Assembly: GCF_026626745.1 (NCBI RefSeq)
Contig: NZ_JAPNJW010000002.1
Coordinates: 1,446,151-1,510,150, forward strand
DNA length: 64,000 nucleotides
Reading direction: 5' to 3'
DNA from: Nannocystis sp. RBIL2
Lineage (GTDB): Bacteria > Myxococcota_A > Polyangia > Nannocystales > Nannocystaceae
In this document: piece by piece, positions 1 to 64,000 of the stretch
Numbering within the stretch: the first letter of the stretch is position 1
Layout: each line of letters opens with the position of its first letter
Program-made: the position numbers and the translations under genes
The notes under the pieces: generated by a model
Told to the model about the DNA's origin: nothing
The model's input: the letters and a program-made list of their open reading frames with translations, nothing else
Databases searched by the model: none

Positions 1-1
1 C

Positions 2-3000
2 GACATTCCCTACGCCACGCTGGCCCAGGCCTTCGAGGGTCTGATCCGCCAGATCCTGGGCGAGAGCGAAGCGAGGATCGGGCAGTGGCGGGACGCTCTG
101 CGCGAGGCGCTGGGCCCGAGCGGTCAGCTCATGGTGAACCTCGTCCCCGAGCTCGAGCTCGTCATCGGGCCACAGCCGGAGGTCGAGGAGCTGCCGCCCC
201 AGGAGGCGCAGCACCGCTTTCAGATGGTGTTCCGGCGGCTCATTGGCGTCTTCGCCCGGGCCGCGCATCCGCTGGTGCTCTTCCTCGACGACCTGCAGTG
301 GCTGGACGCGGGGACGCTGGCCCTGCTCGCCGATCTGGCGACCCACCCGGACGTGCATCACCTCCTCCTGGTCGGGGCCTACCGCGACAACGAGGTCGAC
401 CGCAGCCACCCGCTGATGCGCAGCCTGGAGGCGATCCGCGAGGCGGGCGGCATGGTGCGGGAGATCGTCCTGGCCCCGCTGGCGCGGGAAGACGTGGAGC
501 GGCTCATCGCCGATGCGCTCCATGGTCCGCCCGAGCGGGCCCGGCCGCTCTCGCAACTGGTGTTCGAGAAGACCGGCGGCAATCCGTTCTTCACCATCCA
601 GTTCCTGACGACCCTGGCCGAGGAGAAGCTATTGCGCTTCGACCCCGGTAGCGGGACCTGGACCTGGGATCTGCCGCGCATCCACGCCAAGGGCTACACG
701 GACAACGTGGTGGACCTGATGCTGGGCAAGCTCGCCCGCCTGCCGGGGGACACGCAGGAGGCCCTGAAACAGTTCGCCTGTCTCGGAAACATCGTGGACT
801 TCGGGACACTCGGCCTCGTGCTCGAGCGACCGGCGGAGGCGATCCACGCCGCCTTCTGGGCGGCCGTGCGGGCGGGCCTCGTCTTCCGGCAAGACGAAGG
901 CTACATCTTTCTCCACGACCGAGTTCAGGAGGCGGCCTATTCGCTGATCCCTGAAGAGCTGCGCGCCGGGACCCACCTGCGCATCGGCCGAATCCTGGCT
1001 TCGAAGCTGACGCCTGACGAGATCGCCGAACAGATCTTCGATGTCGTCAATCAGCTCAATCGCGGCAGCGAGCTGGTCGGGTCGCAAGAGGAGCGGGAGC
1101 GGATCGCCGAGCTCAATCTGATGGCCGGCAAACGCGCCAGGAGGGCGACAGCCTATGCGTCGGCCTTGACCTACCTCGCCGCCGGCGCGGCGCTGCTCAC
1201 CGAGGACCGCTGGGAGCGCCTGTACGGGCTCACCTTCGCGCTGGAGCTCCACCGGGCGGAATGCGAGTTCCTGACCGGCGCGCTGGAGGCGGCGGAGCAG
1301 CGGCTGGCGATGCTCTGGGGTCGGGCCGAAAGCGTCGTCGACCAGGCGGCCGTCACCTGCCTGCGCCTGGATGTGTATATGAACCTCGACCGGAGCGACC
1401 GCGCCGTCGCCGTCGCTCTCGATTACCTCCGACATATGGGCGTCGACTGGTCGCCGCATCCGACAGAAGAGGAAGCGCGACGCGAATACGAGCGGATCTG
1501 GTCCCAGCTCGGGGAGCGCACGATCGAGGAGCTCATCGACCTGCCCTTGATGACCGACCCGGCATCCCTCGCTACTCTGGATGTCCTGACCAAAGTCGCG
1601 TCGCCTGCGGTCCTCACGGATGTGAGGCTGTTCGCCCTGGTCGCCTGCAGGGCCGTGAATTTGAGCCTCGAGCACGGCAACAGCGATGGTTCGTGCCTCG
1701 CATATCCCAACGTCGGCATGGTCGCCGGGCCGCTCTTCAGTCACTCCGAGGCTGGATTCCGGTTCGGTCAGCTCGGCTACGAACTGGTCGAACGACGCGG
1801 GTTGAAGCGCTTCCAGGGCAGGACTTACATGGTCTTCGGAACCATGGTCATGCCGTGGATGAGGCCTGTGCGGGCTGGCCGTGACCTGGCGCGTCGCGCC
1901 TTCGAGGCGGCGAATGAGACCGGTGACCTCACGTTCGCCGCATGCAGCTGTTTCCAGCTGAACAGCATCAGGCTCACGGCAGGAGATCCGCTCGTCGAGG
2001 TGCAACGCGAAGCCGAGGATGGCCTGGAGTTCGCCCAGAAGGCGCGGTTCGGCTTCGCCGCGGACATCATCACCGCGCAGCTCCAGCTCGTCCGGACGCT
2101 GCGCGGCGCGACGCCGACATTCGGCTCCTTCGACGACGGGCAGTTCGACGAGCGGCGGTTCGAGCGCCATTTGGCGAACAATCCGGTGCTGGCGCAGGCC
2201 GAGTGCCGCTACTGGATCGAGAAGCTGCAGGCGCGCTTCTTCGCCGGCGATCATGGGGCCGCCGTCGCGGCAGCATCGAGGGCGCAGCAGTTGCTCTGGA
2301 CATTGCCATCATTCATCGAGACGGCAGACTATCACTTTTACGGCGCGCTGTCTCACGCCGCCTCCTGCGATGCCACCGCGGCCAGCCAACGGCAGCAGCA
2401 TGTCGAAGCTCTGGCCGCCCACCGCGAAGCGCTCGCGAGATGGGCTCGGGATTGCCCGGAGAATTTCGAGAACCGCGCTGCGTTGGTGGACGCCGAGCTC
2501 GCGCGCGTTTCGGGCCGCGACCTCGATGCCATGCGCCTCTACGAGCGGGCCATCCGCTCGGCCCACGACAACGGCTTCGTGCAGAACGAGGCGCTGGCCA
2601 ACGAGCTGGCCGGCCGGTTCTATCTCGACCGCGGCCTCGACAAGAACGGCTTTGCCCATCTCCGCGACGCGCGCGCCTGTTATGCCCTGTGGGGGGCCGA
2701 CGGCAAAGTGAAGCAGCTCGACCGGCAACATCCCCGGCTCTTCGAGCCCAGGACCTTCGCGCCCACCGCCACCGTCGCGGTTCGGCCCGTCGAGCTCGAC
2801 CTCTACTCGGTGACCAAGGCCTCGCAGACCATCTCGAGCGAGATCGTCCTCGACAAGCTGGTGCGCACGCTGCTCGCTATCGTGCTCGAGCAGGGCGGCG
2901 CGCAGAGGGCTTGCCTCGTCCTGTGTCGCGACGAGAGCCTCTCGATCGAGGCGGAGGCGACCCTCGAACACAAGGGGTTGGTGACGACCGTCCTCGAGCC

Positions 3001-4540
3001 CGCGCCCGTGGATGGTTCCCAGCGCCTCCCTGCGTCCGTCGTCCACTATGCGCACCGGACGAAGGAACGCGTCATTTTGAGCGACGCCGCCGCCGACGCC
3101 GATAAGCTCGGCGGCGACGACTACTTCGCCCGGCACCGGCCCAAGTCGGTCCTCTGTATGCCGATCCTGCGGCAGGCCGAGGTGGTCGGGCTGCTCTACC
3201 TCGAGAACAACCTCCTCGCCGGCGCCTTCACGCCCGATCGGCTCGTCGCCCTCTCGCTCTGCGCCACGCAGGCGGCCATCTCGCTCGAGAACGCGTTGCT
3301 CCTCCAGCGCGCGGCCTTCCTGGCCGAGGCCGGGAAGATCCTGTCCGCGTCCCTCGATTACGAGCAGACGCTGGACCGCCTCGGACGGCTGTGCGTGCGA
3401 TCGATCTGCGACTTTTGCCTGATCGACGTCGTGGAGGCCGGGGGGATCCAGCGCGTCTCCGGGGCACACAAGGATCCCGCGAAGGAGCGATTGATCGAGG
3501 AGCTCCAGCGGCGGTATCCCCCTCGCTGGGACTCGCCCCACCCGGCGGCCGTGGTCCTCAGGACGGGTGCGCCGCTCCTGTTCCCTCGGCTCCCCGACGA
3601 GCACATGCGAACGATCACCGTGGACGACGAGCACAAGAGGTTGCTCCGCGAGCTCGGGGCACAGAGCTCCATGATGGTGCCGCTCGTGGCGCGCGGGCAG
3701 ACGCTCGGGGTGCTGAGCATCGTCTCGGCCGTGCCGGGCCGCTACGGGCGCGCCGATCTCGAGCTGGCGCAGGAAGCAGCGTGCCGCGCCGCGACCGCGA
3801 TCGACAACGCACGTCTCTACCGCGCCTCTCAGGAGGCCGTCCGCGCACGGAGCGAGTTCCTCACCGTCGCTTCCCACGAGCTGAACACCCCGGTGACCTC
3901 GCTCATGCTCGCGCTCGAGTCCTTGCGCCGGGCGACGCTCTTGGGGCGGCCCATGGATCCGCAAACCGTCGACAGGCTGGTCGAGCTCGCCGGGCGGCAG
4001 GGAGCCCGACTGACCAGGCTCACCAACGATCTGCTCGACGTCTCGCGGATGGAGGCGGGGCCATTGCCGCTGGAGCTCACCGATGTCGACCTCGTCGCCC
4101 TCGTCCGCGAGGTGGCCGAGCGCTTCGAGATGGATCTTACGCGCGCCCGCTGCCCGGTGTCGATCGATAGCGGCGCTCCGGTCGTGGGGAGATGGGATCG
4201 CTCCCGTATCGACCGGGTCGTGACCAACCTGCTCTCCAATGCCATCAAGTTCGGGGCCGGCGAGCCCATCGAGCTCTTCGTCGGCGCGGAGGGCGGCGTG
4301 GCGCGGCTCGCGGTCCGGGACCACGGCATCGGCATCGCCCCGGAGCAGCGCGACCGGATCTTCGGGCGCTTCGAGCGTGCGGTGTCGGAGAAGCACTACG
4401 GGGGCCTGGGCCTCGGGCTGTACATCAGCCGCAGGCTCGTCGAGGCCCACGGCGGGTCGATCCGATGCGTCAGCCCCCCAGGCGCCGGGGCCACGTTCAT
4501 CGTCGAGCTGCCGGTCTCCGTCGGCCGTGATAAGCCGTGA
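2..4540 (+). CDS. Multidomain sensor kinase, 5'-partial (AAA_16-type ATPase / GAF / HisKA / HATPase_c). The reading frame is open to the window start, so the N-terminus (probably a kinase domain and P-loop) lies outside the window.
   Basis: The frame is continuous from nt 2. A Walker-B-like motif 'VLFLDDLQWLD' is present. The GAF-like region contains 'VLCMPILRQAEVVGLLYLEN'. The H-box is 'SHELNTPVTSL'. The HATPase N/G boxes are 'LLSNAIKFG', 'DHGIGI' and 'GLGLGLYISRRLVEAHGG'. GC3 is high. Confidence 0.8.
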   Translation, partial: DIPYATLAQAFEGLIRQILGESEARIGQWRDALREALGPSGQLMVNLVPELELVIGPQPEVEELPPQEAQHRFQMVFRRLIGVFARAAHPLVLFLDDLQWLDAGTLALLADLATHPDVHHLLLVGAYRDNEVDRSHPLMRSLEAIREAGGMVREIVLAPLAREDVERLIADALHGPPERARPLSQLVFEKTGGNPFFTIQFLTTLAEEKLLRFDPGSGTWTWDLPRIHAKGYTDNVVDLMLGKLARLPGDTQEALKQFACLGNIVDFGTLGLVLERPAEAIHAAFWAAVRAGLVFRQDEGYIFLHDRVQEAAYSLIPEELRAGTHLRIGRILASKLTPDEIAEQIFDVVNQLNRGSELVGSQEERERIAELNLMAGKRARRATAYASALTYLAAGAALLTEDRWERLYGLTFALELHRAECEFLTGALEAAEQRLAMLWGRAESVVDQAAVTCLRLDVYMNLDRSDRAVAVALDYLRHMGVDWSPHPTEEEARREYERIWSQLGERTIEELIDLPLMTDPASLATLDVLTKVASPAVLTDVRLFALVACRAVNLSLEHGNSDGSCLAYPNVGMVAGPLFSHSEAGFRFGQLGYELVERRGLKRFQGRTYMVFGTMVMPWMRPVRAGRDLARRAFEAANETGDLTFAACSCFQLNSIRLTAGDPLVEVQREAEDGLEFAQKARFGFAADIITAQLQLVRTLRGATPTFGSFDDGQFDERRFERHLANNPVLAQAECRYWIEKLQARFFAGDHGAAVAAASRAQQLLWTLPSFIETADYHFYGALSHAASCDATAASQRQQHVEALAAHREALARWARDCPENFENRAALVDAELARVSGRDLDAMRLYERAIRSAHDNGFVQNEALANELAGRFYLDRGLDKNGFAHLRDARACYALWGADGKVKQLDRQHPRLFEPRTFAPTATVAVRPVELDLYSVTKASQTISSEIVLDKLVRTLLAIVLEQGGAQRACLVLCRDESLSIEAEATLEHKGLVTTVLEPAPVDGSQRLPASVVHYAHRTKERVILSDAAADADKLGGDDYFARHRPKSVLCMPILRQAEVVGLLYLENNLLAGAFTPDRLVALSLCATQAAISLENALLLQRAAFLAEAGKILSASLDYEQTLDRLGRLCVRSICDFCLIDVVEAGGIQRVSGAHKDPAKERLIEELQRRYPPRWDSPHPAAVVLRTGAPLLFPRLPDEHMRTITVDDEHKRLLRELGAQSSMMVPLVARGQTLGVLSIVSAVPGRYGRADLELAQEAACRAATAIDNARLYRASQEAVRARSEFLTVASHELNTPVTSLMLALESLRRATLLGRPMDPQTVDRLVELAGRQGARLTRLTNDLLDVSRMEAGPLPLELTDVDLVALVREVAERFEMDLTRARCPVSIDSGAPVVGRWDRSRIDRVVTNLLSNAIKFGAGEPIELFVGAEGGVARLAVRDHGIGIAPEQRDRIFGRFERAVSEKHYGGLGLGLYISRRLVEAHGGSIRCVSPPGAGATFIVELPVSVGRDKP

Positions 4541-5161
4541 TCGAGGCGAGCACCGGCTGCCGAGCAAATCGTCGGACCTCGCCCGGGGACGCGTCGAACG
4601 ACCCGGCCCCGGGCGGCGCGTTCGAGTCGTCCGCGCACGCCGCGAGGACGTCGTCGGACGTCGCTCGGGAGCGGGCGACGTCCGCCTGGACTGGCCTGGG
4701 CATGCCCCTCCAAGATCATATGGGCGCTTTCGCGCAAGCTGGCTCAGCCGTGTCCGAGGGGCCTTGATCCAGTCGCAGAGGATCAAGACGTCATGGACCT
4801 GCTGTGACAGCATGAGCAAGACCATCCGCGAGGCGCTCGCAGCGACCGCGACCTGGGCGCCGAGGCGGCGCCTGCAAGCCCAGGCGCCTCCCGAAGACTC
4901 CTGGTGGGGCGACTCCGGGGGTGTGCGCTGCGCCGCCGCAGGGGGCGCCTCGTTCACGGTTCGGTACGGCGGCCCGGTCGAGTCGAGGAAACCGGCGTAC
5001 CCCGAATGGGAGTAGCGGACCGCACAGGGTCGTTCGTTGTCCGCCAGAGTCCGCCTTCTCTCAGGCGGTGACGACGCTCCCCCGGCGAGCGCGCGAACCG
5101 CCTCGCAGCCACACGAGCCAGACGCGAGCCCGCGCGCAGCGGCTCAGTAGATTTCACGACC

Positions 5162-5722
5162 ATGGACGACATGCTCCGTCATCAGCGCCCCATGGTCATG
5201 GCCAACATCATCACCGGCGCCACCGGCGTAGCCGCGACGGCCATCCCCTCGCGCTCCGTCGAGGCTTCGCGCGCGGCGGCGTCCATCGGCCTGCAATGTG
5301 CCCATCATTGGACCGGCGACGCCGCCCGAGCGACGGCGACCCGGGCCACAATGTCCCATCTCCTGCGAGCCACGATCCGGATCGGTGCAATTGGGCTTGC
5401 CGTCGACGCCACCGTCGGCGCGGTCAAGGGTCTGCTCGCCTACCAGCGCGGAGAGATGACCGGCGAACAAGCGTGTGCGCACGCGGCCGTCGAAGCCGGC
5501 ACCCGCGTCGTATCGACCTCGGCTGGCGTACTCCTCGCGGCCTGCGCGGTCGCCCTCACTGGCGGTCTCGCTGCCCCCGTGCTCCTGACCATCGGGAAAG
5601 GCGGTGCAGCCGCCACGAGGCTCGGTCTACGCCGCCTGCTCGACGCGCGGAGCTCACGGTCACCCCAGGGAGCCTCTGCTGCGGTCGCTACCCCGGATCT
5701 ACGCGTCGTCAACGACGGGTGA
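5162..5722 (+). CDS. Hypothetical small Ala/Gly-rich protein, possibly membrane-associated.
   Basis: ATG-initiated 186-aa ORF with mostly GC-rich third codon positions. No recognisable domain. Shadow ORFs overlap on other frames. Confidence 0.3.
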   Translation: MDDMLRHQRPMVMANIITGATGVAATAIPSRSVEASRAAASIGLQCAHHWTGDAARATATRATMSHLLRATIRIGAIGLAVDATVGAVKGLLAYQRGEMTGEQACAHAAVEAGTRVVSTSAGVLLAACAVALTGGLAAPVLLTIGKGGAAATRLGLRRLLDARSSRSPQGASAAVATPDLRVVNDG

Positions 5723-5808
5723 GCAGCACGCACAGCCAAACCTCGTCGCTGCGGCGCCCGGGCCGAGGTGAGGTGATGTCCAGCGTGCCGCCCCGTGGAC
5801 ATGTCTTA

Positions 5809-6915
5809 TTATTCGCAGGCGACGCGCACGTCGACGACCTCGCCGGAGCGCTGCTGGCCGGCGGTGCGGTAGACGAAGCTGGCGCGCTCGAGGCCGCAGT
5901 TGCCGCGCGCATCGCACTCGCGGCGAGTGGTGAAGCCGAGGTCGATCTCGACGATCTCGAAGCTCGCGAGCGGCAGCATCTCCCACCCGCTCGAGCGACG
6001 GTCGGCGTCGTGGTCGGCCCACAGCATCAGCTCGCCCCAGTGCGCGTCCGCGGCGGTGATCTTGCCGTCGCGGTCGCTGTCGAGCTCGGCGAGGGCCTGG
6101 AAGCCGTTATGCACACCTGACCCGAAGGACAGGCGGGTGGCGGCGCCGAACAGCTCCTGGCCGCCGTCGATGCTGCCGTTGCCGTCGCGGTCGAGCGCGA
6201 GCCACGGGGTGGCGGCGGTCGGCCAGTCGGCGCGGGCGCAGCTGCCCGCGCCGCCGTGGATGTCGAAGTCGGCCGCCGAGGCGGAGGTCGGTGCGAACTC
6301 GATGGCGTCGCCGAAGCTCAGCACCAGCGGGGTGTTGCAGTCTTCCCAGTTCCACACGTGGCGGCCGGTCTCCTCGTCGACCATGCAGCCCATGTCGATG
6401 TCGAATTCTTCCTCGCCGAAGCCGCACGACTGGCTGTCGCCCGGCTTGCACTCGTCGGCCTCGCCGCACTCGCCCCAGCGCGTCTCGCCGGTGTCGGGGG
6501 TCGCCTCGTAAGCGACGCAGTGCTGGGTGCCGCCGTCACAGGCACGCGAGTCGCCCTCCTTGGCGCACGTCTCCGTCAGACAGGCGGTCCAGATGTGGCT
6601 GTACTGATCGAGCGACCAGACGCAGAACTCGAGGCCGGCGACGCCGCCGATCTGACACTCGCCAGACAGCTGGGACTGGTCGCAGATCTCGCCCGCACGG
6701 CCGAAGTCCGCCTTGGGCTCGGGCTCGGGCTCGCCTTCGTCCTCACTCTTGATCTCGCCCTCGCTGTCGCCCTCGCCTTCTTCGGCGCCCTCGCTGTCGG
6801 CCTCGCCGGCCGTGGAGTCGCCGTCGTTCGCGTGGTGACCCTCGACCTTCGAATCACAGGCCGGCAATGCGAGGAAGAGCGAGGACAAGGTGAGGAGGCG
6901 GGTCGTGGTCGTCAT
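5809..6915 (-). CDS. Secreted lipoprotein with EF-hand-like calcium-binding loops.
   Basis: Signal peptide plus lipobox 'LFLALPAC'. Acidic Glu/Asp-rich linker. Two canonical EF-hand loops, 'DRDGNGSIDGGQE' and 'DSDRDGKITAADAHWGE'. Multiple Cys. Strong GC3 bias. Confidence 0.7.
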   Translation of the reverse strand: MTTTTRLLTLSSLFLALPACDSKVEGHHANDGDSTAGEADSEGAEEGEGDSEGEIKSEDEGEPEPEPKADFGRAGEICDQSQLSGECQIGGVAGLEFCVWSLDQYSHIWTACLTETCAKEGDSRACDGGTQHCVAYEATPDTGETRWGECGEADECKPGDSQSCGFGEEEFDIDMGCMVDEETGRHVWNWEDCNTPLVLSFGDAIEFAPTSASAADFDIHGGAGSCARADWPTAATPWLALDRDGNGSIDGGQELFGAATRLSFGSGVHNGFQALAELDSDRDGKITAADAHWGELMLWADHDADRRSSGWEMLPLASFEIVEIDLGFTTRRECDARGNCGLERASFVYRTAGQQRSGEVVDVRVACE

Positions 6916-7340
6916 GCGGATGTCGCCTTAGCAGGGGCCGTGCCAAGCCGCCCAGGGGACGTGCAGGCGACGTGGACGCCGTTTGCAGCGCGGGTCGGAG
7001 AAGCCCCTGCGACGAGGCTGGAGCCCACCGGCGTCCTGGTCTGACGGGAGTGTCGTGCGCTCTCGCCGGGGCGAGCCACGCCAGCGACGGCCGGCGGGCG
7101 TCGGCCAGCATCGCGGCCGAGCGGGTCGAATCGCGGGCGCACATCTTCGAGGGAGCCGAGGCGAGCGGGCACCAGCGCTGGCGACTTCGGGATCTGCGCC
7201 CCCGCCGCGGACGGAGAGGCGGTCCCTCGCTGAGAGCGCGCAGGCGCCCTCGAGCACCTCGCTCCGGTGCAGGTGCGCCCCGCCCCATATTAAAAGCGCG
7301 GGCGCCAAAGCCCCCTGCAGCCGCGCGCAGCCTCGCCTTC

Positions 7341-8567
7341 ATGCCCGAGCCCACCGCCTCCTCGCGTCATCTGACCACGCTCCTCGTGCTCGCCTACCTC
7401 GGCTTTGTCAGCCTCGGGCTGCCCGACGCGGTGCTCGGAGTGGCCTGGCCGTCGCTGCGCGCCGCCTTCTCGCTGCCTCAGGCGGCACTCGGCGCGCCGC
7501 TGGCCGCTCTGGCGGTCTCGTACTTCCTCTCGGGGCTGGCGGCCGGCAGCCTCATGCGCCGCGCGGGGATCGGCGCGCTCCTGGCAGGCAGCACCGCGAT
7601 CGTCACGCTGGCGGTCGCGGGGTTCGCTTCGGCGCCGAGCTTCGGCGTCTTCCTCGCCGCGGCGTGCATCGGAGGCTTCGGCTCCGGCGCCATCGATGCC
7701 GCGCTCAACGCTTACGTCGCGCACAACTTCGGCGCGCGCCACATGACCTGGCTTCACGCGGCCTACAGCTTGGGCGCGGCGCTCGGGCCCGCCCTCATGA
7801 CGGCAGTCCTCGCGCGCGAGGCGGGGTGGCGCACGGGATACGCGGTCCTCGCCGGGGCGCTCGGTGTGCTCGCGGTCGCCTTCATCCTCACCCGCCGGCG
7901 CTGGGACGAAGGCGCCGCCGCCACTGCCCCGGACGCCGCCACCTCCACCGCGAGCGCCGAGCAAGACGCCGGGCCTCACGTGCTGCGCCGCCCTCGCGTG
8001 TGGCTGCAGCTCGGGTTCTTCTTCCTGTACACGGGCCTCGAGATGTCTGCGGGTCAATGGGCCTTCACCGTGCTCACCGAGGCGCGGGGTCTCGACGAAT
8101 CTCAGGCCGGTACCCAGGTCAGCCTCTACTGGGCGAGCCTGTTGGCGGGCCGCATCGTCCTCGGCTTCGTCGTCGAACGCGTGGGCCCGGTGCTCCTCGT
8201 GCGCCTCGCCACCGCGCTCGCCGTGCTCAGCGCGGCCGTGTTCGCTCTCCCCGGCCTGCCGCCGGTGGCGGCATTCACCGGCCTCGCGCTCCTCGGCTTC
8301 GCCCTGGCCCCCATGTACCCGGTTCTGATGGCCGAGACGCCGCGCCGCATGGGGTCGCACGCGGCCCACGCCGTGGGTTTTCAGGTGAGCGCCGCGACCG
8401 CGGGCATCGCCGCCATGCCCAGCCTCGCGGGCCTGCTCGGCCAACGGCTCGGGCTCGGCGCGATCCCGTGGTTCCTGGTGGGCACCGCCGTGGCGCTCGC
8501 GCTCCTGCACGAGACGCTCGTGGCGACCGTGGACCATCCAGGTCACCCTCGCTCATCGCCGCGATGA
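7341..8567 (+). CDS. MFS transporter.
   Basis: ATG at 7341 within the longer ORF 6972..8567. About 12 predicted hydrophobic helices. MFS signature-like 'GLAAGSLMRRAGIG'. Length 408 aa. Confidence 0.8.
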   Translation: MPEPTASSRHLTTLLVLAYLGFVSLGLPDAVLGVAWPSLRAAFSLPQAALGAPLAALAVSYFLSGLAAGSLMRRAGIGALLAGSTAIVTLAVAGFASAPSFGVFLAAACIGGFGSGAIDAALNAYVAHNFGARHMTWLHAAYSLGAALGPALMTAVLAREAGWRTGYAVLAGALGVLAVAFILTRRRWDEGAAATAPDAATSTASAEQDAGPHVLRRPRVWLQLGFFFLYTGLEMSAGQWAFTVLTEARGLDESQAGTQVSLYWASLLAGRIVLGFVVERVGPVLLVRLATALAVLSAAVFALPGLPPVAAFTGLALLGFALAPMYPVLMAETPRRMGSHAAHAVGFQVSAATAGIAAMPSLAGLLGQRLGLGAIPWFLVGTAVALALLHETLVATVDHPGHPRSSPR

Positions 8568-8726
8568 AGGCCAGGCGGCCGCAGCACGACACCGTGGGCG
8601 CGCTTCCTCGTGCCGCCCGCGCCCCAGTGCCGTCACCCTTTGCCAGGGCTTTGCCAGAACCGGCCACTTTGCCAGGGATGGATCGTAGCTGGTGGCGGGA
8701 AGTAGCCCTCGCAGCCGGTCAGCCGC

Positions 8727-10046
8727 TCATCGCTTCGGCGGCCTGTACCCCGACACGATCGTCCGCTTGCGCCCCTCGAGCTTGTCGAGCTGCGCCTCGA
8801 GCCCCTCGCGGCGGGCGTACGCGCGGGCCAAAATCAGCGCCACGTACTCGCCGAGCGAGTCGGCCGCGATCGTGGCCACCAGCGCCTGATCGTGGCGGAA
8901 GCGGATCACCGGCGCCGCGTTCGCCTCCGACTTCGCCCCCGTCGCCAGGAAGAACAGGTCGCCGGACGGATCGCTGCCGAGCGGGATGGCCTTCTTCGCC
9001 GGATCGAAGCCGCGCACGTCGTAGCGCCCGCGGCCGCTCGGCGGGTCGTCTGCCTCCTCCTCGTCGTCCTCGATCGTCCCCCTCATTTCGCGGAACAGCT
9101 GGCGCATGCGCGCCGGCGGCCCGAAGTCGCGCGATCCGAGCGCCGCGTGCGTCGCCAGCAATTGCCTCAATTCCTGCGGCAGCCGGGCGCTCACGTGATT
9201 CGCCAGCGCCTCGATCTCGCGCGCCCGCGCCGGTCCCTTCGCCGCCACCTCGGCCGGCGTCAGCTCCCACGCGGTCATCAGCGCCAGCGCCTCCGCCACC
9301 GTGTGCGGCAGCTGCTTCGGCAGCCTCGCCAGCACGATCCCCGGCGCCATCGCCTTCGGGATGAGCTTCGCCCGCAGCAGCAGCGCTCGCAGCCTGTCCG
9401 CCCCCGAGCCCGTGATCGTGGCAGTCGCCGCCACCAGCCGCGCCAGGGCCACCGGGGCCGCCGGCCCGCGGTTCGCCGGGAGCAGCGAGTTCCCGTCCGC
9501 CAGCACGCGGAACAGCAGCCACAGCCGCTCGTCGTTCCACTCGATCTTCATCAACCCGTCCGCGACCGCCTCGCCGTCCGCGTACGCCAGCAAGCGGCTC
9601 ACCGCCTCGCCCGCCAGCTTGAACCCGACCTCGTTGTTCGGGTTGTACTCGCCGAGCGCTTCGATCGCCGCTCGCGTCGTCCGCCGCAGCCCGCTGTCCA
9701 GCAGCGCCACCAGCAGCGGGATCGCCGACAACCCCAGCGTCGCCGCCGGCCGGAAGCCGTGCGGCACCCCGAGAGTCTCCGGATGGGCCGCGATCGCCCG
9801 CAGGAACGGCCCCGCGAGCCCCTCCAGCGTCGACGATCGATCGGCCCCCTCGACCTCGAGGAACACGTCGAACGCCTTGAACGCCACGCTGCCGGGCCGC
9901 GGCCAGCCCTCGCGGCACGCCGGCGCCGCGGCCAGCGCCTCCAGCTCGCGCATCAGCGATCCAGCCGCCGCCGCGTCCCCGCCCGCGGCCGCCGTCGCCA
10001 ACCCCGTCAATCGCGCCTCGAGCTCCGCGTACGTCCCGGTCTGCAT
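8727..10046 (-). CDS. Hypothetical protein whose C-terminus resembles the SMI1/KNR4 (SUKH) family. The N-terminal part is helical-repeat-like.
   Basis: The C-terminus 'IPLGSDPSGDLFFLATG...VIRFRHDQALVATIAADSLGEYVALIL' matches the SMI1/KNR4 pattern as recalled (G.DG.G...HD....A.SF.EFL). The start is uncertain: M at 10046, or upstream up to 10121. Confidence 0.55.
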   Translation of the reverse strand: MQTGTYAELEARLTGLATAAAGGDAAAAGSLMRELEALAAAPACREGWPRPGSVAFKAFDVFLEVEGADRSSTLEGLAGPFLRAIAAHPETLGVPHGFRPAATLGLSAIPLLVALLDSGLRRTTRAAIEALGEYNPNNEVGFKLAGEAVSRLLAYADGEAVADGLMKIEWNDERLWLLFRVLADGNSLLPANRGPAAPVALARLVAATATITGSGADRLRALLLRAKLIPKAMAPGIVLARLPKQLPHTVAEALALMTAWELTPAEVAAKGPARAREIEALANHVSARLPQELRQLLATHAALGSRDFGPPARMRQLFREMRGTIEDDEEEADDPPSGRGRYDVRGFDPAKKAIPLGSDPSGDLFFLATGAKSEANAAPVIRFRHDQALVATIAADSLGEYVALILARAYARREGLEAQLDKLEGRKRTIVSGYRPPKR

Positions 10047-10190
10047 CGCTGGACGCCAATGTAGCCCGACCCGGCCGTCCTCAGCCAGCGCAGCGCGATC
10101 GACGCGCCTTTGAGCCCGCAATCACCTGTCCCCAAAGCCATCTCCCTCGGCGCCGCCGGGCCGCGATTGGGCATACTCGTCCGACCGAGC

Positions 10191-11498
10191 ATGTCGCGCT
10201 GCCTGTCCCTGGCCCTGGTCCTCGCCCTCGCCGCCCCGCCTGCGGCCGCCCACCCGCTGGCGCGCCCCCCCGGCCCGGGCGCCTGGCAGCCCGCCGGGCC
10301 CTCGGGACATGTCTCGGATGACATGCCCGAGAGGACACCCTCGCTGGCCCTCCCGTCGGCGGCCGCTCCGTCCTCCGCCGCCACCCACCTGTCCCCAGGG
10401 ATATCCGCCCTGGCCGCGGCCCCGACCGTCCCGCCGCCCGCCTCTGCGCACCTGTCCCCAGAGACAGGCCTCCTGACCACGATCCCACCCGCCAACCTGG
10501 CCCTACGGACAGCCGTCACGCCATCGCCCGCCCCGCCCCTCGAAGACACGTCCTCGGGGACAGCCAATCCGGCCGCCCCCGGCGACATGTCCCCCGGGAC
10601 AGCCGCCCCCGCCCCGCTCGATCCCTCCCCAAATGCCCCGGAAGACATGTCCTCCGGGACATCTCCGCCGCCCGTCCCCACCACCCCCGCCGCCGATCCC
10701 CCGCTCCCGCCCGCGCCGCCGGCCCTCCCGCCGCACCTCATGCGCCTGCGGCCGGCCGTCGACGTCCCCGTCATCGCCCTCGGCCTCGTCATGTGGCTCG
10801 GCACCGATCTCGCGGCTCGCGACATGCGCTGGTCCGGCTGTCAGACCTGCGACCGCAGCCACATCAACGGCCTCGATCGGCGCGTCCTCGGCAACGAGAG
10901 CCTCGCGGCCGCCCACGCCTCCGACGCCCTCCTCTACACCGCGATCGCCGCCCCGATCGTCGCCGACCTCGCCGACACCCTCGTCGCCGGCCGCCGCGCC
11001 CCCGGCTCCTACCGCCACGCCGCCGGCGGCTGGGCCCGCGACGTGGTCGTCCTGTTCGAGGTCCTCGCCGTCAACGTCGGCCTCAACAACCTCGTCAAGT
11101 ACGCCGTGCGCCGCCCGCGGCCCTACAGCTACGAGCCCGAGAGCGACCTCGGAGACGTCCAGGCCGAGGAGGCGCGCCTGTCCTTTTATTCAGGTCACAC
11201 CTCGACCGCCTTCGCCATGATGAGCGCCTGGGCCACCCTCTTCACCCTGCGTCACCCGCGGGCCCGCGCCGCCGTCCCGGCCTGGCTGGTCGCAGTCGGC
11301 CTCGCCGCCACCACCGGCGTCCTGCGCGTCGAGGCCGGCAAGCACTTCTGGACCGACGTCTTGTTCGGCTCCGTCGCCGGCACCGCCATCGGCGTCCTCG
11401 TCCCGCTGCTCCACCGCAACGATCGCGGCCGCCGCTTCTCCGCCGGCATGAGCCCCACCCCGCGCGGCGCCCTCGTCAGCCTCACCGGCCGCTTCTGA
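10191..11498 (+). CDS. PAP2-family phosphatase with an N-terminal signal peptide and a Pro-rich low-complexity region. An alternative internal start at 10741 would give a 252-aa membrane PAP2 protein.
   Basis: PAP2 motifs 'KYAVRRPRP', 'SFYSGHTS' and 'HFWTDV'. Signal-like 'MSRCLSLALVLALAAPPAAA'. The Pro-rich segment carries repeated 'DMSPGT' units encoded by palindromic DNA motifs (see findings). Confidence 0.75.
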   Translation: MSRCLSLALVLALAAPPAAAHPLARPPGPGAWQPAGPSGHVSDDMPERTPSLALPSAAAPSSAATHLSPGISALAAAPTVPPPASAHLSPETGLLTTIPPANLALRTAVTPSPAPPLEDTSSGTANPAAPGDMSPGTAAPAPLDPSPNAPEDMSSGTSPPPVPTTPAADPPLPPAPPALPPHLMRLRPAVDVPVIALGLVMWLGTDLAARDMRWSGCQTCDRSHINGLDRRVLGNESLAAAHASDALLYTAIAAPIVADLADTLVAGRRAPGSYRHAAGGWARDVVVLFEVLAVNVGLNNLVKYAVRRPRPYSYEPESDLGDVQAEEARLSFYSGHTSTAFAMMSAWATLFTLRHPRARAAVPAWLVAVGLAATTGVLRVEAGKHFWTDVLFGSVAGTAIGVLVPLLHRNDRGRRFSAGMSPTPRGALVSLTGRF

Positions 11499-11580
11499 CA
11501 GCAGCGGCCTCTGCCGTCGCAATCACAACACTGCGCGATCGACTGGCCGCATTCGCACGCGCGGTGGGGGCATCGGCCGC

Positions 11581-12669
11581 GTGCTAAGCTCCTCGCGCAT
11601 GCTCGGCGACCGTCGACTCTCCCTCTTGTTCGCCTCGCTCCTCGCCGAGGTCACTGCGAGCGGGTGCGGAGCCGACGACCCCTGTACTTACGAACAAGTC
11701 ACTGCGATTGGCGCCAACCGGCTCGCGCCCTACATCGAGGACGGCAACCTCACCCTCGCCGAGTGCCAGGTCCTGTGCCCCATGAATCCTGCGCCGCCGC
11801 CTTCCGCTGGCCCTGACGAGCCGAGCAGCACGAGCTCGAGCACCTCGACCACCGGCGACACCCCCAGCGACACCACCACCGACCCCACCTCGACGACCGC
11901 CGCGACCACCGGCGCCGTCGACGACGACGCCGCCCCGCGCACGTCCACCGTGCTCGGTTGCGCCGCCATTCCCGCCAGCAAGAGCGACATCCGCTGCCAG
12001 TACGAGACCTCCTGCAAGGGCGGTCGGCGCCCCGCCGGCCTCTGCTCCGAGGGTCGCAGCGGCGGCGACGATCCCATCGCGCGGTGGTTCGCCGAGGTCG
12101 CGCACCTCGAGGCCGCCAGCGTCCCCGCCTTCGAGCGCCTCGCCGCCGAACTCCGCGAGCACGACGCCCCCGCCGCTATGATCGCCGCGGCCCTCCGCGC
12201 AGCGGTCGACGAGGCCCGCCACGCTGACCTCCTCGGCGCGATCGCCATCCGCCTCGGCGGTCGCCCCAGCCCCGTCGAGCTCGCGCCCACGCACGGCCGT
12301 TCGCTCGTCGAGCTGGCGATCGAGAACGCAGTCGAGGGCTGCGTCGGCGAGACCTGGGCCGCCCTGCTCGCCGCCCATCAGGCGCGAGCCGCCGAGGACC
12401 CCGAGATCCGCGCCTGCATGATCGAAGTCGCCGCCGACGAGGCCGCCCACGCCGACCTCGCCTGGGCCATCGACGCCTGGATCGCCCCCCTCCTGACCGC
12501 CGACGAACGGACCCGCCTTCTCACAGCCCGCTCGCAGGCCGCCCGCGCCCTCCGCGATCCGCCCCCCCGCGACGAAGCCCTCGAACGGCGCGCCGGCCTG
12601 CCCGCACCCGACCTCGCGCGCCGCCTCTGGAAAACCCTCGACCGCGAACTCTGGTCCGCGGCCGCCTGA
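11581..12669 (+). CDS. Ferritin-like domain lipoprotein.
   Basis: Lipobox-like 'AEVTASGCG'. Thr/Ser-rich linker. The C-terminal half has paired 'E..H' motifs ('DEARHADLLGA', 'DEAAHADLAWA') typical of ferritin-like di-iron folds. An alternative start lies at 11599. Confidence 0.65.
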   Translation: MLSSSRMLGDRRLSLLFASLLAEVTASGCGADDPCTYEQVTAIGANRLAPYIEDGNLTLAECQVLCPMNPAPPPSAGPDEPSSTSSSTSTTGDTPSDTTTDPTSTTAATTGAVDDDAAPRTSTVLGCAAIPASKSDIRCQYETSCKGGRRPAGLCSEGRSGGDDPIARWFAEVAHLEAASVPAFERLAAELREHDAPAAMIAAALRAAVDEARHADLLGAIAIRLGGRPSPVELAPTHGRSLVELAIENAVEGCVGETWAALLAAHQARAAEDPEIRACMIEVAADEAAHADLAWAIDAWIAPLLTADERTRLLTARSQAARALRDPPPRDEALERRAGLPAPDLARRLWKTLDRELWSAAA

Positions 12670-13832
12670 ACCCGGCACGCCACCGAGCTCCAATCACCGA
12701 ATCATGGCACCGCCCACGCGAGCCTCCGTCGCCGGAATCATCATCGTCGTCGCCCTGCCTCCGCGCGCGATGAGGCCTCACACGATCGTCTCCGGAAGAC
12801 GCACGCAGCCCGAATCGTGAATCGCGTCTGTCGGCGGGCCAGCCCTGACCGTCGAATAGACGCTCCTGTCGTCGTCACGCCCCGGACCCGCGCGCCCATG
12901 CGCGAGCGATTTTTTTTCGACCGCGCGCTGCGACAACGGATCCGTCCGCCTGTCATGCCCGCAGGAGGCCGGATCACGCCAGCGTCGTGCTCGACCGCGG
13001 CCTCCGCCTGCGCCACGTCGCGAGCCTGCGCGGCCGTCGACTGCATCGAGCGATACACCTGCACCTCGCTGCCTGACCTGCCGGAACCCCGTCATCCTCA
13101 TCGAGCACGAGCGACGAATCGCCCTGCCCGCTATCGCCATTCGTCATTCTGCGCTTGCCGATGCCCATTGCATGCAGCATCGCGTCAGCTCTCGTCGGCG
13201 CCCACCAGAATATCGGCGCATCGGGCATCCCGCGAGCACGATCGCCCCGATCCCCCATCACGACAATCACGGCACCGAAGCCGAGCACCGTCCCCGAAAA
13301 CATCATCGTCATCTCTCGCCACCCGAGTTCCCCGAGTCCTCACACCAATCGTCTCCGACAGACGCACGCCGCCCGGTTCGTGAAATGGCGTCTGTTCGGC
13401 GGCCAGCCCTGGCCGTCGAACAGACGCCTCGCGCTCTCCGCCAGGCAGCCTCTGCATCGAAGCCCACGACGGCGTGCGGGCCTCTCACGGCTGCAGCCGT
13501 GCCAGGGGTCCGGGGAAGCGGCGGCCGCGAATTAGAGGCGAGATGGGCGCGAGGAACGAGTGTCCATCTCGCCGGTTAACTCGCGGCCGCCGCTTCCCCG
13601 GACCCCCCGCGAGGCGCAGTCGGCAATATGCTGACCGCCGAGCCCCCCGCGCAGAATCCCTCACCCATTCACGAGCGCGACAGCGCCCCGACGATCGGGC
13701 CTTCCGCCCCCAATCGCCGACCCTCCGTGTCCCGCCACGCGCGCGATCTTGCCCACGGTCACCTGTCCGCCCGCAAACCACACGCCAGGGCGGCCGTGGT
13801 ACCTTGGGCGGCCCCGCTCGCGGCCCACGCCC

Positions 13833-16800
13833 ATGCCCGAAACCGCCGTCGCGCCCAAGCGCCAGCCCTCGCCTCACGATCTGCCTTGCCCGCTGCCGCC
13901 CGTGGCTCATGGAGAGCCGCCCGAGCTCGGGGCGTTTCGCGCCAAGCCCAGCGACGACGCCTTCTTGAAGCTGCGACGGGCCTTCCGCGAGGCCGAGAAC
14001 TGGAGCGCCCTCGCCACCTTGCTCGTCGTGCACGCTGCAGCGATCAGTGGCCCGCCGAAGGTCGCCGAGCTGTGCGTCCAGGCCTACGAGCTCTGGTACG
14101 ACCGCGTCAAGGACAAGCCCCAGGCCGCCTACGCCCTCGTGCGCGCCCTCCAGGCCGAGCCGCACAACAGCCGCGCCTACGAGCAACTGCGCAAGGTCTA
14201 CGGCGAGCTCGGCAGCCTCGACGAGCTTGCCACCTTGCTCAAGTTCCGCCTCGACCACCTGCGGCGGCACGATCGGGGCGCGGTCCCTGGCGCGCTCGTC
14301 GAGCTCGGCAAGGTCGACGAGCAGCGCTGTCAGGTCGACGAGGCCATCGCTTGCTACAGGGCCGCGCTCGAGATCAACCCCCAGGAGCGCGACGCCAGCG
14401 ATCAGCTCATCCGGCTTCATCTCCAGGCTGGCGCCTGGCTGCGCGTCATCGATCTGATCAACGCCGAGCTCGCGCGCACCGACAACGTCCGCGAGCGCGA
14501 CCGCTTCGCCGCCCTTCACCTCCGCCTCGCGCGGATCGAGGCCGAGCAGCTCGAGAACATCCCCTCCGCCGCGCTCCACCTGCAGGCCGCGCTCAAGGCC
14601 AACCCTGACGACGTCGCCGCCCTGCGGGCCTTCGGCGCCCTCTACCTCGGCAGCGGCAAGGCCAGCGACGAGGGCCTGCAGAAGGCCGCCGACGTGTTCT
14701 TCCGCGCCGCCAAGCTCGCGCGCAGCCAGGGCGACGACAAGATCGCCTACAGCCTGCTGCGCCGGGCCATGAGCCTGCGTCCCGACCATCACGAGGCCGG
14801 CAACGCCCTCGCCGAGCTGTTGATGGCGCAGGAGAAGTGGATGGAGCTCGACGACCTCTACGGGGCGTGGATCGGCTATGTCACCGAGGCCGACAGCTAC
14901 GGCCTGTGGCTGTCGCGCGGCGAGCTGCTCGAGACTCGCCTCGCCCGCCGCGAGGAGGCCCGCGCCTGCTACGAGCAGGCCTCGCGGCTCGAGCGGCCCG
15001 GCGGCGACGCCTGGCTGCGCCTCGAGGCCTTGCTGGTCGAGCTCGGCGACAACCACGGCCTCGTCAGCCTGTACGAGCGCTGGTCCGAGCAGGACCCCGG
15101 CGGTCTGCCGACCGACAAGCTGCTGTGGGCCGCCCGCGTCGCCCGCGAGGACCTCGGCGACGAGGAGCGGGCCGCGGTCAGCTTCTACCGCGTGCTCGAG
15201 CGCGAGCCCTTCAATCACGAGGCCTTCGAGGGCTACAAGGAGCACTGGCGGCGCAAGAACAACTGGTCGCACCTCGCCGGCCTCATCCTCTACCAGGGCG
15301 ACCAGGCCCTGCAGATGGGCGGCGGCCCGGACAGCCCGCTCGCTCGCTCCGAGTTCGCCGAGCACTTCGTCGAGCTGGCCGAGATCTACGAGCGCCGCCT
15401 CGGCGACCTCGCCGGCGCCCTCGACGCCTGGAACCGGCTCGCCCTCGCCTACCCCAACGACTGGCGCCCGCGCGACCAGATCGCCCGCATCGACAAGCGC
15501 GCGCGCATGCTCGACGCCAACCTCGCCACCCTCGAGGCCGAGCTGCAGCGCACCGTCGATCCGCAGCGCCGCTTCGAGGTGTTGCGCCGGCTGTCGCAGG
15601 CCCACCGCGAGCGCATGACCGACCCCCAGCGCACCATCGTCCTGCTGCAGGAGATGCTGGCGCTCGCGCCCGGCCACGAGGGGGCCCTGCGCGCGCTCGC
15701 CGAGATGTACGAACGGACAGGTGCTTACGACCAGGTCATCGACCTGCTGCGGCGCCAGCACGACGTCACCCGCAGCATCTCGCAGCGCGTGGTCCTGCTG
15801 CGGCGCATGGCCGAGCTGTGGCAGCACGAGCTGCACAGCCCGCGCGAGGCGCTGTGGGCCTGCGAGCAGATCCTCGGCTACAGCCCGTCGGACATGGACG
15901 CGGTCCACCGCATGCAGGGCTTGTGCGCCGAGCTCGGCGACGCCGGCGGCGAGTACGAGGCGCTGTCGCGCGAGCTCGGCCTCGTCGGAGACCCGGCCCA
16001 GCGCACCCGCATCATCCGGCGCATGGCCGATGTCGCCGACCGCAAGCTGCAGGACCCGCAGCGCTCGGCCCAGGCGTGGACGCAGCTGCAGGCCGGCGAC
16101 CCGCACAACCTCGAGGTCACCGACAAGCTGATCGCCGCCTACGAGGCGCTCGGCAACCGCGAGGAGCTCGCCAACCTGCTCGGCAAGGCCGCCAGCTCGG
16201 CCCGCACCCCGCCGATCCGCCAGCTCGACTATCTCATGCGCCTGGGCCACGTCGCCGAGTCGTCGCTCGGCGACGCCGACCTGGCCTGCTCGGCCTTCGA
16301 GCGCGCGCTGCGGATCCACCGCGACCACCGCGGCGCCACCGAGGCGCTGACCCGCCTCTACCGCAACCTCGGCAGCTGGCACGGCCTGGCCGCCTCGCTC
16401 GGCACCCTGCAGGACATGGCCGACAGCGACGAGGAGGCGCTCGGCATCGGCTGGGAGCGCGCCGAGGTCCTGGCCGACCGGCTCGACAACCCGGCCGCCG
16501 CCATCCGCGTGCTCGAGCAGCTCAGCTCGAACGCCGCCGTCGGCAACCGCGACGTCGCCCTCAAGCTGCTCGAGCTGTACGAGCGCGCCGGCCAGTTCGA
16601 CCGCCTGATCCGCCACGCCGAGATCCTCCTGCTCTCGGCGCTCGAGACCGACGAGCGGCGCGAGCTGTTCTCGCTGGTCGCCCGCACCTACGTCGTCAAC
16701 CTCAACGCCCCGCACAAGGCCATCGCCGCCTTCCAGCGGTTCATGCGCGAGGAGCCCGACGACGGCGAGGGCCTCAAGATCCTCGGCGAGCTGCAGGCGC

Positions 16801-19800
16801 TGGCCGGCGACCACCAGGCCACCCTCGACACTCTCGGCAAGCGCCTCGAGAGCCTCACCGACGCCGCCCAGCAGGTCGTCACCCTCGAGCAGATGGCCGA
16901 GGTGTGCGAGTTCGGGCTCGGCCACGCCAAGCGGGCGCTCGCGCTGCTCGGGCGGGCCCTCGGCATCGCCCCCGGCAGCCGCGACCTCAAGCAGAAGATC
17001 GAGGCGTTCGCCGAGCGCCACGGCATGTACAAGGACCTGCTCGTCGTCTACGGCGAGCGCTTCACCGAGATGAGCGGCCGCGCGGAGAGCCGCGGCCAGA
17101 TCGACCTGTGCCTCGGCGCCTCGGCCACCGCCGAGAAGAAGATCGGCGACCCCGACCTCGCCTTCGCCTGGGCCCGCAAGGCCTACTTCGTGGCCCTGCG
17201 CGCCGGCCTCGACGCCGGCACCGTGCTCGACCGCCTCGAGGGCCTGGCCCAGGCCCACGGCCTGTGGCCGCAGATGCTCGACGTCAGCGAGCAGGAGCTG
17301 GCCTTCCAGGAGAAGACCCCCAACTACGGCGACTACGGCACCATCGCCCTGTTGATGTCGGCCGCCGAGATCGCGCGCGAGCGCCTCGGCGACCCCGCGC
17401 GCGCGATCGGCTACCTGCAGCGCGCCTACAAGCTGCGCCCCGACGACGACGACCTCGGGCGCCAGATCGAGGCCCTCGGCGAGGCCCACCAGATGTGGCA
17501 GGCGCTGATCGACCTGCAGGAGCTCAAGCTCGGCCGCGCCAAGACCGGCCTCGGCCGCTTCGACGCCTGCGTCGCCATCGCCAAGATCTACGAGCGCCAC
17601 CTCAACGATCACAAGCGCGCGTTCCAGTGGCTGCGGCGGGCCGAGACCGACCTGCGCCCCGCCGATCCCTCGCTCGCCGAGGAGGCCGCCGGCCTGATGA
17701 CCGAGCTGGCCCAGCGCCACCAGCTCTGGCCCGAGCTCGCCGATCACCACCGCGGCCTCGCGCTCGCCAAGCTGCAGCGCAACGAACGCGGCGGCCTCAA
17801 CCAGCTCAAGGACTCGGCGCGCATCGACTACGAGAAGCGCCAGGACCCGCTCGCGGCCCTGCGCACCCTGCGGCTCGGCGTCGCCTACGACCGCGACGGC
17901 ACCGCGCTGATGCCCGCGATCGAGGCGATGGCCGCCAAGGTCGACGAGAAGCGCAGCCCCGACACCCCGCCGACCGGCGCGCTCACCCTGCTGTCGGTCA
18001 CCCAGCAGATCATCGGCCAGACCGTCGACCCCGCGCTCAAGCTGTCGCTGCTCAAGCGCCGCGCCGAGCTGCGCGCCGGCCTCGGCGACACCGCCGGCGC
18101 CATCGCCGAGTGGCTGCGCGCCCTCTCGCTCCACCCCGGCAGCGAGGAGGCCCGCTTCGAGCTCGACCGCCTGGCCGAGCGCGACAACCTGTGGCACCTG
18201 CTCCTGCTCGCGCCCGCGAGCGAGCTGGCCTTCGGGACAGGCAAGGCCCAGCAGGGCAAGCTCCTGACCCAGATCGCCGAGCTCTACGAGAACTGCCTCG
18301 GCCGGCCCGAGTACGCGCTCAGGGCCCGGATCGCCGCCTGGAAGCTGCAGGGCGACCTGCCCCCCGAGACAGGTGAGCTCGGGCCCGTCCACAGCAAGAT
18401 GTGGCACCTCGCCAGCCTGACCGGCACCTACACCGCCCCGCCGCCGGCCCGCGACCCGCTGCTGTGGCCGCAGATCGTCCCGCCCGAGCTGGCCGACCGC
18501 GACCAGTGGCGCAAGCTCGGCCTCGACCCCGACACGCTCGCCCCGCGCATGGCCGTCAAGGCCCGCAAGAAAGAGGAGTCGAGCGTGATGGAGCTCGACG
18601 ACCTCGAGGAGGTGTCGCGCCCGACCGCCGAGATCCAGCTGTCCGAGCTCGAGCCGCTCGAGGAGCTGCGGCGCGGCGGTGGCAAGGAGGTCGTCGCCCG
18701 CCCGGGCAAGACCGTCCGCAGCGAGACGCACACCAACATCGTCGACCTCGCCGACCTCGAGCCCGTCGAGCTGTCGGCCACCGCGGTCAAGATCCGCGCC
18801 CCGCGGCCGGCCCGCGGCGAGACCGACATCGTCGACATCGCCGACCTCGAGGCCGTCGAGGCGTCCGGCTCGGTCAGCGTGCGCGCGGCCGGCCTGCCGC
18901 GCCAGGAGAGCGGCGTGTTCGACCTCGCCGACCTCGAGCCGATCGAGGACAGCCTGGTCGGCCCGGCGCCGAAGCGCCCCAGCGCCGAGGTCTCGGGCGT
19001 GCTCGACCTCGACGAGATGCTCGAGCTCGACGACGACGCCCCGCGCCCGGTCGCCCACAAGCGCTCGCTGCCGCGGCCCGCCGCCAAGCCGCTCAAGCCG
19101 ACCCCGCCGCGCCCGCCGGGCGGCAAGCCGGTCGCCAAGGCCCCGCCGCCGGCCCGCCGCCCCGCCGCCCCGCCGCCGCCCTCGCGCCCGCCTGAGCCTG
19201 TCCCTGCGGCCAGCTTGCCGCCGCCGCCCCCGGTCGCCAGCCGCGAGCTGATCGACGCCGTCACCGCCGGCCTGCCGGCCCTGCCCGAGCTCGACGCCCC
19301 GGTCCTGCCCGGCCGCCCGTCCGCCAGCTCCGCCTGGCACGAGCTGGCCCACGCCTACGCCTCGGTCGTCCCCGCCAGCAAGTCCGAGCGCGCCGGCCTG
19401 CAGCGCCTGCTCGCTCGCCTGTGGGACGAGGGCGCCGGCATGCCCGACGCCGCGCTCGAGCGCTACGAGGAGGCCCTCGCGCTGGTGCCCGACGACGCGG
19501 TCGCGCTCTCGGGCCTCGTCCACATGGCCGAAAGGACAGCCGACCCGGAGCGCCTGATCGCCGCGCTGTCGCGCCTGCTGTCCGACCTCACCCTGCCCGA
19601 GCACATCGTCGCCTATCACCTGCGCCTCGCCGACCTGTACGAACAGACAGGTCAGCCCGAGCGCGCCGAGGAGCAGTACCGCGGCGTGCTCGCCGTCTCG
19701 GCGAAGCACCTGGGCGCGCTGCGCAGCCTGGCCGCGCTGCACGCCAAGACCGGCCGCGAGCGCGAGGCCGCCGAGGCCTCGGCGCGCCTCTACGACGTCG

Positions 19801-22800
19801 AGGCCGACGGCCTCCCGCTGGACGAGCGGATCCCCCGCGTCCTGCAGCTCGCGCGCGACCTCGCCTACCGCGCCGACCGCTCGCTCGAGGCCATCCGCCG
19901 CCTCGAGGCGCTGGTCAAGGAGACCCCCGAGACCGCCGACGTCCACGCCGAGCTGATCGAGATCCTCCAGCGCGAGGGCCTGTGGGTCCGCGCCGTCGAG
20001 GCCCTGCGCTCCGCCGCCGAGGTCGTGCCCAACCCCGACGCGCGCGTGCGCTGCCTGGCCCGCGCCGCCACCCTCACCGAGGAGCGCCTCGGCCAGCCGG
20101 CCGCCGCGATCGCCGGCTGGTCCGAGGTCCTCGACCACAACCCCGGCGACCCCGACGCCCTGGTGCGCCTGCAGAGCCTCTACCTGCGCACCGAGCAGTA
20201 CGCCAAGCTGCTGCCGATCCTCGACCGCCGCCTGGCCCAGGTCGCGCCCGGCGACCGCGACGCCCGCATCGCCCTCCTCGTCGTCAAGGCCCGCGCCCTG
20301 CAAGAGGGCCAGGGCGACGAGGCCGCCGCGCAAGGGACCCTCGAGACCCTCGCCGCCGAGGCCCCCGAGAACGACGACGTCGTGCTCGGCCTGTCCCGCC
20401 TCTACCGCAAGGGCGGGCGCATGGATGACGGCGTCGAGATGCTGCGCCGGCGCCTGGCCGAGATCGTCAGCGACATGGAGGTCCGCGCCGAGCCGCTCGA
20501 CGAGGAGCCGCTGCCGTTCGACATCCCCGAGCCGGTCTCGCCGGCGCTGGCGGCCCGCCGCGTGCGCATCGCCGAGGCCCTGGCGACCGCCCTGGCCGAA
20601 GAGGCAGGTGACCCCCGCGGCGCGCTCGAGACCCTCGACGAGGCGCTCGCCGCCGCCCCGCCGGAGGCCGCGCTCGGCCTGCAGCAGCGCCGCGTCGCCC
20701 TCGCGCGGACCCTCGGCGACGACCGGGCCCTCACCGTCAGCCTCGCCGCCGTCGGCGAGCCCGACGGCATCCTCGAGGCCGCCGCGATCGCCCGCGACCG
20801 CCTGCACGAGCCCGAGCTGGCCGCCCAGCTGTTCACCCGCGTCCTCGCCGAGCTGGCCCCCGGCGCCCCGCAGCGCAGCCGCCGGCTGTCGCAGGCGATC
20901 GAGGGCCTGGTCGGCCTGCGCCTGGCCGCCGGCGACCTCGACGGCGCCGACGCCCTGCTCGACGCCCAGCTGGCCCAGATCGACGACCCCGAGATCCGCG
21001 CCCGGATCCTCACCGAGAGCGGCCGCGCCCTGCTGCGCGGCGGCCAGGAGCTCGCGCGCGCCCGCCAGCGCTTCGAGGCCGCCCTCGCCGCCGACCCCGA
21101 CTACGCGCCCGCGCGCCTGGCCCTCGGCGCGGCCCTCATCGACGCCGGCCTGCACGCCGAGGCCGAGGCCATCCTCGAGGCCGCGGTCGAGGCGTTCGGC
21201 CTCACCCGCGATCAGCCGCGCCTGGTCGAGGGCCTGCTGATGCTGGCGCACCTGTTCGAACAGACAGACCGCGCCAACGAGGCCTACCGCCGCCTCTCGA
21301 TGGCCCTGCGCCACGTCCCCGACGACCTCGAGATCCGCGCCGCCATGGCCCACAACCGCGCCGCCGCCGGCCGCCACCGCGACGCAGTCGCCGCCCTCGA
21401 GCCGGTCGAGCAGCGCCTCGCCGCCGGCACCCCGGTCCCGCCCGAGCGCGCCCCCGTGGTCGCCGACCTGCTGATCCTCGCCGCCGAGTGCGACGCCAAG
21501 CAGAACGCCCCCGCCGAGCGCCTCGCCGCTCGCTACGCCCGCGCCCTCGAGCTGGCCCCGCGCCACCGCAAGGCCCGCGCGGCCCTGGCCCAGCTGGCCC
21601 AAGAGTCAGGCAGGCTGGTCGACGCCGCCGAGCACACCCTCGCCCTCGCCGACCTCGAGCAGGACCCCGAGGCCCGCGGCCGGGCCCTGCTCGCCGCCGG
21701 CATGCTGTTCCACGAGGCCGCAGGGGCCGCCGCCGAGACCGGCGAGGAGACCGTCGTCAGCGTCTCCGCGCAGAAGATCCTCGGCGCCGCCTTCGACGCC
21801 GTCCAGGCCGGCCTCGCCCTGATCCAGCACATCCCGCACCCGGTCCTCGACCGCCGCCAGCTCGAGGCCGCCTTCTGGACCGCCGTCTCGCGCAACGCCG
21901 GCATCGCCCTCGGCTGCCTCGACCGCCTGCTGCACCACCCCGACCTGCGCGACGCCAAGCGGGCCGGCTTCCTGCTCGAGGGCGTCAAGATCGCCCTCCA
22001 GCGCGGCGAACCCGGCGACCCCGAGCGCGCGCTCGGCTACGCCCGCGCCGCAGTCGAGCTGCTGCCCGACGCCGCCGCCCCGATCCACGGCCTCGTCGAC
22101 GCCCTGCGGGCCGCTGGTACCGTCGACGAGATCGAGCCGGCGGTGCGCGCCTATCTGGCCAAGGACAGCGTCCAGAAGCCGCCTGGTGACCCACGCGAGG
22201 CCCGCGATCGCCAGCGCCTGCTGGTCCGCCTGGCCGACCTCGTGGTCCAGGCCGAGCCCTCGCCTGACCCGAAGGACAGCCGACCCGCGCAGGCGATCCG
22301 GCTGCTCGAGCGGGCCGCCGAGCTCGACCCGACCGGCCTCGGCCTGGCCCCGCGGCGCCAGCTCGCCCGGCTCTACGCCGACGAGAAGATCCAGGGCCCG
22401 CAGGTGCGCAGCAACTCCGACGCCCTGCTCCACCTCGACCCGCTCGACGAGGCCAGCCTGGCCGCGCTCGCCCGCCACTGCGCCGAGAACGGCGAGGAGG
22501 GCCGCGCCCACGCCATCCACCAGCTCTTGCGGATCGTCAGCCCCGGCCACGCCGAGGCCGGCGCCTTCCTCACCAGCCACGAGCTGCTGTCGGTGCGCAG
22601 CGGCAAGCTCGACCCCGCCACGGTCATCGACCCGGCCCCCGCCGACGCCGGCGTCGTCCCGGCTCTCACCGCGCTGTGGGAGGGCGCCGCCGAGCTGCTC
22701 GCCGAAGAGCTGCCGCGCCCGCAGTTCAGCGAGGCCGCCTGGATCGAGGCCGAGACCGACAAGGACACCCTCCTGTGGAAGGTCTGGACCGAGCTCGGCA

Positions 22801-23450
22801 CGCAGATGCCGGCCCAGGGCGTGCGCCTCGCCGACGTCGAGCTGCTCCCCGACATGCGCGTCGAGGGCGGCTGGACCAGCGTCTCGTGCGTGCACCCGCC
22901 GGTGATCCTCGTCGGCCCGGCCGCCCGCGCCGAGACCACCGCCCCGCGGCTGCGCTTCGCCCTCGGGCGCGCGATGTTCTTCACCCGCCCCGCCGCGATC
23001 CTCGTCTCCGGCCTGCCGAAGCCGCTGTTCGCCGGCGTCCTCGCGGCCGCCCTGCAGGCCTTCCACCCGCGCCACACCCGGCGCGTGCGCGCCCGCGACG
23101 AGGCCGACCTGGCCACGCGGCTCGGCCAGACCCTCGCGCGCAAGCTGCCGATCCGCCTGGCCCGCCAGCTCAGCACCGGCTTCAAGGAGCGCGAGCAGGA
23201 GGGCTTCGACAGCCGCGACTGGCGCGCATGGGTCCAGCGCTCCGGCGACCGCGTCGGCCTGTGCCTGTCGCGCAACCTCGGCGCCGCCCTCGACATCCTC
23301 GGCCTGCCCCAAGAGCCAGGCGAACGCAGCGCCGCCCTCAAGGCCCGCGCGGCCTTCGACGCCGACCTGCGCGACCTCCTGGTCTTCGCAGTCAGCCCCG
23401 CCTACGTCGGGGCCCGCCGCGCCCTCGGCTTCGAGGTCAAGTCGCGCTGA
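13833..23450 (+). CDS. Giant tetratricopeptide-repeat (TPR) protein, about 3,205 aa.
   Basis: A single 9.6-kb ORF with consistent GC3 bias. It contains dozens of TPR-like 34-aa units ('A...Y..LG....A...Y...L...P....A'). A central block has 4 tandem ~30-aa repeats '(V/F)DLADLEPVE' followed by a Pro/Ala-rich segment. An in-frame ATG at 13833 carries a short possible extension back to 13749. Confidence 0.85.
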   Translation: MPETAVAPKRQPSPHDLPCPLPPVAHGEPPELGAFRAKPSDDAFLKLRRAFREAENWSALATLLVVHAAAISGPPKVAELCVQAYELWYDRVKDKPQAAYALVRALQAEPHNSRAYEQLRKVYGELGSLDELATLLKFRLDHLRRHDRGAVPGALVELGKVDEQRCQVDEAIACYRAALEINPQERDASDQLIRLHLQAGAWLRVIDLINAELARTDNVRERDRFAALHLRLARIEAEQLENIPSAALHLQAALKANPDDVAALRAFGALYLGSGKASDEGLQKAADVFFRAAKLARSQGDDKIAYSLLRRAMSLRPDHHEAGNALAELLMAQEKWMELDDLYGAWIGYVTEADSYGLWLSRGELLETRLARREEARACYEQASRLERPGGDAWLRLEALLVELGDNHGLVSLYERWSEQDPGGLPTDKLLWAARVAREDLGDEERAAVSFYRVLEREPFNHEAFEGYKEHWRRKNNWSHLAGLILYQGDQALQMGGGPDSPLARSEFAEHFVELAEIYERRLGDLAGALDAWNRLALAYPNDWRPRDQIARIDKRARMLDANLATLEAELQRTVDPQRRFEVLRRLSQAHRERMTDPQRTIVLLQEMLALAPGHEGALRALAEMYERTGAYDQVIDLLRRQHDVTRSISQRVVLLRRMAELWQHELHSPREALWACEQILGYSPSDMDAVHRMQGLCAELGDAGGEYEALSRELGLVGDPAQRTRIIRRMADVADRKLQDPQRSAQAWTQLQAGDPHNLEVTDKLIAAYEALGNREELANLLGKAASSARTPPIRQLDYLMRLGHVAESSLGDADLACSAFERALRIHRDHRGATEALTRLYRNLGSWHGLAASLGTLQDMADSDEEALGIGWERAEVLADRLDNPAAAIRVLEQLSSNAAVGNRDVALKLLELYERAGQFDRLIRHAEILLLSALETDERRELFSLVARTYVVNLNAPHKAIAAFQRFMREEPDDGEGLKILGELQALAGDHQATLDTLGKRLESLTDAAQQVVTLEQMAEVCEFGLGHAKRALALLGRALGIAPGSRDLKQKIEAFAERHGMYKDLLVVYGERFTEMSGRAESRGQIDLCLGASATAEKKIGDPDLAFAWARKAYFVALRAGLDAGTVLDRLEGLAQAHGLWPQMLDVSEQELAFQEKTPNYGDYGTIALLMSAAEIARERLGDPARAIGYLQRAYKLRPDDDDLGRQIEALGEAHQMWQALIDLQELKLGRAKTGLGRFDACVAIAKIYERHLNDHKRAFQWLRRAETDLRPADPSLAEEAAGLMTELAQRHQLWPELADHHRGLALAKLQRNERGGLNQLKDSARIDYEKRQDPLAALRTLRLGVAYDRDGTALMPAIEAMAAKVDEKRSPDTPPTGALTLLSVTQQIIGQTVDPALKLSLLKRRAELRAGLGDTAGAIAEWLRALSLHPGSEEARFELDRLAERDNLWHLLLLAPASELAFGTGKAQQGKLLTQIAELYENCLGRPEYALRARIAAWKLQGDLPPETGELGPVHSKMWHLASLTGTYTAPPPARDPLLWPQIVPPELADRDQWRKLGLDPDTLAPRMAVKARKKEESSVMELDDLEEVSRPTAEIQLSELEPLEELRRGGGKEVVARPGKTVRSETHTNIVDLADLEPVELSATAVKIRAPRPARGETDIVDIADLEAVEASGSVSVRAAGLPRQESGVFDLADLEPIEDSLVGPAPKRPSAEVSGVLDLDEMLELDDDAPRPVAHKRSLPRPAAKPLKPTPPRPPGGKPVAKAPPPARRPAAPPPPSRPPEPVPAASLPPPPPVASRELIDAVTAGLPALPELDAPVLPGRPSASSAWHELAHAYASVVPASKSERAGLQRLLARLWDEGAGMPDAALERYEEALALVPDDAVALSGLVHMAERTADPERLIAALSRLLSDLTLPEHIVAYHLRLADLYEQTGQPERAEEQYRGVLAVSAKHLGALRSLAALHAKTGREREAAEASARLYDVEADGLPLDERIPRVLQLARDLAYRADRSLEAIRRLEALVKETPETADVHAELIEILQREGLWVRAVEALRSAAEVVPNPDARVRCLARAATLTEERLGQPAAAIAGWSEVLDHNPGDPDALVRLQSLYLRTEQYAKLLPILDRRLAQVAPGDRDARIALLVVKARALQEGQGDEAAAQGTLETLAAEAPENDDVVLGLSRLYRKGGRMDDGVEMLRRRLAEIVSDMEVRAEPLDEEPLPFDIPEPVSPALAARRVRIAEALATALAEEAGDPRGALETLDEALAAAPPEAALGLQQRRVALARTLGDDRALTVSLAAVGEPDGILEAAAIARDRLHEPELAAQLFTRVLAELAPGAPQRSRRLSQAIEGLVGLRLAAGDLDGADALLDAQLAQIDDPEIRARILTESGRALLRGGQELARARQRFEAALAADPDYAPARLALGAALIDAGLHAEAEAILEAAVEAFGLTRDQPRLVEGLLMLAHLFEQTDRANEAYRRLSMALRHVPDDLEIRAAMAHNRAAAGRHRDAVAALEPVEQRLAAGTPVPPERAPVVADLLILAAECDAKQNAPAERLAARYARALELAPRHRKARAALAQLAQESGRLVDAAEHTLALADLEQDPEARGRALLAAGMLFHEAAGAAAETGEETVVSVSAQKILGAAFDAVQAGLALIQHIPHPVLDRRQLEAAFWTAVSRNAGIALGCLDRLLHHPDLRDAKRAGFLLEGVKIALQRGEPGDPERALGYARAAVELLPDAAAPIHGLVDALRAAGTVDEIEPAVRAYLAKDSVQKPPGDPREARDRQRLLVRLADLVVQAEPSPDPKDSRPAQAIRLLERAAELDPTGLGLAPRRQLARLYADEKIQGPQVRSNSDALLHLDPLDEASLAALARHCAENGEEGRAHAIHQLLRIVSPGHAEAGAFLTSHELLSVRSGKLDPATVIDPAPADAGVVPALTALWEGAAELLAEELPRPQFSEAAWIEAETDKDTLLWKVWTELGTQMPAQGVRLADVELLPDMRVEGGWTSVSCVHPPVILVGPAARAETTAPRLRFALGRAMFFTRPAAILVSGLPKPLFAGVLAAALQAFHPRHTRRVRARDEADLATRLGQTLARKLPIRLARQLSTGFKEREQEGFDSRDWRAWVQRSGDRVGLCLSRNLGAALDILGLPQEPGERSAALKARAAFDADLRDLLVFAVSPAYVGARRALGFEVKSR

Positions 23451-23472
23451 CGCGCCCCTGAGGCCGTCCTCG

Positions 23473-23504
23473 AGGCCGCGAGCCCGCCAGGGGCTCGCGG
23501 CCTC
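23473..23504 (+). terminator. Stem-loop immediately downstream of the giant TPR gene.
   Basis: Perfect 14-bp stem 'gaggccgcgagccc'/'gggctcgcggcctc' with loop 'gcca', 23 nt after the stop. A 'tctttt' tract follows about 30 nt later. Confidence 0.5.
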
Positions 23505-23595
23505 GTCGCATTCCCACGCCCCTGTCTTTTGATTCAGCTCGCCTCGCCTCGCGCCTCTTGCGGCCCCGGCTGAATCGTGGACAAATCCCTCGAAC

Positions 23596-24804
23596 ATGCC
23601 CACCGCGCCGCGTCTCCGGATCTCGCTGCAACTGAGCGTCACGGCCCTGGCCCTGCAGGCCTGCCTCGACCCCAACGCCAACACCGAGACCGAGTCGACC
23701 GCCACCGGCCCCGGCACCACCACCAGCGTCGACACCACCGGCGTCTCCCCGAGCGACCCGACCACGGGCGAACCGACCACGAGCGAGCCCGCCACCACCG
23801 CCGAGCCCGTGTGCGGCGACGGCTTCGTCGACGCCGACGAGCAGTGCGACCTCGGCCCCGACAACGCCGACGACGGCGCCTGCACCTCCGACTGTCGCAA
23901 CGCCACGTGCGGCGACGGCCTCGTCGCCAAGGACGCCGAGGAGTGCGACCTCGGCCCCGACAACGCCGACGACGGCGCCTGTACCACCGCCTGCCTCCTG
24001 CCCGCCTGCGGTGACGGCGTCCTCAACGGCGACGAGGTCTGCGACGACGGCACCAACGACGGCACCTACGGCAGCTGCCTCGCCGACTGCAGCGCCGCCG
24101 CCCCCGGCTGCGGCGACGGCCAGGTCGATCCCGAGAACGAGGACTGCGAGGACGGCCCCGACTGCCTGCCCACCTGCCGGTACGCCCACAGCTGCCTCGA
24201 GTGGCTGGAGGCCACCCCCGAGGCCGTCAGCGGCGTCTTCAGCGTCCGCCGCGAAGGCATCATGGACCCGATCGACGTCTGGTGCGCCCTCGATCCGGCC
24301 GTCGACGGCGGCGGTTACACCTTCCTCAAGGTCGACGTCGCCGGCGGCATGAACCCCAACCCGGCCACCGCCGCCACCGCCGAGGCCGCCTGCGCCGACT
24401 GGGGCATGCAGCTGTTCGTCCCGCGCAGCCCGGCGCACCTCGGCGTCGCCTACGAGGTCGCCACCGGCGACAATCTCGAGCCGGTCGGGGGCGGCACGGT
24501 GAAGAGCGGCGCCGATTACCTGCAGATTTTGGGGATCTATCCAGTCACCGCGGGCGAGAGCTGCGTCGACGCGCCGCTCAACGGGCTCGACTGTCCCGAG
24601 TGGCGCGCCGGCGACGACCAGGCGTGGTTCGTCAGCGACGTCGCCGTCGGCAGCGGCGAGCCCGACGAGCTCGGGGCGTGCGAGGGCTGTTCGATGCTCT
24701 ACCAGTGGAACCAGGACGGCAGCGTGAAGAGCTACAAGGCCCTGCCCCAGCCGGGCGGCTACAGCTTCCGCTTCCTGTGCGACACGGGCGATAAATTGCC
24801 CTGA
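23596..24804 (+). CDS. Secreted lipoprotein with myxobacterial Cys-rich repeats and a C-terminal globular domain that is possibly fibrinogen-like or lectin-like.
   Basis: Lipobox 'LALQAC'. Thr-rich linker. Four 'CGDG(x)V...E(E/Q)CD.G' repeats (TIGR02232-type as recalled). The C-terminal region contains 'VWCALDPAVDGGGYTFLKV'. Confidence 0.75.
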   Translation: MPTAPRLRISLQLSVTALALQACLDPNANTETESTATGPGTTTSVDTTGVSPSDPTTGEPTTSEPATTAEPVCGDGFVDADEQCDLGPDNADDGACTSDCRNATCGDGLVAKDAEECDLGPDNADDGACTTACLLPACGDGVLNGDEVCDDGTNDGTYGSCLADCSAAAPGCGDGQVDPENEDCEDGPDCLPTCRYAHSCLEWLEATPEAVSGVFSVRREGIMDPIDVWCALDPAVDGGGYTFLKVDVAGGMNPNPATAATAEAACADWGMQLFVPRSPAHLGVAYEVATGDNLEPVGGGTVKSGADYLQILGIYPVTAGESCVDAPLNGLDCPEWRAGDDQAWFVSDVAVGSGEPDELGACEGCSMLYQWNQDGSVKSYKALPQPGGYSFRFLCDTGDKLP

Positions 24805-24836
24805 CGCGCCCCGCGGGTTTATGTCATTTTTTCGCC

Positions 24837-25703
24837 ATGGCTCGCTTACCTCGCAAAATCGCGCTCCTGGCCCTCCTGGGGCTCGCGTCGGCCTGCATCA
24901 TCGGCGGCGGCAACACCACGAACGACTCCGACTCCGACACCGGCGAGTTCGTGTGCGACGACCCCAACTCGTACCTCGACGGCGAGACCTGCTACTGCAA
25001 CGACGGCTTCGAGTACTGCACCGACGACCCGAACGACCTGTCCTGCTGTCCGGTCGAGGACACCACCACGGTCTCGAGCGTCGGCACCACCACCGTCGAG
25101 CCGACCTCGACCAGCGAGCCGACCACCACCACCGGCCCGACCACCGAGTCGACCACGCTGCCGGAGACCAGCTCGACCACGACCACCACCGAGGCGACCG
25201 CGAGCACCACCGAGACCACTGACACCAGCGAGGGCACCACCACCGGCGGCGTCGAGTGCCAGGGCGAGCAGCCGCCGCCCGAGAACTGCCAGAACGGCCA
25301 GTTCTGGTGCACGATGACCGAGGCCTGCGGCCCCGAGGGCAGCCAGGTCTACCGCTGCGACGGCGCCACCTGGGTGCTCGAGCCCAACCTCGCCAAGGAC
25401 AGCTGCAGCTTCGACGGCTACGACTTCGCCTACGGCTGCGTCGACACCGGCAAGACCGTCGAGTTCATCTGCGGCGACGGCCCCGGCACCGCCTGCGAGA
25501 ACAGCGACCCCGCCAGCTGCGAGGACGACACCAACCTCAACACCTGCATCTACGGCAAGCTGTCGCAGTTCGACTGCTTCGTCCAGTGTACCGAGGTCGG
25601 CGACGCCATGATGGCCCTGTACGACCACGGCTTCTGCGGCGACGACATGGGCACCTCCGTCTGCCTCTGCTGCGACATGGGCGAGCCCGGCTGCCCCGTC
25701 TGA
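24837..25703 (+). CDS. Cys-rich secreted lipoprotein with a Thr-rich linker.
   Basis: Signal peptide plus lipobox 'LGLASAC'. A long Thr/Ser/Glu linker. More than 20 Cys in the two globular segments. Confidence 0.7.
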   Translation: MARLPRKIALLALLGLASACIIGGGNTTNDSDSDTGEFVCDDPNSYLDGETCYCNDGFEYCTDDPNDLSCCPVEDTTTVSSVGTTTVEPTSTSEPTTTTGPTTESTTLPETSSTTTTTEATASTTETTDTSEGTTTGGVECQGEQPPPENCQNGQFWCTMTEACGPEGSQVYRCDGATWVLEPNLAKDSCSFDGYDFAYGCVDTGKTVEFICGDGPGTACENSDPASCEDDTNLNTCIYGKLSQFDCFVQCTEVGDAMMALYDHGFCGDDMGTSVCLCCDMGEPGCPV

Positions 25704-25960
25704 CCTGTCCCACAGACCAGGTCCGCCCGCGCGACCGCCACCGCGGGCCGGACCTGTCCCACCGGCCAGGTCCGGCCGCCCCGGGCGGACGCGCGAACGG
25801 CTCCGTGGCCAGAACCTGCCCCATCGGCCAGGTCCGGCCGGACCGGCCGGACGACCGCGCCGCGAGCGAGCAGAGCCGCCCTCGCGCGGCTCCCGGCGGC
25901 CCGTTCGCCCGCCGTCCGACCAGCGTCGCGCCGCCGCCCCGGACCGGCTACCATCCCCGC

Positions 25961-26206
25961 GTGACTCGCCTCTACAACAAGCAGACCGGCGCCCTGATCG
26001 GACCTATCACCGACGACCAGCTGCGCGACCTCATCGATCTCCTCGTCGAGGAGAGCGCCGACGACCGCGACTACTACATCGACCGCGACACCCTCGATTA
26101 CCTCGAGGAGAACCAGGTCGACGCCGAGCTGCTCGCCCTCCTGCGCAAGCACGTGCCCGAGGAGGGCGAGGGCATCGACATCGAGTGGCGCGACGAGCCC
26201 GCCTGA
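25961..26206 (+). CDS. Small acidic hypothetical protein (81 aa, GTG start).
   Basis: GTG at 25961, in frame inside the long ORF 25256..26206. The sequence 'LIGPITDDQLRDLIDLLVEESADDRDYYIDRDTLDYLEENQVDAELLALLRKHVPEEGEGIDIEWRDEPA' is strongly acidic. The gene is flanked by an operator-like palindrome triplet and by 3'-end repeat copies. Confidence 0.5.
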   Translation: MTRLYNKQTGALIGPITDDQLRDLIDLLVEESADDRDYYIDRDTLDYLEENQVDAELLALLRKHVPEEGEGIDIEWRDEPA

Positions 26207-26720
26207 GCTCTTCGCATTGTCGATGCTCTCGCTGCCCGAGGCGACGCGAGCATCGACTTCGAGCGGCCCGACCCGCCGGCGTGACCCGGCCCCGAGCTGC
26301 TCGCAGAGCTGCCCTGAGGAGGGCGAGCGCATCGACTTCGGGTGGCGCGACCCGCCGGCGTGACCCGGGTCCGGACGCATCCCCTTCGCCGGCATCGGCG
26401 CCGAGTCTTCCCACGGCGCGCCTCCTCTCGACCCGTCCTCGCCACGGAAGCGATCGCTGCGCTCCACCTTCGTGGTCCTCGCCTCGCCCGCGTGAGGACC
26501 CGCCGCGCCTGCCGTCTTCTCGTCGCTATCGCGCGGCGGACTGCTCCGACCTGACGGCCGCGTAACGGTCCGCGCACGGACGCGCTGCATCTTTCCTCCG
26601 ACGCTGCTCCGCGGGCGCGGCTTCGGCCGGATGGGTGGGCTCAGGGCGCACCTGCCCGCGGACGTCGCCTGCGGCGGCGCGAGTTGCCGGCCTTCGCTCG
26701 ACTCTCGTACCCTGGCGAGC

Positions 26721-28646
26721 ATGCTCGCTTACAGCTTCGCTTGTCGTTCGCTGGGTCTCGTGATGCTCGCCTCGGCCCTCGCCTGTGGTCGCACCGACAC
26801 TGCAGTGCTCACGGACACCGGCACCGGCACCACCGACACTGACGGCACCACCACTGCAGGCAGCACCACCGGCCCCGACTTGCCGACCACCACCGCGCCG
26901 ACTACCGAGACCGGCACGATCGGCGGCACCGAGACCGGCACCACCCTCGAGCCGACCACCGGGCCTGCCACCGACACCGCGATCACGAGCACCGACGGCA
27001 CGGTCACCGACGGCACCATCACCGACGGCACCACCACCTCGACCACGACTTCGACCTCGACCACCACCACCACCGGCGAGACCGACAGCACCACCGGCCC
27101 GCCGCCGATCTGCGGCGACGGTCAGGTCGATCCGGGCGAGGAGTGCGACGACGGCGACCTCGTCGACCTCAACGCCTGCTCCAACGCCTGCATCGCCGCC
27201 GTGTGCGGCGACGGCATCGTCCAGGAGCTCGTGGGCGAGGAGTGCGACGACGGCAACGACATCGAGGGCGACGGCTGTTCGACCGGCTGTCGCCTCCCCG
27301 TCTGCGGCGACAGCATCGTCCAGATCACCGAGGAGTGCGACGACGGCAACCTCGACGACGGCGACGATTGCACCAACGCCTGCACCACCGCCGTGTGCGG
27401 CGACGGCGTCGTCCAGGTCGGCGTCGAGCCGTGCGACGACGGCAACGACCTCGACAACGACGACTGTCTGGTCGGCTGCATCCTCGCCGAGTGCGGCGAC
27501 GGCATCGTCCACGACCTGCTCGAGGCCTGCGACGACGGCAACGACGTCAACGACGACACCTGCACCAACGAGTGCGCCCTCGCCACCTGCGGCGACGGCA
27601 TCTTGCAGATGGACGAGGAGTGCGACGACGGCAACGCCCTCGACGACGACGCCTGCACCACCCTGTGCAAGCTCGCGGTGTGCGGCGACGGCTTCGTCCT
27701 CGCCGGCACCGAGGCCTGCGACGACGCCGGCAACAGCCCCGCCTGCGACAGCGACTGCACCCTCCCGCAGTGCGGCGACGCCCACCACAACCCGGCCAGC
27801 GGCGAGGCGTGCGACACCGGCGGCGACAGCCCCACGTGCGACAGCGACTGCACCCTCGCGGTGTGCGGCGACAAGACCGTCAACGGCGCCGCCGGCGAGA
27901 CCTGCGACGCCGGCACCGAGACCGCCACCTGCGACGACGACTGCACCGCCGTCGTCTGCGGCGACGAGGTCCTCAACGAGAGCGCCGGCGAGGCCTGCGA
28001 TCACGGCAGCCAGACCTCCACCTGCGACCTCGACTGCACCTTCGCCGCCTGCAACGACGGCGTCATCAACAGCGCCGCCGGCGAGAACTGCGAGGACGGC
28101 AACCTCGCCGAGGGTGACGGCTGCAGCTCGAAGTGCAAGGCGCACAAGGTCGTGTTCGCCACCAGCCAGGGCTTCGACGGCAACCTCGGCGGCCTCGCCG
28201 GCGCCGACATGAAGTGCCAGGCCGCCGCCCAGGCCGCCGGCCTCCCCGGCACCTACCGCGCCTGGCTGAGCGACGACACCGGCACCCCCGTCACCCGCTT
28301 CACCAAGTCGGCCATCCCCTACGCCCGCCGCGACGGCGTCCTCGTCGCCAACAACTGGGCCGACCTCATCGACGGCAACATCGCCGCCGCCATCAACCTC
28401 TCCGAGCTCAAGACCCCGCCCGGCTCCGACGCCAACGTCTGCGGCGGCGTCTCCCAGCTCACCTTCACCAACACGATCACCAACGGCACCATGTTCACGG
28501 ACTTCACCGATTGCCAGAACTGGACCAGCAACGCCCCCGGCTTCACCGGCGGCGGCCAGTGGAACAAGGCCGACGGCCTGTGGACGCAATTCGTCTGCCA
28601 GCAATCGTGCGCCTGGAAGAAGCCGATCTACTGCTTCATGCAATAG
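26721..28646 (+). CDS. Lipoprotein with about 12 myxobacterial Cys-rich repeats and a C-terminal DUF1554-like domain.
   Basis: Lipobox 'ASALAC'. Thr-rich linker. Reiterated 'CGDG.V...EECDDGN...DGC...C' units. The C-terminal 'KVVFATSQGFDGNLGGLAGADMKCQAAAQAAGL...YRAWLSD' matches the DUF1554 pattern as recalled. Confidence 0.8.
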   Translation: MLAYSFACRSLGLVMLASALACGRTDTAVLTDTGTGTTDTDGTTTAGSTTGPDLPTTTAPTTETGTIGGTETGTTLEPTTGPATDTAITSTDGTVTDGTITDGTTTSTTTSTSTTTTTGETDSTTGPPPICGDGQVDPGEECDDGDLVDLNACSNACIAAVCGDGIVQELVGEECDDGNDIEGDGCSTGCRLPVCGDSIVQITEECDDGNLDDGDDCTNACTTAVCGDGVVQVGVEPCDDGNDLDNDDCLVGCILAECGDGIVHDLLEACDDGNDVNDDTCTNECALATCGDGILQMDEECDDGNALDDDACTTLCKLAVCGDGFVLAGTEACDDAGNSPACDSDCTLPQCGDAHHNPASGEACDTGGDSPTCDSDCTLAVCGDKTVNGAAGETCDAGTETATCDDDCTAVVCGDEVLNESAGEACDHGSQTSTCDLDCTFAACNDGVINSAAGENCEDGNLAEGDGCSSKCKAHKVVFATSQGFDGNLGGLAGADMKCQAAAQAAGLPGTYRAWLSDDTGTPVTRFTKSAIPYARRDGVLVANNWADLIDGNIAAAINLSELKTPPGSDANVCGGVSQLTFTNTITNGTMFTDFTDCQNWTSNAPGFTGGGQWNKADGLWTQFVCQQSCAWKKPIYCFMQ

Positions 28647-28719
28647 GGCCTGGGCTTTGAGAATCGCGTGACTGCGCTCGCAGTTCGTCTGAGGCAGACA
28701 TTCTGCCGACACACGAGAG

Positions 28720-28744
28720 CCCGCGAGTCCCCAGGACTCGCGGG
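28720..28744 (+). terminator. Stem-loop downstream of the DUF1554 lipoprotein gene.
   Basis: Perfect 11-bp stem 'cccgcgagtcc'/'ggactcgcggg' with a 3-nt loop, 74 nt after the stop. No clear T-tract follows. Confidence 0.4.
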
Positions 28745-28773
28745 CGTCGACCTGCGTCCGCAGCTTCGAGCAG

Positions 28774-29280
28774 GTGCAGCACGAGCGACATGGCCGCGCG
28801 AGCTCGATGAGCGCTGCGGCCCCCGACTCTCACCAGAAAATTTCGACTCCGCGTCGGGGGCAGCCGCTCATCGTCATGATCGCGGTGCCGCTGACGCCGC
28901 TCCTCTTCTTCCTCATGGTGTGGTTGCAGCTGCCCATGTGGACCCTGCTCCTCGCGGGGACCGTGTGGCCGCAACTGGTGTGCGGCCTCGTGGAACGGCG
29001 CATCCGTGGCGAGCTCCGTCTTCGAGCGCTCGACGCGGGTCTTCACGCGCTCGCGCCGTTACCCGCGGAGCCGCTGCGGTCGAGCGAGCTCGCGTTCATC
29101 CTGCTCGCCGGTCTCGGGGCCCTCGGAAGTACCCTCGCGGTCGCTGCGGCCTGGGGCGTAGGGCCGGCGCTCCTGACCGCGCTGGTCCTGGTGGTGGTCG
29201 AACGTCACTTCGTACGGCGACGCGACGTAGCAACCGCAGAAGCTCAATCGCGGCGCAACGACGCTTGCATCAGCCCGTGA
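28774..29280 (+). CDS. Hypothetical membrane protein.
   Basis: 168-aa ORF with 3-4 hydrophobic helices ('LIVMIAVPLTPLLFFLMVWLQLPMWTLLLAG'). No recognisable domain. Confidence 0.3.
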   Translation: MQHERHGRASSMSAAAPDSHQKISTPRRGQPLIVMIAVPLTPLLFFLMVWLQLPMWTLLLAGTVWPQLVCGLVERRIRGELRLRALDAGLHALAPLPAEPLRSSELAFILLAGLGALGSTLAVAAAWGVGPALLTALVLVVVERHFVRRRDVATAEAQSRRNDACISP

Positions 29281-29338
29281 GCCCGCCGCGCCGGCCTGCC
29301 CGCCGCGCGTCCGCGACTGAAAATGATAGGCTGCCCGG

Positions 29339-30634
29339 ATGTCGCCCTCCCGTCGTCCGGGCCCCTGCACTCTCGCCGCGCTGGCCCTGTTCGCCTGCGG
29401 CCCGACCCCCGGCAGCGACCCGACCACCGACGCGAGCACGACGACCGCCACGAGCTCCACCGAGCCGTTCGTCGACACGACGACGACCGGCACACCGATG
29501 ACCGGTGAGCCGACGACCAGCTCCGACACGACCGTCGCCACGACCGTCGACCCGACGACGACCGGCATCGACCCGGGCACCACGAGCGACACGACCACCA
29601 CCACGACCAGCGACGGCTCGACCACCGCCGATGCCGACTGCACCGTCGTCGAGTTCACCGAGCCCGCGCTCGAGGCCGCAGTGCGCCTGGCCTACGGTCT
29701 ACCGCCCGGACCGATCGCCGGCGACGCGCTGACCGGCCCGGGGGGGATCGTCGTCGCCAAGCTCCAGCATGGCCCGATCGCCGACCTCACCGGGCTGGAG
29801 TGTGCGACCGGGGTCGTGAGTCTGACCCTGGTGGGCCACGAGGCCTTGACCGACATCTCGCGGATCGCGGGGCTGACCAAGCTCGAGTGGCTCGAGCTCT
29901 CGGAGACCGCGGTCACCGACCTCTCGCCGCTGGCAGGGCTGACGGCCCTGAAGAATCTCTACCTCGGCAGCATCCCGGCGACTGACATCAGCCCGATCGC
30001 CGGTCTGTCCGCCCTCGAAGTTCTCAGCCTGCGAGCCTCGCCGAGCACCGACATCTCGCCCTTGCAGGGCCTCGCGGCGCTCAGGCGGCTCGACCTCGGC
30101 CATACCCTCCCCGTCGACCTCTCCCCCCTCACCGGCCTCGTCACCCTCGAGGAGCTCGACCTCGCCGAGTCCGAGGTCACCGACCTCGCGCCGCTCGCCG
30201 GCCTGCCGGCGCTCGTCCGGCTCGACCTGACCCACTCCGCGGTCACCGACCTCGGGCCGCTCGCCGGCGTGCCCAAGCTCGAGCGGCTGTTCATGGCCGA
30301 CACCGAGGTCGCCGACCTGTCGCCCCTGACGGGCCTGCCGATCCTCTACCTCTACGCCCCGTCGTGTGCGATCACCGACCTGAGCCCGATCGCCAGCTTC
30401 CCGATCCCGGAAGTGATCGACCTCAGCGACAACATGATCGTCGAGGTCGACGCTCTCGCCGGCGTCGACTGGATGGTCCCCGAGAATACGTGCGCCATGC
30501 TCCTGCTGGCTGGCAATCCGCTGTCCGCCGAGGCCAAGCAGCAGCTCCCCGCCATGTGCGAGGCCACCGGTGTCAGCTTCGAGGCCGGCGTCCTGCAGTG
30601 CATCACCGACGCCTGCATCCCCCCGCCGCCCTGA
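29339..30634 (+). CDS. Leucine-rich-repeat (LRR) lipoprotein.
   Basis: Lipobox 'ALFAC'. Thr-rich linker. At least 9 tandem ~22-aa LRR units of the form 'L..L.LS.T.VTDLSPLAGL'. Confidence 0.8.
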   Translation: MSPSRRPGPCTLAALALFACGPTPGSDPTTDASTTTATSSTEPFVDTTTTGTPMTGEPTTSSDTTVATTVDPTTTGIDPGTTSDTTTTTTSDGSTTADADCTVVEFTEPALEAAVRLAYGLPPGPIAGDALTGPGGIVVAKLQHGPIADLTGLECATGVVSLTLVGHEALTDISRIAGLTKLEWLELSETAVTDLSPLAGLTALKNLYLGSIPATDISPIAGLSALEVLSLRASPSTDISPLQGLAALRRLDLGHTLPVDLSPLTGLVTLEELDLAESEVTDLAPLAGLPALVRLDLTHSAVTDLGPLAGVPKLERLFMADTEVADLSPLTGLPILYLYAPSCAITDLSPIASFPIPEVIDLSDNMIVEVDALAGVDWMVPENTCAMLLLAGNPLSAEAKQQLPAMCEATGVSFEAGVLQCITDACIPPPP

Positions 30635-30913
30635 GCTGCCGTCGAACCCGGCTGATCCGCTCAGCCCGCGGCGCCCTGTTGCAGCGCAGTGAACACCTTC
30701 GCACAGCGCAGCGTGGGAACCCCACGCAAGACGGAGGTGGGCGGCTCCACGTCGAACCGTTCCAGATCCGGCTCGCACACCACCGGCAAGCGGCGCCCAA
30801 ATCGCGCACGACCGCACGTTCGTGCATCCGGCATTCGCGCTCGAGGCCGCCGAAAAAAATCTGCCCTCGCCTTTGCAACACTCGCCCGCGCGGTGGCATG
30901 CCGGCGGTGAACG

Positions 30914-33900
30914 ATGACCCACTCCGGAGCGACCGCCGCTTTCGCGGACATGAATTGGCTGCAACGCCTGGCCGCCGCCCTCGCACGAGACGCCGACGAC
31001 GCCGCCGACCTCGTGCAGGACACGCTCGTGACCGCATGGTCCCACCCGCCGGCCGACGACGGCCAGCCGCTGCGCCCGTGGCTGGCGACGGTCCTTCGCA
31101 ACCGTTTCCGCATGCAGCTGCGCACGCAGGCGCGTCGCGAGCGGCGCGAGCAGGCTGGGGCGTCGACGAGGGCGATCGCCGCCGAGCCCGACCGGGAGTT
31201 GCTGCGCCTGGAGCTGCTCCGTGTGCTCCTCGCCGAGCTCGAGCGGCTCGCGCCCGAGGACCAGAAGATCATCGTCCGTAGGTTCTTCGAGGGTGAGAGC
31301 GCGGCCGAGATCGCCCGCGGGCTCGCCATTCCTGCGGCGACCGTCCGCTCGCGCCTCCACCGCTCGCTCCAGCGCCTGCGTGCTCGACTCGACGAGCAAT
31401 TCGGCGGGCGTTCGGCCTGGTGTGTCGTGGTCCTGCCCGCGCCTCACGGCGCGTCGCTCCCGTCCGCGAGCCCAAGCAGCTCCATGAGCATCGCCGCGAA
31501 AGTCATTCTCGTGACGAGCCTCGGCATCGTCGGTGTGGCCGGCTGGCTCGCGCTCACGGAGCCATCCCCGGCGGGGCCTCCCTCCGCGGGACCGACTGCC
31601 TCGCAAACCGTCCTGCGGTCTCCGGTGGAGGGACCGGCGAGGACGCCGATCGACCCGCGCCGTGCAGACCGGGCGGCCATCTCCGGGCACGTGCGCGATC
31701 CCGAGGGCCACCCGGTGCCGGCTGCGACGGTGTGCGCGGCGTCGTCGTCGGAGACGCTCGGCGCGTCCGAGCGGCGCGCGAGGCCTTGCACGATCGCGGC
31801 GGCGGACGGCTCTTATCGCCTGGACGGCCTGCTGGCAGTGCCGCATCGGATCACCGCGAGCGCGCCGCATTTCATCCCGCGGGCGCACCGGAGCGGCTCC
31901 GGGGCCCTGGCGCGCGAGCTGGTGCCCCTGCGCTTCGGGCAGGAAGAGCGTGGCATCGACATCACCCTGCTGCCCGGCGGGGTGAAGCTCGTCGGCATCG
32001 TGCGCGACCTCGGCGGCGGAGAGGTCGATGGCGCGCTCCTCGAAGCGGGCGACGCGGCCGGGCGCTCGGGCGCGGACGGCAGCTTCTCGCTGTGGGTCCG
32101 CCCGGGCGAGGTGCTGGTGACGGCGACGGCGGAGGGCTATGCGGACGCGCAAACCTCCGGACGCGCACCGGGATTGACGCTCGAGATCCTCATGATTCCG
32201 GAGTCGGTGCTGCTCGGCCGGGTGGTGCGCGCCGACGACGGGTCGCCGGTCGCGGGCGCCGAGGTGAGCGCGCTCAACGGCGGCGGCTGGGGTCGCCAAG
32301 GACCGGCCTTCACCGACGCGTCCGGAAACTTCAGGATCGACGCGTTGCGACCCGGTGCCTACAAGGCGCGGGCGCTGCATGACGAGGGATATGGTGCTGC
32401 GGAGGCGCTGGTGGTGCTCGGCCTCGGTGAAACCTCCGCGCCGGTGGAGGTCCGCATGCACCCGGCTTTCCTGGTCGAAGGGACAGTCGTGGTCGCCGGC
32501 GGGGGCACGTGCGATCGCGGCTCGATCATCCTCTCGGACCCCCAAGGCCAGCGTCATGCGACTATCTCACCCGACGGCCGGGTGCGGGTCCCGGGGCTGC
32601 TGCCCGGGAGTTACAAGGTGGACGTCCGGTGCGAAGGGTTCGTGTCGGCGCCGAGCTACCCGCCCCTGGCGATCGCCGACCGCAGCCTCCGCGAGCTACG
32701 CTGGGAGGTCCGACCGGGCCAGGCGATTCGCGGTACGGTCGTCGCTACGACCAGGGATCCCGTCACTGCGATGACGGTGACGGTGAACCCGCAGGTCGAC
32801 CCGAGCCGTTCGAATGCGCAGTCGACCAGCGGAATCGCAGAGGCCGACAACGCCGGACGGTTCGAGGTCAAAGGCCTGTTGCCGGGGCGCTATGCATTGC
32901 GCGTGTTCGCCGGAGATCCACCGCAGCTCCTCCAGGGGCCCGAAGTCGAGGTTCGTGACGGACATGACCTCGAAGACATCCGTATCGAGCTGCCGGCGGC
33001 CGGCGAGGTCCGTGGCGAGGTCCACGACGTCCACGGCCGCGCCATCCCCGGGGCGAGGGTCTTGCTGCGTGGGCCGACCTACGCGCAGACGACCAGCCTC
33101 GACGACGGGAGCTTCCGCCTCTCCGGCCTCGCTGCCGGCGCGTACCAGGCGAGCGTGAACAAGAGCTACCAGCCGCTGCGCATGCACGACGCCAAGGACG
33201 GCGAAGCGCCGCGCGTGGAGGTCGAGACCGGCGAGGCCGCTGTCCTCGACCTCGTCGTCGAGGCCCCGGACGGGAAGATCTCTGGACGGGTCGTGGATAG
33301 CGACGAGGCAGCGCAGGACGACGTCTTCGTCGAGGTCTTGCACGAGCCGGAGAGCGGCTCACCAGGGGCCACCTTGCGCGACATGCGGTGGAGCATGGAC
33401 CGCGGCCTGCGGCCGCGGATGACCGACGTCGACGGAAGGTTCGAGTTTGGCGACCTGCCTGAAGGGACATATACGCTCGTGGCCCACCGGCGTGACGGCG
33501 GCGAGGGGATCGTCGAGCGGGTGGCCGTGGGCAGCGAGGTCGTCGTCAAGATAGCCGCGCCGGGCTCGCTGGTCGGGCGGGTACGCTTGCCCGGCGGCGG
33601 CGGACCAGAGCGATTCTCGGTGGAGCTCCGCGATGCGGCGACCGGCTACCAGGTACGCGACAGCTTCTTCCGCACCGACGGGACGTTCGCGTTCCCGCAG
33701 GTGCCTGCAGGTAATTTCGTGGTCGCAGTCGAGGCGCCGGAAGGCGCGGGCAAGGCCGAGGTCGCGCTGGCGACGGGCGAGCGCGGACAGGTCGAGGTCA
33801 CGCTGGCGGGCCGCGTCACCGTCCGCGGCCGCGTGCTCGACCTCGACACCGGCGAGCCGGTGCCGGGAATGCGCGTGAAGTTCGGCGCGGAAGGGAGAGA

Positions 33901-34405
33901 GGCGTTCATCAGCTCGGCGGACCACGTCGACGAGCGCTCGGTGTCCGACGCGGACGGCCGATTCGAGGTCGCCGACGTGCCTGTCGGCCATGCGACGGTG
34001 ATCGTCACCGCCAGGAGCTTCGGAGCGACGAGCGACCACGAGACTATCTGGACGCGTGTACGGATCTCGAACGGTAGCGTGGTCGAACTGGCGCCGCTCG
34101 AGGTGCCGCGAAGCCGGCTTCAGCCCGGCGACGAGGCCGGCGAGCTCGGCATGACGATGCGACGAGACGTTCCGACCGAGGGAGCGGAAGCGCGGCCGCC
34201 GACAATCGCGTTCGTGCAGCCTGGCGGCCCAGCCGCGCACGCCGGGCTGCGGGTCGGCGACGCGATCGTCGCGGTCGACGGACATGACGTCACCGGCGAC
34301 CACGTGCATCGCTTCGATGCCCTGACACGGGTGCCCGTGGGGACCGAGCTCCGCCTCGAGCTCGAGCGTGGAGGCAGCGTCACGCTCACCGCCGCACGCC
34401 GATGA
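30914..34405 (+). CDS. ECF sigma-70 factor fused in one polypeptide to a TM helix, a large extracytoplasmic region with carboxypeptidase-regulatory-like (Ig-like) repeats, and a C-terminal PDZ domain.
   Basis: Region 2 'DLVQDTLVTAWSH...PWLATVLRNRFRMQLR'. Region 4 HTH 'LAPEDQKIIVRRFFEGESAAEIARGLAIPAATVRSRLHRSLQRLRARL'. Hydrophobic helix 'IAAKVILVTSLGIVGVAGWLAL'. Repeated ~80-aa beta-rich units of the form 'G.V.D..G.P..GA.V.......T.(D/A)GSFR..GL..G.Y'. C-terminal PDZ-like 'IAFVQPGGPAAHAGLRVGDAIVAVDG'. The frame is continuous with no stop. Confidence 0.75.
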   Translation: MTHSGATAAFADMNWLQRLAAALARDADDAADLVQDTLVTAWSHPPADDGQPLRPWLATVLRNRFRMQLRTQARRERREQAGASTRAIAAEPDRELLRLELLRVLLAELERLAPEDQKIIVRRFFEGESAAEIARGLAIPAATVRSRLHRSLQRLRARLDEQFGGRSAWCVVVLPAPHGASLPSASPSSSMSIAAKVILVTSLGIVGVAGWLALTEPSPAGPPSAGPTASQTVLRSPVEGPARTPIDPRRADRAAISGHVRDPEGHPVPAATVCAASSSETLGASERRARPCTIAAADGSYRLDGLLAVPHRITASAPHFIPRAHRSGSGALARELVPLRFGQEERGIDITLLPGGVKLVGIVRDLGGGEVDGALLEAGDAAGRSGADGSFSLWVRPGEVLVTATAEGYADAQTSGRAPGLTLEILMIPESVLLGRVVRADDGSPVAGAEVSALNGGGWGRQGPAFTDASGNFRIDALRPGAYKARALHDEGYGAAEALVVLGLGETSAPVEVRMHPAFLVEGTVVVAGGGTCDRGSIILSDPQGQRHATISPDGRVRVPGLLPGSYKVDVRCEGFVSAPSYPPLAIADRSLRELRWEVRPGQAIRGTVVATTRDPVTAMTVTVNPQVDPSRSNAQSTSGIAEADNAGRFEVKGLLPGRYALRVFAGDPPQLLQGPEVEVRDGHDLEDIRIELPAAGEVRGEVHDVHGRAIPGARVLLRGPTYAQTTSLDDGSFRLSGLAAGAYQASVNKSYQPLRMHDAKDGEAPRVEVETGEAAVLDLVVEAPDGKISGRVVDSDEAAQDDVFVEVLHEPESGSPGATLRDMRWSMDRGLRPRMTDVDGRFEFGDLPEGTYTLVAHRRDGGEGIVERVAVGSEVVVKIAAPGSLVGRVRLPGGGGPERFSVELRDAATGYQVRDSFFRTDGTFAFPQVPAGNFVVAVEAPEGAGKAEVALATGERGQVEVTLAGRVTVRGRVLDLDTGEPVPGMRVKFGAEGREAFISSADHVDERSVSDADGRFEVADVPVGHATVIVTARSFGATSDHETIWTRVRISNGSVVELAPLEVPRSRLQPGDEAGELGMTMRRDVPTEGAEARPPTIAFVQPGGPAAHAGLRVGDAIVAVDGHDVTGDHVHRFDALTRVPVGTELRLELERGGSVTLTAARR

Positions 34406-34462
34406 ATCGCCGGGCTGACGCGACAGCGCCTTCACTCGAGCCGCCTGCCGCAAGAGGCTGCC

Positions 34463-34831
34463 TCAGCCCCAGGAGTCATGCAGCACCCGGTGACCGAACG
34501 CCTCGATGAGCGCCCGCATGCACTCAGTGCCGCCAAACGGCCCCGCATACGGGTCGAACTCGAGGCGCGCCGTCGTCGGCGAAATCCGACGGCAGCCCAG
34601 GATCTCGTACTCGCCGTTGCGGAACGCGTCGAGCATCGACCCGAAATCCCAGGGTGTCTCGAGGCCCGGGTCGTACGGTCGCTCCGAGGCCGGGGTCGCA
34701 TCCCAGCGGCGACGGTACGCCGCCAAATCCGCCGCGGTCGGCCACCAGAAAAAGGCCCTCGCCTCGGCATCGAAGAAGCCGAGCCAGAAATCGTCGTCCG
34801 GCCACACGTCCTCCTGCTTGCTGAGGCGCAA
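34463..34831 (-). CDS. Hypothetical small Trp-rich protein. It has a TTG start as annotated. The true N-terminus may lie 26 codons upstream, across an in-frame TAG.
   Basis: 122-aa ORF. Directly upstream and in the same frame is ATG(34907)-'MTAFFLEFEVVREDR'-TAG(34860-34862), then the ORF continues. Confidence 0.4.
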   Translation of the reverse strand: MRLSKQEDVWPDDDFWLGFFDAEARAFFWWPTAADLAAYRRRWDATPASERPYDPGLETPWDFGSMLDAFRNGEYEILGCRRISPTTARLEFDPYAGPFGGTECMRALIEAFGHRVLHDSWG

Positions 34832-35071
34832 GGCCTCGACGACCCCGACGAGGGGCGCCTAGCGGTCCTCGCGGACGACTTCGAACTCGAGGAAGAAGGC
34901 AGTCATCGACGCTCTGCGGAGGGCGGAGGATCACACGGCCCCGCCGGTCCCTCAACTGCGGCTTGCCGCTTCGGGCGTGAGACCGACGCGACACAGCTCA
35001 GCATCGCCAAGATGCTGAGTCACAGCTCGCCACTGTGCTCCCGAGGTGCAGGGGTCCACCTCGACGGCGAT

Positions 35072-36784
35072 TCACTCGGCGCGGGGCTCGAGGTCGGGGT
35101 CGATCAGCGCGCGCACGTAGGCGTGGTAGTGCGTGGCGATCGCCGCCTCGAACCTGGCCTGAAGTTCAGGCGACATGCCGAACGGCCCGTCGGCCCAGAA
35201 GCTGAAGTCGGCGATGAAGTCGTCCTCGGAGCGGTCGTAGACGCGCCAGTCGATCGCGGGGAACGGCGGGAGGTTGTAGGACAGCGGGAACTCGAGCCAC
35301 GCGCGCAGGCTGGTGCTGCTGGCGCTCGGCTCGTCGTCGTCGTCGTCGTCCGCGTCGCGCGGGTCGGTGTACACGACGTCGAGGCCGTTGCGATCGAGCA
35401 GCTCGCGCCAGAACCGGGCGACGATCCGGAACAGCGCCGCGTCGCCGTCGATCGGCATCACGTGGCCGTTCCACGGGTCGCTCATCAGGATCGTCTCGAA
35501 CTCCCCGCCGGGCGGGCACAGCTCGATCCGGTCCTCCTGGAACGTCCCGGGCTCCGGGCGGTGGCACGGGCAGAACAGCACGGTCCAGCCGTCGAGCTCG
35601 AGCGCCGCGAGCAGCTGGTCGTCGACGCTCTCGCGCAGCGCGTCGGTCTCGGCCTCGTCGAGCAGCCGGACGCGCGTCGCGGCCGCGGCGAGCCGCTCCT
35701 CGCTCAGCCTCGCCCGCGGCGACGGAGGCGGCGCCGCGCCGGGCGGGCCCTCTGCGACCCATACCGCCAGCAGGCCCAACGGTTGCGACGCCCTCAGGAA
35801 CCCGTTGAACATGAACACGACGTCGACCTCGACGTCCTCGCGGGCGAGGTACTCCTGCGCCGCGGCCCGCCACGCCGCGACGGCCGCGTGCGCCGCCGCT
35901 TCGTCAGTCGGCGCGGGGGCCAGGTAGTCCTCCACCGCGAGCGAGCCCACGAACACCTCGCGCTCGTGGATGTCGACCAACTCGCCGCCCTCGTGCGTGT
36001 CGACGCGCACCAGCCAGCGCAAGAGGCCGTACTGGGGCGCCTCGTCCTCGTGCCGGACCGACAACAGGTGCAGCGTGTGGCGCGTATCGCCGGCGACCGC
36101 CTCGGCGAGCGGACGCTCGCCGCCGATGCCGAGCAGCTCGAGCCCGCGGGTCAACAGCCACCCGGCTCGCCCGCCGACCTCCTCGGGGATCAGCGCCTGC
36201 ACCAGCGCGTCGGCGATCGACTCGGGAGAGCGCGGGTGCGGAGCGGCGAGCGCCGAGCGCAGCGCCGCCTCGGCCCGCGCGCGCCAGTCCGGCGCGACCG
36301 GGAGGTCGTTGGCGATGTACGACGGCATGCGGGCCAGGCCGCGCGCCCGCTGCTCGACGCCGCCGCCGCTCCAGCGCATCACGACGTGCACCCTGCCCTC
36401 GCTGCCGCGCAGGTGCGGCCGCAGCCAGTCGACCTGCAGCGCCCGCGCGCCGTCGGCGACGCGCAGGCCGTCGAACACCCGGGCCTTCAGCGCCGCGCCG
36501 ACGCTACCTGTCTCCAAGGACAGTTCGGCGAACTCGTCGCCGACGAGCGCAGCGAGCTCGGCCCGCAGCGCCGGGTCGGCCGCGTCGCCCGCCTCGGCGA
36601 GCGCGACGATCGCCAGCTCGGGGCCGCGAGGGAGGCACTGAGTGTGCCGCAATTCCTCGGCGAGCGCGTCGCGGTCGAGCATCGGCACGTTCGCCGGCGG
36701 CCACGCGACGTGCTGGTCTCGCGGCAGCGCGGCCGCCCGTGACAGCGCCTCGATCAGGGCGTCGGACCATTCGACGGAGCTCAT
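35072..36784 (-). CDS. Hypothetical protein, 571 aa.
   Basis: ATG at 36784, 'MSSVEWSDALIEALSR...'. The annotated longer ORF extends to 37837, but its first ~350 codons are Arg/Ser/Ala-rich off-frame-like sequence overlapping a better + strand gene. An acidic 'DADDDDDDE' tract lies near the C-terminus. No recognisable domain. Confidence 0.55.
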   Translation of the reverse strand: MSSVEWSDALIEALSRAAALPRDQHVAWPPANVPMLDRDALAEELRHTQCLPRGPELAIVALAEAGDAADPALRAELAALVGDEFAELSLETGSVGAALKARVFDGLRVADGARALQVDWLRPHLRGSEGRVHVVMRWSGGGVEQRARGLARMPSYIANDLPVAPDWRARAEAALRSALAAPHPRSPESIADALVQALIPEEVGGRAGWLLTRGLELLGIGGERPLAEAVAGDTRHTLHLLSVRHEDEAPQYGLLRWLVRVDTHEGGELVDIHEREVFVGSLAVEDYLAPAPTDEAAAHAAVAAWRAAAQEYLAREDVEVDVVFMFNGFLRASQPLGLLAVWVAEGPPGAAPPPSPRARLSEERLAAAATRVRLLDEAETDALRESVDDQLLAALELDGWTVLFCPCHRPEPGTFQEDRIELCPPGGEFETILMSDPWNGHVMPIDGDAALFRIVARFWRELLDRNGLDVVYTDPRDADDDDDDEPSASSTSLRAWLEFPLSYNLPPFPAIDWRVYDRSEDDFIADFSFWADGPFGMSPELQARFEAAIATHYHAYVRALIDPDLEPRAE

Positions 36785-37001
36785 CGCGCCGACTATAGCG
36801 AATCCGGGCGCCGATCCCCACGGCACGCCGCCTGAACGATGCACTTGCGGATCGCCGGCGCCTCCCCGTGGAAGACGCCGTCGGTCGCGGCCGACGTCTC
36901 GCCGCCGCCATGCCGGCCTGGGCGCCGACGCACCCGCGCGCCATCGTCTCCCGGTCCGCGCAGGGCGTCCCGGTGCGGCGTCGGGACGCCCGCGCCTCGT
37001 C

Positions 37002-38213
37002 ATGGTGGTGAGATCGGCTTCCGCGTGCGTCGAGCGTGTTGACGAGGCGCGAGGGCTCGTCGAGGCTTCACCCGTGCTCCTCCGCGACGACGATCCCCGC
37101 GCGTCGATCCTCCTGACCTGGCTCGTGACGCGGCGGCTGCTCGCCCCGGTCGCGGCCGACATGCAGCGCGTCCGGGAAGTACGACTGCCCGCCGACGCCG
37201 AGCTCTGGATCTCGCGCTGGGACGGGCTCACCGACGATCTCGCCGCGCCGCCGGCAGCCGCCTTTCTCGTGGCGTTCCACGGCCGACCGCTCGAGGCAGT
37301 TCTGGCGCGCGAGTGCGGGAGCACCCGCCCTGAGCTCGCCACGCTCGACGTGGAGCGCTTCGAGCGTATCGCGCGCGCGATCGATCGCGCGTTCGCCACT
37401 GCACCTGCCGACGCGCCCCGGCCCCTCGATGTGTCGCTGCTCGCGGCGCCCGTACGCGCGACCCTCGAGGGCCTCGGGCTCGTCTGGGTCGCGCACGAGC
37501 ACGCGTTCGTGCGCGCATCGGCGGAGCTCGTGCAGCGCGTGGAGGTCACCTCCTGGCGGCGCTCGCCTGCCGCGCCCGGACACTCTCTGCGAGCGAGCGC
37601 GAGCGTGCGAGCCCCACGCCTCGATCGGCTGCGTGACGCGCTCACACGCGAGGGCGTGACCTTCGACGCGACCCTCCTCGTGTCACCTCTGCTCGGGCGC
37701 TCCGGCCCCACGCACGAGCTCACGTCCACGCGACGCATCGACGCCCTCGTCGCACCGCTCTCGCACGAGCTGGAGGGGCTCGCGCGCTGGGTCGTCACTT
37801 TCGACTCACCCGTGAAAGTCCTCGCCGCCTTCGCCATCGACGATCCCGCCTGGTGGTCGACGTGGGTGCCGGGCAGCGACGCCGCATGGCCGGAGCGACG
37901 CGCCCTGCTCTCGGTGCTCCACGGAGGCGTGAGCCCCGCGGACGCGCTCGCGTCGGCCGACGCGATCTACGTGCGGCTCGGGCGGACGGCGCTTCGCCGG
38001 CGTCACGATCTCGAACGACTCCGACGCTTGCTCGAGCATGCGACGCGACACGATGCCCTCGCAGAGGCGGCCGCCCCGCCATCGCCTCGCCGGGTGCGTC
38101 ACGCCAAGTTCGGCACCGGCACCGTACGCGCCGAGCGAGAGGGCAAGCTCGTGATCGCGTTCGACGACGGCGTCGAGCGCGTCCTGCTCCCGCGCTTCTG
38201 CTCACCCGAGTGA
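37002..38213 (+). CDS. Hypothetical protein whose C-terminus resembles the UvrD-helicase C-terminal Tudor-like domain (DUF3553-like).
   Basis: ATG at 37002, 'MVVRSASACVERVDEARGL...'. The C-terminal motif 'RVRHAKFGTGTVRAEREGKLVIAFDDGVERVLLPRF' matches the recalled '(R/H)..FG.G.V.......G...V.F...G.K.L' pattern. It is divergent from the 35072..36784 gene. Confidence 0.55.
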   Translation: MVVRSASACVERVDEARGLVEASPVLLRDDDPRASILLTWLVTRRLLAPVAADMQRVREVRLPADAELWISRWDGLTDDLAAPPAAAFLVAFHGRPLEAVLARECGSTRPELATLDVERFERIARAIDRAFATAPADAPRPLDVSLLAAPVRATLEGLGLVWVAHEHAFVRASAELVQRVEVTSWRRSPAAPGHSLRASASVRAPRLDRLRDALTREGVTFDATLLVSPLLGRSGPTHELTSTRRIDALVAPLSHELEGLARWVVTFDSPVKVLAAFAIDDPAWWSTWVPGSDAAWPERRALLSVLHGGVSPADALASADAIYVRLGRTALRRRHDLERLRRLLEHATRHDALAEAAAPPSPRRVRHAKFGTGTVRAEREGKLVIAFDDGVERVLLPRFCSPE

Positions 38214-38408
38214 GTCCGCCGGGCTGCGAGCGCAGGCTGAAAGCGCGTCGCCATGACGATGGACACACCGAGGGTCCGAGTGGCCTGACCCGTGCAAGAC
38301 GGCGAGACCATGATCGACGGCGTGCAGAAGATGCGCCTCGTGAAGCAGGGCAGCTGACCCTGCGACGACCGGCGGGCCGGCGCGCGCTTCGCTTCGAGCT
38401 CGGACGCG

Positions 38409-38885
38409 CTACGCGACCGGCAGCGCCTCGTCCCCGCCCGCCTTCACGCCTCTTCGCCGGGGGCGGGTCGTGCGTCGCTCGACGGCTTCGCCGCGGAGGC
38501 TGCGTCCGCGCTGAAACACGAACACCCTGCCGAAAACGCCGATGGCGACGGTCGCGTCCCCGGTGGTCGCCGAGACGAGGAGGTAATCTCCGTGGATGAG
38601 CACTGGATCGCTCAATGAGGCGGCCGCGCGCAGCGCCGTCAAATGCTGCGTCCGGTCCGGCTTCGTGAGCAGGGCCAACATCACCAGCGCCATCACTGCC
38701 GACTTGTCGAGCCAGCGAGGGCGGGCCCGGTGCCGCGCGCGCAACGCGAACCAGAGCAGCGCCAGGAAGGCGACAAAGACCGGAATGACGACCGCCTGCT
38801 TCATGAGAGGGCTGATCGCGCCTCCCGTCAGCGCAGCGCTGATCAGGGTCGGAACGGACTGTGAGTCCAACAGGTTGGGTAGCAT
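38409..38885 (-). CDS. Hypothetical membrane protein.
   Basis: M at 38885, 'MLPNLLDSQSVPTLISAALTGG...'. Two hydrophobic helices and a C-terminal beta-rich tail. No motif recognised. Confidence 0.35.
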   Translation of the reverse strand: MLPNLLDSQSVPTLISAALTGGAISPLMKQAVVIPVFVAFLALLWFALRARHRARPRWLDKSAVMALVMLALLTKPDRTQHLTALRAAASLSDPVLIHGDYLLVSATTGDATVAIGVFGRVFVFQRGRSLRGEAVERRTTRPRRRGVKAGGDEALPVA

Positions 38886-39459
38886 CGGGATCGTCTTCCG
38901 CGATCGCTCCTGCGATCTGCGGAATGGCGGCCCGACCACTCCAGAACCTGTGACGGACCTCCCGCCACACCCTACGCGGATACGCACCCGCGTAGTCCGT
39001 AGGTACCGCACCAAGGCTCAGCATGCAAGCGGCTTTGCGACTCACACGAGCCAAGCGCCCCTGGCGCCCCGCCCAGGCCCCACTCGCTGGATTGGATTAC
39101 CCGAATGTCATCTTCGGATCGAGGCCGTGGCGCTCGCGCAGGCGGCTCCACGGCCCCACGTCGTCGCTCGCGGCGCCGCTCCGCGCCCCCGGGGCCCGCG
39201 CCGGCCGCGAGGCATCGCCGGCCGCCCCTGTCAGGCGGCGCAGCCCCCGCGGCCCCTGGGATAGCCTTGCGGACCGCAGGATCGGGGCCTGGAGCTCATC
39301 GAGGACCTCGGCACGCCGGCGCCCCCGCGGCCTCGACGGACCCTCCAGGGACGAACGCGAGGTCATTGTTCCCCGCGCGGCTCGAAGAGCGCTCGCGGCT
39401 GCGGTGGACCGGCCGCGAGCCCTCGGCGCAGGCGTCCGGGCACGGCCTGCTCTGCGGAA

Positions 39460-40491
39460 TCATGGCTCGAGCGAGCCCGGGACCACGCACGCGCCGAGCG
39501 TCGCGAATGACGGGTCCTCCTCCATCCACACCGGAAAATCATCGCAGCTCGCGGCCGGGTCGCTGCAATCCGGCGCCGCGAGGTCACACCATTCGCTGCA
39601 GCAGCGCTCCTCGGCGCAGCCGGGCACGTGCTCGGCGGGGAGGCACAGCTTGCCCTGCCCACATTGATCATAGTCGCAGTCGGCGCCGAGCGGCAGCTCG
39701 CCCGGCGGGACCTCCCAGCAGAAGTTCGTCCCGTACAGGAACGCCGGGTAAAAGAGGCACTGCAGATCGGCCGGGCACGTCTCCGGCGCCTGCGGGTTGC
39801 ACTCGAAGTGCAGGCAGGCGTGCGGGAAGATCGAGCCGTTCTCGGTCGCGTACTGCGTGCCCGGGAAATCGCTGCAATCCTGGCTCCCGGGCTTCGGATA
39901 CGGCGCGCAGAAGCCGTGGTCCGTGACCCCGAACGCCTCGAGGCAGAACGACTCGGGGCCGCAATCGTCGCTGACATTGAGCCAGATCCCGTTCGGCAGC
40001 GAGCACGCCGCGAACGGTGCGCCGTCGCCGACGACGTCGACGCAGCGCGCGTGGTCGCGGCGGCGCATCTCGCCCGGCGTCGCGTACCACACGCATTTCT
40101 GCCCGGCCGGACAGTCCTGCGCCATCGGGTCGCACTGCGGGATCTCTGGGCCCATGTCCGGGGGGCACACGAATTCGCACCCCGTCGTCGCGCTGCCCTC
40201 GCCGGGCTCGCTCGCGCTGGCGCTGCCGGTATTCGAGGTGCCGGACGCCTCCTCGGTCGTGCCGACCCCGGTCGTGATGCCGTCCGTGACGCCGCTGCCG
40301 GGGCCCGAGCTCGTCCATTCGCCGGAGCTCGACATGCCCTCGGTGCCGCCTGCTGTCTCGCTCGCTCCCGGGTTGTCGCCGGTGCTCGCATCGGTGGCGG
40401 TGAGCAGGTCTTTATAAATGGAGCAGGCCGGCGCGACGATCGACACGGCGAGCGTCACGCACGAGAGGAGGCGAACTTGGCTTGCGGTCAT
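39460..40491 (-). CDS. Cys-rich secreted lipoprotein.
   Basis: Lipobox 'SIVAPAC'. Gly/Ser/Thr-rich linker. About 30 Cys in the globular C-terminal 230 aa. Confidence 0.65.
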   Translation of the reverse strand: MTASQVRLLSCVTLAVSIVAPACSIYKDLLTATDASTGDNPGASETAGGTEGMSSSGEWTSSGPGSGVTDGITTGVGTTEEASGTSNTGSASASEPGEGSATTGCEFVCPPDMGPEIPQCDPMAQDCPAGQKCVWYATPGEMRRRDHARCVDVVGDGAPFAACSLPNGIWLNVSDDCGPESFCLEAFGVTDHGFCAPYPKPGSQDCSDFPGTQYATENGSIFPHACLHFECNPQAPETCPADLQCLFYPAFLYGTNFCWEVPPGELPLGADCDYDQCGQGKLCLPAEHVPGCAEERCCSEWCDLAAPDCSDPAASCDDFPVWMEEDPSFATLGACVVPGSLEP

Positions 40492-40557
40492 GTCCCTGCT
40501 TCTCCGCCACGTCGGGGTTTCTGTTGCGCGTCCGCAGGATTTTTTTCGCCGCAGGAA

Positions 40558-41640
40558 TCACCGGCCGACGCAGGTGGAGTCGAGCTGCGCGCGCACGCGC
40601 TGACGCGCCGGCTCCGACATGCCCGCTGCGACCGCGCGGGCCTCGTCCGCGCGCCCGAGCTCGCACAGCGCGCGCACCCGCGTCAGCGACCGCGCCTCCG
40701 CCAGCGGACTCTGCGAGAAGCTGCGCTCGTGGCGATCGAGCTCGGCGAGGGCGGTCGTCGCGTCGCCGGCCTGCAACGCGGCCACTGCGGTCGCCAGAAG
40801 CCCCGCGCCGAGCTCGTCGGGAGCATCCATCCTCTGCGACAGCATCGCCTCGAACCGACTGCCGGGCGGCGGCGGCGGCAACACGATCGGCGCGCTCGTG
40901 TTCGCCGATGAGGCCACGCGCGAAGCAGTCGGGCCGCTCGCGCCCGCCGGGGCGGCATCCGGCGCCTCGGCCGGCGAGCGGAGGACCACCGGCAGCGCGA
41001 CCGCGGCCGCGACCACCAGCACGCCGATGCTGCCCTTCGCCTTGACGAGCCCCGCCACCAGCCACCCGCTCGCGCCGGCCGGCTCTCCCAGGCGCGGCAG
41101 CAGCACCAGCCACGCGCGCTGCGTCACCGCCGGGTCGGGCGCCGGCTCTCGCGCGGCGTCGGCGAGCAGCGCCCGCTCGAACAGGCTCCGCGTCGCCCGC
41201 AGCCGCGTGTACACCGTGTCCAGCGGCACCCCCAGCCGCGCCGCGATCTCGGGCCCCGTCAGGCCGTGCAGCTCGCCCAGCACGAACACCTCGCGCCGGT
41301 CCGCGCCGAGCTGGTCGAAAAAGCGCCGCAGGAACCGCTCGGCCTCGACGCGCATCCACGGCCGCTCCTCGACCGCGCCGACGGCCACCTCGCACCACGC
41401 CGCGAGCTTGCGCTGGCGGCGACCGTGCGCGCGGCGGTAGCGAAAGGCGACGCGCCGGGCGATGCCGACCAGCCACGGCTCGGCCGCCCGCGCCGCGTCG
41501 AACTCGGCCCGCCGGCGGTAGAGCACCACGAACACGTCCTGCACCGCGTCGTCGACCGCCGCTGCCGGCACCCCGAGGCGCGCGATCACGCTGCGCACCA
41601 GGCCGTGGGACGCCCGGTACAGCCGGCCGAAGCTCGCCAT
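40558..41640 (-). CDS. ECF sigma-70 factor with a C-terminal transmembrane anchor and a ~140-aa extracytoplasmic tail.
   Basis: ATG at 41640 confirmed on the sequence. Region 2 'DAVQDVFVVLYRRRAEFD...EPWLVGIARRVAFRYRR'. Region 4 'ADRREVFVLGELHGLTGPEIAARLGVPLDTVYTRLRATRSLFERAL'. Hydrophobic helix 'SIGVLVVAAAVALPVVL'. Pro-rich tail, then a helical C-terminus. Confidence 0.75.
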   Translation of the reverse strand: MASFGRLYRASHGLVRSVIARLGVPAAAVDDAVQDVFVVLYRRRAEFDAARAAEPWLVGIARRVAFRYRRAHGRRQRKLAAWCEVAVGAVEERPWMRVEAERFLRRFFDQLGADRREVFVLGELHGLTGPEIAARLGVPLDTVYTRLRATRSLFERALLADAAREPAPDPAVTQRAWLVLLPRLGEPAGASGWLVAGLVKAKGSIGVLVVAAAVALPVVLRSPAEAPDAAPAGASGPTASRVASSANTSAPIVLPPPPPGSRFEAMLSQRMDAPDELGAGLLATAVAALQAGDATTALAELDRHERSFSQSPLAEARSLTRVRALCELGRADEARAVAAGMSEPARQRVRAQLDSTCVGR

Positions 41641-41690
41641 GTCCTCGAGGCCGCGCGAAACCGGGCGAAATTCCGCTGCAGGCTGGTCCG

Positions 41691-42860
41691 TCACGGGCCC
41701 TTCTTCTCCGGCCGCCCGCTCTTCTGGGGTCCCAGGGCGATCGTCAGGCCGACCGACCCCCGCACCCCGTAGCGCCCCTCCGGCGCCAGCAGCACGCCGC
41801 CGATCGCGTAAGTGGTCGCGACCGGCGCCGCGAACCCGTCGACCGCCACGTGGACCCCGACCTGCGGCGAGAACCACCCGTCGAGCGCCCCGCCCAGCGC
41901 GAATGCGAGCCACGGACCGCCGGCTCGGCGCTCCGGCACCAGCCCGACGCTCGTGGCCCGGCTGCCGCCTGCCTCGACCGCGCCGCACACCGCCAGCTCG
42001 AGCGACCCACCGAGGAACCGCGGGCACGCGCGCAGCACCCCGGCCGCCATGCGGAGCGTCCCGCCGCGGCCCGAGCCGTCGCCGAGCGCGAGCCCCTGCC
42101 CCGGCAACACCAGCGCGCCGCCCTCGACCCGCACCCGATCGAACATCCACCCGGCCGTCACCGCGAGGCCGAAGTCGCCGCGTGGAAACGCCCCGTACCC
42201 CGCGACCGCCACCAGCCGCGCCACCGGGCCCTGCCGTCGCACCCGTCGCGGCTGCGGGCGTGGAGCGGCCGGCGCGACCGCCTCGGCTGCCGCGGGCTCG
42301 ATCCGAGCGGGCACCGGCGCCGCCATCGCCTCGCCCTCCGGGACGCTCGCCGCCGCGACCTCGGGCACGAGCGCCGGCGGCTCCGCAGTCATCGCCGGCG
42401 GCTCCGCAGTCCCCGGCGGCTCCGCCTCCGTCAAAATCGCTACAGGCGGCGCGTCCGCGCTCGGCACCACCAGGCGCTTCGACGCCGCCAGCGGCTCTGC
42501 GAGCACTGCCACCAGCACGACCGTCGCCTGTGCCAACATTTCGCAATCCTCGGCGACCAGGTCGCGCTCGAGACTGCCACCATTCCAGCGCAGCCGCAGC
42601 GACAGGCGAAATCGATCGACCGTCGCGCCGCTGTCGATCACGCGCGCCCGCGCCTCGAGCACCAGCGGCTGCTCCCCGAGCAGCGGCTTCATTCGCCGCA
42701 GCAGCGTCGCGCGATCGGGGCACGCGCTCGCCGGCGCATCCCACGACAATCGCACCCCCGTCGTCGCTGTCTCGCCCGCCGCAGTCACCGGCGCGGCCGC
42801 GACGGCGATCCCGAGGCCCGCGGTCCGCCACGACTGCCCGGTGCTCTTCGTCCCGCGCAC
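41691..42860 (-). CDS. Hypothetical secreted protein with a Gly/Ala-rich C-terminal half, upstream of and co-directional with the anchored ECF gene.
   Basis: Signal-like N-terminus 'TAGLGIAVAAAPVTAAG'. Pro/Ala-rich middle. The C-terminal half has alternating Gly/hydrophobic residues, suggesting a beta-barrel or beta-rich fold. Confidence 0.45.
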   Translation of the reverse strand: MRGTKSTGQSWRTAGLGIAVAAAPVTAAGETATTGVRLSWDAPASACPDRATLLRRMKPLLGEQPLVLEARARVIDSGATVDRFRLSLRLRWNGGSLERDLVAEDCEMLAQATVVLVAVLAEPLAASKRLVVPSADAPPVAILTEAEPPGTAEPPAMTAEPPALVPEVAAASVPEGEAMAAPVPARIEPAAAEAVAPAAPRPQPRRVRRQGPVARLVAVAGYGAFPRGDFGLAVTAGWMFDRVRVEGGALVLPGQGLALGDGSGRGGTLRMAAGVLRACPRFLGGSLELAVCGAVEAGGSRATSVGLVPERRAGGPWLAFALGGALDGWFSPQVGVHVAVDGFAAPVATTYAIGGVLLAPEGRYGVRGSVGLTIALGPQKSGRPEKKGP

Positions 42861-42909
42861 GGCGAAGCGACGTTACCCCCTCCCGCCCGACGGGGAAAGG
42901 CCATCGCCA

Positions 42910-43869
42910 CTATCCCGCGAGCTCTGCCACGAGCCGCCTCGCCTCCTCGCGCACGCTGGCCTCCGGATCGTCGAGGAACCGCCGCATCCTCTCGAGGCAA
43001 TCGGCAGGGCGCCGCTGAAACACAGCCTGAAGCACCGCCAGGCGGATGTTGTCTGCTTCGTCGCGGCGAAACGACCAGAGCAGCTCCAGGGCGCCCGGGT
43101 GCGGGTTGGCGCCGAGCCCGAGCACGACCTCGTACGAGCGATACGCCGGCGAGACGAGCGCCTGGCCGAGGGCCTGCAGCGCTTCGTCGGTCCCGTGGCG
43201 ACACAATCGCTTCAGCGCCACGAAGGGCCGCTCCCCGGGGCCTTGCAGCAGCCGCACGTAGTGCGAGACCACGCGGCCGTCTTCGACGGTGGCGAGCGCC
43301 TGCTCCGCCTCGCGCCAGACCGTGTCGTCCGCGGACAGCGTCCGGTGTCCCAGCTCGTCGATGACCGAGCCCAGCGCCGCGCGATCGGGCGGCTGGACCG
43401 CGAGCGTCGTCGCGACCTGGACGCCGATCTCCGCTGCCGGTCTTCGCAGGCTCTCCGCGGACCACGGCTCTTCCGCGCATCGCAGCTGCTTGGCGATCTC
43501 GATCCTGTGCGCCCCGGCGGCCTCGAAGCGGACCCAGTGCGCGAGCAACAGCCGCCTCCGGAACGGCTTGTCGACCGACAGACGCCGGCCGCCGACCACG
43601 CCTCCCAGCTGGGGCCCTGCGTCGCGGATCGGGAGGCTGCGCCCGCGCTCGACGTCGATCGCCGCCACTGCGTAGCTCTCGGGCCGGCCCAGGCGGTTGC
43701 GGTAGTCGCCGCCCTCGATCAGGATGAGCGGCTCGCCCGCGACGAGCCGCACCTCGAAGGTCAGATAGAGCGGCTCGTCCTGTCGAAGCGTCCGCCGATC
43801 GGGCGCGACAGACACGGCGAGCTCGCGCGCACGCACGTCCACGTGAACCGCCGACTCGGTGGGCGTCAT
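42910..43869 (-). CDS. Hypothetical protein with HEAT-like helical repeats at its C-terminus.
   Basis: 319-aa ORF. The C-terminal 'LAVLQAVFQRRPADCLERMRRFLDDPEASVREEARRLVAEL' is HEAT/PBS-lyase-like. It is the first gene of a co-directional trio ending in the ECF gene. Confidence 0.45.
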   Translation of the reverse strand: MTPTESAVHVDVRARELAVSVAPDRRTLRQDEPLYLTFEVRLVAGEPLILIEGGDYRNRLGRPESYAVAAIDVERGRSLPIRDAGPQLGGVVGGRRLSVDKPFRRRLLLAHWVRFEAAGAHRIEIAKQLRCAEEPWSAESLRRPAAEIGVQVATTLAVQPPDRAALGSVIDELGHRTLSADDTVWREAEQALATVEDGRVVSHYVRLLQGPGERPFVALKRLCRHGTDEALQALGQALVSPAYRSYEVVLGLGANPHPGALELLWSFRRDEADNIRLAVLQAVFQRRPADCLERMRRFLDDPEASVREEARRLVAELAG

Positions 43870-44156
43870 GCCCCGAGGATGTCAGATTCGTCGGACGCCC
43901 GCCATCCAGGTGGATCGTCGCGCTCTATCCGTGTTCTGCGGTCCGGCGAAAGAGTCACGCAGGTGCATGCAATGGCTCGTTCGAGAGAGTTCGACGCGGC
44001 GCTGTCGATCCTCGACCGTGGATGGGCCCGCTCGGTCCAGGCGCTGCCGTACGCATTGACGGGGCGAGCGTTCTCGCTCAAACTGCCGCTGCCCGGGCCC
44101 AGGACCATCCCCACGGAGGGCGAGGCTCCGCAACAGCCCGGGCGAGGGAGGATCGC

Positions 44157-44810
44157 ATGATCACGCTCTACGGCTTCGGCCGGGTCCATCGAAAGGTCAT
44201 CGGCGAGACGCGCGACCTGCGGGTGCAGTGGGCGCTCGAGGAGCTCGGGCTGCCCTACCGTGTCCATCCGCTCGATCACACCGGCGGCGAGTTCAACGGC
44301 CCGGCGTTCGCGGCGATCAGCCCGTTCCATCAGGCCCCGGTGATCGACGACGACGGCGTCGTCATCGCCGAGACGGGCGCCATCCTGCTCTACCTGGCGG
44401 AGAAGGCCGGCGCGCTGCCGGCCGACGCCGTCGCTCGGGCCGCGGTGAACCAGTGGTGCTTCGCCGCGCTCACCACGGTCGAGCCGCCGGTCGCCATGAT
44501 TCAGCTGTCCGACGCCGGCGGCCTGCCGAGCACCGTCGAACAGAGGGCCGCGCTGGTCCGCTGGTCCCACCGCGTGCTCGACGGGATCGAGCGCCGGCTC
44601 GACGGACGGACCTGGATCGCCGCCGACGACTTCACAGTCGCCGACATCCTCCTCACGTGCGTCCTGCGCGAGATCCGTCGGACCGACCTCCTCGCCGACT
44701 ACCCGCGGCTGCGGGCCTATTTCGATCGGACCCAGGCGCGCCCCGCCTGGCAGCGGACGCTCGAGCGCTACGCCGAGCGGCTCGGCGTGACCGTCGCGGA
44801 CATCCGCTGA
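44157..44810 (+). CDS. Glutathione S-transferase family protein.
   Basis: ATG at 44157 preceded by 'gggagg'. The N-terminal thioredoxin-like portion reads 'MITLYGFGRV...VQWALEELGLPY', and the C-terminal helical portion follows. Confidence 0.8.
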   Translation: MITLYGFGRVHRKVIGETRDLRVQWALEELGLPYRVHPLDHTGGEFNGPAFAAISPFHQAPVIDDDGVVIAETGAILLYLAEKAGALPADAVARAAVNQWCFAALTTVEPPVAMIQLSDAGGLPSTVEQRAALVRWSHRVLDGIERRLDGRTWIAADDFTVADILLTCVLREIRRTDLLADYPRLRAYFDRTQARPAWQRTLERYAERLGVTVADIR

Positions 44811-44844
44811 TCACGAGCGGGCGCAGCCGCGAAGGCGTGGTGGT

Positions 44845-45504
44845 TCAGGCGCAGCAGCCTTCGAGGCGTTCCGCCGCGAGCTCGGCGTCCTGACAAACAC
44901 CCGACGGTGTGCATCCCATCACCAAGGGCACCCCGTCGATTTCGCAGACACACGTCGCCTGGTCGCATACCAGGCGCCGTTTTTGGGGCGCCTCGAGGCA
45001 CTCCTGGTTGAAGGCGCAGCCGTCGGCCGGCACGTCTTCGCCGAACTCCTGCGAGATCTCGCAGCTCTCGTCCCCGCAGATCGTCGCCTTTGCGAAATCC
45101 TTCCAACACGGCGACGTGCCCGCTTCGAGCGACTCGCAACTATCGATCCAGAAGCACTCCAGGGTCAGTTTCCACTGTTGAGAGCACTTGGCCTCGGTCG
45201 GCGTGCACGGACAGCCATTGAAGGCGTCGCCGAGACCGCACGCCACCAGTCGGTCACAGACCGCCTGGCACAGTCTCTCCCCCTCCCCCATGGTCGTCGA
45301 CGTGCTGCTGTCGGTCGTCGTCGGTTCCAACCCGATCGTCGTCGTCGTCGTACCCGGGCCGAGAGTCGCGTCGGTCGTGCTCGACACGCCCGGACCGCCC
45401 GACGCGGTCGAGGCGTCCGTCGCGGAATCCTCGTCCTGCGGGTCGCCGTTTTTCTGCTCGCAGCCGAGCATCGCCATCGCTACCACGAGGACCGCTCGCC
45501 CCAT
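44845..45504 (-). CDS. Cys-rich lipoprotein.
   Basis: Lipobox 'AMAMLGC'. Thr/Ser-rich linker. About 22 Cys in the C-terminal 140 aa. Confidence 0.6.
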   Translation of the reverse strand: MGRAVLVVAMAMLGCEQKNGDPQDEDSATDASTASGGPGVSSTTDATLGPGTTTTTIGLEPTTTDSSTSTTMGEGERLCQAVCDRLVACGLGDAFNGCPCTPTEAKCSQQWKLTLECFWIDSCESLEAGTSPCWKDFAKATICGDESCEISQEFGEDVPADGCAFNQECLEAPQKRRLVCDQATCVCEIDGVPLVMGCTPSGVCQDAELAAERLEGCCA

Positions 45505-45592
45505 ACGGCAAGGGTAGCACGCCGCGGCCTCGTCCATGGCGCTGGTCCGGCCTGCATGCGCGACGAGCTTTGGCGAGCCGGCGAGGCCGTCC

Positions 45593-46516
45593 TCAGGTCG
45601 CGCTCCGACGGAGCGTGCCCGTCGCCCCTCGCCGCCGCGCCCGCAGGAACTCCACCAGCGCGCGCAGCTTCGGCGGCACCTGCGTGCGGCTCGGGTAATA
45701 CAAGAACAGCCCCGGGAACGGCGGGCAGTACGTCGTCAGCACCCGGACCAGGCGCTTCTCGGCCAGCGCCTCCGTCACCGAGTTCTCGAGCAGGTACGCC
45801 AGCCCGACCCCGTCGAGGGCCGCGCGCACCATCACGTCGTACTCGTTCGTGACCAGCCGACCTTCGACCGCCAGGCTGATGTCGCGACCCTTCTCGGTGA
45901 ACTCCCAGCGGTACACCGCCCCGCTGGAGACCCGGCGGTAGTTGATGCATTCGTGCTCGAGCAGCTCGCGCGGGTGCTTCGGCTTCGGGTGCGTGGCGAA
46001 GTACGCCGGCGAGCCGACCACCGCCGAGCGCATGTCGCCCGTCAGGCGGACCGCCACGACGTCCTTGTCGAGCATCTCGCCGATCCGGACGCCCGCGTCG
46101 AAGCCCTGCGCGACGATGTCGGCGAACCCGTCGTCGGTCGTGATCTCGAGGCGGATCTCCGGGTGCGCCGCCAGGAACGGGGCCAGGATCGGCTCCAGCA
46201 CCCAGCGGCTGGCCACCCGCGGCACGTTCAGGCGCAGCGTCCCGGTCGGCCGCCCGCGCACCTGATCCAGCGCTTCGAACGCCGCCTCGACCCCGGCCAT
46301 CGCCGGCCGCAGCTGGCCGACGAAGCGCTCCCCCGCCTCGGTCAGCCCGACGCTCCGGGTCGTGCGCTGCAGCAGCCGCACCCCCACGCGCTCCTCGAGC
46401 GCGCGGACGCTCTGGCTCACCGCCGACGGGGTCACGCGCAGCTCCGCCGCCGCGGCCGTGAAGCTGCGCTTGTCTGCCACCACCAGCAACGCCGTCAGGC
46501 CCGAGAGATCGTGCAT
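45593..46516 (-). CDS. LysR-family transcriptional regulator.
   Basis: N-terminal wHTH 'LSGLTALLVVADKRSFTAAAAELRVTPSAVSQSVRALEERVGVRLLQRTTRSV'. C-terminal substrate-binding domain. Divergent from an SDR gene. Confidence 0.9.
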   Translation of the reverse strand: MHDLSGLTALLVVADKRSFTAAAAELRVTPSAVSQSVRALEERVGVRLLQRTTRSVGLTEAGERFVGQLRPAMAGVEAAFEALDQVRGRPTGTLRLNVPRVASRWVLEPILAPFLAAHPEIRLEITTDDGFADIVAQGFDAGVRIGEMLDKDVVAVRLTGDMRSAVVGSPAYFATHPKPKHPRELLEHECINYRRVSSGAVYRWEFTEKGRDISLAVEGRLVTNEYDVMVRAALDGVGLAYLLENSVTEALAEKRLVRVLTTYCPPFPGLFLYYPSRTQVPPKLRALVEFLRARRRGATGTLRRSAT

Positions 46517-46528
46517 CGCCGTCACTTG

Positions 46529-46541
46529 TTAGCAGAACTAA
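46529..46541. promoter_or_regulatory. LysR-type T-N11-A box in the LysR/SDR divergent intergenic region.
   Basis: 'TTAGCAGAACTAA' has a 4-bp inverted repeat TTAG/CTAA and fits T-N11-A. It lies 13 bp upstream of the LysR start, in a locally AT-rich patch. Confidence 0.55.
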
Positions 46542-46613
46542 AAAGCGAGCGGCAATTCGCGCGCTTCTCCGCCGCGGCGCGGGCGCCTAGCTTCTTCCGC
46601 CAGGAGACCGCCA

Positions 46614-47479
46614 TGAGCACCCGCCCCGCCCCCACCGCCGAGACCGCCAAGGTCTGGTTCGTCACCGGTTCGTCCTCCGGCTTCGGCCGCGCCCTCGTCG
46701 AGGAGGTCCTCGCCCGCGGCGACAGCGTCGTCGCCACCGCGCGCCGACCCGACGCCCTCGCCGACCTGGCCGCCCGCGCCCCCGATCGCGTCCAGCTCGC
46801 CGAGCTCGACGTCACCCGCCCCGAGCAGGTGCGCGCCGCAGTCACCGCCGCCCTGGCCCGCTTCGGCCGCATCGACGTCCTCGTCAACAACGCGGGCTTT
46901 AGCATCCTCGGCGCGCTCGAAGAGACCGACGACGACGCGCTGCGGGCGACGATGGAGCTGATGTTCTTCGCCGCGATCGGCACCACCCGCGAGGTCCTGC
47001 CGCACATGCGCGCGCGCCGGAGCGGCACGATCGTCCAGATCACCAGCGTCGGCGGCATCACCACCGCGCCCGGGTTCGGGGCCTACTGCGCGGCCAAGCA
47101 CGCGCTCGAGGCAGCGTCCGAGAGCCTCGCCGCCGAGCTCGAGCCGCACGGCGTCCGCGTCCTCGTGGTCGAGCCGGGCGCCTTCCGCACCGCCCTGTTC
47201 GGCCCCGCCTTCCGCCACATGCCGGCCATGGACGCCTACGCCGCCACCGTCGGGGCGATGCGCTCGTGGGTGACGCAGACCCACGGCGAACAGGGCGGCG
47301 ACCCGGCCAAGGCCGCGCGCGCGATCGTCGACGTGGTCGGCCGCTCCGCCGTCCCGCTGCGCCTCCCCCTCGGCGGCGACGCTGTCGACCAGATCCGCGC
47401 CAAGCTGGCCAAGATCGCCGCAGACGTCGACCACGCCGAAGCGCTGGCCCGCGCCACCGACTTCGATCCGCAGACCTGA
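46614..47479 (+). CDS. SDR-family oxidoreductase.
   Basis: 'VWFVTGSSSGFGRAL' (TGxxxGxG). 'NNAG'. Catalytic 'YCAAK' (YxxxK). ATG at 46614 preceded by 'ggagac'. Confidence 0.9.
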
Positions 47480-47785
47480 GCCGCCGGCCCAGCGCTCACC
47501 GACCGCAGCGGTTCGCGAGCACCTCGACCGCTCCGAAGCGACCGCCGCGCCACGACCCCGTCATTGCGCGGACGGCGTCGCATCAGTCGCCGCGGTTCGC
47601 TAGCGGCCGCGCCCGCGTGCGACCGCATGCACCACGCACCTGCTCGTGCTGCATCACGCGCGTAGAGCCCTCGCCCGCGGTTTGCCGCTCATTCGCCCTG
47701 CCGGGTCCGAAGCCCGTCCGATCGTTCGCGCGCACGGCCGGCAAATCGGTGAGCCGCCGCGATCCGCTCGCGCGACTGCAGCATC

Positions 47786-49264
47786 ATGATTCGCCCTCAC
47801 CACCGCCAACCGCGCCACCTGCTCGGCGCCGTGCTCCTCGTCCTCGGCGCTTGCAAGCCCGCCGAGCTCGACCCCTTCGACACCGACGGCGCCACCGACC
47901 CCGGCGGCACCGTCGACCCCGGCGGCACCGTCGACCCCGGCACCACGAGCACCGACACCGGCCCCGCCGAATCGACCTCCGGCGTGAGCACGACCGCCGA
48001 CCTGACCACCACCGACACCACCGGCGACGAGCCGCTGCCGAGCTGCGAGGGTCCGGTCACCGACTGCAAGCTGGACCTGGATCGCGACGGCGTGATGTTC
48101 CACTGCGACAACGCCCCCGATCACTTCAACCCTGACCAGTCGGACGTCGACGGTGACGGCTTCGGCGACGTCGCCGATCTGTGCCCGACCCTCCCGGTCG
48201 GCGAGCCCAAGGCCGACAGCGACAAGGACGGCATCGGCAACGCCTGCGACCTGTGCGTGAAGGCGGCCGCGCACTACAACGACACCGACGCGCCGATCTC
48301 CGAGCGCATGAAGGTGCGCAACATCCCGAGCACCGCCGACAGCGATCGCGACGGCATCGGCGACGCCTGCGACAACTGCGTGCGCACCCCCAATTGCCAG
48401 GACTACGGCGAGGGCCTCGATCCATACGAGCTCGGCGACCCGATCGCGTTCGACGGCGACGACTGCCAGATCGACGCCGACAAGGATCTCGTCGGCGACG
48501 CCTGCGCCGGCACCATGCTGCCGGGCGCTGCCGGCCCGGTCGGCTTCGGCCTCGACGACGACTTCGACCAGGACGGCCTGCGCAACGGGGACGACGGCTG
48601 CCCGCGCCAGCCCGTGGCGCTGCAGGCGTGCGACGACGACGCCGACTGCCCGGCCGCCAGCAAGTGCGTCCAGGGCCAGTGCGGCCACGCCGACTTCGAC
48701 GGAGACGACATCGGCGACATCTGCGACACCTGCCCCTACGTCGGCAACCCGCAGCAAGTGCAGATGGGCCATGCGGAGGAGAACGACCAGGACGGCGACT
48801 TCGTCGGCTTCAACTGCGAGACCACGCTGGACGCCGACCTCACCCCCGACCCGCGCCGGATCGGCTTCTACGACCTCAGCGCCAACGGCTATTGCTGCGT
48901 CCGCCTCCACCCCGCCGGCACCACTCTCGATCCCGACGGCGACACGGTGCCGCTGCCCGCCAAAGTCCTCAACCAACCAGGCGTCGTCCAACTCCCGCCC
49001 GGCTGCGCGCAGGAGGGCCAGCCGCTGAACGGCACCGTCGACCTCGCCACCTTGTGGGCCAGCTTCTGCCTCATGCCGCAATCGGACCAGGACTTCGACG
49101 GCCTCGGCGACGTGGTCGACCTGTGCCCCTTCTCGTTCGACCCCGCCAACACCGTCTACGTCGACGACGAGAACATGCAATGGGAGAACTACGGCGAGTT
49201 CTGCCTCGGGGAGTACAGCCCGGAGCACCTCGACCCGGCGATGATGTGCCTCCCGGGCACCTGA
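47786..49264 (+). CDS. Lipoprotein with thrombospondin type-3 (calcium-binding) repeats.
   Basis: Lipobox 'LVLGAC'. Thr-rich linker. At least 7 'DxDxDGxxDxCD(N/L)C' units, for example 'DLDRDGVMFHCDNAPD', 'DSDKDGIGNACDLC' and 'DSDRDGIGDACDNC'. Confidence 0.8.
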   Translation: MIRPHHRQPRHLLGAVLLVLGACKPAELDPFDTDGATDPGGTVDPGGTVDPGTTSTDTGPAESTSGVSTTADLTTTDTTGDEPLPSCEGPVTDCKLDLDRDGVMFHCDNAPDHFNPDQSDVDGDGFGDVADLCPTLPVGEPKADSDKDGIGNACDLCVKAAAHYNDTDAPISERMKVRNIPSTADSDRDGIGDACDNCVRTPNCQDYGEGLDPYELGDPIAFDGDDCQIDADKDLVGDACAGTMLPGAAGPVGFGLDDDFDQDGLRNGDDGCPRQPVALQACDDDADCPAASKCVQGQCGHADFDGDDIGDICDTCPYVGNPQQVQMGHAEENDQDGDFVGFNCETTLDADLTPDPRRIGFYDLSANGYCCVRLHPAGTTLDPDGDTVPLPAKVLNQPGVVQLPPGCAQEGQPLNGTVDLATLWASFCLMPQSDQDFDGLGDVVDLCPFSFDPANTVYVDDENMQWENYGEFCLGEYSPEHLDPAMMCLPGT

Positions 49265-49443
49265 TCGACGAGCCCGCCGCGGCGCGGACGACCGGGCCGC
49301 GGCGTCGACCGCCGCTCGGCAAAAATGCCTTTACCGCGACCCGGACCGGGAGCCTCGGCGCGGTATGATGAATGGACGGATTCCGACGACACCGCAGCCC
49401 TCTCGGCGCCGGGCCCGCGAATCGCCGCAACGCAAAACGACGC

Positions 49444-49479
49444 GGCGCGCCTGCAGGTCACGGGACCTGCAGACGCGCC
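49444..49479 (-). terminator. Rho-independent-type terminator downstream of csbD, possibly bidirectional.
   Basis: 16-bp stem with one mismatch, 'ggcgcgcctgcaggtc'/'gacctgcagacgcgcc', and loop 'acgg'. On the minus strand it is followed by 'CGTCGTTTTGCG'. It lies 39 nt after the csbD stop. Confidence 0.6.
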
Positions 49480-49517
49480 GAATCGCATCGCAGAGCGGCG
49501 CGGAGCGCCCACATTCG

Positions 49518-49724
49518 TCACAGGTTGCTGTTGTTTTCGGCCTTGTAGCCCAGCTTGCGCTCGATCTCTTCGCGGCGCTCCCCCGAGCGCTCCTGAATGA
49601 TCCCGCACAGCTTGTCGGCGTTGCCTTCGGCCTTGAGGAAATCGTCGTCGGTCAGGTTCCCCCAGAACTGCTTCGCCTTGCCCTTGAGCTGCTCCCACTT
49701 CCCCTGGATCTGATCGCGGTTCAT
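49518..49724 (-). CDS. csbD: CsbD-family stress-response protein.
   Basis: '[58 protein letters not shown]' matches the CsbD consensus closely. Length 68 aa. Confidence 0.85.
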
Positions 49725-50227
49725 GGTCGGTTTCTCCGCCCACCAGTTTGATCGCGGTTGCACCGCGCGCTCGCCCGACTAGCGCCAGCAAACGGCGCCA
49801 GGCGCTCGTCACGGCCCTTGTCATGCCGTCGATTTCGGCGGCGCGTTCGCCATTCCCACCGTTCGCGCGCACGACGCAGCCCGATCGTACGAATCACGGG
49901 CGCAGCGGACTCGGCCGTGTGAACCGCCTCCGCCTCGGCCTCGGCGCCGTTCTGCCGGGGATGCGGGCGTGGAGACGGGGGTATCGCCTGGCCCGCAGGG
50001 GAGACACCGATCGTCGCAGCGCCCTTTCATACGCGTCATGCGAAACATCACCCGCCCTGCCGCGCTCGGCCTCCCTGCGCGTCCCGCCACGAATCATGCT
50101 TCGTGCGAATGATATACCCTCACGGGCTGCGGCGGCCGGACCGGCCACGCGCTCGTCGGAGGTTCGCCGCGCAGCGGCCATCGGCCGGCGGGGCGCCTCG
50201 GACACCGCGGACACTAAGGAGCATCGG

Positions 50228-53200
50228 GTGAACCTCAGCAGGGACGAGCAGCGCACGTCGCTCACCAAGCGGCTCACAGTCGCGATCGCCACGCCGATCG
50301 CCCTCCTGTTGCTGCTCGGCGTCGTCCTCGGCCGGCAGATCCTCCTGATGGCCGACGACGCCGCCTGGGTCAACCACAGCAACGAGGTCCTCTCGCAGGC
50401 CAACGCGACGATGCTCGAGATCGTCGATCAGGAGACCGCGCTGCGCGGCTACCTACTGACCGGCGATCGTCAGTACCTGGGCCCGTTCGAGCGGGCGCAC
50501 CCGGACGGCAAGTTCGAGCGCCTGCACGAGCTCATCGCCGACAGCGCCGCGCAGCAGGCCCAGTTCGATCAGGCCCACCAGCACTACCGCGAGTGGTACG
50601 CCACCTGCGAGGCCGCGCTGAGCGGCCACGACCTCGACCAGGCGCGCAGCCCCGCCGCCATGCTCGCGCGCAAGGCCCGGATGGACGACATCCGCGACGC
50701 GATGACCGTGGCCACCGACATCGAGAAGGACCTGCTGGTCGCGCGCGCCGTCGCCTCGGAGCGCTCGACCGCGATCGCCCGGTCCGCCTTCGTCGCGCTG
50801 CTCGCCGGCGTCGCCCTCCTGCTCGCGTTCCTCTCGCGCCGTCAGCTCGCCTCGATCGCCAGCACCTTCGGCACCGCCCTCGACGCCGAGCAGCAGGCCC
50901 GCGCCGCGCTCGAGGCCGAGGCCTGGATCCGCGAGGGTCACACGCGCGTCGCCGAGGTCGTGCAGGGCGAGAAGAGCACCGTGCAGGTCGGCCACGACTG
51001 CCTGGCCGCGCTCGCCGCCCACGCTGGCGCCGACGTCGGCGCCTTCTTCGTGCGCGACGGCGGCGACTGGGTGCGGCGCGTCGGCCTCGCGCTCGACTCG
51101 CGAGCCGCCGGGCCGGAGACCTTCGCCGCCGGCGAGGGCGTCATCGGCCGCGCCGCCGCCGGCGGCCAGGTCGTCGAGCTGCGCGACGCCGACGAGCTGC
51201 CCCTGCGCACCGGCACCAGCGAACGCTTCCCCGCCCACGTGCTCGTCCTGCCCGCGCGGGTCGACGGCGTCACCATCGCAGTGCTCGAGCTCGGCTTCCT
51301 GCGCCCGGCCGAGCCGCGCGTGCGCGCCCTGCTCGAGCGGATCGGCGAGACGGTCGCGCTCGCGGTCCGCAGCTCCGAGCAGAAGGAGCGGCTCGCCGCC
51401 CTGCTCGAGGAGACCCAGCGCCAGGCCGAGGAGCTGCAGACCCAGCAAGAAGAGCTGCGGGTGCAGAACGAGGAGCTCGAGCAGCAGACCCGCGCGCTCG
51501 AGGAGTCGCGGGCGCGCCTCGGCAATCAGCAGGCCGAGCTCGAGCAGATCAACGCCCACCTCGAGGAGCAGACGCAGGCGCTGCAGGCCGAGCGCGACAC
51601 CCTCACGCAGGCGCAGATCCAGCTCAAGCGGACCTCCGCCTTCAAGTCCGAGTTCCTCGCCAACATGTCGCACGAGCTGCGCACCCCGCTCAACAGCTCG
51701 CTGATCTTGGCCCGGCTGCTGGCCGACAACCGCCAGGGCAACCTCGACGCCGAGCAGGTCAAGTTCGCCGAGACCATCTACTCCGCCGGCAACGACCTCC
51801 TCACCCTCATCAACGACATCCTCGACCTGTCGAAGATCGAGGCCGGCATGCTCGACGTCCGGCCCGAGACCATCTCGCTGGCGCGGCTCACCGATCAGCT
51901 GACGACGACCTTCCGCCCGGTCGCCCGCGACCGGCGGCTCGCGCTCGACCTCGACGTCCAGCGCGACGTCCCGGGCGCCCTCCAGACCGATCCGACGCGG
52001 CTGTCGCAGATCCTGCGCAACCTGCTGTCGAACGCGCTCAAGTTCACCGAGCAGGGCGGCGTCAAGCTCACGGTGCGCGCCGCCGGGGCCGGCGCGGTCG
52101 CCTTCGACGTCACCGACACCGGCATCGGCATCCCGCCCGATCAGCAGGAGCTGATCTTCGAAGCGTTCCGCCAGGCCGACGGCACGACCAACCGCAAGTA
52201 CGGCGGCACCGGCCTCGGTCTTTCGATCTCACGCGACCTGGCGCGCCTGCTCGGCGGCGAGCTCACCGTCGCCAGCGTCGTCGGCCGCGGCAGCACCTTC
52301 ACCCTCACCATCCCCGCGCAGCTCGTCGCCCCCGGTTCGGCCGCGGCGCCGACCCTCGCGCCGCTCCCGAGCCCGACGCCGATCCCTCCCTTGCGTCGCC
52401 TCCCCGCGCCGCCGCCCCCGCCGCAGGCGCCGACCGCCGCGCGCTCGATCCTCCTCGTCGAGGACGACCCCGCGTTCGCCGGAATCCTCGCCGGCCTCGC
52501 GCGCGAGCTCGACTTCCACCCCCTCCTCGCCGACACCGCCGAGGAGGGCCTGGCGCTCGCGCGTCAGCAGCGGCCGAGCGCCATCGTCCTCGACGTCTCC
52601 CTGCCCGACCGCTCCGGCCTCAGCGTCCTCGACGCGCTCAAGCACGACCCCGCGACCCGGCACATCCCGGTCCACGTCATCTCCGCCAGCGACCACACCC
52701 GCATCGCCCTCGAGATGGGCGCCGTCGCCTACGCCATCAAGCCCGTCGTCCGCGACCAGTTGGTCGCGGCCCTGCGGCGGCTCGAGTCGAAGGCCGCGCA
52801 GTCGCTGCGGCGGGTCCTCGTCGTCGAGGACGACGTCGTCCACCGCGAGAGCACCTGCAAGCTGCTCGCGGCCGACGACGTCGAGACAGTGCCGGTCGGC
52901 ACCGCCGACGACGCGCTCCGCGCGTTGCGCACCACCACCTTCGACTGCATGGTCCTCGACCTCAGCCTGCCCGACAGGTCAGGTTTCGAACTCTTGCGGG
53001 AGATGGCCCAGGGCGAGCAGTACGGGTTCCCGCCCGTCATCGTCTACACCGGCCGGGCGATCAGCCGCGTCGAGGAGCAGGAGCTCGGGCGCTTCTCGCA
53101 GTCCATCATCATCAAGGGCGCGCGCTCGCCGGAGCGGCTGCTCGACGAGGTCACCCTGTTCCTCCACCAGGTCGAGACCAGCCTCCCGCCCGAGCGGCAG

Positions 53201-53611
53201 CGCATGCTGCGGGACGCTCGCCACCGCGACGCGGTGTTCGAGGGTCGGCGCGTGCTCGTCGTCGAGGACGACGTCCGCAACGTGTTCGCCTTGACCAGCG
53301 TGCTCGAGCCGCGCGGGGCCAAGGTGGAGATCGCGCGCAACGGCAAGGAGGCGCTGCAGCACCTGAAACTCAAGCCGGGCGTCGACCTGATCCTGATGGA
53401 CCTGATGATGCCGGAGATGGACGGTCTCACCGCCACGCGGGCGGTCCGCGCCGACCCTGCGACCGCCAAGATCCCGATCATCGCCCTCACCGCCAAGGCC
53501 ATGGCCGACGATCGCGCCAGCTGCCTCGCCGCCGGCGCCAACGACTACATCGCCAAGCCGCTCGACGTCGACAAGCTGCTGTCGCTGGCGCGGGTGTGGA
53601 TGCCCAAATGA
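50228..53611 (+). CDS. Hybrid sensor histidine kinase: CHASE3, GAF, Q/E-rich coiled coil, HisKA, HATPase_c, and 3 receiver domains.
   Basis: GTG at 50228 with 'aaggag' 6 nt upstream. TM helix '[16 protein letters not shown]'. CHASE3-like '[26 protein letters not shown]'. H-box '[10 protein letters not shown]'. N/G boxes 'LLSNALKFT', 'DTGIGI' and 'GTGLGLSI'. Three REC blocks, each with 'D...(L/M)D' and a Lys. Confidence 0.85.
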
Positions 53612-54423
53612 CGACGTCGCCCGACCCCGAGCTGAGCGCGCTGCTCGACGCGGTCTACCACCGCTATCACTACGACTTCCGCGGCTACGCCGAGGCCTCG
53701 CTGCGCCGGCGGATCGGCGCCGCACTGACCCACCTCCGCTGCCCCTCGCTCGCCGAGCTGCGCGAGCGCGTGCTCGCCGAGCCGCGCGGCTTCAGCGAGC
53801 TGCTCCGCTTCCTCACCGTCCAGGTCAGCGACCTGTTCCGCGACCCCTCGTATTATCGATCGCTCCGCGAACGCGTCGTGCCGTACCTGCGCACTTATCC
53901 CTCGCTCAAGGTGTGGGTCGCCGGCTGCGCCACCGGCGAGGAGGCCTACTCGCTCGCCATCGTGTTCGCCGAGGAGGGCCTGCTCGACCGCACCCTCATC
54001 TACGCCACCGACATCCACCCCGAGAGCCTGCGCGCCGCCGAGGCCGGCGTCTACGACCTCGAGCGCTTCGCCCGCTTCTCCGACAGCTACCGCCAGGCCG
54101 GCGGGCGCGGCTCGCTGTCCGACTTCTACACCGCGCAGTATTCCTCGGCGATCCTCGACCGTCGGCTCAAGCAGGCGATCCTGTTCTCCGACCACAGCCT
54201 CGCCACCGACGTCGCCTTCGCCGAGGTCGAGCTGGTGTCGTGTCGCAACGTCCTGATCTACTTCGACCGCCCGCTGCAGGACCGGGCGATCGGCATCTTG
54301 CGCGACTCGGTGCGGCGCAAGGGCTTCCTCGGCCTGGGCGCCAAGGAGACCCTGCGGTTCTCGGCGCACGCCGAGGCGTTCACCGAGCTCGTCCCCGAGG
54401 ACCGGATCTATCAACGGCGGTAG
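53608..54423 (+). CDS. cheR: CheR-type protein-glutamate O-methyltransferase.
   Basis: The ATG overlaps the HK stop (ATGA). CheR N-domain 'YHYDFRGYAEASLRRRI'. SAM-binding 'LKVWVAGCATGEEAYSLAI'. 'CRNVLIYFD'. Confidence 0.85.
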   Translation: MTTSPDPELSALLDAVYHRYHYDFRGYAEASLRRRIGAALTHLRCPSLAELRERVLAEPRGFSELLRFLTVQVSDLFRDPSYYRSLRERVVPYLRTYPSLKVWVAGCATGEEAYSLAIVFAEEGLLDRTLIYATDIHPESLRAAEAGVYDLERFARFSDSYRQAGGRGSLSDFYTAQYSSAILDRRLKQAILFSDHSLATDVAFAEVELVSCRNVLIYFDRPLQDRAIGILRDSVRRKGFLGLGAKETLRFSAHAEAFTELVPEDRIYQRR

Positions 54424-54426
54424 ACC

Positions 54427-55023
54427 ATGGCGACGCGCAACATTCACATGATCGTGATCGGCGGCTCGTCGGGGGCGCTCGACGCTCTCGCCGCCCTGCT
54501 GCCGGCGCTGCCGCCGGGTTATCCGCTGCCGCTGGCCGTGGTCCTGCACCTGCCGCCGACCCAGCCCAGCCACCTCGTCGAGGTCCTGCGAACCAAGGCC
54601 TCGCTGCCGACGCGGGAGCCCGACGACAAGGAGCCCATCGTGCCCAGCACGGTCTACGTCGCCCCGCCGAACTACCACCTGCTCGTCGAGCGCGGGCGCA
54701 GCTTCTCGCTCTCGGTCGACCGCCCCGTGCTGTTCTCGCGGCCCTCGATCGACGTCCTGTTCGAGTCGGCCGCCGACGCCTTCGGGCCGCACCTCGCCGG
54801 CGTCCTGCTCAGCGGCGCCAACGAGGACGGCGCCCGCGGCCTCGGGCGCATCGCCGAGGCCGGCGGCCTCACGATCGTCGAGTCGCCGGCCACCGCCGCG
54901 GTCCCGATCATGCCGGCGGCCGCGCTGCAGCGCGTCGCCATCGACCACGCCGTGCCGGCGGCCGCCATCGGCACCTTGCTCGCGCGGCTCGCCGCGCCCA
55001 CGCGCTCCGGGGAGGCGACATGA
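54427..55023 (+). CDS. cheB: CheB-type methylesterase, catalytic domain only (no receiver domain).
   Basis: 'IVIGGSSGALDALAALLPALP' (catalytic Ser region). 'LVVLHLPP'. 'GVLLSGANEDGARGL'. Only 198 aa. It starts 4 nt after the CheR stop. Confidence 0.8.
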   Translation: MATRNIHMIVIGGSSGALDALAALLPALPPGYPLPLAVVLHLPPTQPSHLVEVLRTKASLPTREPDDKEPIVPSTVYVAPPNYHLLVERGRSFSLSVDRPVLFSRPSIDVLFESAADAFGPHLAGVLLSGANEDGARGLGRIAEAGGLTIVESPATAAVPIMPAAALQRVAIDHAVPAAAIGTLLARLAAPTRSGEAT

Positions 55024-56492
55024 ACCTCGAACCGATCAACTTCCTCCTCGTCGACGACACCGAGCAGAACCTCATCGCCCTCGAGGCGCTCCTGCGGCGC
55101 GACGGCCTCGACATCCTCACCGCGCGCAGCGGCTTCGAGGCGCTCGAGCTGCTGCTCGTCCACGACGTCGCCCTGGCCTTCCTCGACGTGCAGATGCCGG
55201 GGATGGACGGCTTCGAGCTGGCCGAATTGATGCGAGGCACCGAGCGCACCAAGAACGTGCCGATCATCTTCATCACCGCCGGCGCGCGCGACAGCGAGCG
55301 GGTGTTCCAGGGCTACGAGTCCGGCGCGGTCGACTTCCTGCACAAGCCGATCGACCCGCGGGTGCTGCGGAGCAAGGCCGACGTGTTCTTCGAGCTGTCG
55401 CGGCAGCGACGCGACTGCACCCACGCCCTGCGTCTCAACGAGATGTTCGTCGGGATCCTCGGCCACGACCTGCGCACCCCGCTGTCGGCGATCCAGACCG
55501 GCACCGAGATCCTCGAGCAGCTGGTGATCGACGACGACCAGCGCGGCATCTTGCGGCGCATGTTCGTCTCGAGCCACCGCATGAACGAGATGATCGAGCA
55601 GCTGCTCGACCTGACGCGCGCGCGGCTGGCCGGCGGCCTCGGCTTCGCGCGCGCGCGCCAGCGGGTCGACGTCGTCGAGCTCGTGCAGCGCGCCGTCGAC
55701 GAGCTGCGCACCACGCATTCGCAGCGCGAGGTCCGGGTCGAGACCCTCGGCGACACCGTCACCGCCGGCGACCCCGACCGCCTGGTCCAGGCGCTGTCGA
55801 ACCTGATCGGCAACGCGATCCAGCACGGCCACGCGGACGGCCCGATCGGCATCCGCGTGTTCGAGGACGGCCACCAGATCGCGGTCGAGATCCGCAACCG
55901 CGGCGTCATCCCGACCGAGCTCGTGCCGGTGCTGTTCGACCCGTTCCGCGGCCGCGACCACTCGCCCTCGCGCACCAACGCCCGCGGCCTCGGCCTCGGC
56001 CTCTATATCGCCCAGCAGATCGCCCAGGCCCACGGCGGCACCGTCTCCGTGATCTCGAGCGACGAGACCGACACCGTGTTCACGCTCCGCCTGCCGCGCG
56101 CCTCGCCCGAGCCCACGCTCGCCGATCGCCCGCATCGCGGCCACACCGTGCTGATCGCCGACGACGACGAGGCGACCCGCGAGAGCCTGCGCGAGGCCTT
56201 CGCCGGCGAGGGTTACGCGACCATGACCGCGGCCAACGGGCGCGACGCGCTCGATCAATTGCTGCACGCGCGGGTCAAGCCCGACCTCGTCATCCTCGAT
56301 CTGGTGATGCCGCTGCTCGAGGGCGGGCAGGTCTATCAGGCCATGCAGGCCGTCCCCGAGCTGGCGCGGATCCCCGTGATCGTGTCGACCTCCGATCCGG
56401 CCCGCGCCCCCGCCGGCACGATCCTGATCCCCAAGCCGGTCAAGCTCGGCCGCCTGCTCGACACCGCCGCGCGCCTCGTCCGCTCGCCCTGA
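55020..56492 (+). CDS. REC-HisKA-HATPase_c-REC hybrid histidine kinase / response regulator.
   Basis: The ATG overlaps the CheB stop (ATGA), with 'ggagg' upstream. N-terminal REC 'FLLVDDTEQN...FLDVQMPGMDG'. H-box 'GHDLRTPLSA'. 'LIGNAIQHG' and 'GLGLGLYIAQQIAQAHGG'. C-terminal REC 'VLIADDDEATRE...DLVILDLVMP'. Confidence 0.85.
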   Translation: MNLEPINFLLVDDTEQNLIALEALLRRDGLDILTARSGFEALELLLVHDVALAFLDVQMPGMDGFELAELMRGTERTKNVPIIFITAGARDSERVFQGYESGAVDFLHKPIDPRVLRSKADVFFELSRQRRDCTHALRLNEMFVGILGHDLRTPLSAIQTGTEILEQLVIDDDQRGILRRMFVSSHRMNEMIEQLLDLTRARLAGGLGFARARQRVDVVELVQRAVDELRTTHSQREVRVETLGDTVTAGDPDRLVQALSNLIGNAIQHGHADGPIGIRVFEDGHQIAVEIRNRGVIPTELVPVLFDPFRGRDHSPSRTNARGLGLGLYIAQQIAQAHGGTVSVISSDETDTVFTLRLPRASPEPTLADRPHRGHTVLIADDDEATRESLREAFAGEGYATMTAANGRDALDQLLHARVKPDLVILDLVMPLLEGGQVYQAMQAVPELARIPVIVSTSDPARAPAGTILIPKPVKLGRLLDTAARLVRSP

Positions 56493-56496
56493 CGCG

Positions 56497-57018
56497 CTAC
56501 TTCTGCCCCGCCTCGACGAGCGAGCGGGCCGCCTCGGGGCCGAGCATGCCGAGCACGCGGAAGCGCTTGCCCTCGAGCTCGTTGTAGTGGACGAAGAATT
56601 GCTCGAGGTCGGCCAGCGCGCGCGGGCTGATGTCCTGCACGCGCCGCAATTGCTCGTACGTGCGGGACGCCGCGCTGACCGCGAGGAAGCGGTCGTTGCG
56701 GACCGGCTCCTCGCCGGCGGCCGATTGCTCGGCGGTCATCACCCCGAGCAAGCGCGCCCGCACCAGGCAGCCGGCGAACGTCGGTTCGTCGGTGAGGACG
56801 AGCGCGTCGAGCGGGTCGCCGTCGCCGCCCTTGGTGCCGGGGATGAACCCGAACTCGAGCGGGAACGCCATCCCGGCCGGCAGCACCTTGTGAAGGGTGA
56901 AGGTCTCGAGCGCCGGGTCCCACTTGAATTTGCTGCGACTGCCGGCCGGCGACTCGATCACTGCGTGGACATCGCCTTCGACGAACGCCGGAATCCTTGC
57001 GAATCTGTCCCGCCACAT
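56497..57018 (-). CDS. ppa: Inorganic pyrophosphatase (family I).
   Basis: 'DGDPLDALV' and 'EFGFIPGTKGGDGDPLD' core motifs. Length 173 aa. ATG at 57018. Convergent with the upstream HK, with a 4-nt gap. Confidence 0.85.
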   Translation of the reverse strand: MWRDRFARIPAFVEGDVHAVIESPAGSRSKFKWDPALETFTLHKVLPAGMAFPLEFGFIPGTKGGDGDPLDALVLTDEPTFAGCLVRARLLGVMTAEQSAAGEEPVRNDRFLAVSAASRTYEQLRRVQDISPRALADLEQFFVHYNELEGKRFRVLGMLGPEAARSLVEAGQK

Positions 57019-57153
57019 GCTCGCCTCATAGCACTCGCCCGCAGGGCGTCGAATCGCCGGACTCATCCTTGAATGCCCCGACGAGCGAGCGGACGGCCGA
57101 GTCCGCACCGGGAACGTTCCCGGGCGTCCTACCGTCCAGGCCGCACTCGAGTC

Positions 57154-58335
57154 ATGCAGTGTCCCATGAAAGCACTGCGCTACCACGGGGCCCGCGACGT
57201 GCGGGTCGAGACCGTCCCCGATCCGCAGCTGGCAGACGCCAAGGACATGATCGTCAAGGTCACGGCTTGCGCGATCTGCGGCTCGGACCTCCACCTCTAC
57301 GACGGCCTGATTCCGACGCTGCAGAAGGGCGACATCCTCGGCCACGAGTTCATGGGCGAAGTGCTCGAGGTCGGCCGCGAGGTGCGCGACGTGCAGAAGG
57401 GCGACCGCGTGGTCGTGCCGTTCAACATCAGCTGCGGCGACTGCTTCTTCTGCAAGCGCCAGCTGTGGTCGCTGTGCGATCGCAGCAACCCCAACGCCGC
57501 CCTGGCGACCAAGCAATTCGGCGCCGCGCCGGCCGGCCTGTTCGGCTATTCGCACATGTTCGGCGGCTACCCGGGCGGCCAGGCCGAGTATGTGCGGGTG
57601 CCGTTCGCCGACGTCAACCACGTCAAGATCGAGACCGACCTCAGCGACGAGCAGGTGCTGTTCATCGGCGACATCTTCTCCACCGGCTTCATGGCGGTCG
57701 ACGTGTGCGACGTCCAGGAGGGCGACGTCGTCGCGGTGTGGGGCTGCGGGCCGGTCGGGCTGTTCGCGCTGAAGAGCGCCCTGATGCTGGGCGCCAAGCG
57801 GGTCATCGCCATCGACCGCTTCCCCGAGCGGCTCGAGCTGGCGCGGACGAAGTGCGACGCCACCCCGATCGACTACGAGAAGTCCGACGTCATCGAGGTC
57901 CTCAAGGAGCTGACCAGCGGGCGCGGGCCCGACATCTGCATCGACGCTGTCGGCATGGAGGCGCACGGCCACGGCCTCGAGTTCTGGTACGACCGGGTCA
58001 AGCAGGCGGTCGGCCTGCAGACCGACCGTCCGACCGCCCTGCGCCAGGCCGTCATGGCCTGCCGCAAGGGCGGCACCGTCTCGGTCCCCGGCGTCTACGG
58101 CGGCCCCATCGACCACTTCCCGTTCGGCGCCGCCTTCAACAAGGGGCTGACGCTCAAGATGGGCCAGACCCACACCCACCGCTACGCCCCGGCCCTGCTG
58201 CAGCGGATCGCCGCCGGCGAGATCGACCCGTCCTTCATCATCACCCACCGCCTCCACCTCGAGGAGGCGCCGAAGGGCTACGACATCTTCCAGCACAAGA
58301 AAGAAGGCTGCATCAAGGTCGTGCTCAAGCCGTGA
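57154..58335 (+). CDS. Zn-dependent alcohol dehydrogenase family protein (MDR superfamily, formaldehyde-dehydrogenase-like).
   Basis: 'CAICGSDLH' zinc motif. 'GHEFMGEV'. Structural-Zn Cys cluster '[15 protein letters not shown]'. Rossmann 'VWGCGPVGL'. An alternative ATG lies at 57166. Confidence 0.85.
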
Positions 58336-58414
58336 GCCACGACGTGAACGAGAGAGCATGTCTCCATGGACATGCCCTATCGCGCATGTCCTGAAGTTCA
58401 TCTCGTCGCCCGGC

Positions 58415-59698
58415 TCACTCCGGGCGCTCGCTCGGCCCGTCCTGCCCGCTCGCCGGCTCGTACAGCGGCAGCGCCAGGCGGAAGCAGGCCCCGGGCCCGT
58501 CCGCGTCCTCGACCACCAGCGTGCCGCCGTGCGCCTGCACGATGCTGCGCGCCAGGTAGAGGCCGAGGCCGAGGCCGAACGACTTCGGCCCGAGGGCGAA
58601 GCGGTCGAACAGCGTCGGCAGGAGCTCGACGGGGATGCCGGGCCCGAAGTCGCGGACGCGGACGAGGCTCCAGTTGGCGCCGTCGAACCGGTCGCGCCGG
58701 ATCGTCAGCGACAGCCCCGCCCCCTCCGGAGAGTGGGTGATCGCGTTGTGCAGCAGGTTCTCGAGCGCCTGCCTCAGCGCGTCGGGGTCGGCCCGCGCCA
58801 TCACCTGCGGCGGCGCCTCGATCTCGATCGCCTGCCCGCCGACGGCGAACAGCGCGGCGGTGCTGCGGGTGAGCTCGACGAGGTCGACGACCTGCAGCCG
58901 GAGGTCGAACAGGCCGCGCTCGATCCGCTCGACGCTGAGGAGGTTGGACAGCACCCGCCCCAGCCGCTCGACCCCGCGGCGCGCCTTGCTCAGCTCGTCG
59001 ACGTCCGCCGCCCGCGCCTCCGCCTCCGCCCGCACCGTCAGCACGTCCAGCCGCGCGGCCAGCGGCGCGATCAGGTTGCGCAGGTCGTGCGCCACGACCG
59101 ACACCAGCTCCTCGGCCGTCCGCTGGCGCGCGCGCTCGGCGGCCACGCGGGTGGCCTCCTCGACCAGCTCAGCGCGGTGCGTCACCACCCCGACCCAGTG
59201 GGCGACTGCGGCCAGGAACTCGAGGTCGCTCCAGCGGTACTTGTTCCGGGTCGCGGCCGTCACCATCAGCACCCCGCGGCGCTTGCCTTGCACCTCGATC
59301 GGCACTGCGATCGTCGACTGCACCTTGAGCCCCTCCTTGATCCCCTGCAGCTCGCCGGCGTCGGCCTGCACGTCGTCGCAGAAGTAGCGCTCGCCGGTCT
59401 GGAACACCTCGACGGCGCGGCCCCCGTTGCTCATCGGCACGCGATCGAGGCCGAGCGCGCGCTGGCGGCGGGACATCGGCGAATCATTGGTCCCGAGCGC
59501 CACCAGCGAATCGCGTGCGGCGTCGTGCAGGAACGCGTCGACCTTGTCCGTCTCGACCACGGACGCCACGACCTCGCAGGCCTCGACGAGGGTCTCGCGG
59601 ACCGACGTGACCGGCAACGCGAGCAGCCGCGTCAGCGCCACGAACAGCGGCGGTTGGGGCGCGCAGGCACTGGTGGCAGTGTCGAGCTGTTCGATCAT
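58415..59698 (-). CDS. GAF-domain sensor histidine kinase.
   Basis: ATG at 59698 confirmed on the sequence. GAF-like N-terminus. H-box 'AHDLRNLIAPL'. N box 'LLHNAITHS'. G boxes 'DFGPGIP' and 'GLGLGLYLARSIVQAHGG'. Confidence 0.85.
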   Translation of the reverse strand: MIEQLDTATSACAPQPPLFVALTRLLALPVTSVRETLVEACEVVASVVETDKVDAFLHDAARDSLVALGTNDSPMSRRQRALGLDRVPMSNGGRAVEVFQTGERYFCDDVQADAGELQGIKEGLKVQSTIAVPIEVQGKRRGVLMVTAATRNKYRWSDLEFLAAVAHWVGVVTHRAELVEEATRVAAERARQRTAEELVSVVAHDLRNLIAPLAARLDVLTVRAEAEARAADVDELSKARRGVERLGRVLSNLLSVERIERGLFDLRLQVVDLVELTRSTAALFAVGGQAIEIEAPPQVMARADPDALRQALENLLHNAITHSPEGAGLSLTIRRDRFDGANWSLVRVRDFGPGIPVELLPTLFDRFALGPKSFGLGLGLYLARSIVQAHGGTLVVEDADGPGACFRLALPLYEPASGQDGPSERPE

Positions 59699-60060
59699 GG
59701 AGCGCACGGGCGTCGTGCAGGCCTGACCGTAGGGCCAACCTCGGTGGATGGCGAGCCGCGCTCCCCGGCGGCCGGCGGGCGCAGGGAGGAACTCCGCCCG
59801 CCGAATCATCGCGGGGATGCGGGGGGTCCGGGCGCAGGAGACGCCCCGTCCGCCGCTTGCGCCACCGCCGGGAAAATCCCCGGGGGACCGACGCCGCAAA
59901 CCGACTGCCCTGCTGGATCGATCTGGCCCGCCGCGCGCCCCGGCCGCCTCGGCTCCCTGCTGTGATTGCCTCGAGGACATGTCCGATCGACCCTATCGTA
60001 CATGGCCGAACCCGCCGGCCCTCGCTGGCGCGCCCACGAATCGCCCGCATACTGCGCGGG

Positions 60061-61053
60061 ATGAGGCGCGTGGGCGAATCGAGGGTCGCGGTCGTCACCG
60101 GCGCGTCGAGCGGGCTCGGGCGGGCGACCGCGTACGGCCTGGCGGAGCGCGGCTGGCGGGTCGCTCTGGCCGCGCGCCGCGAGGGCGAGCTCGAGCGCAC
60201 CGCCGCGGGCTGCCGCGAGCGCGGCGGCGAGGCGCTGGTGGTCCCGACCGACGTCACCCACGAGGACGCGGTGATGCACCTGGCCGAGGCGACCCTGTCG
60301 ACCTGGGGCCGCATCGACGCGTGGATCAACAACGCCGGCGTGACCCTGTTCGCCCCGCTCGAGGGCGGCTCGCTCGCGGATCACCGCCAGGTGATCGAGA
60401 CCAACCTCCACGGCGCCCTGCACGGCGCGCGCGCGGTGGTCCCGGTGTTTCGCCGTCAGGGTCGCGGCACGCTGATCAACATCGGCTCGGTGCTCAGCAA
60501 GATCGGCCACGCCTTCGTGCCGTCCTACGTGATCAGCAAGTTCGCGCTGCACGGCCTGTCCGAGGCGCTGCGCGTCGAGCTGGCCGAGTGCCCCGACATC
60601 CACGTCTGCACCGTCTTCCCCTACGCGATCGACACGCCGCACTTCCAGGTCGCGGCCAACGACCTCGGTCGCCACGTCAACGCCATGCCCCCGGTGCAGT
60701 CGCCCGACCAGGTCGCGTGCGCCGTGGTCGACCTCGTCGAACACCCCCGGCGCCAGCGCTTCGTGCCGCGGATCGCCGAGCTCGGCCTGGTCATCCACCG
60801 CGTCTTCCCGCGCACCATGGAGCGGCTGCTCTACCGCGCGCTCGGACGGTTTCACCTCGGCGCACCCGAGCCGCCCGTCGAGGGCAACCTGTTCCGCCCC
60901 ACGGGCGAGCACGCGGCGGTCCGCGGCCACCGCCCGCCGCGGCTCGGCACCCCGGCGTTCCTCGCCTGGACCGCGCGCGAGCTGCTGCGCATCGAACTCG
61001 ACGCCGCCCGCCACCGCCTCAAAAAATGGCACGTGACGCGTATGACGCAGTGA
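60061..61053 (+). CDS. SDR-family oxidoreductase.
   Basis: '[14 protein letters not shown]'. 'NNAGV'. Catalytic 'YVISK'. Confidence 0.85.
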
Positions 61054-62450
61054 TCGTCGGCGCCGGGCCCAACGGCCTGGCCGCCGCGATCACCCTGGCC
61101 GCCGCGGGCCTTTCGACCCTCGTCGTCGAGGCCGGCGCGACCCCGGGCGGCGGCTGTCGCTCGGCCGAGCTCACCCTGCCCGGCTTCGTCCACGATCCCT
61201 GCGCCTCGATCCACCCGCTCGGCGTGGCCTCGCCGTACTTCCGCACCTTGCCGCTCGCGCGTCACGGCCTGGCGTGGATCGAGCCGCCGACCCCGCTCGT
61301 GCACCTCCTGAACGACGGCCGGGCCGTGCGCCTCGAGCGGTCGATCGCCGCCACCGCGGAGCAGTTCGGCGCCGACGCCCAGGCCTACAGCGACCTCGTC
61401 GCGCCGTTCGTCGAGCGCTTCGACGCCCTGCTGCCGATGATCCTCGGCCCGCTGCGCTGGCCCGCAGATCCGCTGCTCCTGGCCCGCTTCGGCGTGTACG
61501 GCCTGCGGTCGATGCAGGGCCTCGCGCGGCGCTTCGCCGAAGAGCCCGCGCGCGGCTTGCTGGCCGGCATCGCCGCCCACGCGATGGTCCCTCTCGACGC
61601 CCCCGCCACCGCCGCGTTCGCCCTGGTGCTGACGATCGCCGCGCACGCGGTGGGCTGGCCGCTCGCCCGCGGCGGCTCGCAGGCGATCGTCGACGCCCTC
61701 GTCGCGCACCTGCGCGAGCTCGGCGGCGAGCTCGAGCTGAACCACGAGGTCGCCCACGTCTCCGAGCTGCCGCCGGCCCGCGCCTACCTGTTCGACGTCT
61801 CGCCGCGGCGCCTCGCCACCATCACCGCCGGCCGCCTGCCCTCCGCCTACCTGCGCCGCCTCGGCCGCTTCCGCTACGGCCCCGGCGTCTACAAGCTCGA
61901 CTGGGCCCTGCAGGCGCCGATCCCCTGGCGCGATCCGGCCTGTGCGCGCGCCGGCACCGTCCACCTCTCGGGCTCCCTCGAGGCAGTCGCCGACACCCTC
62001 GTCCACGTCCACCGCGGCGCCGTCGCGGCCGAGCCGTTCGTCTTGCTCGCGCAGCCGACCCTGTTCGACGCCGGCCGCGCACCGCCGGGCATGCACACCG
62101 CCTGGGCCTACTGTCACGTGCCGCACGGCTCGGCCATCGACGTCGGCGCGCGGATCGAGGCCCACGTCGAGCGCTTCGCCCCCGGCTTCCGCGACGTCAT
62201 CGTCGCCCGCTCGGCCCGCACCGCCGTCGACATGGCCCGCTACAACCCCAACTACGTGGGCGGCGACATCAACGGCGGCCTCGCCGATCTGCGCCAGCTG
62301 TTCTTTCGCCCGCTCGTCCGCGCCGATCCGTACACCACCCCCGCACCCGACATCTTCCTCTGCTCCTCGTCGACGCCCCCGGGCGGCGGCGTCCACGGGA
62401 TGTGCGGCCACGCCTGCGCGCGCAGCGTGCTCGCGCGGGTGTTCGCGTGA
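61026..62450 (+). CDS. NAD(P)/FAD-dependent oxidoreductase of the phytoene-desaturase / amine-oxidase-like family.
   Basis: Dinucleotide-binding motif '[29 protein letters not shown]'. It overlaps the SDR 3' end by 28 nt in a different frame. Confidence 0.75.
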
Positions 62451-62468
62451 TCGATCACCCTGTCGGGC

Positions 62469-63275
62469 ATGACGCGGATCCTGTCCCTCAACATCGGCGG
62501 CTACGACGAGCGGCACGGCCCGTGGAGCGCTCGCCGGCCGCTCGTCGCCGCCGTGCTCGCCGAGCAGCGGCCCGACCTCGTCGCCTTGCAGGCCGTCGCG
62601 CGCGACCCGGCGATCGAAGGCGGCAGCGACCAGGCGAGCCAGCTCGCGCGCGACGTCGGCGGTTACGAGGTCGTCTACCGCCCCGCCGCGGCGGACGCGG
62701 ACGGCCGTGAACTCGGCCTCGCCTTGCTGTCGCCGGCGCCCGCGCTGGCCGTGCACGTCCGCCCGCTGACGCGCCGCGACGGCGACGACGACCCGTTCGA
62801 CCGCGTCCTGCTGCACTGCGTGTTCGCGTGGCCGCGCGGCCCGCTGCACGTCCTGTGTGCCCATTTGTCGTGGACCGAGGCGCAGGCGCGCGACAACGTC
62901 GGCGAGCTCCTCGGATACCTCGCCGCGGTCCCCGGCCCCAGGCTGCTCCTCGGCGACTTCAACCAGACGCCCACCAGCGACGCGCTCGCCCGCCTGCTGC
63001 GCGCCGGCCTCGTCGACGCCTGGGCCGCGCTGCGCCCCGACCTCCCGGGTCACACCTTTTACGAGCACGGCGCCCTGCGCAAACGCATCGATTATCTGCT
63101 GCTCGACCGCGGCCTCGCCTCGCGCCTCTGCGACGTCTCGCTCGTCCTCGACGGGCCGGGCGAGCGGCGGGCCTCCGATCACGCCGGCCTGCTCGCGCGG
63201 CTCGCCAGCGGCGACGAGCGGGCGGACGTCAGCGAATCGACGGACCAGGGTTTAGGTCAGCCCGCGCCCCGCTGA
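62469..63275 (+). CDS. Endonuclease/exonuclease/phosphatase (EEP) family protein.
   Basis: 'ILSLNIGGY', 'LVALQAV', 'LLLGDFNQTP' and the C-terminal 'SDHAGLLARL' are EEP catalytic motifs. Confidence 0.75.
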   Translation: MTRILSLNIGGYDERHGPWSARRPLVAAVLAEQRPDLVALQAVARDPAIEGGSDQASQLARDVGGYEVVYRPAAADADGRELGLALLSPAPALAVHVRPLTRRDGDDDPFDRVLLHCVFAWPRGPLHVLCAHLSWTEAQARDNVGELLGYLAAVPGPRLLLGDFNQTPTSDALARLLRAGLVDAWAALRPDLPGHTFYEHGALRKRIDYLLLDRGLASRLCDVSLVLDGPGERRASDHAGLLARLASGDERADVSESTDQGLGQPAPR

Positions 63276-63366
63276 CCCCAATCGGCGCAGTCGGCGAAAA
63301 TCACACGACCCCGCGATATGGGCCGACCGGGCGGGATTCGACTGGCCCCATCCGATCGACCGTGTC

Positions 63367-63849
63367 ATGAACGGCCCGATGATCGAAACCGCTCAAGACC
63401 CCACCATCTACCAGGTGATCCGCGAGCAGCACCGCGTCGTCGCGGAGCTGCTCGCCGCGCTGGCGCGCGAGCAGGACGTCGCGCGCGGGCAGCAGCTGTT
63501 CGGCCAGGTCCGCGACGCGCTCGAGCGCCACGCGCGGGCCGAGGAGGCCGTGTTCTACGACATCCTCGCCCAGCAGGACGCGCAGGGCAAAGCGCTGGTC
63601 AAGGACGCCGAGCGCGACCACGCGCAAGTCCGGCAGCAGCTCGCCGAGCTCGAGGCGATGCGGGCCGACGACGACAAATGGGCGACGAAGGTCGAGGCGC
63701 TCACGCGCAGCGTCAGCGAGCACGTCGAATTCGAGGAGAGCACGATCTTCGCCGCGGTCGAGGCCATCCTCGACGACGATCAGGCGCGCACGCTCGCCGA
63801 GACCTTCGAGGCGCTCGAGTCGCGGGTCGAGCCCGAGGCCGCCGCGTGA
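63367..63849 (+). CDS. Hemerythrin HHE cation-binding domain protein.
   Basis: Paired 'H..EE' motifs 'LERHARAEEAVFYD' and 'VSEHVEFEESTIF' in a 4-helix arrangement. Confidence 0.7.
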   Translation: MNGPMIETAQDPTIYQVIREQHRVVAELLAALAREQDVARGQQLFGQVRDALERHARAEEAVFYDILAQQDAQGKALVKDAERDHAQVRQQLAELEAMRADDDKWATKVEALTRSVSEHVEFEESTIFAAVEAILDDDQARTLAETFEALESRVEPEAAA

Positions 63850-63894
63850 TCGTCCGACTGTGATGATTGACGATTCGCCGGGCAGAGGTCGCCA

Positions 63895-64000
63895 ATGAGC
63901 GGAGTCGTATCACCGGAGTTCGCGCTCGCCTCGCCGGCGAGGGAGCCGGACCTGCGCTTGCGGATCGGCGGACAGGTCCGCCCGCCGCGCGAGGTCGTGG
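63895..64000 (+). CDS. Start of an unidentified ORF, 3'-truncated by the window.
   Basis: ATG at 63895. The frame is open to the window end. Too short to classify. Confidence 0.25.
   Translation, partial: MSGVVSPEFALASPAREPDLRLRIGGQVRPPREVV

Follow-up and report, generated by a model that had tools for sequence, protein, structure and literature searches.

The 1.1-kb stretch that separates the ferritin-like gene from the giant TPR gene in this Nannocystis window (the whole stretch of DNA analysed, 64 kb) is best read, with a probability that we put at about 0.6, as the emptied shell of a strain-variable accessory-gene slot, and not as a purpose-built regulatory or RNA-gene region. Most of what it contains is ordinary genome wear. 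A preliminary description had seen here a structured, repeat-rich non-coding region that might encode one or two small RNAs or form a complex regulatory region for the TPR gene. The structures that it listed do exist, although several of the positions and claims are corrected below; of its interpretation, the structured and non-coding character holds, whereas the idea of a TPR regulatory hub or of a dispersed repeat does not. From left to right, the region is made up of the following features.

12678 to 12863, + strand: rep1, the first copy of a direct repeat and the left end of the variable 'type A' island, starting 9 nt past the stop codon of the ferritin-like gene.
12865 to 13041, + strand: orphaned upstream module of a lost gene for a 259-aa Cys-rich protein, with a weak hairpin (12889–12904), a T8 run (12910–12917), an invariant motif (12927–12968) and a leader of ~70 nt.
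13042 to 13064, no strand: deletion junction, ~23 nt of filler that replaces the Cys-rich gene (for example, 11253–12072 in locus L004).
13065 to 13242, + strand: 3' flank of the lost gene, common to L004 and L030 and replaced by unrelated low-GC genes in L005 and L010.
13243 to 13427, + strand: rep2, the second copy of the direct repeat, ending in a near-perfect hairpin with a 20-bp stem (13387–13428).
13486 to 13501, no strand: perfect 16-bp palindrome CACGGCTGCAGCCGTG, at the base of the long hairpin in the predicted fold.
13488 to 13622, + strand: long hairpin (LH), 57 predicted base pairs and a 9-nt loop, most likely a + strand RNA structure.
13623 to 13695, no strand: fast-evolving, indel-rich spacer that holds the right boundary of the variable slot.
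13696 to 13833, + strand: putative promoter-proximal region of the TPR gene, with an imperfect inverted repeat at ~13737–13825 and an extended -10-like sequence, TGGTACCTT, at 13797–13805.

The stop codon of the ferritin-like gene at 12669 forms the left limit of the interval, and the right boundary had been drawn correctly, the ATG at 13834 aligning with the start codon in six relatives. (The closest homologue of the ferritin-like protein is that of Nannocystis sp. ILAH1, at 96%.) Between these limits, the claim that the DNA is non-coding is borne out, no frame in 12670–13833 showing the GC3 signature of a real gene: GC3 reaches at most 0.85 locally and 0.64–0.74 over whole open frames, compared with 0.88–0.99 in the flanking genes. 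The three largest ORFs have no Pfam match, and every ORF of more than 100 aa crosses a junction at which relatives have an interruption or a frameshift. Neither tRNA nor tmRNA genes were found. In a search of Rfam 15 at E ≤ 1, no family reached its gathering threshold, the repeats had no match of any kind, and LH matched generic miRNA-precursor models alone (25–40 bits, with thresholds of 70–93). The region had no blastn match among plasmids and phages. Two kinds of gene remnant were also considered and rejected: tblastn found no trace in the window of the M16 peptidase that neighbours the TPR gene in the distant relatives L001 and L003, and no trace in the region of the proteins that occupy the slot in relatives (502, 260, 202 and 259 aa). 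The region cannot be called the longest non-coding stretch of the window, as had been stated, since 4541–5808, 1268 nt between two convergent stop codons, is likewise devoid of a coding-like frame by the same crude test.

Our comparison of seven Nannocystis loci revealed that the interval from 12669 to ~13671–13696, that is, the span between the ferritin-like gene and the final ~140 nt ahead of the TPR start, has unrelated contents in different strains. N. exedens carries a 502-aa gene in the slot and L011 carries an 84-aa and a 285-aa gene, unrelated inserts within the same boundaries. Both lack everything that the window holds from ~12670/12688 to ~13671/13696; homology stops at 12670 in L011 and at 12687 in N. 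exedens, and restarts at 13696 and 13671, respectively. In the N. pusilla strains L004, L005, L010 and L030, the two repeats bracket a gene for a 259/260-aa Cys-rich protein, sometimes accompanied by a low-GC gene. In the N. pusilla-type arrangement, rep1 and the upstream module precede the gene for the 259-aa Cys-rich secreted protein or lipoprotein, which is followed by a variable filler, by rep2 and finally by the long hairpin.

In the window, the Cys-rich gene is missing from just 5' of its ribosome-binding site to a few dozen nucleotides past its stop codon. The left homology to L004 and L005 ends at ~13035–13041, and the right homology to L004 and L030 restarts at 13059–13071. The identities of the flanking genes make the window and L004 sisters and place L005 and L010 on the other branch. 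Because L004, L005 and L010 all keep the gene and the window is sister to L004, loss in the window lineage is the parsimonious explanation. The remaining 3' flank (13065–13242) is 85.7% identical to that of L004, with a 4-nt indel that breaks its only sizeable minus-strand ORF; the indels of L004 are unreliable, as this sequence appears to carry homopolymer errors that split its TPR gene into several calls. The most protein-like ORF of the whole region (minus strand, 12974–13312) is frameshifted in L004 and crosses the deletion junction, and it was rejected as a gene.

A second variable interval, running from 3–10 nt past the Cys-rich stop codon to the left end of rep2, is nested within the first. 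Three mutually unrelated fillers occupy this one identical interval in strains whose flanking genes differ by 2–8%: 178 nt of non-coding DNA, an 817-nt segment with a gene for a 202-aa HExxH protein (L005), and 850 nt that hold a 217-aa gene on the opposite strand and are unrelated to the L005 filler (L010). In L004, L005 and L010, homology is regained at the left end of rep2 in every case, and the inserted genes have a GC content of 57–59%, compared with 72% for the genome. Three unrelated fillers at the same two junctions in close relatives are not obviously explained by simple deletion or insertion. The locus is unstable in other ways as well: L005 has 4–5 tandem units of ~62 nt that include the stop codon of the ferritin gene, L004 has a 48-nt tandem duplication inside rep1, and L010 duplicates the ferritin 3' end.

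This arrangement resembles replacement islands and gene-loss scars in that conserved genes flank unrelated cargo, some of it of low GC content, between shared boundaries, and in that the window keeps just the non-coding flanks of a gene retained by its sisters. It differs from them in the lack of an integrase, a tRNA gene or an obvious att core at the locus, in the nested second interval with three versions that share both junctions, and in the old 186-bp direct duplication that brackets the cargo.

The strains with other slot contents also decide against the whole region being a complex regulatory region for the TPR gene. L011 and N. exedens lack nearly all of it, yet their TPR genes are nearly identical to that of the window (97.7% and 95.5% DNA identity, respectively). 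Only the last ~140 nt, which are conserved with the TPR gene across Nannocystaceae, look like a TPR promoter. This portion (13696–13833) is 90.8–96.7% identical to the N. pusilla strains and N. exedens. It contains the pattern TG(G/A)TAC(CT/GG)T in seven of seven aligned Nannocystaceae loci, at a fixed distance of ~30 nt before the aligned ATG; the variants are TGGTACCTT, TGATACCTT or TGGTACGGT, all of which fit TGnTAnnnT, the extended -10 pattern of a sigma-70 promoter. The inverted repeat at ~13737–13825 is also found in N. exedens, and the TPR-proximal inverted repeat shows no covariation.

The T8 run and the weak hairpin lie in the orphaned upstream module. In L004, L005, L010 and L030, the module at 12865–13041 leads directly to the ribosome-binding site and start codon (ATG) of the 259/260-aa gene. 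It recurs at other positions 5' of two different N. bainbridge genes, encoding a Cys-rich homologue and a 141-aa protein, with identities of 79.5% over 171 nt and 72% over 108 nt; the conserved part is 12865–13034. Its invariant motif (12927–12968), GCTGCGACA.CG-N9-GCCTGTCATG.CC.CAGGAGG, occurs once in the window, compared with 0 expected, and twice in L029. The T8 run to which attention had been drawn is real and surpasses in length every other A/T homopolymer of the 64 kb, where only five such runs reach 6 nt or more, but it lies at 12910–12917 and not at 12911–12918. The small hairpin noted before it fares similarly: a consensus scan for rho-independent terminators calls a single site, 12889–12904 plus the T8 run (0.6 expected), and no other hairpin of the region is a stem-loop followed by a U tract, but the stem is no more stable than those of shuffled sequences (z −0.2). 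The hairpin and a T-rich run are kept in seven of seven module copies, with the stem spelled differently in copy b of N. bainbridge; the automatic alignment of the module yielded no covariation. The hairpin and T8 run make better sense as a component of the lost gene's upstream module than as a small-RNA terminator. They would most likely act as a terminator for the upstream gene, as an A/T-rich promoter-upstream element, or both, and the motif may be a promoter-like or leader element.

The two copies of a ~90-bp element reported earlier are real and far beyond chance, but the true repeat is ~186 bp long, the 90 bp being its better-conserved core. The copies at 12678–12863 and 13243–13427 are 76.3% identical over 190 columns (blastn, E 6.6e-27), and the cores at 12775–12863 and 13338–13427 are 84–86% identical. 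Orthologues of rep1 are present in L004, L005, L010 and L030. Its terminal hairpin has degenerated (−17 to −24 kcal/mol, z −0.6 to −2.3), with different damage from strain to strain; of the two products of this local 186-bp duplication, rep1 is the one in decay. The terminal hairpin of rep2, on the other hand, has a predicted stability of −39.4 to −40.4 kcal/mol (z −6.5 to −8.8) and is intact in all four strains folded (the window, L004, L005 and L010); by sequence comparison, the arms of the L030 hairpin are identical to those of L004. The core of rep2 has 10.3% variable columns, compared with 30% in the flanking non-coding DNA (Fisher p 2e-4).

As a dispersed REP- or MITE-like family, the element fails. 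A pattern with 22 specified bases, derived from the columns that did not vary among the six copies then known, matched only the two syntenic copies of N. pusilla Na p29 among 185,579 species genomes, although a low-copy or strongly diverged family could escape such an exact pattern. Further copies were found neither in the 64-kb window nor in the other compared loci. The hallmarks of MITEs are also lacking: the copies are direct, the hairpins are internal, no terminal inverted repeats span the unit, and no flanks are duplicated. An attenuator-like alternative pairing of ACAGACGC with GCGTCTGT can be drawn within the repeat; no U tract accompanies it, and L005 and L010 each have a broken first small hairpin. 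Two retroelement candidates were dismissed: a TR/VR pair of a diversity-generating retroelement, because both copies are non-coding, their differences comprise all substitution types and indels, and there is no RT; and a retron msr/msd, because the next gene encodes the TPR protein and not an RT. The Rfam matches at E ≤ 1 include no msr model.

The perfect 16-bp palindrome at the base of the long hairpin was confirmed at 13486–13501 and is invariant in the window, L004, L005 and L030; perfect palindromes of at least 16 bp number 10 in the window and ~4 in shuffled sequences, so that the 16-bp one alone is not statistically unusual. The large imperfect palindrome reported with it was also confirmed, with arms at 13496–13534 and 13577–13615, and no inverted repeat elsewhere in the window is as long. 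LH has a predicted stability of −120.8 kcal/mol (z −13.7), a value that none of 200 shuffles attains. Across four strains, 99.1% of the pair cells are standard pairs; two compensatory double changes occur, and four pairs vary on one side only, all kept paired through G·U. Its imperfections are all G·U on the + strand, with no A·C mismatches on that strand, which in every strain folds 6–21 kcal/mol more stably than the minus strand. Variable columns make up 7.5% of LH, 30% of the non-coding DNA that flanks it (p 5e-7) and 6.5% of the TPR coding sequence; the spacer that follows it (13623–13695) has 34.7% variable columns and 27 gapped columns. The covariation comes from four sequences, and 32 of 500 shuffles reach the observed level; moreover, template switching from one arm of a DNA palindrome to the other can produce compensatory changes too, without RNA selection. 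Taken together, the rep2 hairpin (13387–13428) and LH evolve as slowly as coding DNA and are likely to behave as constrained + strand RNA structures.

Both hairpins would act in + strand RNA whose transcription begins either at the upstream genes or at the orphaned promoter; we infer promoter activity, transcript ends and the expressed strand throughout the region from the sequence. They are probably transcript-end, 3'-protection or RNase III processing structures, which would keep upstream transcription off the TPR promoter. In the strain of the window, they may now end a gene-less transcript of ~500–700 nt. Hairpin terminators that are GC-rich and have no U tract have been proposed for high-GC bacteria, and several stop codons of the window do have a GC-rich hairpin with no T run behind them (for example from 23451 on, directly past the TPR gene, and after 28646 and 25703). 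Neither the rep2 hairpin nor LH is followed by a U tract, the sequences after them being CTCGCGCTCTCC and AATATGCTGACC. They differ from normal terminators in being far longer and in lying hundreds of nucleotides past the nearest stop codon; LH is ~450 nt past the Cys-rich stop codon in the relatives, which is far for a terminator. Because a crude survey of the window found no excess of strong hairpins 3' of stop codons (Mann–Whitney p 0.44), the terminator reading of the long hairpins draws on analogy and strand bias only.

Several other explanations were weighed against the emptied slot. Stand-alone, trans-acting small RNAs with promoters of their own, either a 'sibling' pair from the two repeat copies or a single RNA comprising rep2 and LH, seem unlikely. 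Tandem sibling small RNAs are known in other bacteria, and the region does offer two paralogous copies with a well-conserved core of 85–90 nt and constrained structures in the rep2 hairpin and LH that favour the + strand. However, neither sigma-70-like nor sigma-54-like promoters were found, the latter by a search of the region at up to two mismatches; a GG-N10-GC in copy 1 was rejected as a sigma-54-type element, being kept neither in copy 2 nor in L005. Neither copy is preceded by a conserved -10-like element or ends in a U-tract terminator, RNAalifold found no compensatory pairs in the repeat and an unfavourable covariation term, the copy 1 hairpin has decayed in every strain, and the element is limited to a single locus of one species group. 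Of the small RNAs suggested earlier, a plausible non-coding transcript remains; for two discrete RNA genes, no promoter, Rfam family or covariation was seen.

It is quite improbable that LH represents a lone ERIC/Correia-type miniature inverted-repeat element, inserted into the island and co-transcribed, with the rest of the region being neutral debris. Such elements are transcribed and are targets of RNase III or RNase E, and ERIC in enterobacteria, Correia/NEMIS in Neisseria and REP/BIME serve as mRNA-end, stability or RNase III/E sites. LH is of the right size and shape, an almost fully self-complementary imperfect palindrome of ~135 nt that forms one long hairpin, within the ~100–150 bp typical of ERIC and Correia elements. 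Strains in which the slot holds something else lack it, and like these elements it lies between co-directional genes and bears signs of + strand RNA selection. Such families are nevertheless defined by many dispersed copies, whereas the 186-bp repeat is not dispersed and a search of the 64-kb window and of ~100 kb from other Nannocystis loci found no second copy of LH. Target-site duplications beside LH are absent, and no plasmid or phage match was obtained. A JGI metagenome scan for an LH arm returned chance 21–23-mers alone, but it also missed the syntenic locus itself and is thus powerless.

About equally improbable is that nothing in the region is functional, its structures being by-products of a spot prone to duplication and slippage and its similarity reflecting recent common ancestry only. 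The tandem duplications in L005, L004 and L010 do reveal an unstable spot, and the strains are close, with TPR coding sequences that are 96–98% identical. Against this stand the contrast between 7.5–10% and 30–38% variable columns within a few hundred nucleotides, the compensatory changes, the wobble bias that falls wholly on the + strand, and the conservation of the upstream module at other loci of another species. Still more doubtful is the proposal that the left end of rep2, with the hairpins, is a site-specific gene-capture point of a kind undescribed in myxobacteria, or, in a milder form, that LH and rep2 belong to a new lineage-specific structured RNA.

The least probable of these explanations treats the repeats and hairpins as attC- or att-like DNA recombination sites, at which a site-specific recombinase would exchange genes beside rep2's left end, making the locus a small cassette-exchange hotspot. 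It would account for the exact interval shared by the three fillers and for their low-GC genes; both repeats are direct and carry hairpins, and rep1 begins at the left edge of the island. Integron attC sites and CALINs are similar in having direct repeats with imperfect hairpins beside small, promoter-proximal genes of foreign composition, and in their recurrent junctions. However, the repeats number two whether the slot holds 0, 1 or 2 genes, so there is no one-site-per-cassette rule, and the genes called within 10 kb in L004, L005, L006, L010 and L030 include neither an integrase nor any other recombinase. The deletion breakpoints of the window lie inside the interval and not at the repeats. 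By eye, the core order in the hairpin is GTTCGGC first and GTCGAAC second, the reverse of the attC order R'' (RYYYAAC) ... R' (GTTRRRY), and both are off-consensus. The strand-biased wobble imperfections are unlike those of a double-stranded DNA or cruciform site; a single folded strand of the attC kind is still compatible with them, and G·U-type bias fits RNA pairing too.

To conclude, the emptied slot offers chiefly a caution, with no field-changing consequence: in a genome of 72% GC, a repeat- and hairpin-rich non-coding stretch mimicked an RNA gene or a regulatory hub, and the comparison of a handful of close relatives accounted for almost every feature. As a by-product, it points to a likely promoter for the giant TPR gene. 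The 57-bp hairpin, with its compensatory changes and its strict + strand wobble bias, is a candidate transcript-end signal, and such signals are poorly known in the phylum. The portable module (hairpin, T run and GCTGCGACA...GCCTGTCATG..CAGGAGG) is common to several genes for small secreted Cys-rich proteins, and it could define a regulon or an alternative-sigma promoter.

The features noted between the ferritin-like gene and the giant TPR gene are real, and their explanation is mostly ordinary: the region is the scar left by a gene loss within a hypervariable slot. The scar holds one orphaned regulatory module and one structured RNA hairpin, the latter well supported. On the forward strand, the elements are as follows.

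12670-13833: the flagged region, between the ferritin-like stop codon and the TPR start codon
12678-12863: first copy of a direct repeat (rep1)
12865-13041: upstream module
13243-13427: second copy of the repeat (rep2)
13488-13622: long hairpin

The proteins of the window (72% GC) place it in Nannocystis, of the myxobacterial family Nannocystaceae. The upstream ferritin-like protein (362 aa) is 96% identical to that of Nannocystis sp. ILAH1 and 82-93% to those of N. pusilla, and the N-terminus of the TPR protein shares 90% identity with a protein of a Nannocystis MAG. ATG 13834 is taken as the TPR start codon because it aligns with the start codon of six relatives. From the stop codon at 12669 to this start, no frame carries the GC3 pattern of real genes and no ORF matches Pfam, in agreement with the preliminary description of the region as non-coding. 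Its rank as the longest such stretch is doubtful, as the interval 4541-5808 (1268 nt, ~1.27 kb), which lies between two convergent stop codons and has a hairpin at 4580-4615, is at least as long and also lacks a coding-like GC3 frame. Another interval without coding signal, 49265-50173 (909 nt), lies downstream of gene 47753-49264 and contains an inverted repeat with 37-nt arms at 49423-49500. A tRNA search found none, and in the flagged region no sigma-70-like promoter was called and no sigma-54-like site appeared with up to two mismatches. Elsewhere in the window, TGGCACGGCCCCTGCT (6930-6945, minus strand), directly upstream of the minus-strand gene 5809-6927, fits the sigma-54 consensus TGGCAC-N5-TTGCW with one mismatch; matches to this consensus across the window are not above chance (14 found, 15 expected).

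Homologues of the two flanking proteins led us to the orthologous loci. Among more distant Nannocystaceae (L001, L003), a divergent M16 peptidase (minus strand; 843-3671 in L001, 6821-9400 in L003) is next upstream of the TPR gene. In N. exedens, the peptidase (L006, 1-865, minus strand) lies ~12.7 kb further upstream, so that Nannocystis appears to have gained an inserted block of about nine genes, PAP2 and the ferritin-like gene among them. In this genus the ferritin-like gene is the TPR neighbour, and what lies between the two varies by strain. The four N. pusilla loci (L004, L005, L010, L030) contain both repeat copies, with a gene for a 259/260-aa Cys-rich protein bearing a signal or lipoprotein leader between them. 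The slot holds a 502-aa gene in N. exedens (L006/L007) and 84-aa and 285-aa genes in another Nannocystis strain (L011), in both cases without the repeats or the long hairpin. Homology of the window to these two ends at 12670-12687 on the left and returns at 13671-13696 on the right, despite 95.5-97.7% DNA identity of their TPR genes to that of the window, which argues that ~12670 to ~13695 is an exchangeable island outside the conserved control region of the TPR gene. The suggestion that the whole region regulates this gene therefore narrows to the last ~140 nt. The cargo genes L005 12473-13081, L010 12466-13119 (minus strand), L011 2820-4531 and L006 11459-12967 are orphans without a hit in Pfam or PADLOC, and the L005, L010 and L011 inserts have a GC content of 57-62%, against ~72% for the genome. 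In three N. pusilla assemblies, gene calling breaks the TPR gene into several pieces (L004 13027-20840, L005 13867-21041, L030 7620-12780), yet the DNA runs colinear with that of the window (96-98% identity); the splits are probably frameshift or homopolymer assembly errors, and indels in these assemblies should therefore be read cautiously.

The window matches L004 and L030 up to ~13041 and again from ~13059-13071. Between these points, ~23 nt replace ~820 bp that carry a ribosome-binding site and the 259-aa gene. Flanking-gene identity pairs the window with L004 (95.5%) and L005 with L010 (95.0%), with ~91.7% between the pairs. Since L004, L005 and L010 all carry the gene, a single loss in the window lineage is the parsimonious reading.

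Between the stop codon of the Cys-rich gene and rep2, these close relatives carry three mutually unrelated fillers.

Window, L004 and L030: 178 nt, non-coding
L005: 817-nt segment with a gene for a 202-aa HExxH protein (motif HEAAH), 57% GC
L010: 850-nt segment with a 217-aa gene on the opposite strand, 59% GC

Both junctions are common to all three, within ~10-20 nt, which hints at site-directed exchange; this is nevertheless unlikely, given that no recombinase lies nearby, the repeats do not accompany genes one to one, and there is no attC-like core.

The direct repeat, first described as a ~90-bp element, extends over ~186 bp (76.3% identity, E 6.6e-27), within which a core of 85-90 nt is better conserved than the rest. 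The idea of a dispersed REP/MITE-like repeat was not borne out: 185,579 species genomes were scanned with a pattern fitting every one of the six copies known by then, and its sole hits were the two syntenic copies of N. pusilla Na p29 (L005); plasmids and phages gave no match to the repeat. It is not a dispersed family. Orthologous copies are 84-96% identical and paralogous ones ~75%; the two copies are old paralogues. The first copy is decaying, and its terminal hairpin (-17 to -24 kcal/mol) is no better than shuffles and differently damaged in each strain. The 20-bp hairpin of rep2 is intact in the window, L004, L005 and L010 (-39 to -40 kcal/mol, z -6.5 to -8.8); L030, read by sequence beside the four folded strains, has the same arms as L004. 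The repeat yielded no compensatory pairs in RNAalifold. The locus is prone to slippage: in L005, a ~62-nt unit stands four to five times in tandem (11030-11300), opening with the final ferritin-like codons and their stop and taking in the left part of rep1; in L004, the first half of the repeat core is duplicated in tandem within copy 1 (48 nt; 10948-11042; CACGATCGTC.CCGACAGACGCACGCAGCCCGGATCGTG); and in L010 the ferritin 3' end is duplicated (~11024-11140). Such instability probably also gave rise, at an earlier time, to the 186-bp duplication.

The large imperfect palindrome proved to be a single hairpin of 57 pairs (-120.8 kcal/mol, z -13.7) and the largest inverted repeat in the window. 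The perfect 16-bp palindrome at 13486-13501 is present but not remarkable by itself, with ten such palindromes in the window against ~4 in shuffles. Among four strains, 7.5% of the long-hairpin columns vary, compared with 30% of adjacent non-coding columns (Fisher p 5e-7) and 6.5% of the TPR coding sequence; for the rep2 core the share is 10.3% (p 2e-4 against the non-coding columns). Standard pairs fill 99.1% of the pair cells in the four-strain alignment; four pairs show a one-sided change, each to G·U. In L030, two pairs differ at both positions (C-G to G-C; A-U to G-C); with four sequences, one of which (L004) probably carries homopolymer errors, this level of covariation is reached by 32 of 500 shuffles, and template switching from arm to arm can mimic it. 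The hairpin of the window has five imperfect pairs, all G·U and none A·C on the plus strand, whereas a randomly decaying DNA palindrome is expected to show both kinds; this bias points to selection on plus-strand RNA, the strand of all neighbouring genes. In every strain, the plus-strand fold is the more stable by 6-21 kcal/mol. As for small RNAs, an Rfam search of the flagged region at E <= 1 returned only sub-threshold miRNA-precursor models, on this hairpin.

The slot, the loss of its gene, the orphaned module, the absence of dispersal, and the constraint and strand bias of the hairpins are all demonstrated. Beyond that, we infer that the rep2 and long hairpins act on transcripts from the island, probably by forming or protecting their 3' ends or as sites of RNase III processing, which would shield the TPR promoter from read-through. 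The absence of a U tract after either hairpin, and their distance from the nearest stop codon, count against a simple terminator role. So does a survey of the window, in which no enrichment of strong hairpins after stop codons could be demonstrated (p 0.44); clean GC hairpins nonetheless follow several genes, the TPR gene included. Three GC-rich hairpins without a T run, one example being CGAGGCCGCGAGCCC-GCCAG-GGGCTCGCGGCCTCG, come directly after the TPR stop codon and those of two other plus-strand genes, and are candidate U-tract-less terminators.

23451-23505: GC-rich hairpin
25728-25797: GC-rich hairpin
28692-28761: GC-rich hairpin

The TPR promoter itself is most likely the conserved TGGTACCTT (13797-13805), of extended -10 type, which sits within an inverted repeat also found in N. 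exedens.

The segment 12865-13041 leads directly into the ATG of the 259/260-aa gene in the four N. pusilla loci. In N. bainbridge (L029), a Cys-rich homologue (71% identical) sits at another position and is likewise preceded by a module copy (79.5% over 171 nt); ahead of a gene that follows the ferritin-like gene of that species lies another copy (72%). Both contain the hairpin, the T-rich run and GCTGCGACA...GCCTGTCATG..CAGGAGG.

L029 5828-5984: module before the gene for a 255-aa Cys-rich secreted protein
L029 9672-9832: module before the gene for a 141-aa Cys-containing secreted protein

All seven module copies keep a short GC hairpin, its stem spelled differently in copy b (CGCGAC/GTCGCG), and the T-rich run; the motif GCTGCGACA.CG-N9-GCCTGTCATG.CC.CAGGAGG (12927-12968 in the window) is invariant and fixed in spacing. 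The T8 run is indeed the longest A/T run in the window, at a corrected position of 12910-12917; with the small hairpin before it, it matches the terminator consensus, although the hairpin itself is weak (z -0.2). Judged by these alignments, both belong to the upstream module of the lost gene. We read the module as one compact unit in which a terminator or an A/T-rich upstream element is followed by a promoter or leader; its sequence agrees neither with a -10 element of sigma-70 type nor with the spacing of sigma-54. An automatic alignment of the module gave no covariation, which makes recognition at the DNA level and an RNA leader equally likely. If the orphaned promoter is still active in this strain, it would yield a transcript of several hundred nt that contains no gene and ends at the hairpins. 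The two N. bainbridge modules may mark a small regulon with a common promoter or leader.

Follow-up and report, generated by a model that had tools for sequence, protein, structure and literature searches.

Two hairpin-rich repeats at one Nannocystis locus: a conserved block and its probable decaying partial duplicate

Two related hairpin-rich sequences, copy A and copy B, lie in a single intergenic gap of the myxobacterium Nannocystis and are evolving differently. The downstream copy B opens a block of about 295 nt (13346-13640, its end being approximate) that behaves in ortholog alignments as one continuous conserved unit and is under purifying selection, whereas the core of the upstream copy A drifts about as fast as synonymous sites do, with its long hairpin now eroding. 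In its sequence, copy A is a partial duplicate of the 5' third of that block. The explanation favoured here, which we hold to be probable on balance and no firmer than that, is that copy B forms part of a structured RNA element of the + strand and that copy A is its decaying duplicate. All coordinates are those of the window, that is the whole 64-kb stretch of Nannocystis DNA (72% GC) that was analysed.

Both copies are held in a gap of 1163 nt (~1.16 kb, 12670-13832). Its 5' neighbour is a ferritin-like gene (11581-12669, + strand), whose best homologs are all from Nannocystis, namely sp. ILAH1 (P0001, 96%), N. pusilla (82-83%) and N. exedens (69%). On the other side, also on the + strand, a giant TPR gene starts with its ATG at 13833 and encodes a protein of 3205 aa with TPR and one ARM-repeat Pfam hits. 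The gap is considered non-coding because no third-position GC (GC3) signal was found across it and because one-base indels distinguish copy A from copy B and the orthologs from one another. Two small ORFs on the - strand were rejected, one of 112 aa on the B side (MTMMFSGTV..., 12974-13312) and one of 16 codons on the A side. Neither has a GC3 signal, and their frames and stops are not shared by A, B and the orthologs. A tandem-repeat origin was also discarded, TRF yielding nothing relevant, as was a tRNA or tmRNA remnant serving as att site, ARAGORN finding nothing in the 64 kb.

The initial annotation had proposed a duplication in this gap, and the shuffle check shows that it is real. The local alignment of the intervals first assigned to the pair scores 99, against 16.2 +/- 2.8 in 1000 dinucleotide shuffles (z = 29); the best alignment score against the other 190-nt tiles of the window is 30, and blastn gives E = 3e-21. 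These first intervals, 12786-12880 and 13338-13432 at about 90% identity, are off by about 10 nt in register, and the identity is about 86%, measured over 80 aligned columns with three one-base indels between the homologous cores at 12785-12863 (A) and 13348-13427 (B), both on the + strand. It is 84% for the wider intervals 12776-12865 and 13338-13429 and, by blastn, about 76% for the entire duplicated segment of about 190 nt (12678-12865 and 13243-13429), which includes the core. The similarity extends weakly upstream to 12678 and 13243 and ends exactly after the last AGACGC. In copy A this upstream part (12678-12775, + strand) contains the AATCAYGGCACC motif and is weakly similar to 13243-13337 by blastn.

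The ordered hexamer quartet reported for the two copies is indeed present in both of them. CGTCT, AGACGC, GCGTCT and AGACGC are found at 12787, 12797, 12824 and 12858 in copy A and at 13350, 13360, 13388 and 13422 in copy B. A regular expression for the quartet, run on either strand of the 64 kb, matched these two copies and no further site, the chance matches expected in the pattern searches being 0.03 and 0.00. The hexamers are the arms, or stem bases, of two hairpins: H1 (CGTCT/AGACG) has a 5-bp stem and a 5-nt loop, and H2 (GCGTCT...AGACGC) a stem of 17-19 bp. Between the hairpins lies the central block ACGCACGCNGCCCGNNTCGTG, 18 bases that constitute the best-conserved stretch of the element.

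Both copies were found at the same locus in four genomes of the N. pusilla group, L001, L002 (= L020/L090), L005 and L098. In these relatives the copies bracket a gene of 780 bp for a secreted, Cys-rich, four-repeat protein of 259 aa. This gene is cleanly missing from the window, which retains both copies as well as the promoter/leader module of the gene (12915-13034, + strand). The module is 95% identical across five genomes and is found immediately ahead of the gene in the four relatives as well as in N. bainbridge L097. The junction of the missing gene lies at 13035-13059: window positions 12670-13035 correspond to 6841-7252 of L005 and 13059-13832 to 8073-8845, and the gene occupies 7268-8047 of L005. 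No gene lies between the copies in the window, one does in L005 and L098 and two in L002; L001 has the Cys-rich gene and a low-GC insert of its own. The low-GC inserts of L001 and L002 are strain-specific, differ from each other and are located between the Cys-rich gene and copy B. Finally, L005 contains an additional tandem half-copy made of H1 and the central block.

By blastn, nhmmer and covariance model, the element is absent from the orthologous ferritin-TPR locus of N. exedens (L003, L004) and of a Logan relative (L006), and from the fetched Cys-rich-gene locus of N. bainbridge (L097), which has another genomic context. A search with the first 400 aa of the TPR protein, in which TPR words saturated the candidate list, yielded four distant fragments and added no genome to those known to carry the B block. 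With nhmmer and the covariance model, the window and about 80 kb of Nannocystis loci gave copies A and B and the L005 half-copy only. A weak covariance-model match at 9084-9167 on the - strand (23.7 bits), inside a coding gene and syntenic in relatives, aligned poorly and was judged to be due to chance. Scanning 185,579 species genomes for the central 18-base word returned 85 stretches, of which only two extend beyond the word; these are the true matches, namely the A and the B copy of N. pusilla Na p29. A metagenome scan with a 23-base pattern returned one distinct chance sequence from a gut bacterium and no true copy. As the relatives' loci and these public scans, which required an exact match of 18 or 23 bases and would miss copies as diverged as copy A of L098, give no other copy, the element is therefore, within what was searched, a two-copy, single-locus and lineage-restricted one.

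The orthologs change the picture of the hexamers. The observation that they are kept where the surrounding bases differ holds between the two window copies but not among the orthologs, in which half-sites 2, 3 and 4 vary (ATACGC, GAACGC, GGACGC, GCGTCG, GAGTCT, AGACGT, CGACGT, AAACGT and AGGCGC were all found). The hexamers seem to be kept amid differing flanks largely because the duplication is fairly young, copy B is constrained and the flanks are prone to indels. The central block is invariant in nine of the ten full copies and in the L005 half-copy. In an alignment of eight cores (L098 excluded), 95% of the cells pair. Among 26 pairs, none shows two-sided changes, so that the core structure is argued from conservation and wobble-type changes; seven pairs have one-sided wobbles and four have broken cells, mostly in A-type copies. 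The central block contains a small CACG/CGTG hairpin, which never varies and is thus uninformative. It is preferred over an enclosing helix, CACGAT/ATCGTG around H1, that was rejected with 77% of its cells paired and non-paired cells in four of its six pairs (broken in one to three of the eight copies).

The copy B core (13346-13429, + strand) comprises H1 (13350-13354 with 13360-13364), the central hairpin (13365-13368 with 13379-13382) and H2 (13387-13428), which here is a continuous stem of 19-20 bp with a GCCC loop; the inverted repeats I3 and I8 of this core are 95% complementary. The predicted fold of the window copy lies between -48.8 and -50.5 kcal/mol (z = -5.3), and all five B orthologs share the three hairpins at -47 to -51 kcal/mol. 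Across the five genomes H2 is variable in one of its ~42 columns, and this one change turns a U-A pair into U.G. The H1 stem is also retained, despite replacement of its loop (CCGAC, CCGTC, CAATC) and a register shift.

Conservation does not stop at the end of the repeated part. The block continues with a linker (13430-13487, + strand), in which a small GCCCAC/GTGCGGGC hairpin is predicted, and is closed by a giant, near-perfect hairpin of about 60 bp (13488-13622, + strand), before ending at about 13640. The giant hairpin is the longest inverted repeat of the 64-kb window and was found once in all the Nannocystis DNA fetched. Its fold reaches -120.8 kcal/mol (z = -13.7) and that of the whole block -200.9 kcal/mol (z = -9.7). 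Counting substitutions only, ortholog identity is 94% in the B core, 90% in the linker and 96% in the giant hairpin, compared with 81% upstream of the block, 74% downstream and 87-92% at the third codon positions of the neighbouring genes. The upstream figure is that of the part of copy B preceding the core (13243-13337, + strand), which is poorly conserved except for ACGACAATCACGGCACCGA.

The changes that did occur in the giant hairpin tend to preserve pairing. In L098, GGGGGG/CCCCCC replaces the GGCGAG/CTCGCC found elsewhere, which amounts to two compensatory pairs (C-G to G-C and A-U to G-C). They are located 2 nt apart in this one genome and could have arisen, without selection, from a single template-switch event in a quasi-palindrome. 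Four further pairs carry one-sided, pair-preserving changes of the G.U type, valid on the + strand only. Moreover, all four giant hairpins and all five B cores are more stable when folded from the + strand than from the - strand (by 6-21 and 0.8-5.3 kcal/mol, respectively). The G.U changes and this strand difference point to a structure formed by RNA of the + strand, which is the sense strand for every flanking gene. Gene callers called no ORF over the orthologous giant hairpins.

None of this corresponds to an RNA family in Rfam 15. When the whole window was searched with its covariance models at the gathering threshold, the sole match was nhaA-I at 38922-38972, with none at the repeats. At E <= 10, the region 12600-13900 gave generic miRNA-hairpin models only, placed on H2 or the giant hairpin and far below their gathering scores; Hrs13, for example, scored 14.8 bits, its cut-off being 52. 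A literature search found nothing on small or non-coding RNAs of Nannocystis.

Copy A is in a different state. Its core (12785-12865, + strand) has the same layout, with H1 at 12787-12791 and 12797-12801, the central hairpin at 12802-12805 and 12816-12819, and an imperfect H2 at 12824-12863. The window copy retains three hairpins with a fold of -29 to -32 kcal/mol, but the folding check suggested for it gave z = -0.97, or -0.69 with the terminator-like site included, no better than shuffles. In its orthologs the three-hairpin fold is lost and the energies are -19 to -32 kcal/mol, which is 15-30 kcal/mol weaker than in the B orthologs. A-type H2 is variable in 12 of about 40 columns, and the base of the stem is mismatched in L001, L002, L005 and L098. 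Upstream of the core the orthologs are rich in indels: one of 18 nt was observed, L005 has a half-copy of 48 nt inserted, and L002 has tandem repeats of 52 nt.

Over five genomes, 23 of 81 columns (23-24) are variable in the A cores and 7 of 81 in the B cores (Fisher p = 0.002), a contrast that, like the ortholog identities given above, comes from closely related genomes with few events and could be mimicked by local strain recombination. As a fraction, the variability of the A core is 0.30, against 0.24 at the third codon positions of the adjacent gene. Selection on a structure, which had been suggested for both copies, seems to apply to copy B, with its stable fold and nearly invariant H2, and is not seen at copy A. 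Fixed differences between A and B are only four in the 81 core columns of the five genomes, fewer than upstream (about 13 in 95, a rough estimate that was not computed), which suggests that copy A may have been constrained, or gene-converted, at an earlier time.

According to the favoured explanation, the B block would act as RNA on the + strand, forming a cis structure in the RNA transcribed between the upstream gene and the TPR gene. It might serve as a 3'-end barrier, as a terminator lacking a U-tract or as a site at which a double-strand-specific RNase cuts; no U-tract directly follows H2 in either copy or the giant hairpin. Copy A would be a mere passenger in the ferritin-like gene's 3' UTR, which would end at the terminator-like T8 site, and would itself have hardly any function or none. 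The four hexamers would then match because the duplicate inherited the stem bases of H1 and H2. A further proposal, to be taken as tentative and somewhat doubtful, is that the block at 13346-13640 is an undescribed structured RNA of the N. pusilla group and copy A a recent partial pseudogene of it. Such an RNA might be, for example, an RNase III-processed leader or insulator controlling the TPR gene, or a stand-alone non-coding RNA.

Rather unlikely is a role for both copies as functional cis RNA elements, for instance 3'-UTR stabilisers or RNase processing sites following the ferritin-like and Cys-rich genes, with copy A simply the less constrained one. On the sense strand, each copy does follow a stop codon at a distance of about 100-300 nt and is itself followed by a hairpin. 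The three hairpins still formed by the window copy A and the seemingly lower number of fixed A/B differences in the core than upstream, the upstream figure being the rough estimate mentioned above, are in line with this. Against it stand the near-synonymous substitution rate of the A core, the variable columns and stem-base mismatches of A-type H2 and the loss of stability in the A orthologs.

Downstream of copy A lies the hairpin with a T8 tract that had been read as an intrinsic terminator (hairpin 12889-12904, T8 12910-12917, + strand). Both features are present: a CGCGC/GCGCG stem of 5-6 bp is followed by AGCGA and then by the eight T. Intrinsic terminators are defined by a GC-rich stem with a U-tract within 0-2 nt, and the distance here is 5 nt. 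The site at 12889-12917 is the only terminator-like one that a scanner reported in 12500-14000, with a borderline score, and its fold is weak (-13.7 kcal/mol, z = +0.3), no better than shuffles. The four N. pusilla-group relatives (L001, L002, L005, L098) and N. bainbridge L097 retain the stem and the T-run, while the loops vary. In N. bainbridge, homology sets in precisely where the A core ends; the sequence is placed 5' of the Cys-rich gene and is not preceded by the repeat. Because this species has the hairpin and T8 without the A core, they constitute a module separate from the repeat, which probably either terminates the gene that happens to lie upstream or belongs to the control region of the Cys-rich gene.

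This bears on the sRNA of about 130 nt that the initial annotation had predicted from copy A, and more generally on copy A as an independent sRNA gene of about 130-180 nt ending at the hairpin and T8, with copy B as a second, paralogous sRNA. In favour of this reading are the non-coding, hairpin-rich core with a terminator-like site behind it, the T-run retained in all orthologs and the wobble changes, which point to the + strand. A sigma-54-like element, TGGCAC-N5-ACGC, was also found 5' of copy A at 12704-12718, but it is not kept in the orthologs and was rejected as a promoter. The form TGGCAC-N5-..GC is intact in three of the five A copies and one of the five B copies, the GG being lost in the A copies of L001 and L002 and the -12 GC being absent from most B copies. 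No sigma-70-like promoter was found in 12500-14000. The A core evolves at about the synonymous rate with its fold lost in orthologs, copy A together with the terminator folds no better than shuffles, and the terminator module occurs without the core in N. bainbridge. Moreover, copy B has no T-run and runs into 200 further conserved bases, and neither copy has an Rfam match. The sRNA gene, and with it the predicted 130-nt transcript from copy A, is accordingly considered quite unlikely.

Two direct repeats that bracket a region of variable gene content, from none to two genes and with low-GC inserts in L001 and L002, also recall the att-like or cassette-boundary junctions of a small integrated or recombining gene islet. 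The presence of the Cys-rich gene at another locus in N. bainbridge and the imperfect palindromes in both repeats fit with such junctions. However, no integrase or recombinase was noted in or beside the islet among the called genes with precomputed Pfam hits. The loss of the gene from the window did not proceed from repeat to repeat, since both copies and the promoter of the gene remain, and the low-GC inserts lie within the islet, away from the edges of the repeats. RYYYAAC ... GTTRRRY, the signature of integron attC sites, does not occur in that order, and the 200 further conserved bases after copy B would be left unexplained. Junction repeats are thus viewed as a very unlikely explanation.

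The protein-binding array originally envisaged, in which the hexamers would be DNA half-sites for a dimeric or tetrameric transcription factor co-regulating the gene downstream of each copy, is the least probable of all. In its favour, CGTCT-N5-AGACG forms a palindrome of 15 bp whose half-site centres are about one helical turn apart, both copies contain the hexamer four times with its orientation alternating, and in the relatives a gene lies downstream of either copy (the Cys-rich gene for A, the TPR gene for B). The variation of half-sites 2-4 around an invariant, non-palindromic block argues against it, the second pair, 28 nt apart, is the base of a continuous 19-bp stem, the one-sided changes yield G.U pairs, which are relevant to RNA and not to a protein site, a terminator-like site separates copy A from the gene supposedly regulated, the conservation of copy B over 295 nt with a 60-bp hairpin goes far beyond the need of an operator, and the quartet is found nowhere else in the window.

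Among known systems, the element behaves most like extragenic palindromic hairpin elements, minus their defining multi-copy feature. As in REP, BIME and REPIN sequences, GC-rich imperfect palindromes lie in transcribed intergenic DNA just past stop codons; the RNA hairpins of those elements can protect the upstream mRNA, and the giant hairpin is of REPIN size. They occur, however, in tens to hundreds of copies per genome and with RAYT transposases, whereas the core described here has two copies at one locus. No dispersed REP-like copy was found in Na p29 beyond the two at this locus (exact word) or in the other Nannocystis loci (nhmmer, covariance model), and no RAYT (Y1 transposase) gene was noted in the fetched Nannocystis loci. 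With Rho-independent terminators the element shares a GC-rich stem-loop on the sense strand 3' of a gene and, after copy A, a T8 tract, but no U-tract comes after H2 or the giant hairpin, and it is the small separable hairpin, with its 5-nt gap, that the T8 follows. In the same way, 3'-UTR-derived or stand-alone sRNAs are non-coding and hairpin-rich, measure about 100-200 nt and have a terminator-like end after a coding gene; they differ in that no promoter was found here, the conservation of copy A is not above neutral and Rfam gives no match.

The msr-msd RNA of myxobacterial retrons (Mx162, Ne144 type) consists of small hairpins followed by a very long hairpin, and was compared here by its general layout. 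The host is likewise a myxobacterium, and here too a very long, near-perfect hairpin of about 135 nt comes after small ones, all of them on one strand. However, the next gene encodes the 3205-aa TPR protein, which has no reverse-transcriptase domain, no a1/a2 inverted repeat joins the ends of the block and no Rfam match was obtained even at E = 10. The complementarity between 13338-13365 and 13615-13645 is limited to CCGAC/GTCGG (5 bp) and shows no co-variation in L005, where the loop is CAATC. With no RT gene directly downstream and no a1/a2 repeats, the retron reading was rejected. Integron attC sites are similar imperfect palindromes that flank, as direct repeats, a single gene present or absent according to the strain. 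This comparison was also rejected: H2 reads GTTCGGC...GTCGAAC, which has the core sites in the wrong order and with non-consensus bases, no integrase is among the called genes, and the gene was not lost from the window via the repeats. A 6S-like reading was rejected together with these two.

The relevance of the repeat pair beyond its lineage is small, as it is confined to two copies at one locus of closely related Nannocystis and the copy that first drew attention is apparently decaying. Since copy A is a partial duplicate that drifts, and since the element was seen in the N. pusilla group at this one locus only, A and B are a local curiosity and not a new regulatory family. They nevertheless provide a worked example of how a young duplication, combined with constraint on one copy, mimics motifs kept against a diverged background. 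The locus itself marks a place, flanked by two conserved genes, where genes are gained and lost on a small scale. Of greater interest is the conserved, hairpin-rich block of 295 nt with its 60-bp stem upstream of the gene for the 3205-aa TPR protein, which would be a reasonable target should RNA-seq data for Nannocystis become available.

The gene for a Cys-rich secreted protein (259 aa with four repeats of ~50 aa) that lies between the two copies of the ~80-nt repeat in four N. pusilla-group genomes (at 7268-8047 in the L005 locus) is cleanly missing from the window at 13035-13059. The window nevertheless retains the promoter/leader module of the gene (12915-13034), at 95% conservation. This module (CTGCGACA...CCTGTCATGCCCGCAGGAGG, window 12921-13025) was also matched in the N. 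bainbridge locus L097 at 4821-4986 and 8723-8828, upstream of two different genes, and the first of these matches reaches further upstream and covers the hairpin and the T-run. The module may represent a shared promoter or leader motif.

Downstream of the second repeat copy, a giant near-perfect hairpin of ~60 bp was found on the + strand at 13488-13622 (-120.8 kcal/mol, z = -13.7). Across the N. pusilla-group genomes it shows 96% conservation, and its L098 version carries two compensatory pairs. The hairpin was not found at the orthologous ferritin-TPR locus of N. exedens or of the Logan relative L006. Closer to the TPR gene, conservation of the 140-nt stretch directly 5' of the start codon extends to N. 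exedens (85-89%). This stretch contains an inverted repeat on the + strand (window 13735-13825; 8464-8551 in N. exedens L003), a region that folds no better than its shuffles (z = 0.0).

A weak match to the covariance model of the repeat core (22-27 bits) was observed on the - strand at 9084-9167, within a 439/464-aa gene. It is syntenic in all five genomes (L098 1245-1325, L002 2467-2547, L005 3077-3157 and L001 2608-2691 being the counterparts). Given the poor alignment to the model, the similarity probably arose by chance and persists across the genomes as part of coding sequence. Elsewhere in the window, the nhaA-I riboswitch family RF03057 was matched on the - strand at 38922-38972 with 51.6 bits against a gathering score of 37 (E = 2.8e-7), and the second-longest local inverted repeat lies at 25723-25800 (37-nt arms, 76% complementary, 4-nt gap).

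At the stop codon of the ferritin-like gene, a ~52-nt unit that takes in the stop-codon region is present in ~5 tandem copies in L002 (6042-6300), two in L001 and one in the window. Between the Cys-rich gene and the second repeat copy, L001 (~7300-8130) and L002 (7389-8204) carry low-GC inserts (51-58%), that of L002 encoding a 202-aa protein with a HEAAH motif and no Pfam match. The two inserts differ from each other, each being strain-specific, which suggests that the locus is a small hotspot of gene gain and loss.

Follow-up and report, generated by a model that had tools for sequence, protein, structure and literature searches.

In a 64-kb stretch of very GC-rich DNA from a Nannocystis-like myxobacterium (hereafter, the window, meaning the whole stretch that was analyzed), the last ~85 nt of a gene for an 81-aa acidic protein, including the stop codon, recur twice downstream of the gene, arranged head to tail. 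We consider it likely, with a probability of roughly 0.8, that these units form a lineage-specific minisatellite of variable copy number, which would have originated by tandem duplication of the gene terminus, with slippage or template switching as the trigger, and which is most probably functionless. The initial annotation of the locus had described a decayed tandem duplication of a gene terminus, and this description is upheld by our analysis: the units follow each other head to tail, extend a few bases past the stop codon, and vary in number among close strains, whereas outgroups are devoid of the copies. The coordinates of the features and the state of the locus in related sequences are given in Table 1.

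The recurrence of the gene end was assessed by pairwise alignment and by profile search. When the final 84 nt of the gene were compared with the next 514 nt by Smith-Waterman alignment, copies 3 and 2 scored 66 and 45, respectively, whereas 500 shuffles reached a maximum of 32 (mean 19.3, sd 2.6). An nhmmer profile of the unit yielded exactly three contiguous matches in the 64-kb window (E values from 1e-16 to 1e-19) and nothing else at E < 0.1, confirming that the 3′ end of the gene occurs twice more immediately downstream, as initially reported. The 51-nt cores of this repeat family, designated D1, are spaced by 78 nt and then by 79 nt. Identity between units within the array is 57-75%, and the array was too decayed to be reported by Tandem Repeats Finder, even at min_score 30.

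Several details of the original description require correction. The copies had been said to diverge progressively, whereas copy 3 (75% identity over the unit and 84% over the core) is nearer to the gene than copy 2 (57% and 69%, respectively). They had also been said to end, each of them, in ccgccggcgtgacccgg, but this ending is limited to copies 2 and 3: the exact 17-mer CCGCCGGCGTGACCCGG has 2 occurrences in the window, at the ends of unit 2 (26273-26289) and unit 3 (26352-26368), unlike the gene's own ending, which is gagcccgccTGAgctc (GAGCCCGCCTGAGCTC). Finally, the peptide strings given for the copies mixed reading frames, the 5′ part of copy 2 being gene-like in one frame and its 3′ part in another. 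Unit 2 contains a pseudo-stop TGA at 26282-26284, and unit 3, which differs from unit 1 by a deletion of 11-12 nt and a 1-nt frame change, contains an internal TGA (26315-26317) and a pseudo-stop TGA (26361-26363). Two further candidates, namely, a fourth, older relic at 26391-26406 (D5) and a 14-mer held in common with the N. exedens spacer, were rejected as relics of the unit, as neither had support in the profile search.

Table 1. Features of the small-gene locus in the window, followed by the state of the locus in related sequences
Feature or locus	Coordinates	Strand	Description
81-aa acidic protein gene	25961-26206	+	GTG start 25961, TGA stop 26204-26206; from the ORF list
Unit 1, coding/ancestral copy	26116-26206	+	Encodes ...VDAELLALLRKHVPEEGEGIDIEWRDEPA followed by the stop; nhmmer 26116-26212, E=2.9e-16; D1 core 26156-26206 (reference)
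Unit 2, non-coding, most remodelled copy	26207-26289	+	nhmmer 26204-26293, E=3.4e-17; D1 core 26234-26284, 69% identical to unit 1
Unit 3, non-coding	26290-26374	+	nhmmer 26287-26374, E=1.3e-19; D1 core 26313-26363, 84% identical to unit 1
Quasi-palindrome in unit 1	26118-26184	+	Arms 26118-26142 and 26160-26184, 76% complementary; inverted repeat I4
Strong hairpin in unit 2	26219-26257	+	GTCGATGCTCTCGCTGCC / GGCGACGCGAGCATCGAC, 3-nt loop; inverted repeat I12; MFE -24.4 kcal/mol
Ordinary intergenic spacer, common to array-less strains	26383-26720	+	L010 alignment resumes at ~26383; distal part 92-93% identical among the window, L008 and L010
Second variable tandem array, upstream spacer	25702-25851		Three ~29-nt palindromic motifs at 25702, 25751 and 25813
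L008, contig with identical 81-aa protein	2403-2499, 2491-2586, 2574-2647, 2651-2736 (of the contig)		Four units (3 extra)
L009, contig with identical 81-aa protein			Gene unit and start of unit 2, then contig end (at least 1 extra)
L010, contig with identical protein			CDS 100% identical to the window; gene unit only (0 extra)
N. exedens, N. bainbridge, L007			Gene followed by a spacer of 271-479 nt; gene unit only
L011-L019			Next gene within about 50-250 nt; gene unit only
L001 and L020-L043, more distant relatives			Repeated terminus in 0 of 22 testable loci

The gene that supplied the repeat terminates in ...AELLALLRKHVPEEGEGIDIEWRDEPA and the stop codon, and its product is 98% identical to a protein of Nannocystis exedens and 96% identical to one of N. 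bainbridge. The 22 homologs of the 81-aa protein align over its full length, and the C-terminal block L-L-R-x-x-V-P-E-E-G-E-G-I-D-I-E-W-R-D is among their best conserved parts, which indicates that the 3′ end of the gene is ancient and constrained; the true C-terminus, VPEEGEGIDIEWRD, is nearly invariant in the 22 homologs and is extended in none of them. A contig scan with the single 81-aa protein included at least one distant acidobacterial locus among the matches listed. The protein was assigned to no family by Pfam or NCBIfam, and a profile search against the PDB returned only insignificant matches (E ≥ 0.05). Some sources label this ~80-aa family "galactosyldiacylglycerol synthase" or "processive diacylglycerol beta-glucosyltransferase"; given that the protein has merely ~80 aa, these enzyme names are probably propagated misannotations. 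The annotation of N. exedens gives a 123-aa form with an upstream start, a start that the alignment does not back.

In a multiple alignment of the units from the window and two related contigs, all non-coding units are without the same 11-12 nt (GCAAGCACGTG, K-H-V codons), so that their frame is broken. Because every extra copy carries this same frame-breaking deletion, a single decayed duplicate appears to have been duplicated again. A derived form, ...TCGCTGCCC... (CTCGCCTCGCTGCCC), is present in most non-coding units, and the derived ending GACCCGCCGGCGTGACCCGG is common to units 2 and 3, whereas the gene copy can be taken as the ancestral state, since its VPEEGEGIDIEWRD is conserved in the 22 homologs. 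From these shared changes, we infer the following order of events. The last ~85-90 bp of the gene, through the stop codon and a few bases past it, would have been duplicated downstream of the intact gene; the duplicate, freed from coding constraint, would have lost GCAAGCACGTG, and its ending would have changed from GACGAGCCCGCCTGA to GACCCGCCGGCGTGA; the decayed unit would then have been duplicated again, bringing the number of extra units to two in the window and to three in L008; and later unit-sized and small indels would have shifted the copy number further. The extra units would accordingly persist as untranslated relics in the 3′ untranslated or intergenic region, making the spacer ~176 nt longer.

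The likely trigger of the duplication would be slipped-strand mispairing or template switching at the gene's 25-nt quasi-palindrome. The latter results, fortuitously, from the codons for LALL (CTC GCC CTC CTG) being the reverse complement of those for EEGE (GAG GAG GGC GAG), and the RNA of unit 1 is predicted to fold at -47.5 kcal/mol (z=-2.68 relative to shuffles). According to two studies, quasi-palindromes are established hotspots for slippage and template-switch mutation (PMC7202029; PMC8794818), and a role of this quasi-palindrome as the duplication trigger is plausible.

Comparison of orthologous loci for copy-number variation, a check suggested in the initial annotation, revealed 0, at least 1 or 3 extra copies in close strains (Table 1). 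In L010, the stop codon is followed by a short stretch and then by sequence matching the window from ~26383 onward, ~176 nt being absent. The units are orthologous between strains, with identities of 85% and 88% between the second unit of the window and those of L008 and L009, respectively, and of 79.5% between the third units of the window and L008, from which it follows that the array is older than the split of these strains. Between the window and L008, the array differs by one unit-sized indel (roughly 62-75 nt) and by a 5-nt indel between orthologous units; the two sequences are 99.2% identical in the CDS and 93% in the distal spacer, but only 82.6%, with 81 gap columns in addition, in the repeat zone, which looks to be under relaxed constraint when judged by this sequence comparison. 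The window, L008 and L010 are about equidistant (92-93% identity in the distal spacer), and this equidistance is compatible with loss of the array in L010 as well as with its absence from the outset, and with either direction of the one-unit difference between the window and L008. For the more distant relatives, a profile-based metagenome scan provided 24 loci, 21 of which had enough downstream sequence; together with L001, these are the 22 loci tested.

Among the alternatives to a neutral minisatellite, the one that best withstands scrutiny, although we regard it as unlikely, is that the units constitute a functional array of 3′-UTR stem-loops, which was recruited from coding sequence and kept by selection as a terminator, a protector of the 3′ end or a source of a 3′-UTR-derived small RNA. 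All units descend from a quasi-palindrome, and the predicted fold of the whole 341-nt region is slightly more stable than that of shuffles (z=-1.96). Among the single units, unit 1 (see above) and, modestly, unit 2 of the window (z=-1.67) and of L008 (z=-2.05) also exceed shuffles, but units 3 and 4 show no such advantage (z=-0.32, -0.47 and +0.28). The 5′ arm of unit 2 is now an almost exact complement of the 3′ arm, and in L008 the hairpin has a folding energy of -25.6 kcal/mol despite 6 substitutions and the 5-nt indel. When one unit 2 sequence was randomly mutated into the other, this stability was attained in about 2% of 2000 trials in each direction (p about 0.02), a crude simulation that was conducted post hoc and on the sole structured-looking unit.

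In favor of this alternative, a conserved promoter-like block apparently serves the downstream gene separately, so that the transcript of the small gene must end within the spacer, but there is no U-tract or terminator consensus at the units: a consensus scan of 25650-26800 for intrinsic terminators and promoters found none, with no T-run after the hairpins, and Rfam gave no match at E ≤ 1 on either strand of 25600-26800. Moreover, neither N. exedens, N. bainbridge nor, despite its identical protein, L010 has the array; the repeat zone diverges faster than the flanking spacer; and template-switch mutation could preserve a palindrome without selection. Retention of the unit 2 hairpin is the only functional hint, and either weak selection for a 3′ stem-loop or palindrome-perfecting template switching could account for it. 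It is accordingly improbable, in our estimate, that coding sequence has here been recycled into a structured 3′-UTR element, with the hairpin at 26219-26257 maintained, by selection or by self-correcting template switching, as a stem-loop that ends or stabilizes the transcript. If it had been, the locus would offer a small, datable case of a regulatory hairpin born de novo from a gene terminus, and a functional unit 2 hairpin would illustrate how 3′-UTR structure can arise from coding sequence. Under the minisatellite reading, the same hairpin would amount to at most one added stem-loop at the 3′ end of the transcript.

The initial annotation had further suggested that the copies may supply alternative C-termini by recombination or frameshifting, and the same can be envisaged for read-through of the stop codon or programmed frameshifting into the units. 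We consider such a reservoir very unlikely. The core of unit 2 in the window lies exactly 78 nt (26 codons) past that of unit 1 and is therefore in frame, such that read-through of the TGA at 26204-26206 would append ALRIVDALAARGDASIDFERPDPPA before the next stop; however, in-frame spacing would occur by accident in one case out of three, and in L008, due to the 5-nt indel, the read-through peptide is unrelated and lies in another frame. Similarly, a 48-aa ORF (26217-26363) ends in EEGERIDFGWRDPPA followed by a stop, resembling the real gene end, but the frame-breaking deletion of 11-12 nt is common to all extra units, and each of the three frames across 26204-26375 contains stops or switches register. 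Orthologous copies differ by indels of 5 nt and of roughly 62-75 nt, which are not multiples of three, and hence have no reading frame in common. Consistently, no extended reading frame conserved among relatives was found in the window, L008 and the 22 homologs, and no intact alternative coding sequence was found when the downstream copies were examined as potential silent cassettes or orphan C-terminal modules. An extended or variant C-terminus is present in 0 of the 22 homologs, few parts of the protein are as well conserved as its terminus, and L010 encodes the identical protein without any extra unit. The ORF at 26217-26363 and similar ORFs should hence be treated in annotation as relics rather than genes.

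Equally hard to sustain is the idea that the units overlap the gene end by chance, being either copies of a palindromic element of the interspersed or mobile type (REP, MITE or attC-like) or what remains of an attachment-site duplication by an integrated element. Such an origin would account for palindromic units located directly after a stop codon and for the presence of a second variable repeat array upstream at the same locus, but dispersed copies are lacking: the profile search recovered, at E < 0.1, nothing besides the gene's own end and the tandem units in either the 64-kb window or the 43 fetched loci, the 17-mer occurs in the window only at the two unit ends, and the metagenome collection contained 0 matches to a degenerate 32-nt pattern representing the ending of the non-coding units. 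The units are, furthermore, directly adjacent, with no cargo between them, and they derive from a founder copy whose coding sequence is both ancient and conserved. An assembly artefact, that is, a collapsed or expanded repeat, has a negligible probability, because beyond the general risk in GC-rich repeats nothing points to it, units that are just 57-75% identical are too different to confuse an assembler, and the misassembly mentioned as a caveat in the initial annotation is contradicted by orthologous, diverged versions of the array in the independent assemblies L008 (3 samples) and L009, which stem from other sequencing runs.

The upstream array varies between strains as well. Its first copy starts at the stop codon of the preceding gene (288 aa), and its motif, GACCTGTCCCAC(C/A)G(G/A)CCAGGTCCG, is embedded in a 62-nt period of 81% identity; there are 7 copies in L008, about 6-7 in N. 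exedens, 2 each in L009 and L010, and none in N. bainbridge and L007. In N. exedens, one additional gene is inserted between this array and the small gene (L002 1780-2970, corresponding to ~25850-25900 of the window). It codes for a 367-aa cysteine-rich putative lipoprotein without a Pfam match, is absent from the window and follows a stretch (aaatttagcaattgaatgagtcattaaagcctgctttatctacaaaATG) whose AT content is striking for a genome of otherwise ~70% GC. On the other side, the block GCGCGAGTTGCCGGCCTTCGCTCGACTCTCGTACCCTGGCGAGCATG (26680-26723) is almost invariant in four Nannocystis loci, whereas the rest of the spacer varies. This block includes a -35-like TTGCCG (26684-26689) and, after an 18-nt spacer, a -10-like TACCCT (26708-26713) located 7 nt before the ATG at 26721; if it is read as a promoter on the basis of these motifs, the mRNA for the 641-aa cysteine-rich repeat protein encoded downstream would be leaderless or nearly so. 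The consensus scanner called no promoter at 26680-26723.

The genes at 23596-24804, 24837-25703 and 26721-28646 encode secreted or lipoprotein-like proteins rich in Thr/Pro linkers and in myxobacterial cysteine-rich acidic repeats (TIGR02232 / DUF4215). Within this cluster, one fibrinogen-like GGGWT match fell below threshold and one endostatin-like C-terminal match just below the Pfam cut-off. Strong tandem repeats in this region of the window are limited to the internal 93-99-nt coding repeats of the flanking cluster.

The locus carries little weight for biology at large, but it cleanly illustrates how the end of a gene can be duplicated, escape constraint and be amplified again to form an intergenic minisatellite, with the intact ancestor preserved beside its decaying descendants and with strains caught at 0, 2 and 3 extra copies. 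For this Nannocystis group, the array could possibly serve as a strain-typing marker.

Among known systems, the orphan modules of cdiA-CT and rhs-CT and the silent pilS cassettes are intact, diversified coding modules, often accompanied by immunity genes and by a homology block for recombination. The Nannocystis array resembles them in that partial copies of a 3′ end lie in tandem directly downstream of an intact gene, but its units are about 80 nt long, frame-broken and not diversified, and the real C-terminus is invariant. A repeat of a gene 3′ end just outside the gene is also reminiscent of the TR/VR pair of diversity-generating retroelements. A pair of this kind was considered and rejected: the mismatches between units 1 and 3 fall at C, T and G of the non-coding copy, together with an indel, and not at adenines. 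No reverse transcriptase was found among the four genes around the locus in a Pfam/NCBIfam screen.

The array further resembles quasi-palindrome template-switch mutation (PMC7202029; PMC8794818) in that the duplicated segment is an imperfect inverted repeat and the stem persists despite sequence change. Classically, template switching perfects or inverts a palindrome, which does not by itself account for a tandem duplication; its contribution here would be that of a presumptive trigger.

As a kind, the array is already well known: a gene terminus was duplicated in tandem, decayed and became a small, strain-variable intergenic minisatellite. Bacterial minisatellites, or VNTR loci, arise by slipped-strand mispairing or unequal recombination. 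The Nannocystis array matches them in its head-to-tail units of tens of bases, its intergenic location, the unit-sized indels between strains and a copy number that differs among close strains (0, 2 or 3 extra units). Unlike the near-identical units of the usual VNTR, those of Nannocystis are old and strongly decayed (57-75%), and for this reason the array no longer behaves as a fast contingency locus. It also departs from the usual VNTR in having been founded by coding sequence, namely, by the 3′ end of a conserved gene together with its stop codon.

Follow-up and report, generated by a model that had tools for sequence, protein, structure and literature searches.

A predicted membrane-anchored ECF sigma factor of Nannocystis with CarboxypepD_reg repeats, a terminal PDZ domain and no recognisable anti-sigma domain

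Within the 64,000-nucleotide stretch of Nannocystis sp. RBIL2 DNA that was analysed (the window), one complete ORF encodes a protein that is 100% identical to an entry of Nannocystis sp. RBIL2 with the annotation sigma-70 family sigma factor. From N- to C-terminus the product comprises ECF regions 2 and 4, some 30 juxtamembrane residues, a hydrophobic helix, a linker, a series of repeats and a PDZ domain (Table 1). A preliminary description of this DNA had read these parts as one polypeptide of 1,163 residues without an intervening stop, and had raised the possibility of a frameshift or stop between the sigma part and the helix. The continuous reading is borne out by the GC content at the third codon position, which stays at 0.80-0.92 in a single frame over 30914-34405 (the junction at 31300-31600 included), and by the comparison of genomes: in four independent Nannocystis assemblies the ORF is uninterrupted, no frameshift or stop occurs between sigma part and helix, and indels at this junction are multiples of three.

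Table 1. Features of the locus (window coordinates)
Feature	Position	Strand	Basis or remark
Conserved upstream block	30865..30913	+	blastn similarity among Nannocystis begins at 30865
Bipartite ECF-promoter-like motif GCAACAC-N13-GGCAT	30875..30899	+	-35-like element 30875-30881; -10-like element 30895-30899
Complete ORF, stop codon included	30914..34405	+	1,163 aa, ATG start
Sigma region 2, predicted cytoplasmic (aa 14-75)	30953..31138	+	Pfam Sigma70_r2; AF2 helices 4-84, pLDDT >90
Sigma region 4, helix-turn-helix (aa 104-157)	31223..31384	+	Pfam Sigma70_r4, r4_2; AF2 helices 92-163
Juxtamembrane motif GGRSAWCVVVLPAP (aa 164-177)	31403..31444	+	R166, W169 and P177 conserved in the family
Single predicted TM segment IAAKVILVTSLGIVGVAGWLAL (aa ~193-214)	31490..31555	+	Hydropathy; positive-inside bias
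Pro/Ala/Ser-rich linker, extracytoplasmic, probably disordered (aa 215-253)	31556..31672	+	pLDDT <50 up to aa 241
Nine CarboxypepD_reg (transthyretin-like beta-sandwich) repeats (aa 254-1051)	31673..34066	+	Pfam, repeat HMM, AF2
C-terminal PDZ domain (aa 1072-1156)	34127..34381	+	PDZ_6/PDZ/PDZ_2; ELGM motif resembling a carboxylate-binding loop

Among the Nannocystis orthologues the dN/dS ratio is 0.22-0.34 for the sigma part, 0.23-0.28 for the repeats and 0.26-0.56 for the PDZ domain, with peaks in the linker and in the juxtamembrane/TM segment, and these ratios show purifying selection on the entire predicted coding sequence. The view that a sigma gene and a downstream membrane-protein gene were united only by faulty assembly or sequencing, or in a pseudogene of recent origin, could draw on two kinds of database entries, namely versions of 973/974 aa that lack the sigma part (79% identity; P0004 and P0005) and a truncated copy of 691 aa (P0006) in another N. 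pusilla assembly. The short P0005 call is, however, an annotation artefact, because the sigma region is present at that locus in frame and without a stop; the lack of a sigma part in the 973-aa homologue of strain SCPEA4 is only apparent, a gene-calling artefact. Against an artefact also stand the four genomes with an intact ORF under purifying selection and a fused layout that is common to 74 full-length matches and to most of 209 extended relatives of the sigma domain. This view is effectively refuted already and retains next to no probability, and the sequence comparisons confirm the gene as encoding a genuine single-polypeptide fusion.

The assignment of sigma regions 2 and 4, made earlier from the sequence alone, holds up in profile searches at scores above the curated cut-offs. 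Pfam Sigma70_r2 reaches 42.7 bits (cut-off 24), Sigma70_r4 matches aa 109-157 with 42.2 bits (above its cut-off), Sigma70_r4_2 matches aa 104-155 with 42.1 bits, and the NCBIfam sigma70-ECF model TIGR02937 reaches 71.7 bits (cut-off 42.9). Neither Sigma70_r3 nor a region 1 profile matched in the search of the 1,163-aa protein, and with regions 2 and 4 only the predicted product has the domain composition of an ECF (group IV) sigma factor. The best solved relative of the sigma part is SigL of M. tuberculosis (6dv9_F), at E 2e-18 by sequence and at 34% identity in Foldseek; AF2 gives pLDDT values above 90 across most of sigma-2 and sigma-4. The SigL structure was solved within an RNA polymerase initiation complex. 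Weak matches to Pfam PhyR_sigma2 (E 0.031 here, down to 9e-6 in the relative P0123) could be taken to mean that the N-terminal domain is a PhyR-like sigma mimic, which would not bind RNA polymerase and would serve as a membrane-anchored decoy for another regulator. Such cross-matches are expected since PhyR derives from ECF sigmas, and the PhyR_sigma2 scores remain below the curated cut-off while both sigma regions exceed theirs. Furthermore, a receiver domain is absent, the residues that are invariant in the family map to the core-binding and DNA-recognition segments of sigma, and the family is specifically accompanied by a promoter motif of the ECF type, so that a mimic appears very improbable.

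This motif lies in the block directly upstream of the gene, the sole intergenic stretch that is conserved across the four Nannocystis orthologues. It ends 14 nt 5' of the ATG, and the exact sequence GCAACAC-N13-GGCAT has no second copy in the window. Across the family CAACAC-N13-GGCAT is located 3-16 nt upstream of the start codon, and the motif occupies the matching position ahead of distant family genes too. In 1.4 Mb of strand sequence 20 out of 24 occurrences directly precede family sigma ORFs. An independent metagenome set yielded the motif ahead of 9 of 16 extended genes vs 0 of 13 sigma-only genes (Fisher p = 0.0012); the strict form is missing from the other 7 extended genes, and a relaxed form was defined post hoc, with the family sequences already seen. 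GGCA and GGTGT are listed as -10 elements of other ECF groups (ECF264 and ECF268), and the putative promoter has the form expected of ECF targets, bipartite with an AAC-type -35 element and, as is usual, present ahead of the sigma factor's own gene. No sigma-70-type promoter was found for the gene. Position and distribution of the motif point to an ECF promoter under autoregulation and to an mRNA that is nearly leaderless.

Between sigma region 4 and the membrane the family has conserved a short motif of the form GxRxxW...P, in which the alignment shows R166 and W169 to be invariant and P177 nearly so; RxxW was found in 184 of the 209 extended relatives, and AF2 models a short helix at aa 166-173. 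The TM segment and its topology were called from Kyte-Doolittle hydropathy and the positive-inside bias. With a mean hydropathy of 2.12 at aa 197-215 it is the sole hydrophobic segment of the whole protein, in agreement with the single TM helix proposed before; AF2 modelled no helix here (pLDDT <50). A hydrophobic helix follows sigma-4 in 194 of the 209 extended relatives, at a median gap of 30 aa, and the positive-inside bias places the N-terminus inside for 120 family members vs 41 against. These data show a predicted arrangement with the sigma part in the cytoplasm, one N-in TM helix, and the linker, repeats and PDZ domain outside the cytoplasmic membrane, which supports the earlier reading of a one-component transmembrane sigma factor, i.e. 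a predicted cytoplasmic ECF sigma with an anchor and an extracytoplasmic repeat/PDZ part. The 19-aa core of the TM segment contains on average 3.7 G/P/S/T/N residues family-wide and the ectodomain measures about 950 aa, values that are permissive for an RseP/S2P substrate and not diagnostic of one.

An anti-sigma domain appears to be absent from the polypeptide. The Pfam search of the 1,163-aa protein gave no match to zf-HC2, RskA, FecR or RseA at E<=1, and the gap of about 30 aa between sigma-4 and the helix is too short for such a domain, which by this sequence evidence leaves no space for one. Likewise, no anti-sigma family match was obtained among the neighbouring ORFs scanned in the window, and there is no anti-sigma factor at +1; the genes that flank the locus differ in every genome compared.

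On the other side of the membrane, the linker forms the junction of two evolutionary modules, as similarity to sigma-less homologues begins at about aa 245. Pfam recognises CarboxypepD_reg in nine stretches (E 3.8e-76, 251.9 bits), and an iterated internal-repeat HMM places the repeat starts at aa ~259, 362, 437, 525, 609, 702, ~806, ~889 and 974. The beta-rich, Ig-like repeats noted before are therefore present, but they number nine by the internal-repeat HMM and not ten or more; AF2 models them as beta-sandwiches and Foldseek matches them to strings of Ig-like domains of pilins and adhesins. The C-terminal domain proposed earlier to be a PDZ domain scores above the cut-offs for PDZ_6 (45.4 bits vs 27) and PDZ (33.3 vs 23.2), and AF2 predicts a PDZ fold with confidence. 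Its ELGM motif, read from the sequence, fits an x-Phi-G-Phi carboxylate-binding loop, and profile scores and putative loop together identify it as a predicted PDZ domain. The suggested likeness to the PDZ domains of DegS and RseP is only partly sustained: the best solved sequence relative is indeed PDZ-C of E. coli RseP, but the match is weak (E 5e-5, 24.8 bits).

The same layout recurs widely, as a search for homologues of the fusion, proposed in the preliminary description, revealed a large family that includes Myxococcota. An N-terminal sigma domain is present in 74 of 120 full-length matches, nearly all with a TM-like helix at about aa 165-260, and 135 of the 152 nearest sigma relatives (~89%) are extended, i.e. 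at least 280 aa long. Clustered at 50% identity, the family comprises hundreds of clusters at least, and it occurs in Myxococcota, Planctomycetota (both prominently) and other phyla, with its sigma-TM module joined to unrelated ectodomains. By its sequence the product is a predicted member of this large uncharacterised "sigma plus sensor" family.

The family raises the question of how a membrane-tied sigma factor is silenced and then activated. The best explanation, which we hold with moderate confidence, is that the protein is a membrane-anchored ECF sigma that is silenced by tethering and freed by regulated proteolysis, a route of release that the preliminary description had named as one possibility. 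The motif upstream would be the promoter from which the sigma transcribes its own gene, with positive autoregulation and a leaderless or near-leaderless transcript as the outcome, and membrane tethering alone would keep the sigma inactive or weakly active. The ectodomain would sense a signal (the ligand of the PDZ domain is probably a C-terminal peptide), upon which the ectodomain would be shed (site 1), an RseP-type site-2 protease would cut within the membrane, and a sigma of about 20 kDa would be free to bind RNA polymerase; fresh protein, tethered again, would reset the system. Against this explanation, a cut by S2P would leave a hydrophobic tail on sigma-4, which could send the sigma to ClpXP-type degradation (cf. 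the processing of RseA). Genes for a site-1 or site-2 protease show no consistent linkage to the family loci, and an HtrA gene adjoins one member only. A precedent for release by proteolysis is IutY, via Prc and RseP, and SCO4117 of ECF52 is thought to be processed (PMC8999054).

Two other modes of action have to be weighed. Possibly, but in our view unlikely, the sigma is active while anchored, like ToxR, CadC and TcpP, with RNA polymerase recruited to the membrane and the ectodomain tuning activity by conformation or oligomerisation and not by cleavage. Since C-terminal extensions are compatible with, and even needed for, the activity of ECF41/42 sigmas (PMC7826278), tethering alone need not silence a sigma factor, and an inhibiting anti-sigma domain and a consistently linked protease gene are both lacking here. 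The conserved juxtamembrane motif and the fixed spacing of about 30 aa suggest a structural role of the tether, and the near-leaderless start would suit coupled transcription, translation and insertion, by which the sigma factor's own gene would adjoin the tethered protein. On the other hand, a tether of 30 residues leaves little space for holoenzyme and DNA at the membrane, distant chromosomal target promoters would need to reach the membrane, and IutY, the only characterised fused example, requires regulated intramembrane proteolysis; a membrane-bound active sigma factor was not found in the literature searched, where exact phrases like 'membrane-tethered sigma factor' had zero occurrences.

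Alternatively, the hydrophobic segment could be an internal signal sequence whose processing frees the ectodomain, after which the sigma-bound remnant would be cleared by signal-peptide peptidases of the S2P/SppA type, so that each exported ectodomain would yield one free sigma. The closest relatives of the ectodomain (35-51% identity) stand alone; they lack a sigma part and have no more than a signal or anchor at the N-terminus, which shows the ectodomain to be functional in its own right, and RseP is reported to remove remnant signal peptides (PMC8144685; bioRxiv 10.1101/2021.02.04.429786). This scheme is, however, entirely speculative, reading of the sequence gave no clear AxA signal-peptidase site after the hydrophobic segment, and the joining of the sigma-TM module to unrelated ectodomains suits a sensory role better, for which reasons we regard it as improbable.

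A wider reading may be put forward, tentatively and at low probability for all its parts together: direct tethering without any anti-sigma domain would be a separate signalling principle, in which the sigma is silenced solely by its tether, a conserved juxtamembrane GxRxxW cassette that combines with interchangeable ectodomains. The sigma would either remain at the membrane and act there on its own gene, which would be near-leaderless and have its product inserted co-translationally, or be released one-for-one upon processing of the ectodomain, and C-terminal peptides would be read by the terminal PDZ domain. If true, the logic of sigma-E/RseA/DegS would be packed into one polypeptide. Myxococcota and Planctomycetota are phyla rich in uncharacterised ECFs, and the family offers several handles for experiments, such as the conserved sigma-juxtamembrane-TM cassette, the candidate cognate promoter CAACAC-N13-GGCAT as a reporter and, for comparison, the natural sigma-less homologues of the ectodomain. 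Synthetic biology, too, has an interest in orthogonal sigma/promoter pairs that are self-contained and bring their own transmembrane sensor.

Several known systems share part of this arrangement. IutY of Pseudomonas putida (ECF243 subgroups with fused FecR) is likewise a single polypeptide that begins with an ECF sigma and continues through one TM helix into the periplasm, and its activation by sequential proteolysis, by Prc and then RseP, was demonstrated experimentally (PMC8999054). It differs in what separates sigma-4 from the membrane (an anti-sigma/pro-sigma domain of the FecR type, as against a linker of about 30 aa in the present protein), in its ectodomain (here nine CarboxypepD_reg repeats and a PDZ domain) and in signalling with a TonB-dependent receptor, of which no gene is adjacent in the loci examined here. 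The actinobacterial groups ECF52/53/48 (e.g. SCO4117 of Streptomyces coelicolor), for which proteolytic activation was proposed, also combine an ECF sigma, one or more TM helices, a Pro-rich segment and an extracytoplasmic binding domain, but they belong to other phyla, bind carbohydrates with their ectodomains and contain before the TM segment a ZAS-like zinc finger that is absent here. Compared with the class of fused sigma/anti-sigma proteins, the product thus has the predicted TM helix and extracytoplasmic domain and not the anti-sigma domain.

Among the myxobacterial groups, ECF220 (Polyangiaceae) resembles the present protein in lacking an anti-sigma factor and in being extended at the C-terminus, with roughly one TM helix in the extension, but its extension is 0-400 aa long, without a Pfam domain, and no conserved promoter was reported, in contrast to an extension of about 1,000 aa here, in a member of the Nannocystaceae, that includes CarboxypepD_reg and PDZ domains. 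The closest relatives of ~470 aa (P0121-P0145) fit the description of ECF220s1 better than the 1,163-aa protein does. Some members of ECF216 (Myxococcales) have short TM-containing extensions and the gene context includes a CarboxypepD_reg protein, but a separate anti-sigma factor is encoded at +1, unlike here; by these group descriptions the product would be set apart from both. In the context of ECF255, ECF54 and ECF57 an ECF sigma is also accompanied by a membrane protein on which CarboxypepD_reg domains are exposed, but these are separate genes and include an anti-sigma domain, whereas a single polypeptide without one is found here. The analogy with sigma-E/RseA/DegS/RseP is functional: the inner membrane retains an ECF sigma, and PDZ domains read C-terminal peptides and gate the proteolysis that ends in intramembrane release. 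Sigma-E, however, is free and is bound by RseA, and it is the proteases that carry the PDZ domains, whereas here the PDZ domain is on the tethered sigma, which has no protease domain.

In planctomycete ECFs, sigma-2/sigma-4 and the captured C-terminal extensions differ in evolutionary history; the extensions can be as much as tenfold larger than the sigma and look like proteins that stand alone in related organisms (Pinto and da Fonseca 2020, PMC7671368). Separate histories of sigma module and extension hold here too, but that description is general, without a conserved sigma-juxtamembrane-TM cassette, a CarboxypepD_reg-PDZ extension or a promoter motif. The fused layout, considered unusual in the preliminary description, is real but less exceptional than was thought, as TM-extended ECFs are known (IutY, ECF52/53/48, ECF220 and ECF21 subgroups). 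The anti-sigma-less CarboxypepD_reg-PDZ form is absent from Table S2 of ECF classification 2.0 and was not found in the literature searched. Fused transmembrane ECFs are already known, and it is this form of them that appears to be new.

The gene was found to be a single ORF of 1,163 codons with an ATG start (window 30914-34405 (+)), intact in four of the four Nannocystis genomes compared, which places a sigma domain, a TM helix, the repeats and a PDZ domain in one polypeptide, as the preliminary description had claimed. Because the G+C content of the window is around 70%, long spurious ORFs are common in it (e.g. an antisense ORF of 952 aa at 29699-32557). According to the codon-position G+C (third-position GC 0.80-0.92 and second-position GC around 0.5 over the entire ORF) the frame of 30914-34405 is the coding frame, and no frame switch was seen at the sigma/TM junction. 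A frameshift or stop between the sigma and TM segments, which had been raised as a way in which the fusion could prove unreal, was not found: one frame runs throughout and indels at the junction in the four Nannocystis genomes are multiples of three. The product matches a protein of Nannocystis sp. RBIL2 at 100% identity, and N. pusilla and N. bainbridge have the same fusion of 1,161-1,163 aa (at 90% and 86%, respectively). Pairwise dN/dS among the four genomes was 0.22-0.34 for the sigma domain, 0.23-0.28 for the repeats, 0.26-0.56 for the PDZ domain, with higher values (0.47-0.87) in the juxtamembrane/TM segment; the sigma domain is under purifying selection. Codon-position GC, the orthologous loci and dN/dS together rule out a frameshift or artefact as the source of the fusion, leaving that reading a negligible probability. 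In a second assembly of N. pusilla (12.2-Mb contig) the related protein P0006 has 691 aa, starts at the end of sigma-4 ('MDEQFGG') and runs out of frame into an Arg-rich tail, and is either a disrupted copy or the product of assembly errors in that strain.

One homologue, in Nannocystis sp. SCPEA4 (973 aa, 79% identity), seemed to lack the sigma domain, like a split version. This candidate was rejected: the sigma-coding region is present at the SCPEA4 locus, in the same frame and with no stop, and the gene caller had chosen the internal Met191 as start and called a spurious ORF of 167 aa on the antisense strand of the sigma region. The public annotation thus shortens the orthologue (L001 5365-6001; proteins P0004/P0005) to 973-974 aa with an internal Met as start, and the true ORF is unbroken from 5416/5419 of L001. 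Met191 as an internal start giving a second, sigma-less product was also rejected, since the RBIL2 gene has no Shine-Dalgarno-like sequence there; this Met is conserved in the closest subfamily only. In the RBIL2 database entry (P0001, 1,151 aa) Met13 is the first residue; SCPEA4 has a CTG codon at that position. All four orthologues keep the ATG at 30914, which was therefore taken as the start, so that the RBIL2 annotation probably begins 12 codons downstream of the true start.

All domains (sigma r2/r4, CarboxypepD_reg and PDZ) scored above the curated Pfam cut-offs, in agreement with the preliminary assignment, and one hydrophobic stretch accounts for the single TM helix that had been proposed. 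The number of beta-sandwich repeats had been put at ten or more, which was too high: an iterated internal-repeat HMM counts nine.

Features of the sigma fusion protein and of genes adjoining distant fused homologues
Feature	Position	Basis	Strand and distance
Sigma70_r2	aa 14-75	Pfam, above curated cut-off	
Sigma70_r4	aa 109-157	Pfam, above curated cut-off	
Sigma70_r4_2	aa 104-155	Pfam, above curated cut-off	
Sole hydrophobic stretch	aa ~193-214	Kyte-Doolittle 2.12 (hydropathy scale)	
CarboxypepD_reg	nine stretches	Pfam, E 3.8e-76, above curated cut-off	
PDZ	aa 1072-1156	Pfam, above curated cut-off	
GDPD and Phosphodiest genes	L005 2270-3856; L006 2294-3847		same strand, immediately upstream, ~145-155 nt from sigma genes
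Phosphonate-bd gene	L007 1545-2375		opposite strand, ~1.6 kb upstream of sigma gene

The N-terminal domain also matches NCBIfam TIGR02937 (sigma70-ECF; 71.7 bits vs a cut-off of 42.9), and its nearest solved relative by sequence is SigL of M. tuberculosis in an initiation complex (E 2e-18). It is a canonical ECF sigma domain whose covalent link with a membrane helix and large ectodomain is permanent; that it would instead be a PhyR-like sigma mimic is very improbable. [quoted passage not shown] Such a pTM is higher than expected of 1,163 aa with at least 12 domains and may mean that the nine repeats pack as a defined superstructure and not as loose beads. Foldseek related the ectodomain to strings of Ig-like domains of pilins and adhesins, and the PDZ domain is nearest by sequence, weakly, to PDZ-C of E. 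coli RseP (E 5e-5).

An N-terminal sigma domain is present in 74 of 120 full-length matches, nearly all of these 74 with a hydrophobic helix around aa 165-260. A full phmmer search (query aa 1-215, 1.8 billion representatives) gave 38 matches below 1e-30, and just 17 of the 152 nearest relatives looked at have fewer than 280 aa. Among 209 extended relatives, 194 have the helix at most 200 aa past sigma-4 (median gap 30 aa; 20-39 aa in 160 relatives) and 184 have RxxW directly past sigma-4; in a diverse alignment R166 and W169 never vary and P177 hardly does. The net charge averages +1.2 ahead of the helix and +0.2 past it, with a positive-inside bias present in 120 members and absent in 41, which fits an N-in topology. 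The same fusion, for which other Myxococcales had been suggested as the place to look, was found among the matches listed in Myxococcota (Nannocystis, of the Polyangia and Nannocystales, Kofleriaceae and Myxococcales MAGs), in Planctomycetota (e.g. Saltatorellus ferox Poly30) and in metagenomes. The complete sigma-TM-CarboxypepD_reg-PDZ layout is shared by the distant members P0031, P0148 and that of locus L131, and the PDZ domain is absent from most of the remaining fused CarboxypepD_reg matches. Most of the matches listed in a scan of genome contigs were generic ECFs. Three distant fused homologues (loci L005, L006 and L007) adjoin phosphoester/phosphonate-related genes, which hints at a link with phosphate scavenging; such neighbours are absent from the Nannocystis loci.

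No family match to an anti-sigma domain was detected within the protein (Pfam), and with only around 30 residues between sigma-4 and the hydrophobic helix the linker is too short to hide one. The gene flanks differ in every genome compared, and neither a neighbouring anti-sigma factor nor conserved operon partners were found, the neighbours in the window being an LRR protein, DUF4215 proteins and ORFs without Pfam match. No recurrent linked protease was found at the family loci: an HtrA-type gene (Trypsin_2 + PDZ) is convergent to one member only (781 aa, sigma-TM-CarboxypepD_reg x5-PDZ; within L131 5019-10082), and a faint Peptidase_S41 match upstream in SCPEA4 is not conserved. The window contains no paralogues of the gene.

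Upstream of the gene, two DUF4215 proteins (Cys-rich repeat, one with an endostatin-like segment) and the LRR protein (431 aa) are encoded at 23596-24804, 26631-28646 and 29339-30634 (+), none conserved beside the orthologues of other Nannocystis species. On the 3' side (34463-37837), where no ORF has a Pfam match, GC3 periodicity prefers minus-strand genes at 34463-34831 and 35072-~36700 over a long plus-strand ORF (34478-36742); in a 921-aa minus-strand ORF downstream the coding signal seems to shift near 36700. Elsewhere in the window are a giant ORF of 3,233 aa, largely TPR repeats (13749-23450 (+), GC3 0.97, strong coding-type), and two large sensor kinases (131-4540 and 49748-53611 (+)), one with AAA_16, two GAF, HisKA and HATPase domains and the other a CHASE3-GAF hybrid with three receiver domains.

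A promoter-like motif was also found directly upstream of the gene. Among the Nannocystis orthologues upstream conservation is limited to about 50 nt 5' of the ATG, and distant fused homologues carry in the same place a bipartite GCAACAC-N13-GGCA(A/T), with 9-14 nt between its end and their start codons. A relaxed pattern was found at 8/12 family loci vs 2/67 other ECF loci, a pattern defined after the family sequences had been viewed. Further family loci were taken from metagenome contigs, and the strict motif, fixed beforehand, was applied to this independent set of 56 stretches, chosen solely by a peptide-derived DNA pattern (PWLAT[VI][LV]RN). It was present at the expected position upstream of 9/16 distinct extended/TM sigma ORFs vs 0/13 sigma-only ORFs (Fisher p = 0.0012), and upstream of 4/9 ORFs truncated ahead of the TM region; in this set GGCAT lies 3-15 nt ahead of the start codon, which is often GTG. 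In 1.4 Mb of strand sequence (around 0.7 Mb of collected loci, both strands) 20 of the 24 motif occurrences lie directly 5' of family sigma ORFs. Upstream of the gene, no promoter of the sigma-70 type was found; near it, the single terminator-like match is on the other strand and no better than chance. We infer from these sequence patterns that the motif would be the family's cognate, autoregulated promoter and would drive a leaderless or near-leaderless mRNA. No further regulon members were found in the window, where the gene's own putative promoter (30875-30899) is the sole exact match; a one-mismatch match at 48723 was rejected as a target, being inside a coding region and probably due to chance. 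At L131 a further copy (CAAC-N15-GGCAT) lies 4 nt before the ATG of a divergent 303-aa Golvesin_C-domain gene, the single candidate target and a possible regulon member.

Signal, cleavage and activity of the protein we infer as follows. The sigma would be inactive while tethered; an event at the ectodomain, perhaps binding of a C-terminal peptide by the PDZ domain, would permit site-1 shedding, S2P would then cleave inside the membrane and free the sigma, and autoregulation would refill the tethered pool. For IutY such release by S2P-type cleavage has been demonstrated, and for ECF52/53/48 it has been proposed (PMC8999054). Activity of the sigma while tethered, in a ToxR-like manner, is a rather unlikely alternative to such release, and coupling of release to export via signal-peptide-type processing is more doubtful still.

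Sigma domain and ectodomain appear to have different relatives. The Nannocystis sigma-juxtamembrane-TM module is nearest to metagenomic proteins of around 460-490 aa (P0121-P0145; 43-72% identity up to residue ~214) with another ectodomain (around 250 aa, conserved cysteines, no Pfam match), which fit the published description of ECF220s1. In many of these a Gly-Gly-Glu run stands just ahead of the Met in front of the TM helix, and the codons of this run could amount to a Shine-Dalgarno-like sequence. The ectodomain is nearest to stand-alone proteins of around 980 aa with only an N-terminal signal or anchor (35-51% identity, against merely 26-29% to fused CarboxypepD_reg relatives), one of them a paralogue in N. 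bainbridge, which has the fused gene too. Neither sigma-like sequence nor the motif at the expected position was found at these stand-alone loci (0/4 for both). The modules join in the disordered linker (aa ~215-245), and the two-module pattern matches the extension capture described for planctomycete ECFs (PMC7671368).

ECF sigmas with a regulatory extension, including TM ones, are an established concept. In ECF classification 2.0 (the whole of Table S2 was compared) TM-containing extensions are given for ECF21 (s12/s29), ECF48, ECF51s5, ECF52, ECF53, ECF57, ECF216s2, ECF220s1, ECF243 subgroups, ECF262 and ECF263; among them, the fusions with a mechanism proposed or shown (ECF48/52/53, the ECF243 FecR fusions and ECF21) bear an anti-sigma element on the extension. 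CAACAC-N13-GGCAT is not listed in Table S2, and phrases terming a sigma factor membrane-tethered, -anchored, -bound or transmembrane were not found in the literature searched. The CarboxypepD_reg domains in Table S2 all belong to genes separate from the sigma (ECF54, ECF57 context, ECF216s1 and ECF255), whereas in the Nannocystis protein they are fused to it, and no group with a CarboxypepD_reg-PDZ extension was found there, as compared by description. Nearest by description is ECF220 of the Polyangiaceae, with one TM helix in its extension and no anti-sigma factor. Given the known TM-extended ECFs and a table that lists no CarboxypepD_reg-PDZ group, the fusion is therefore a variant within the established concept, real and widespread but no new category.
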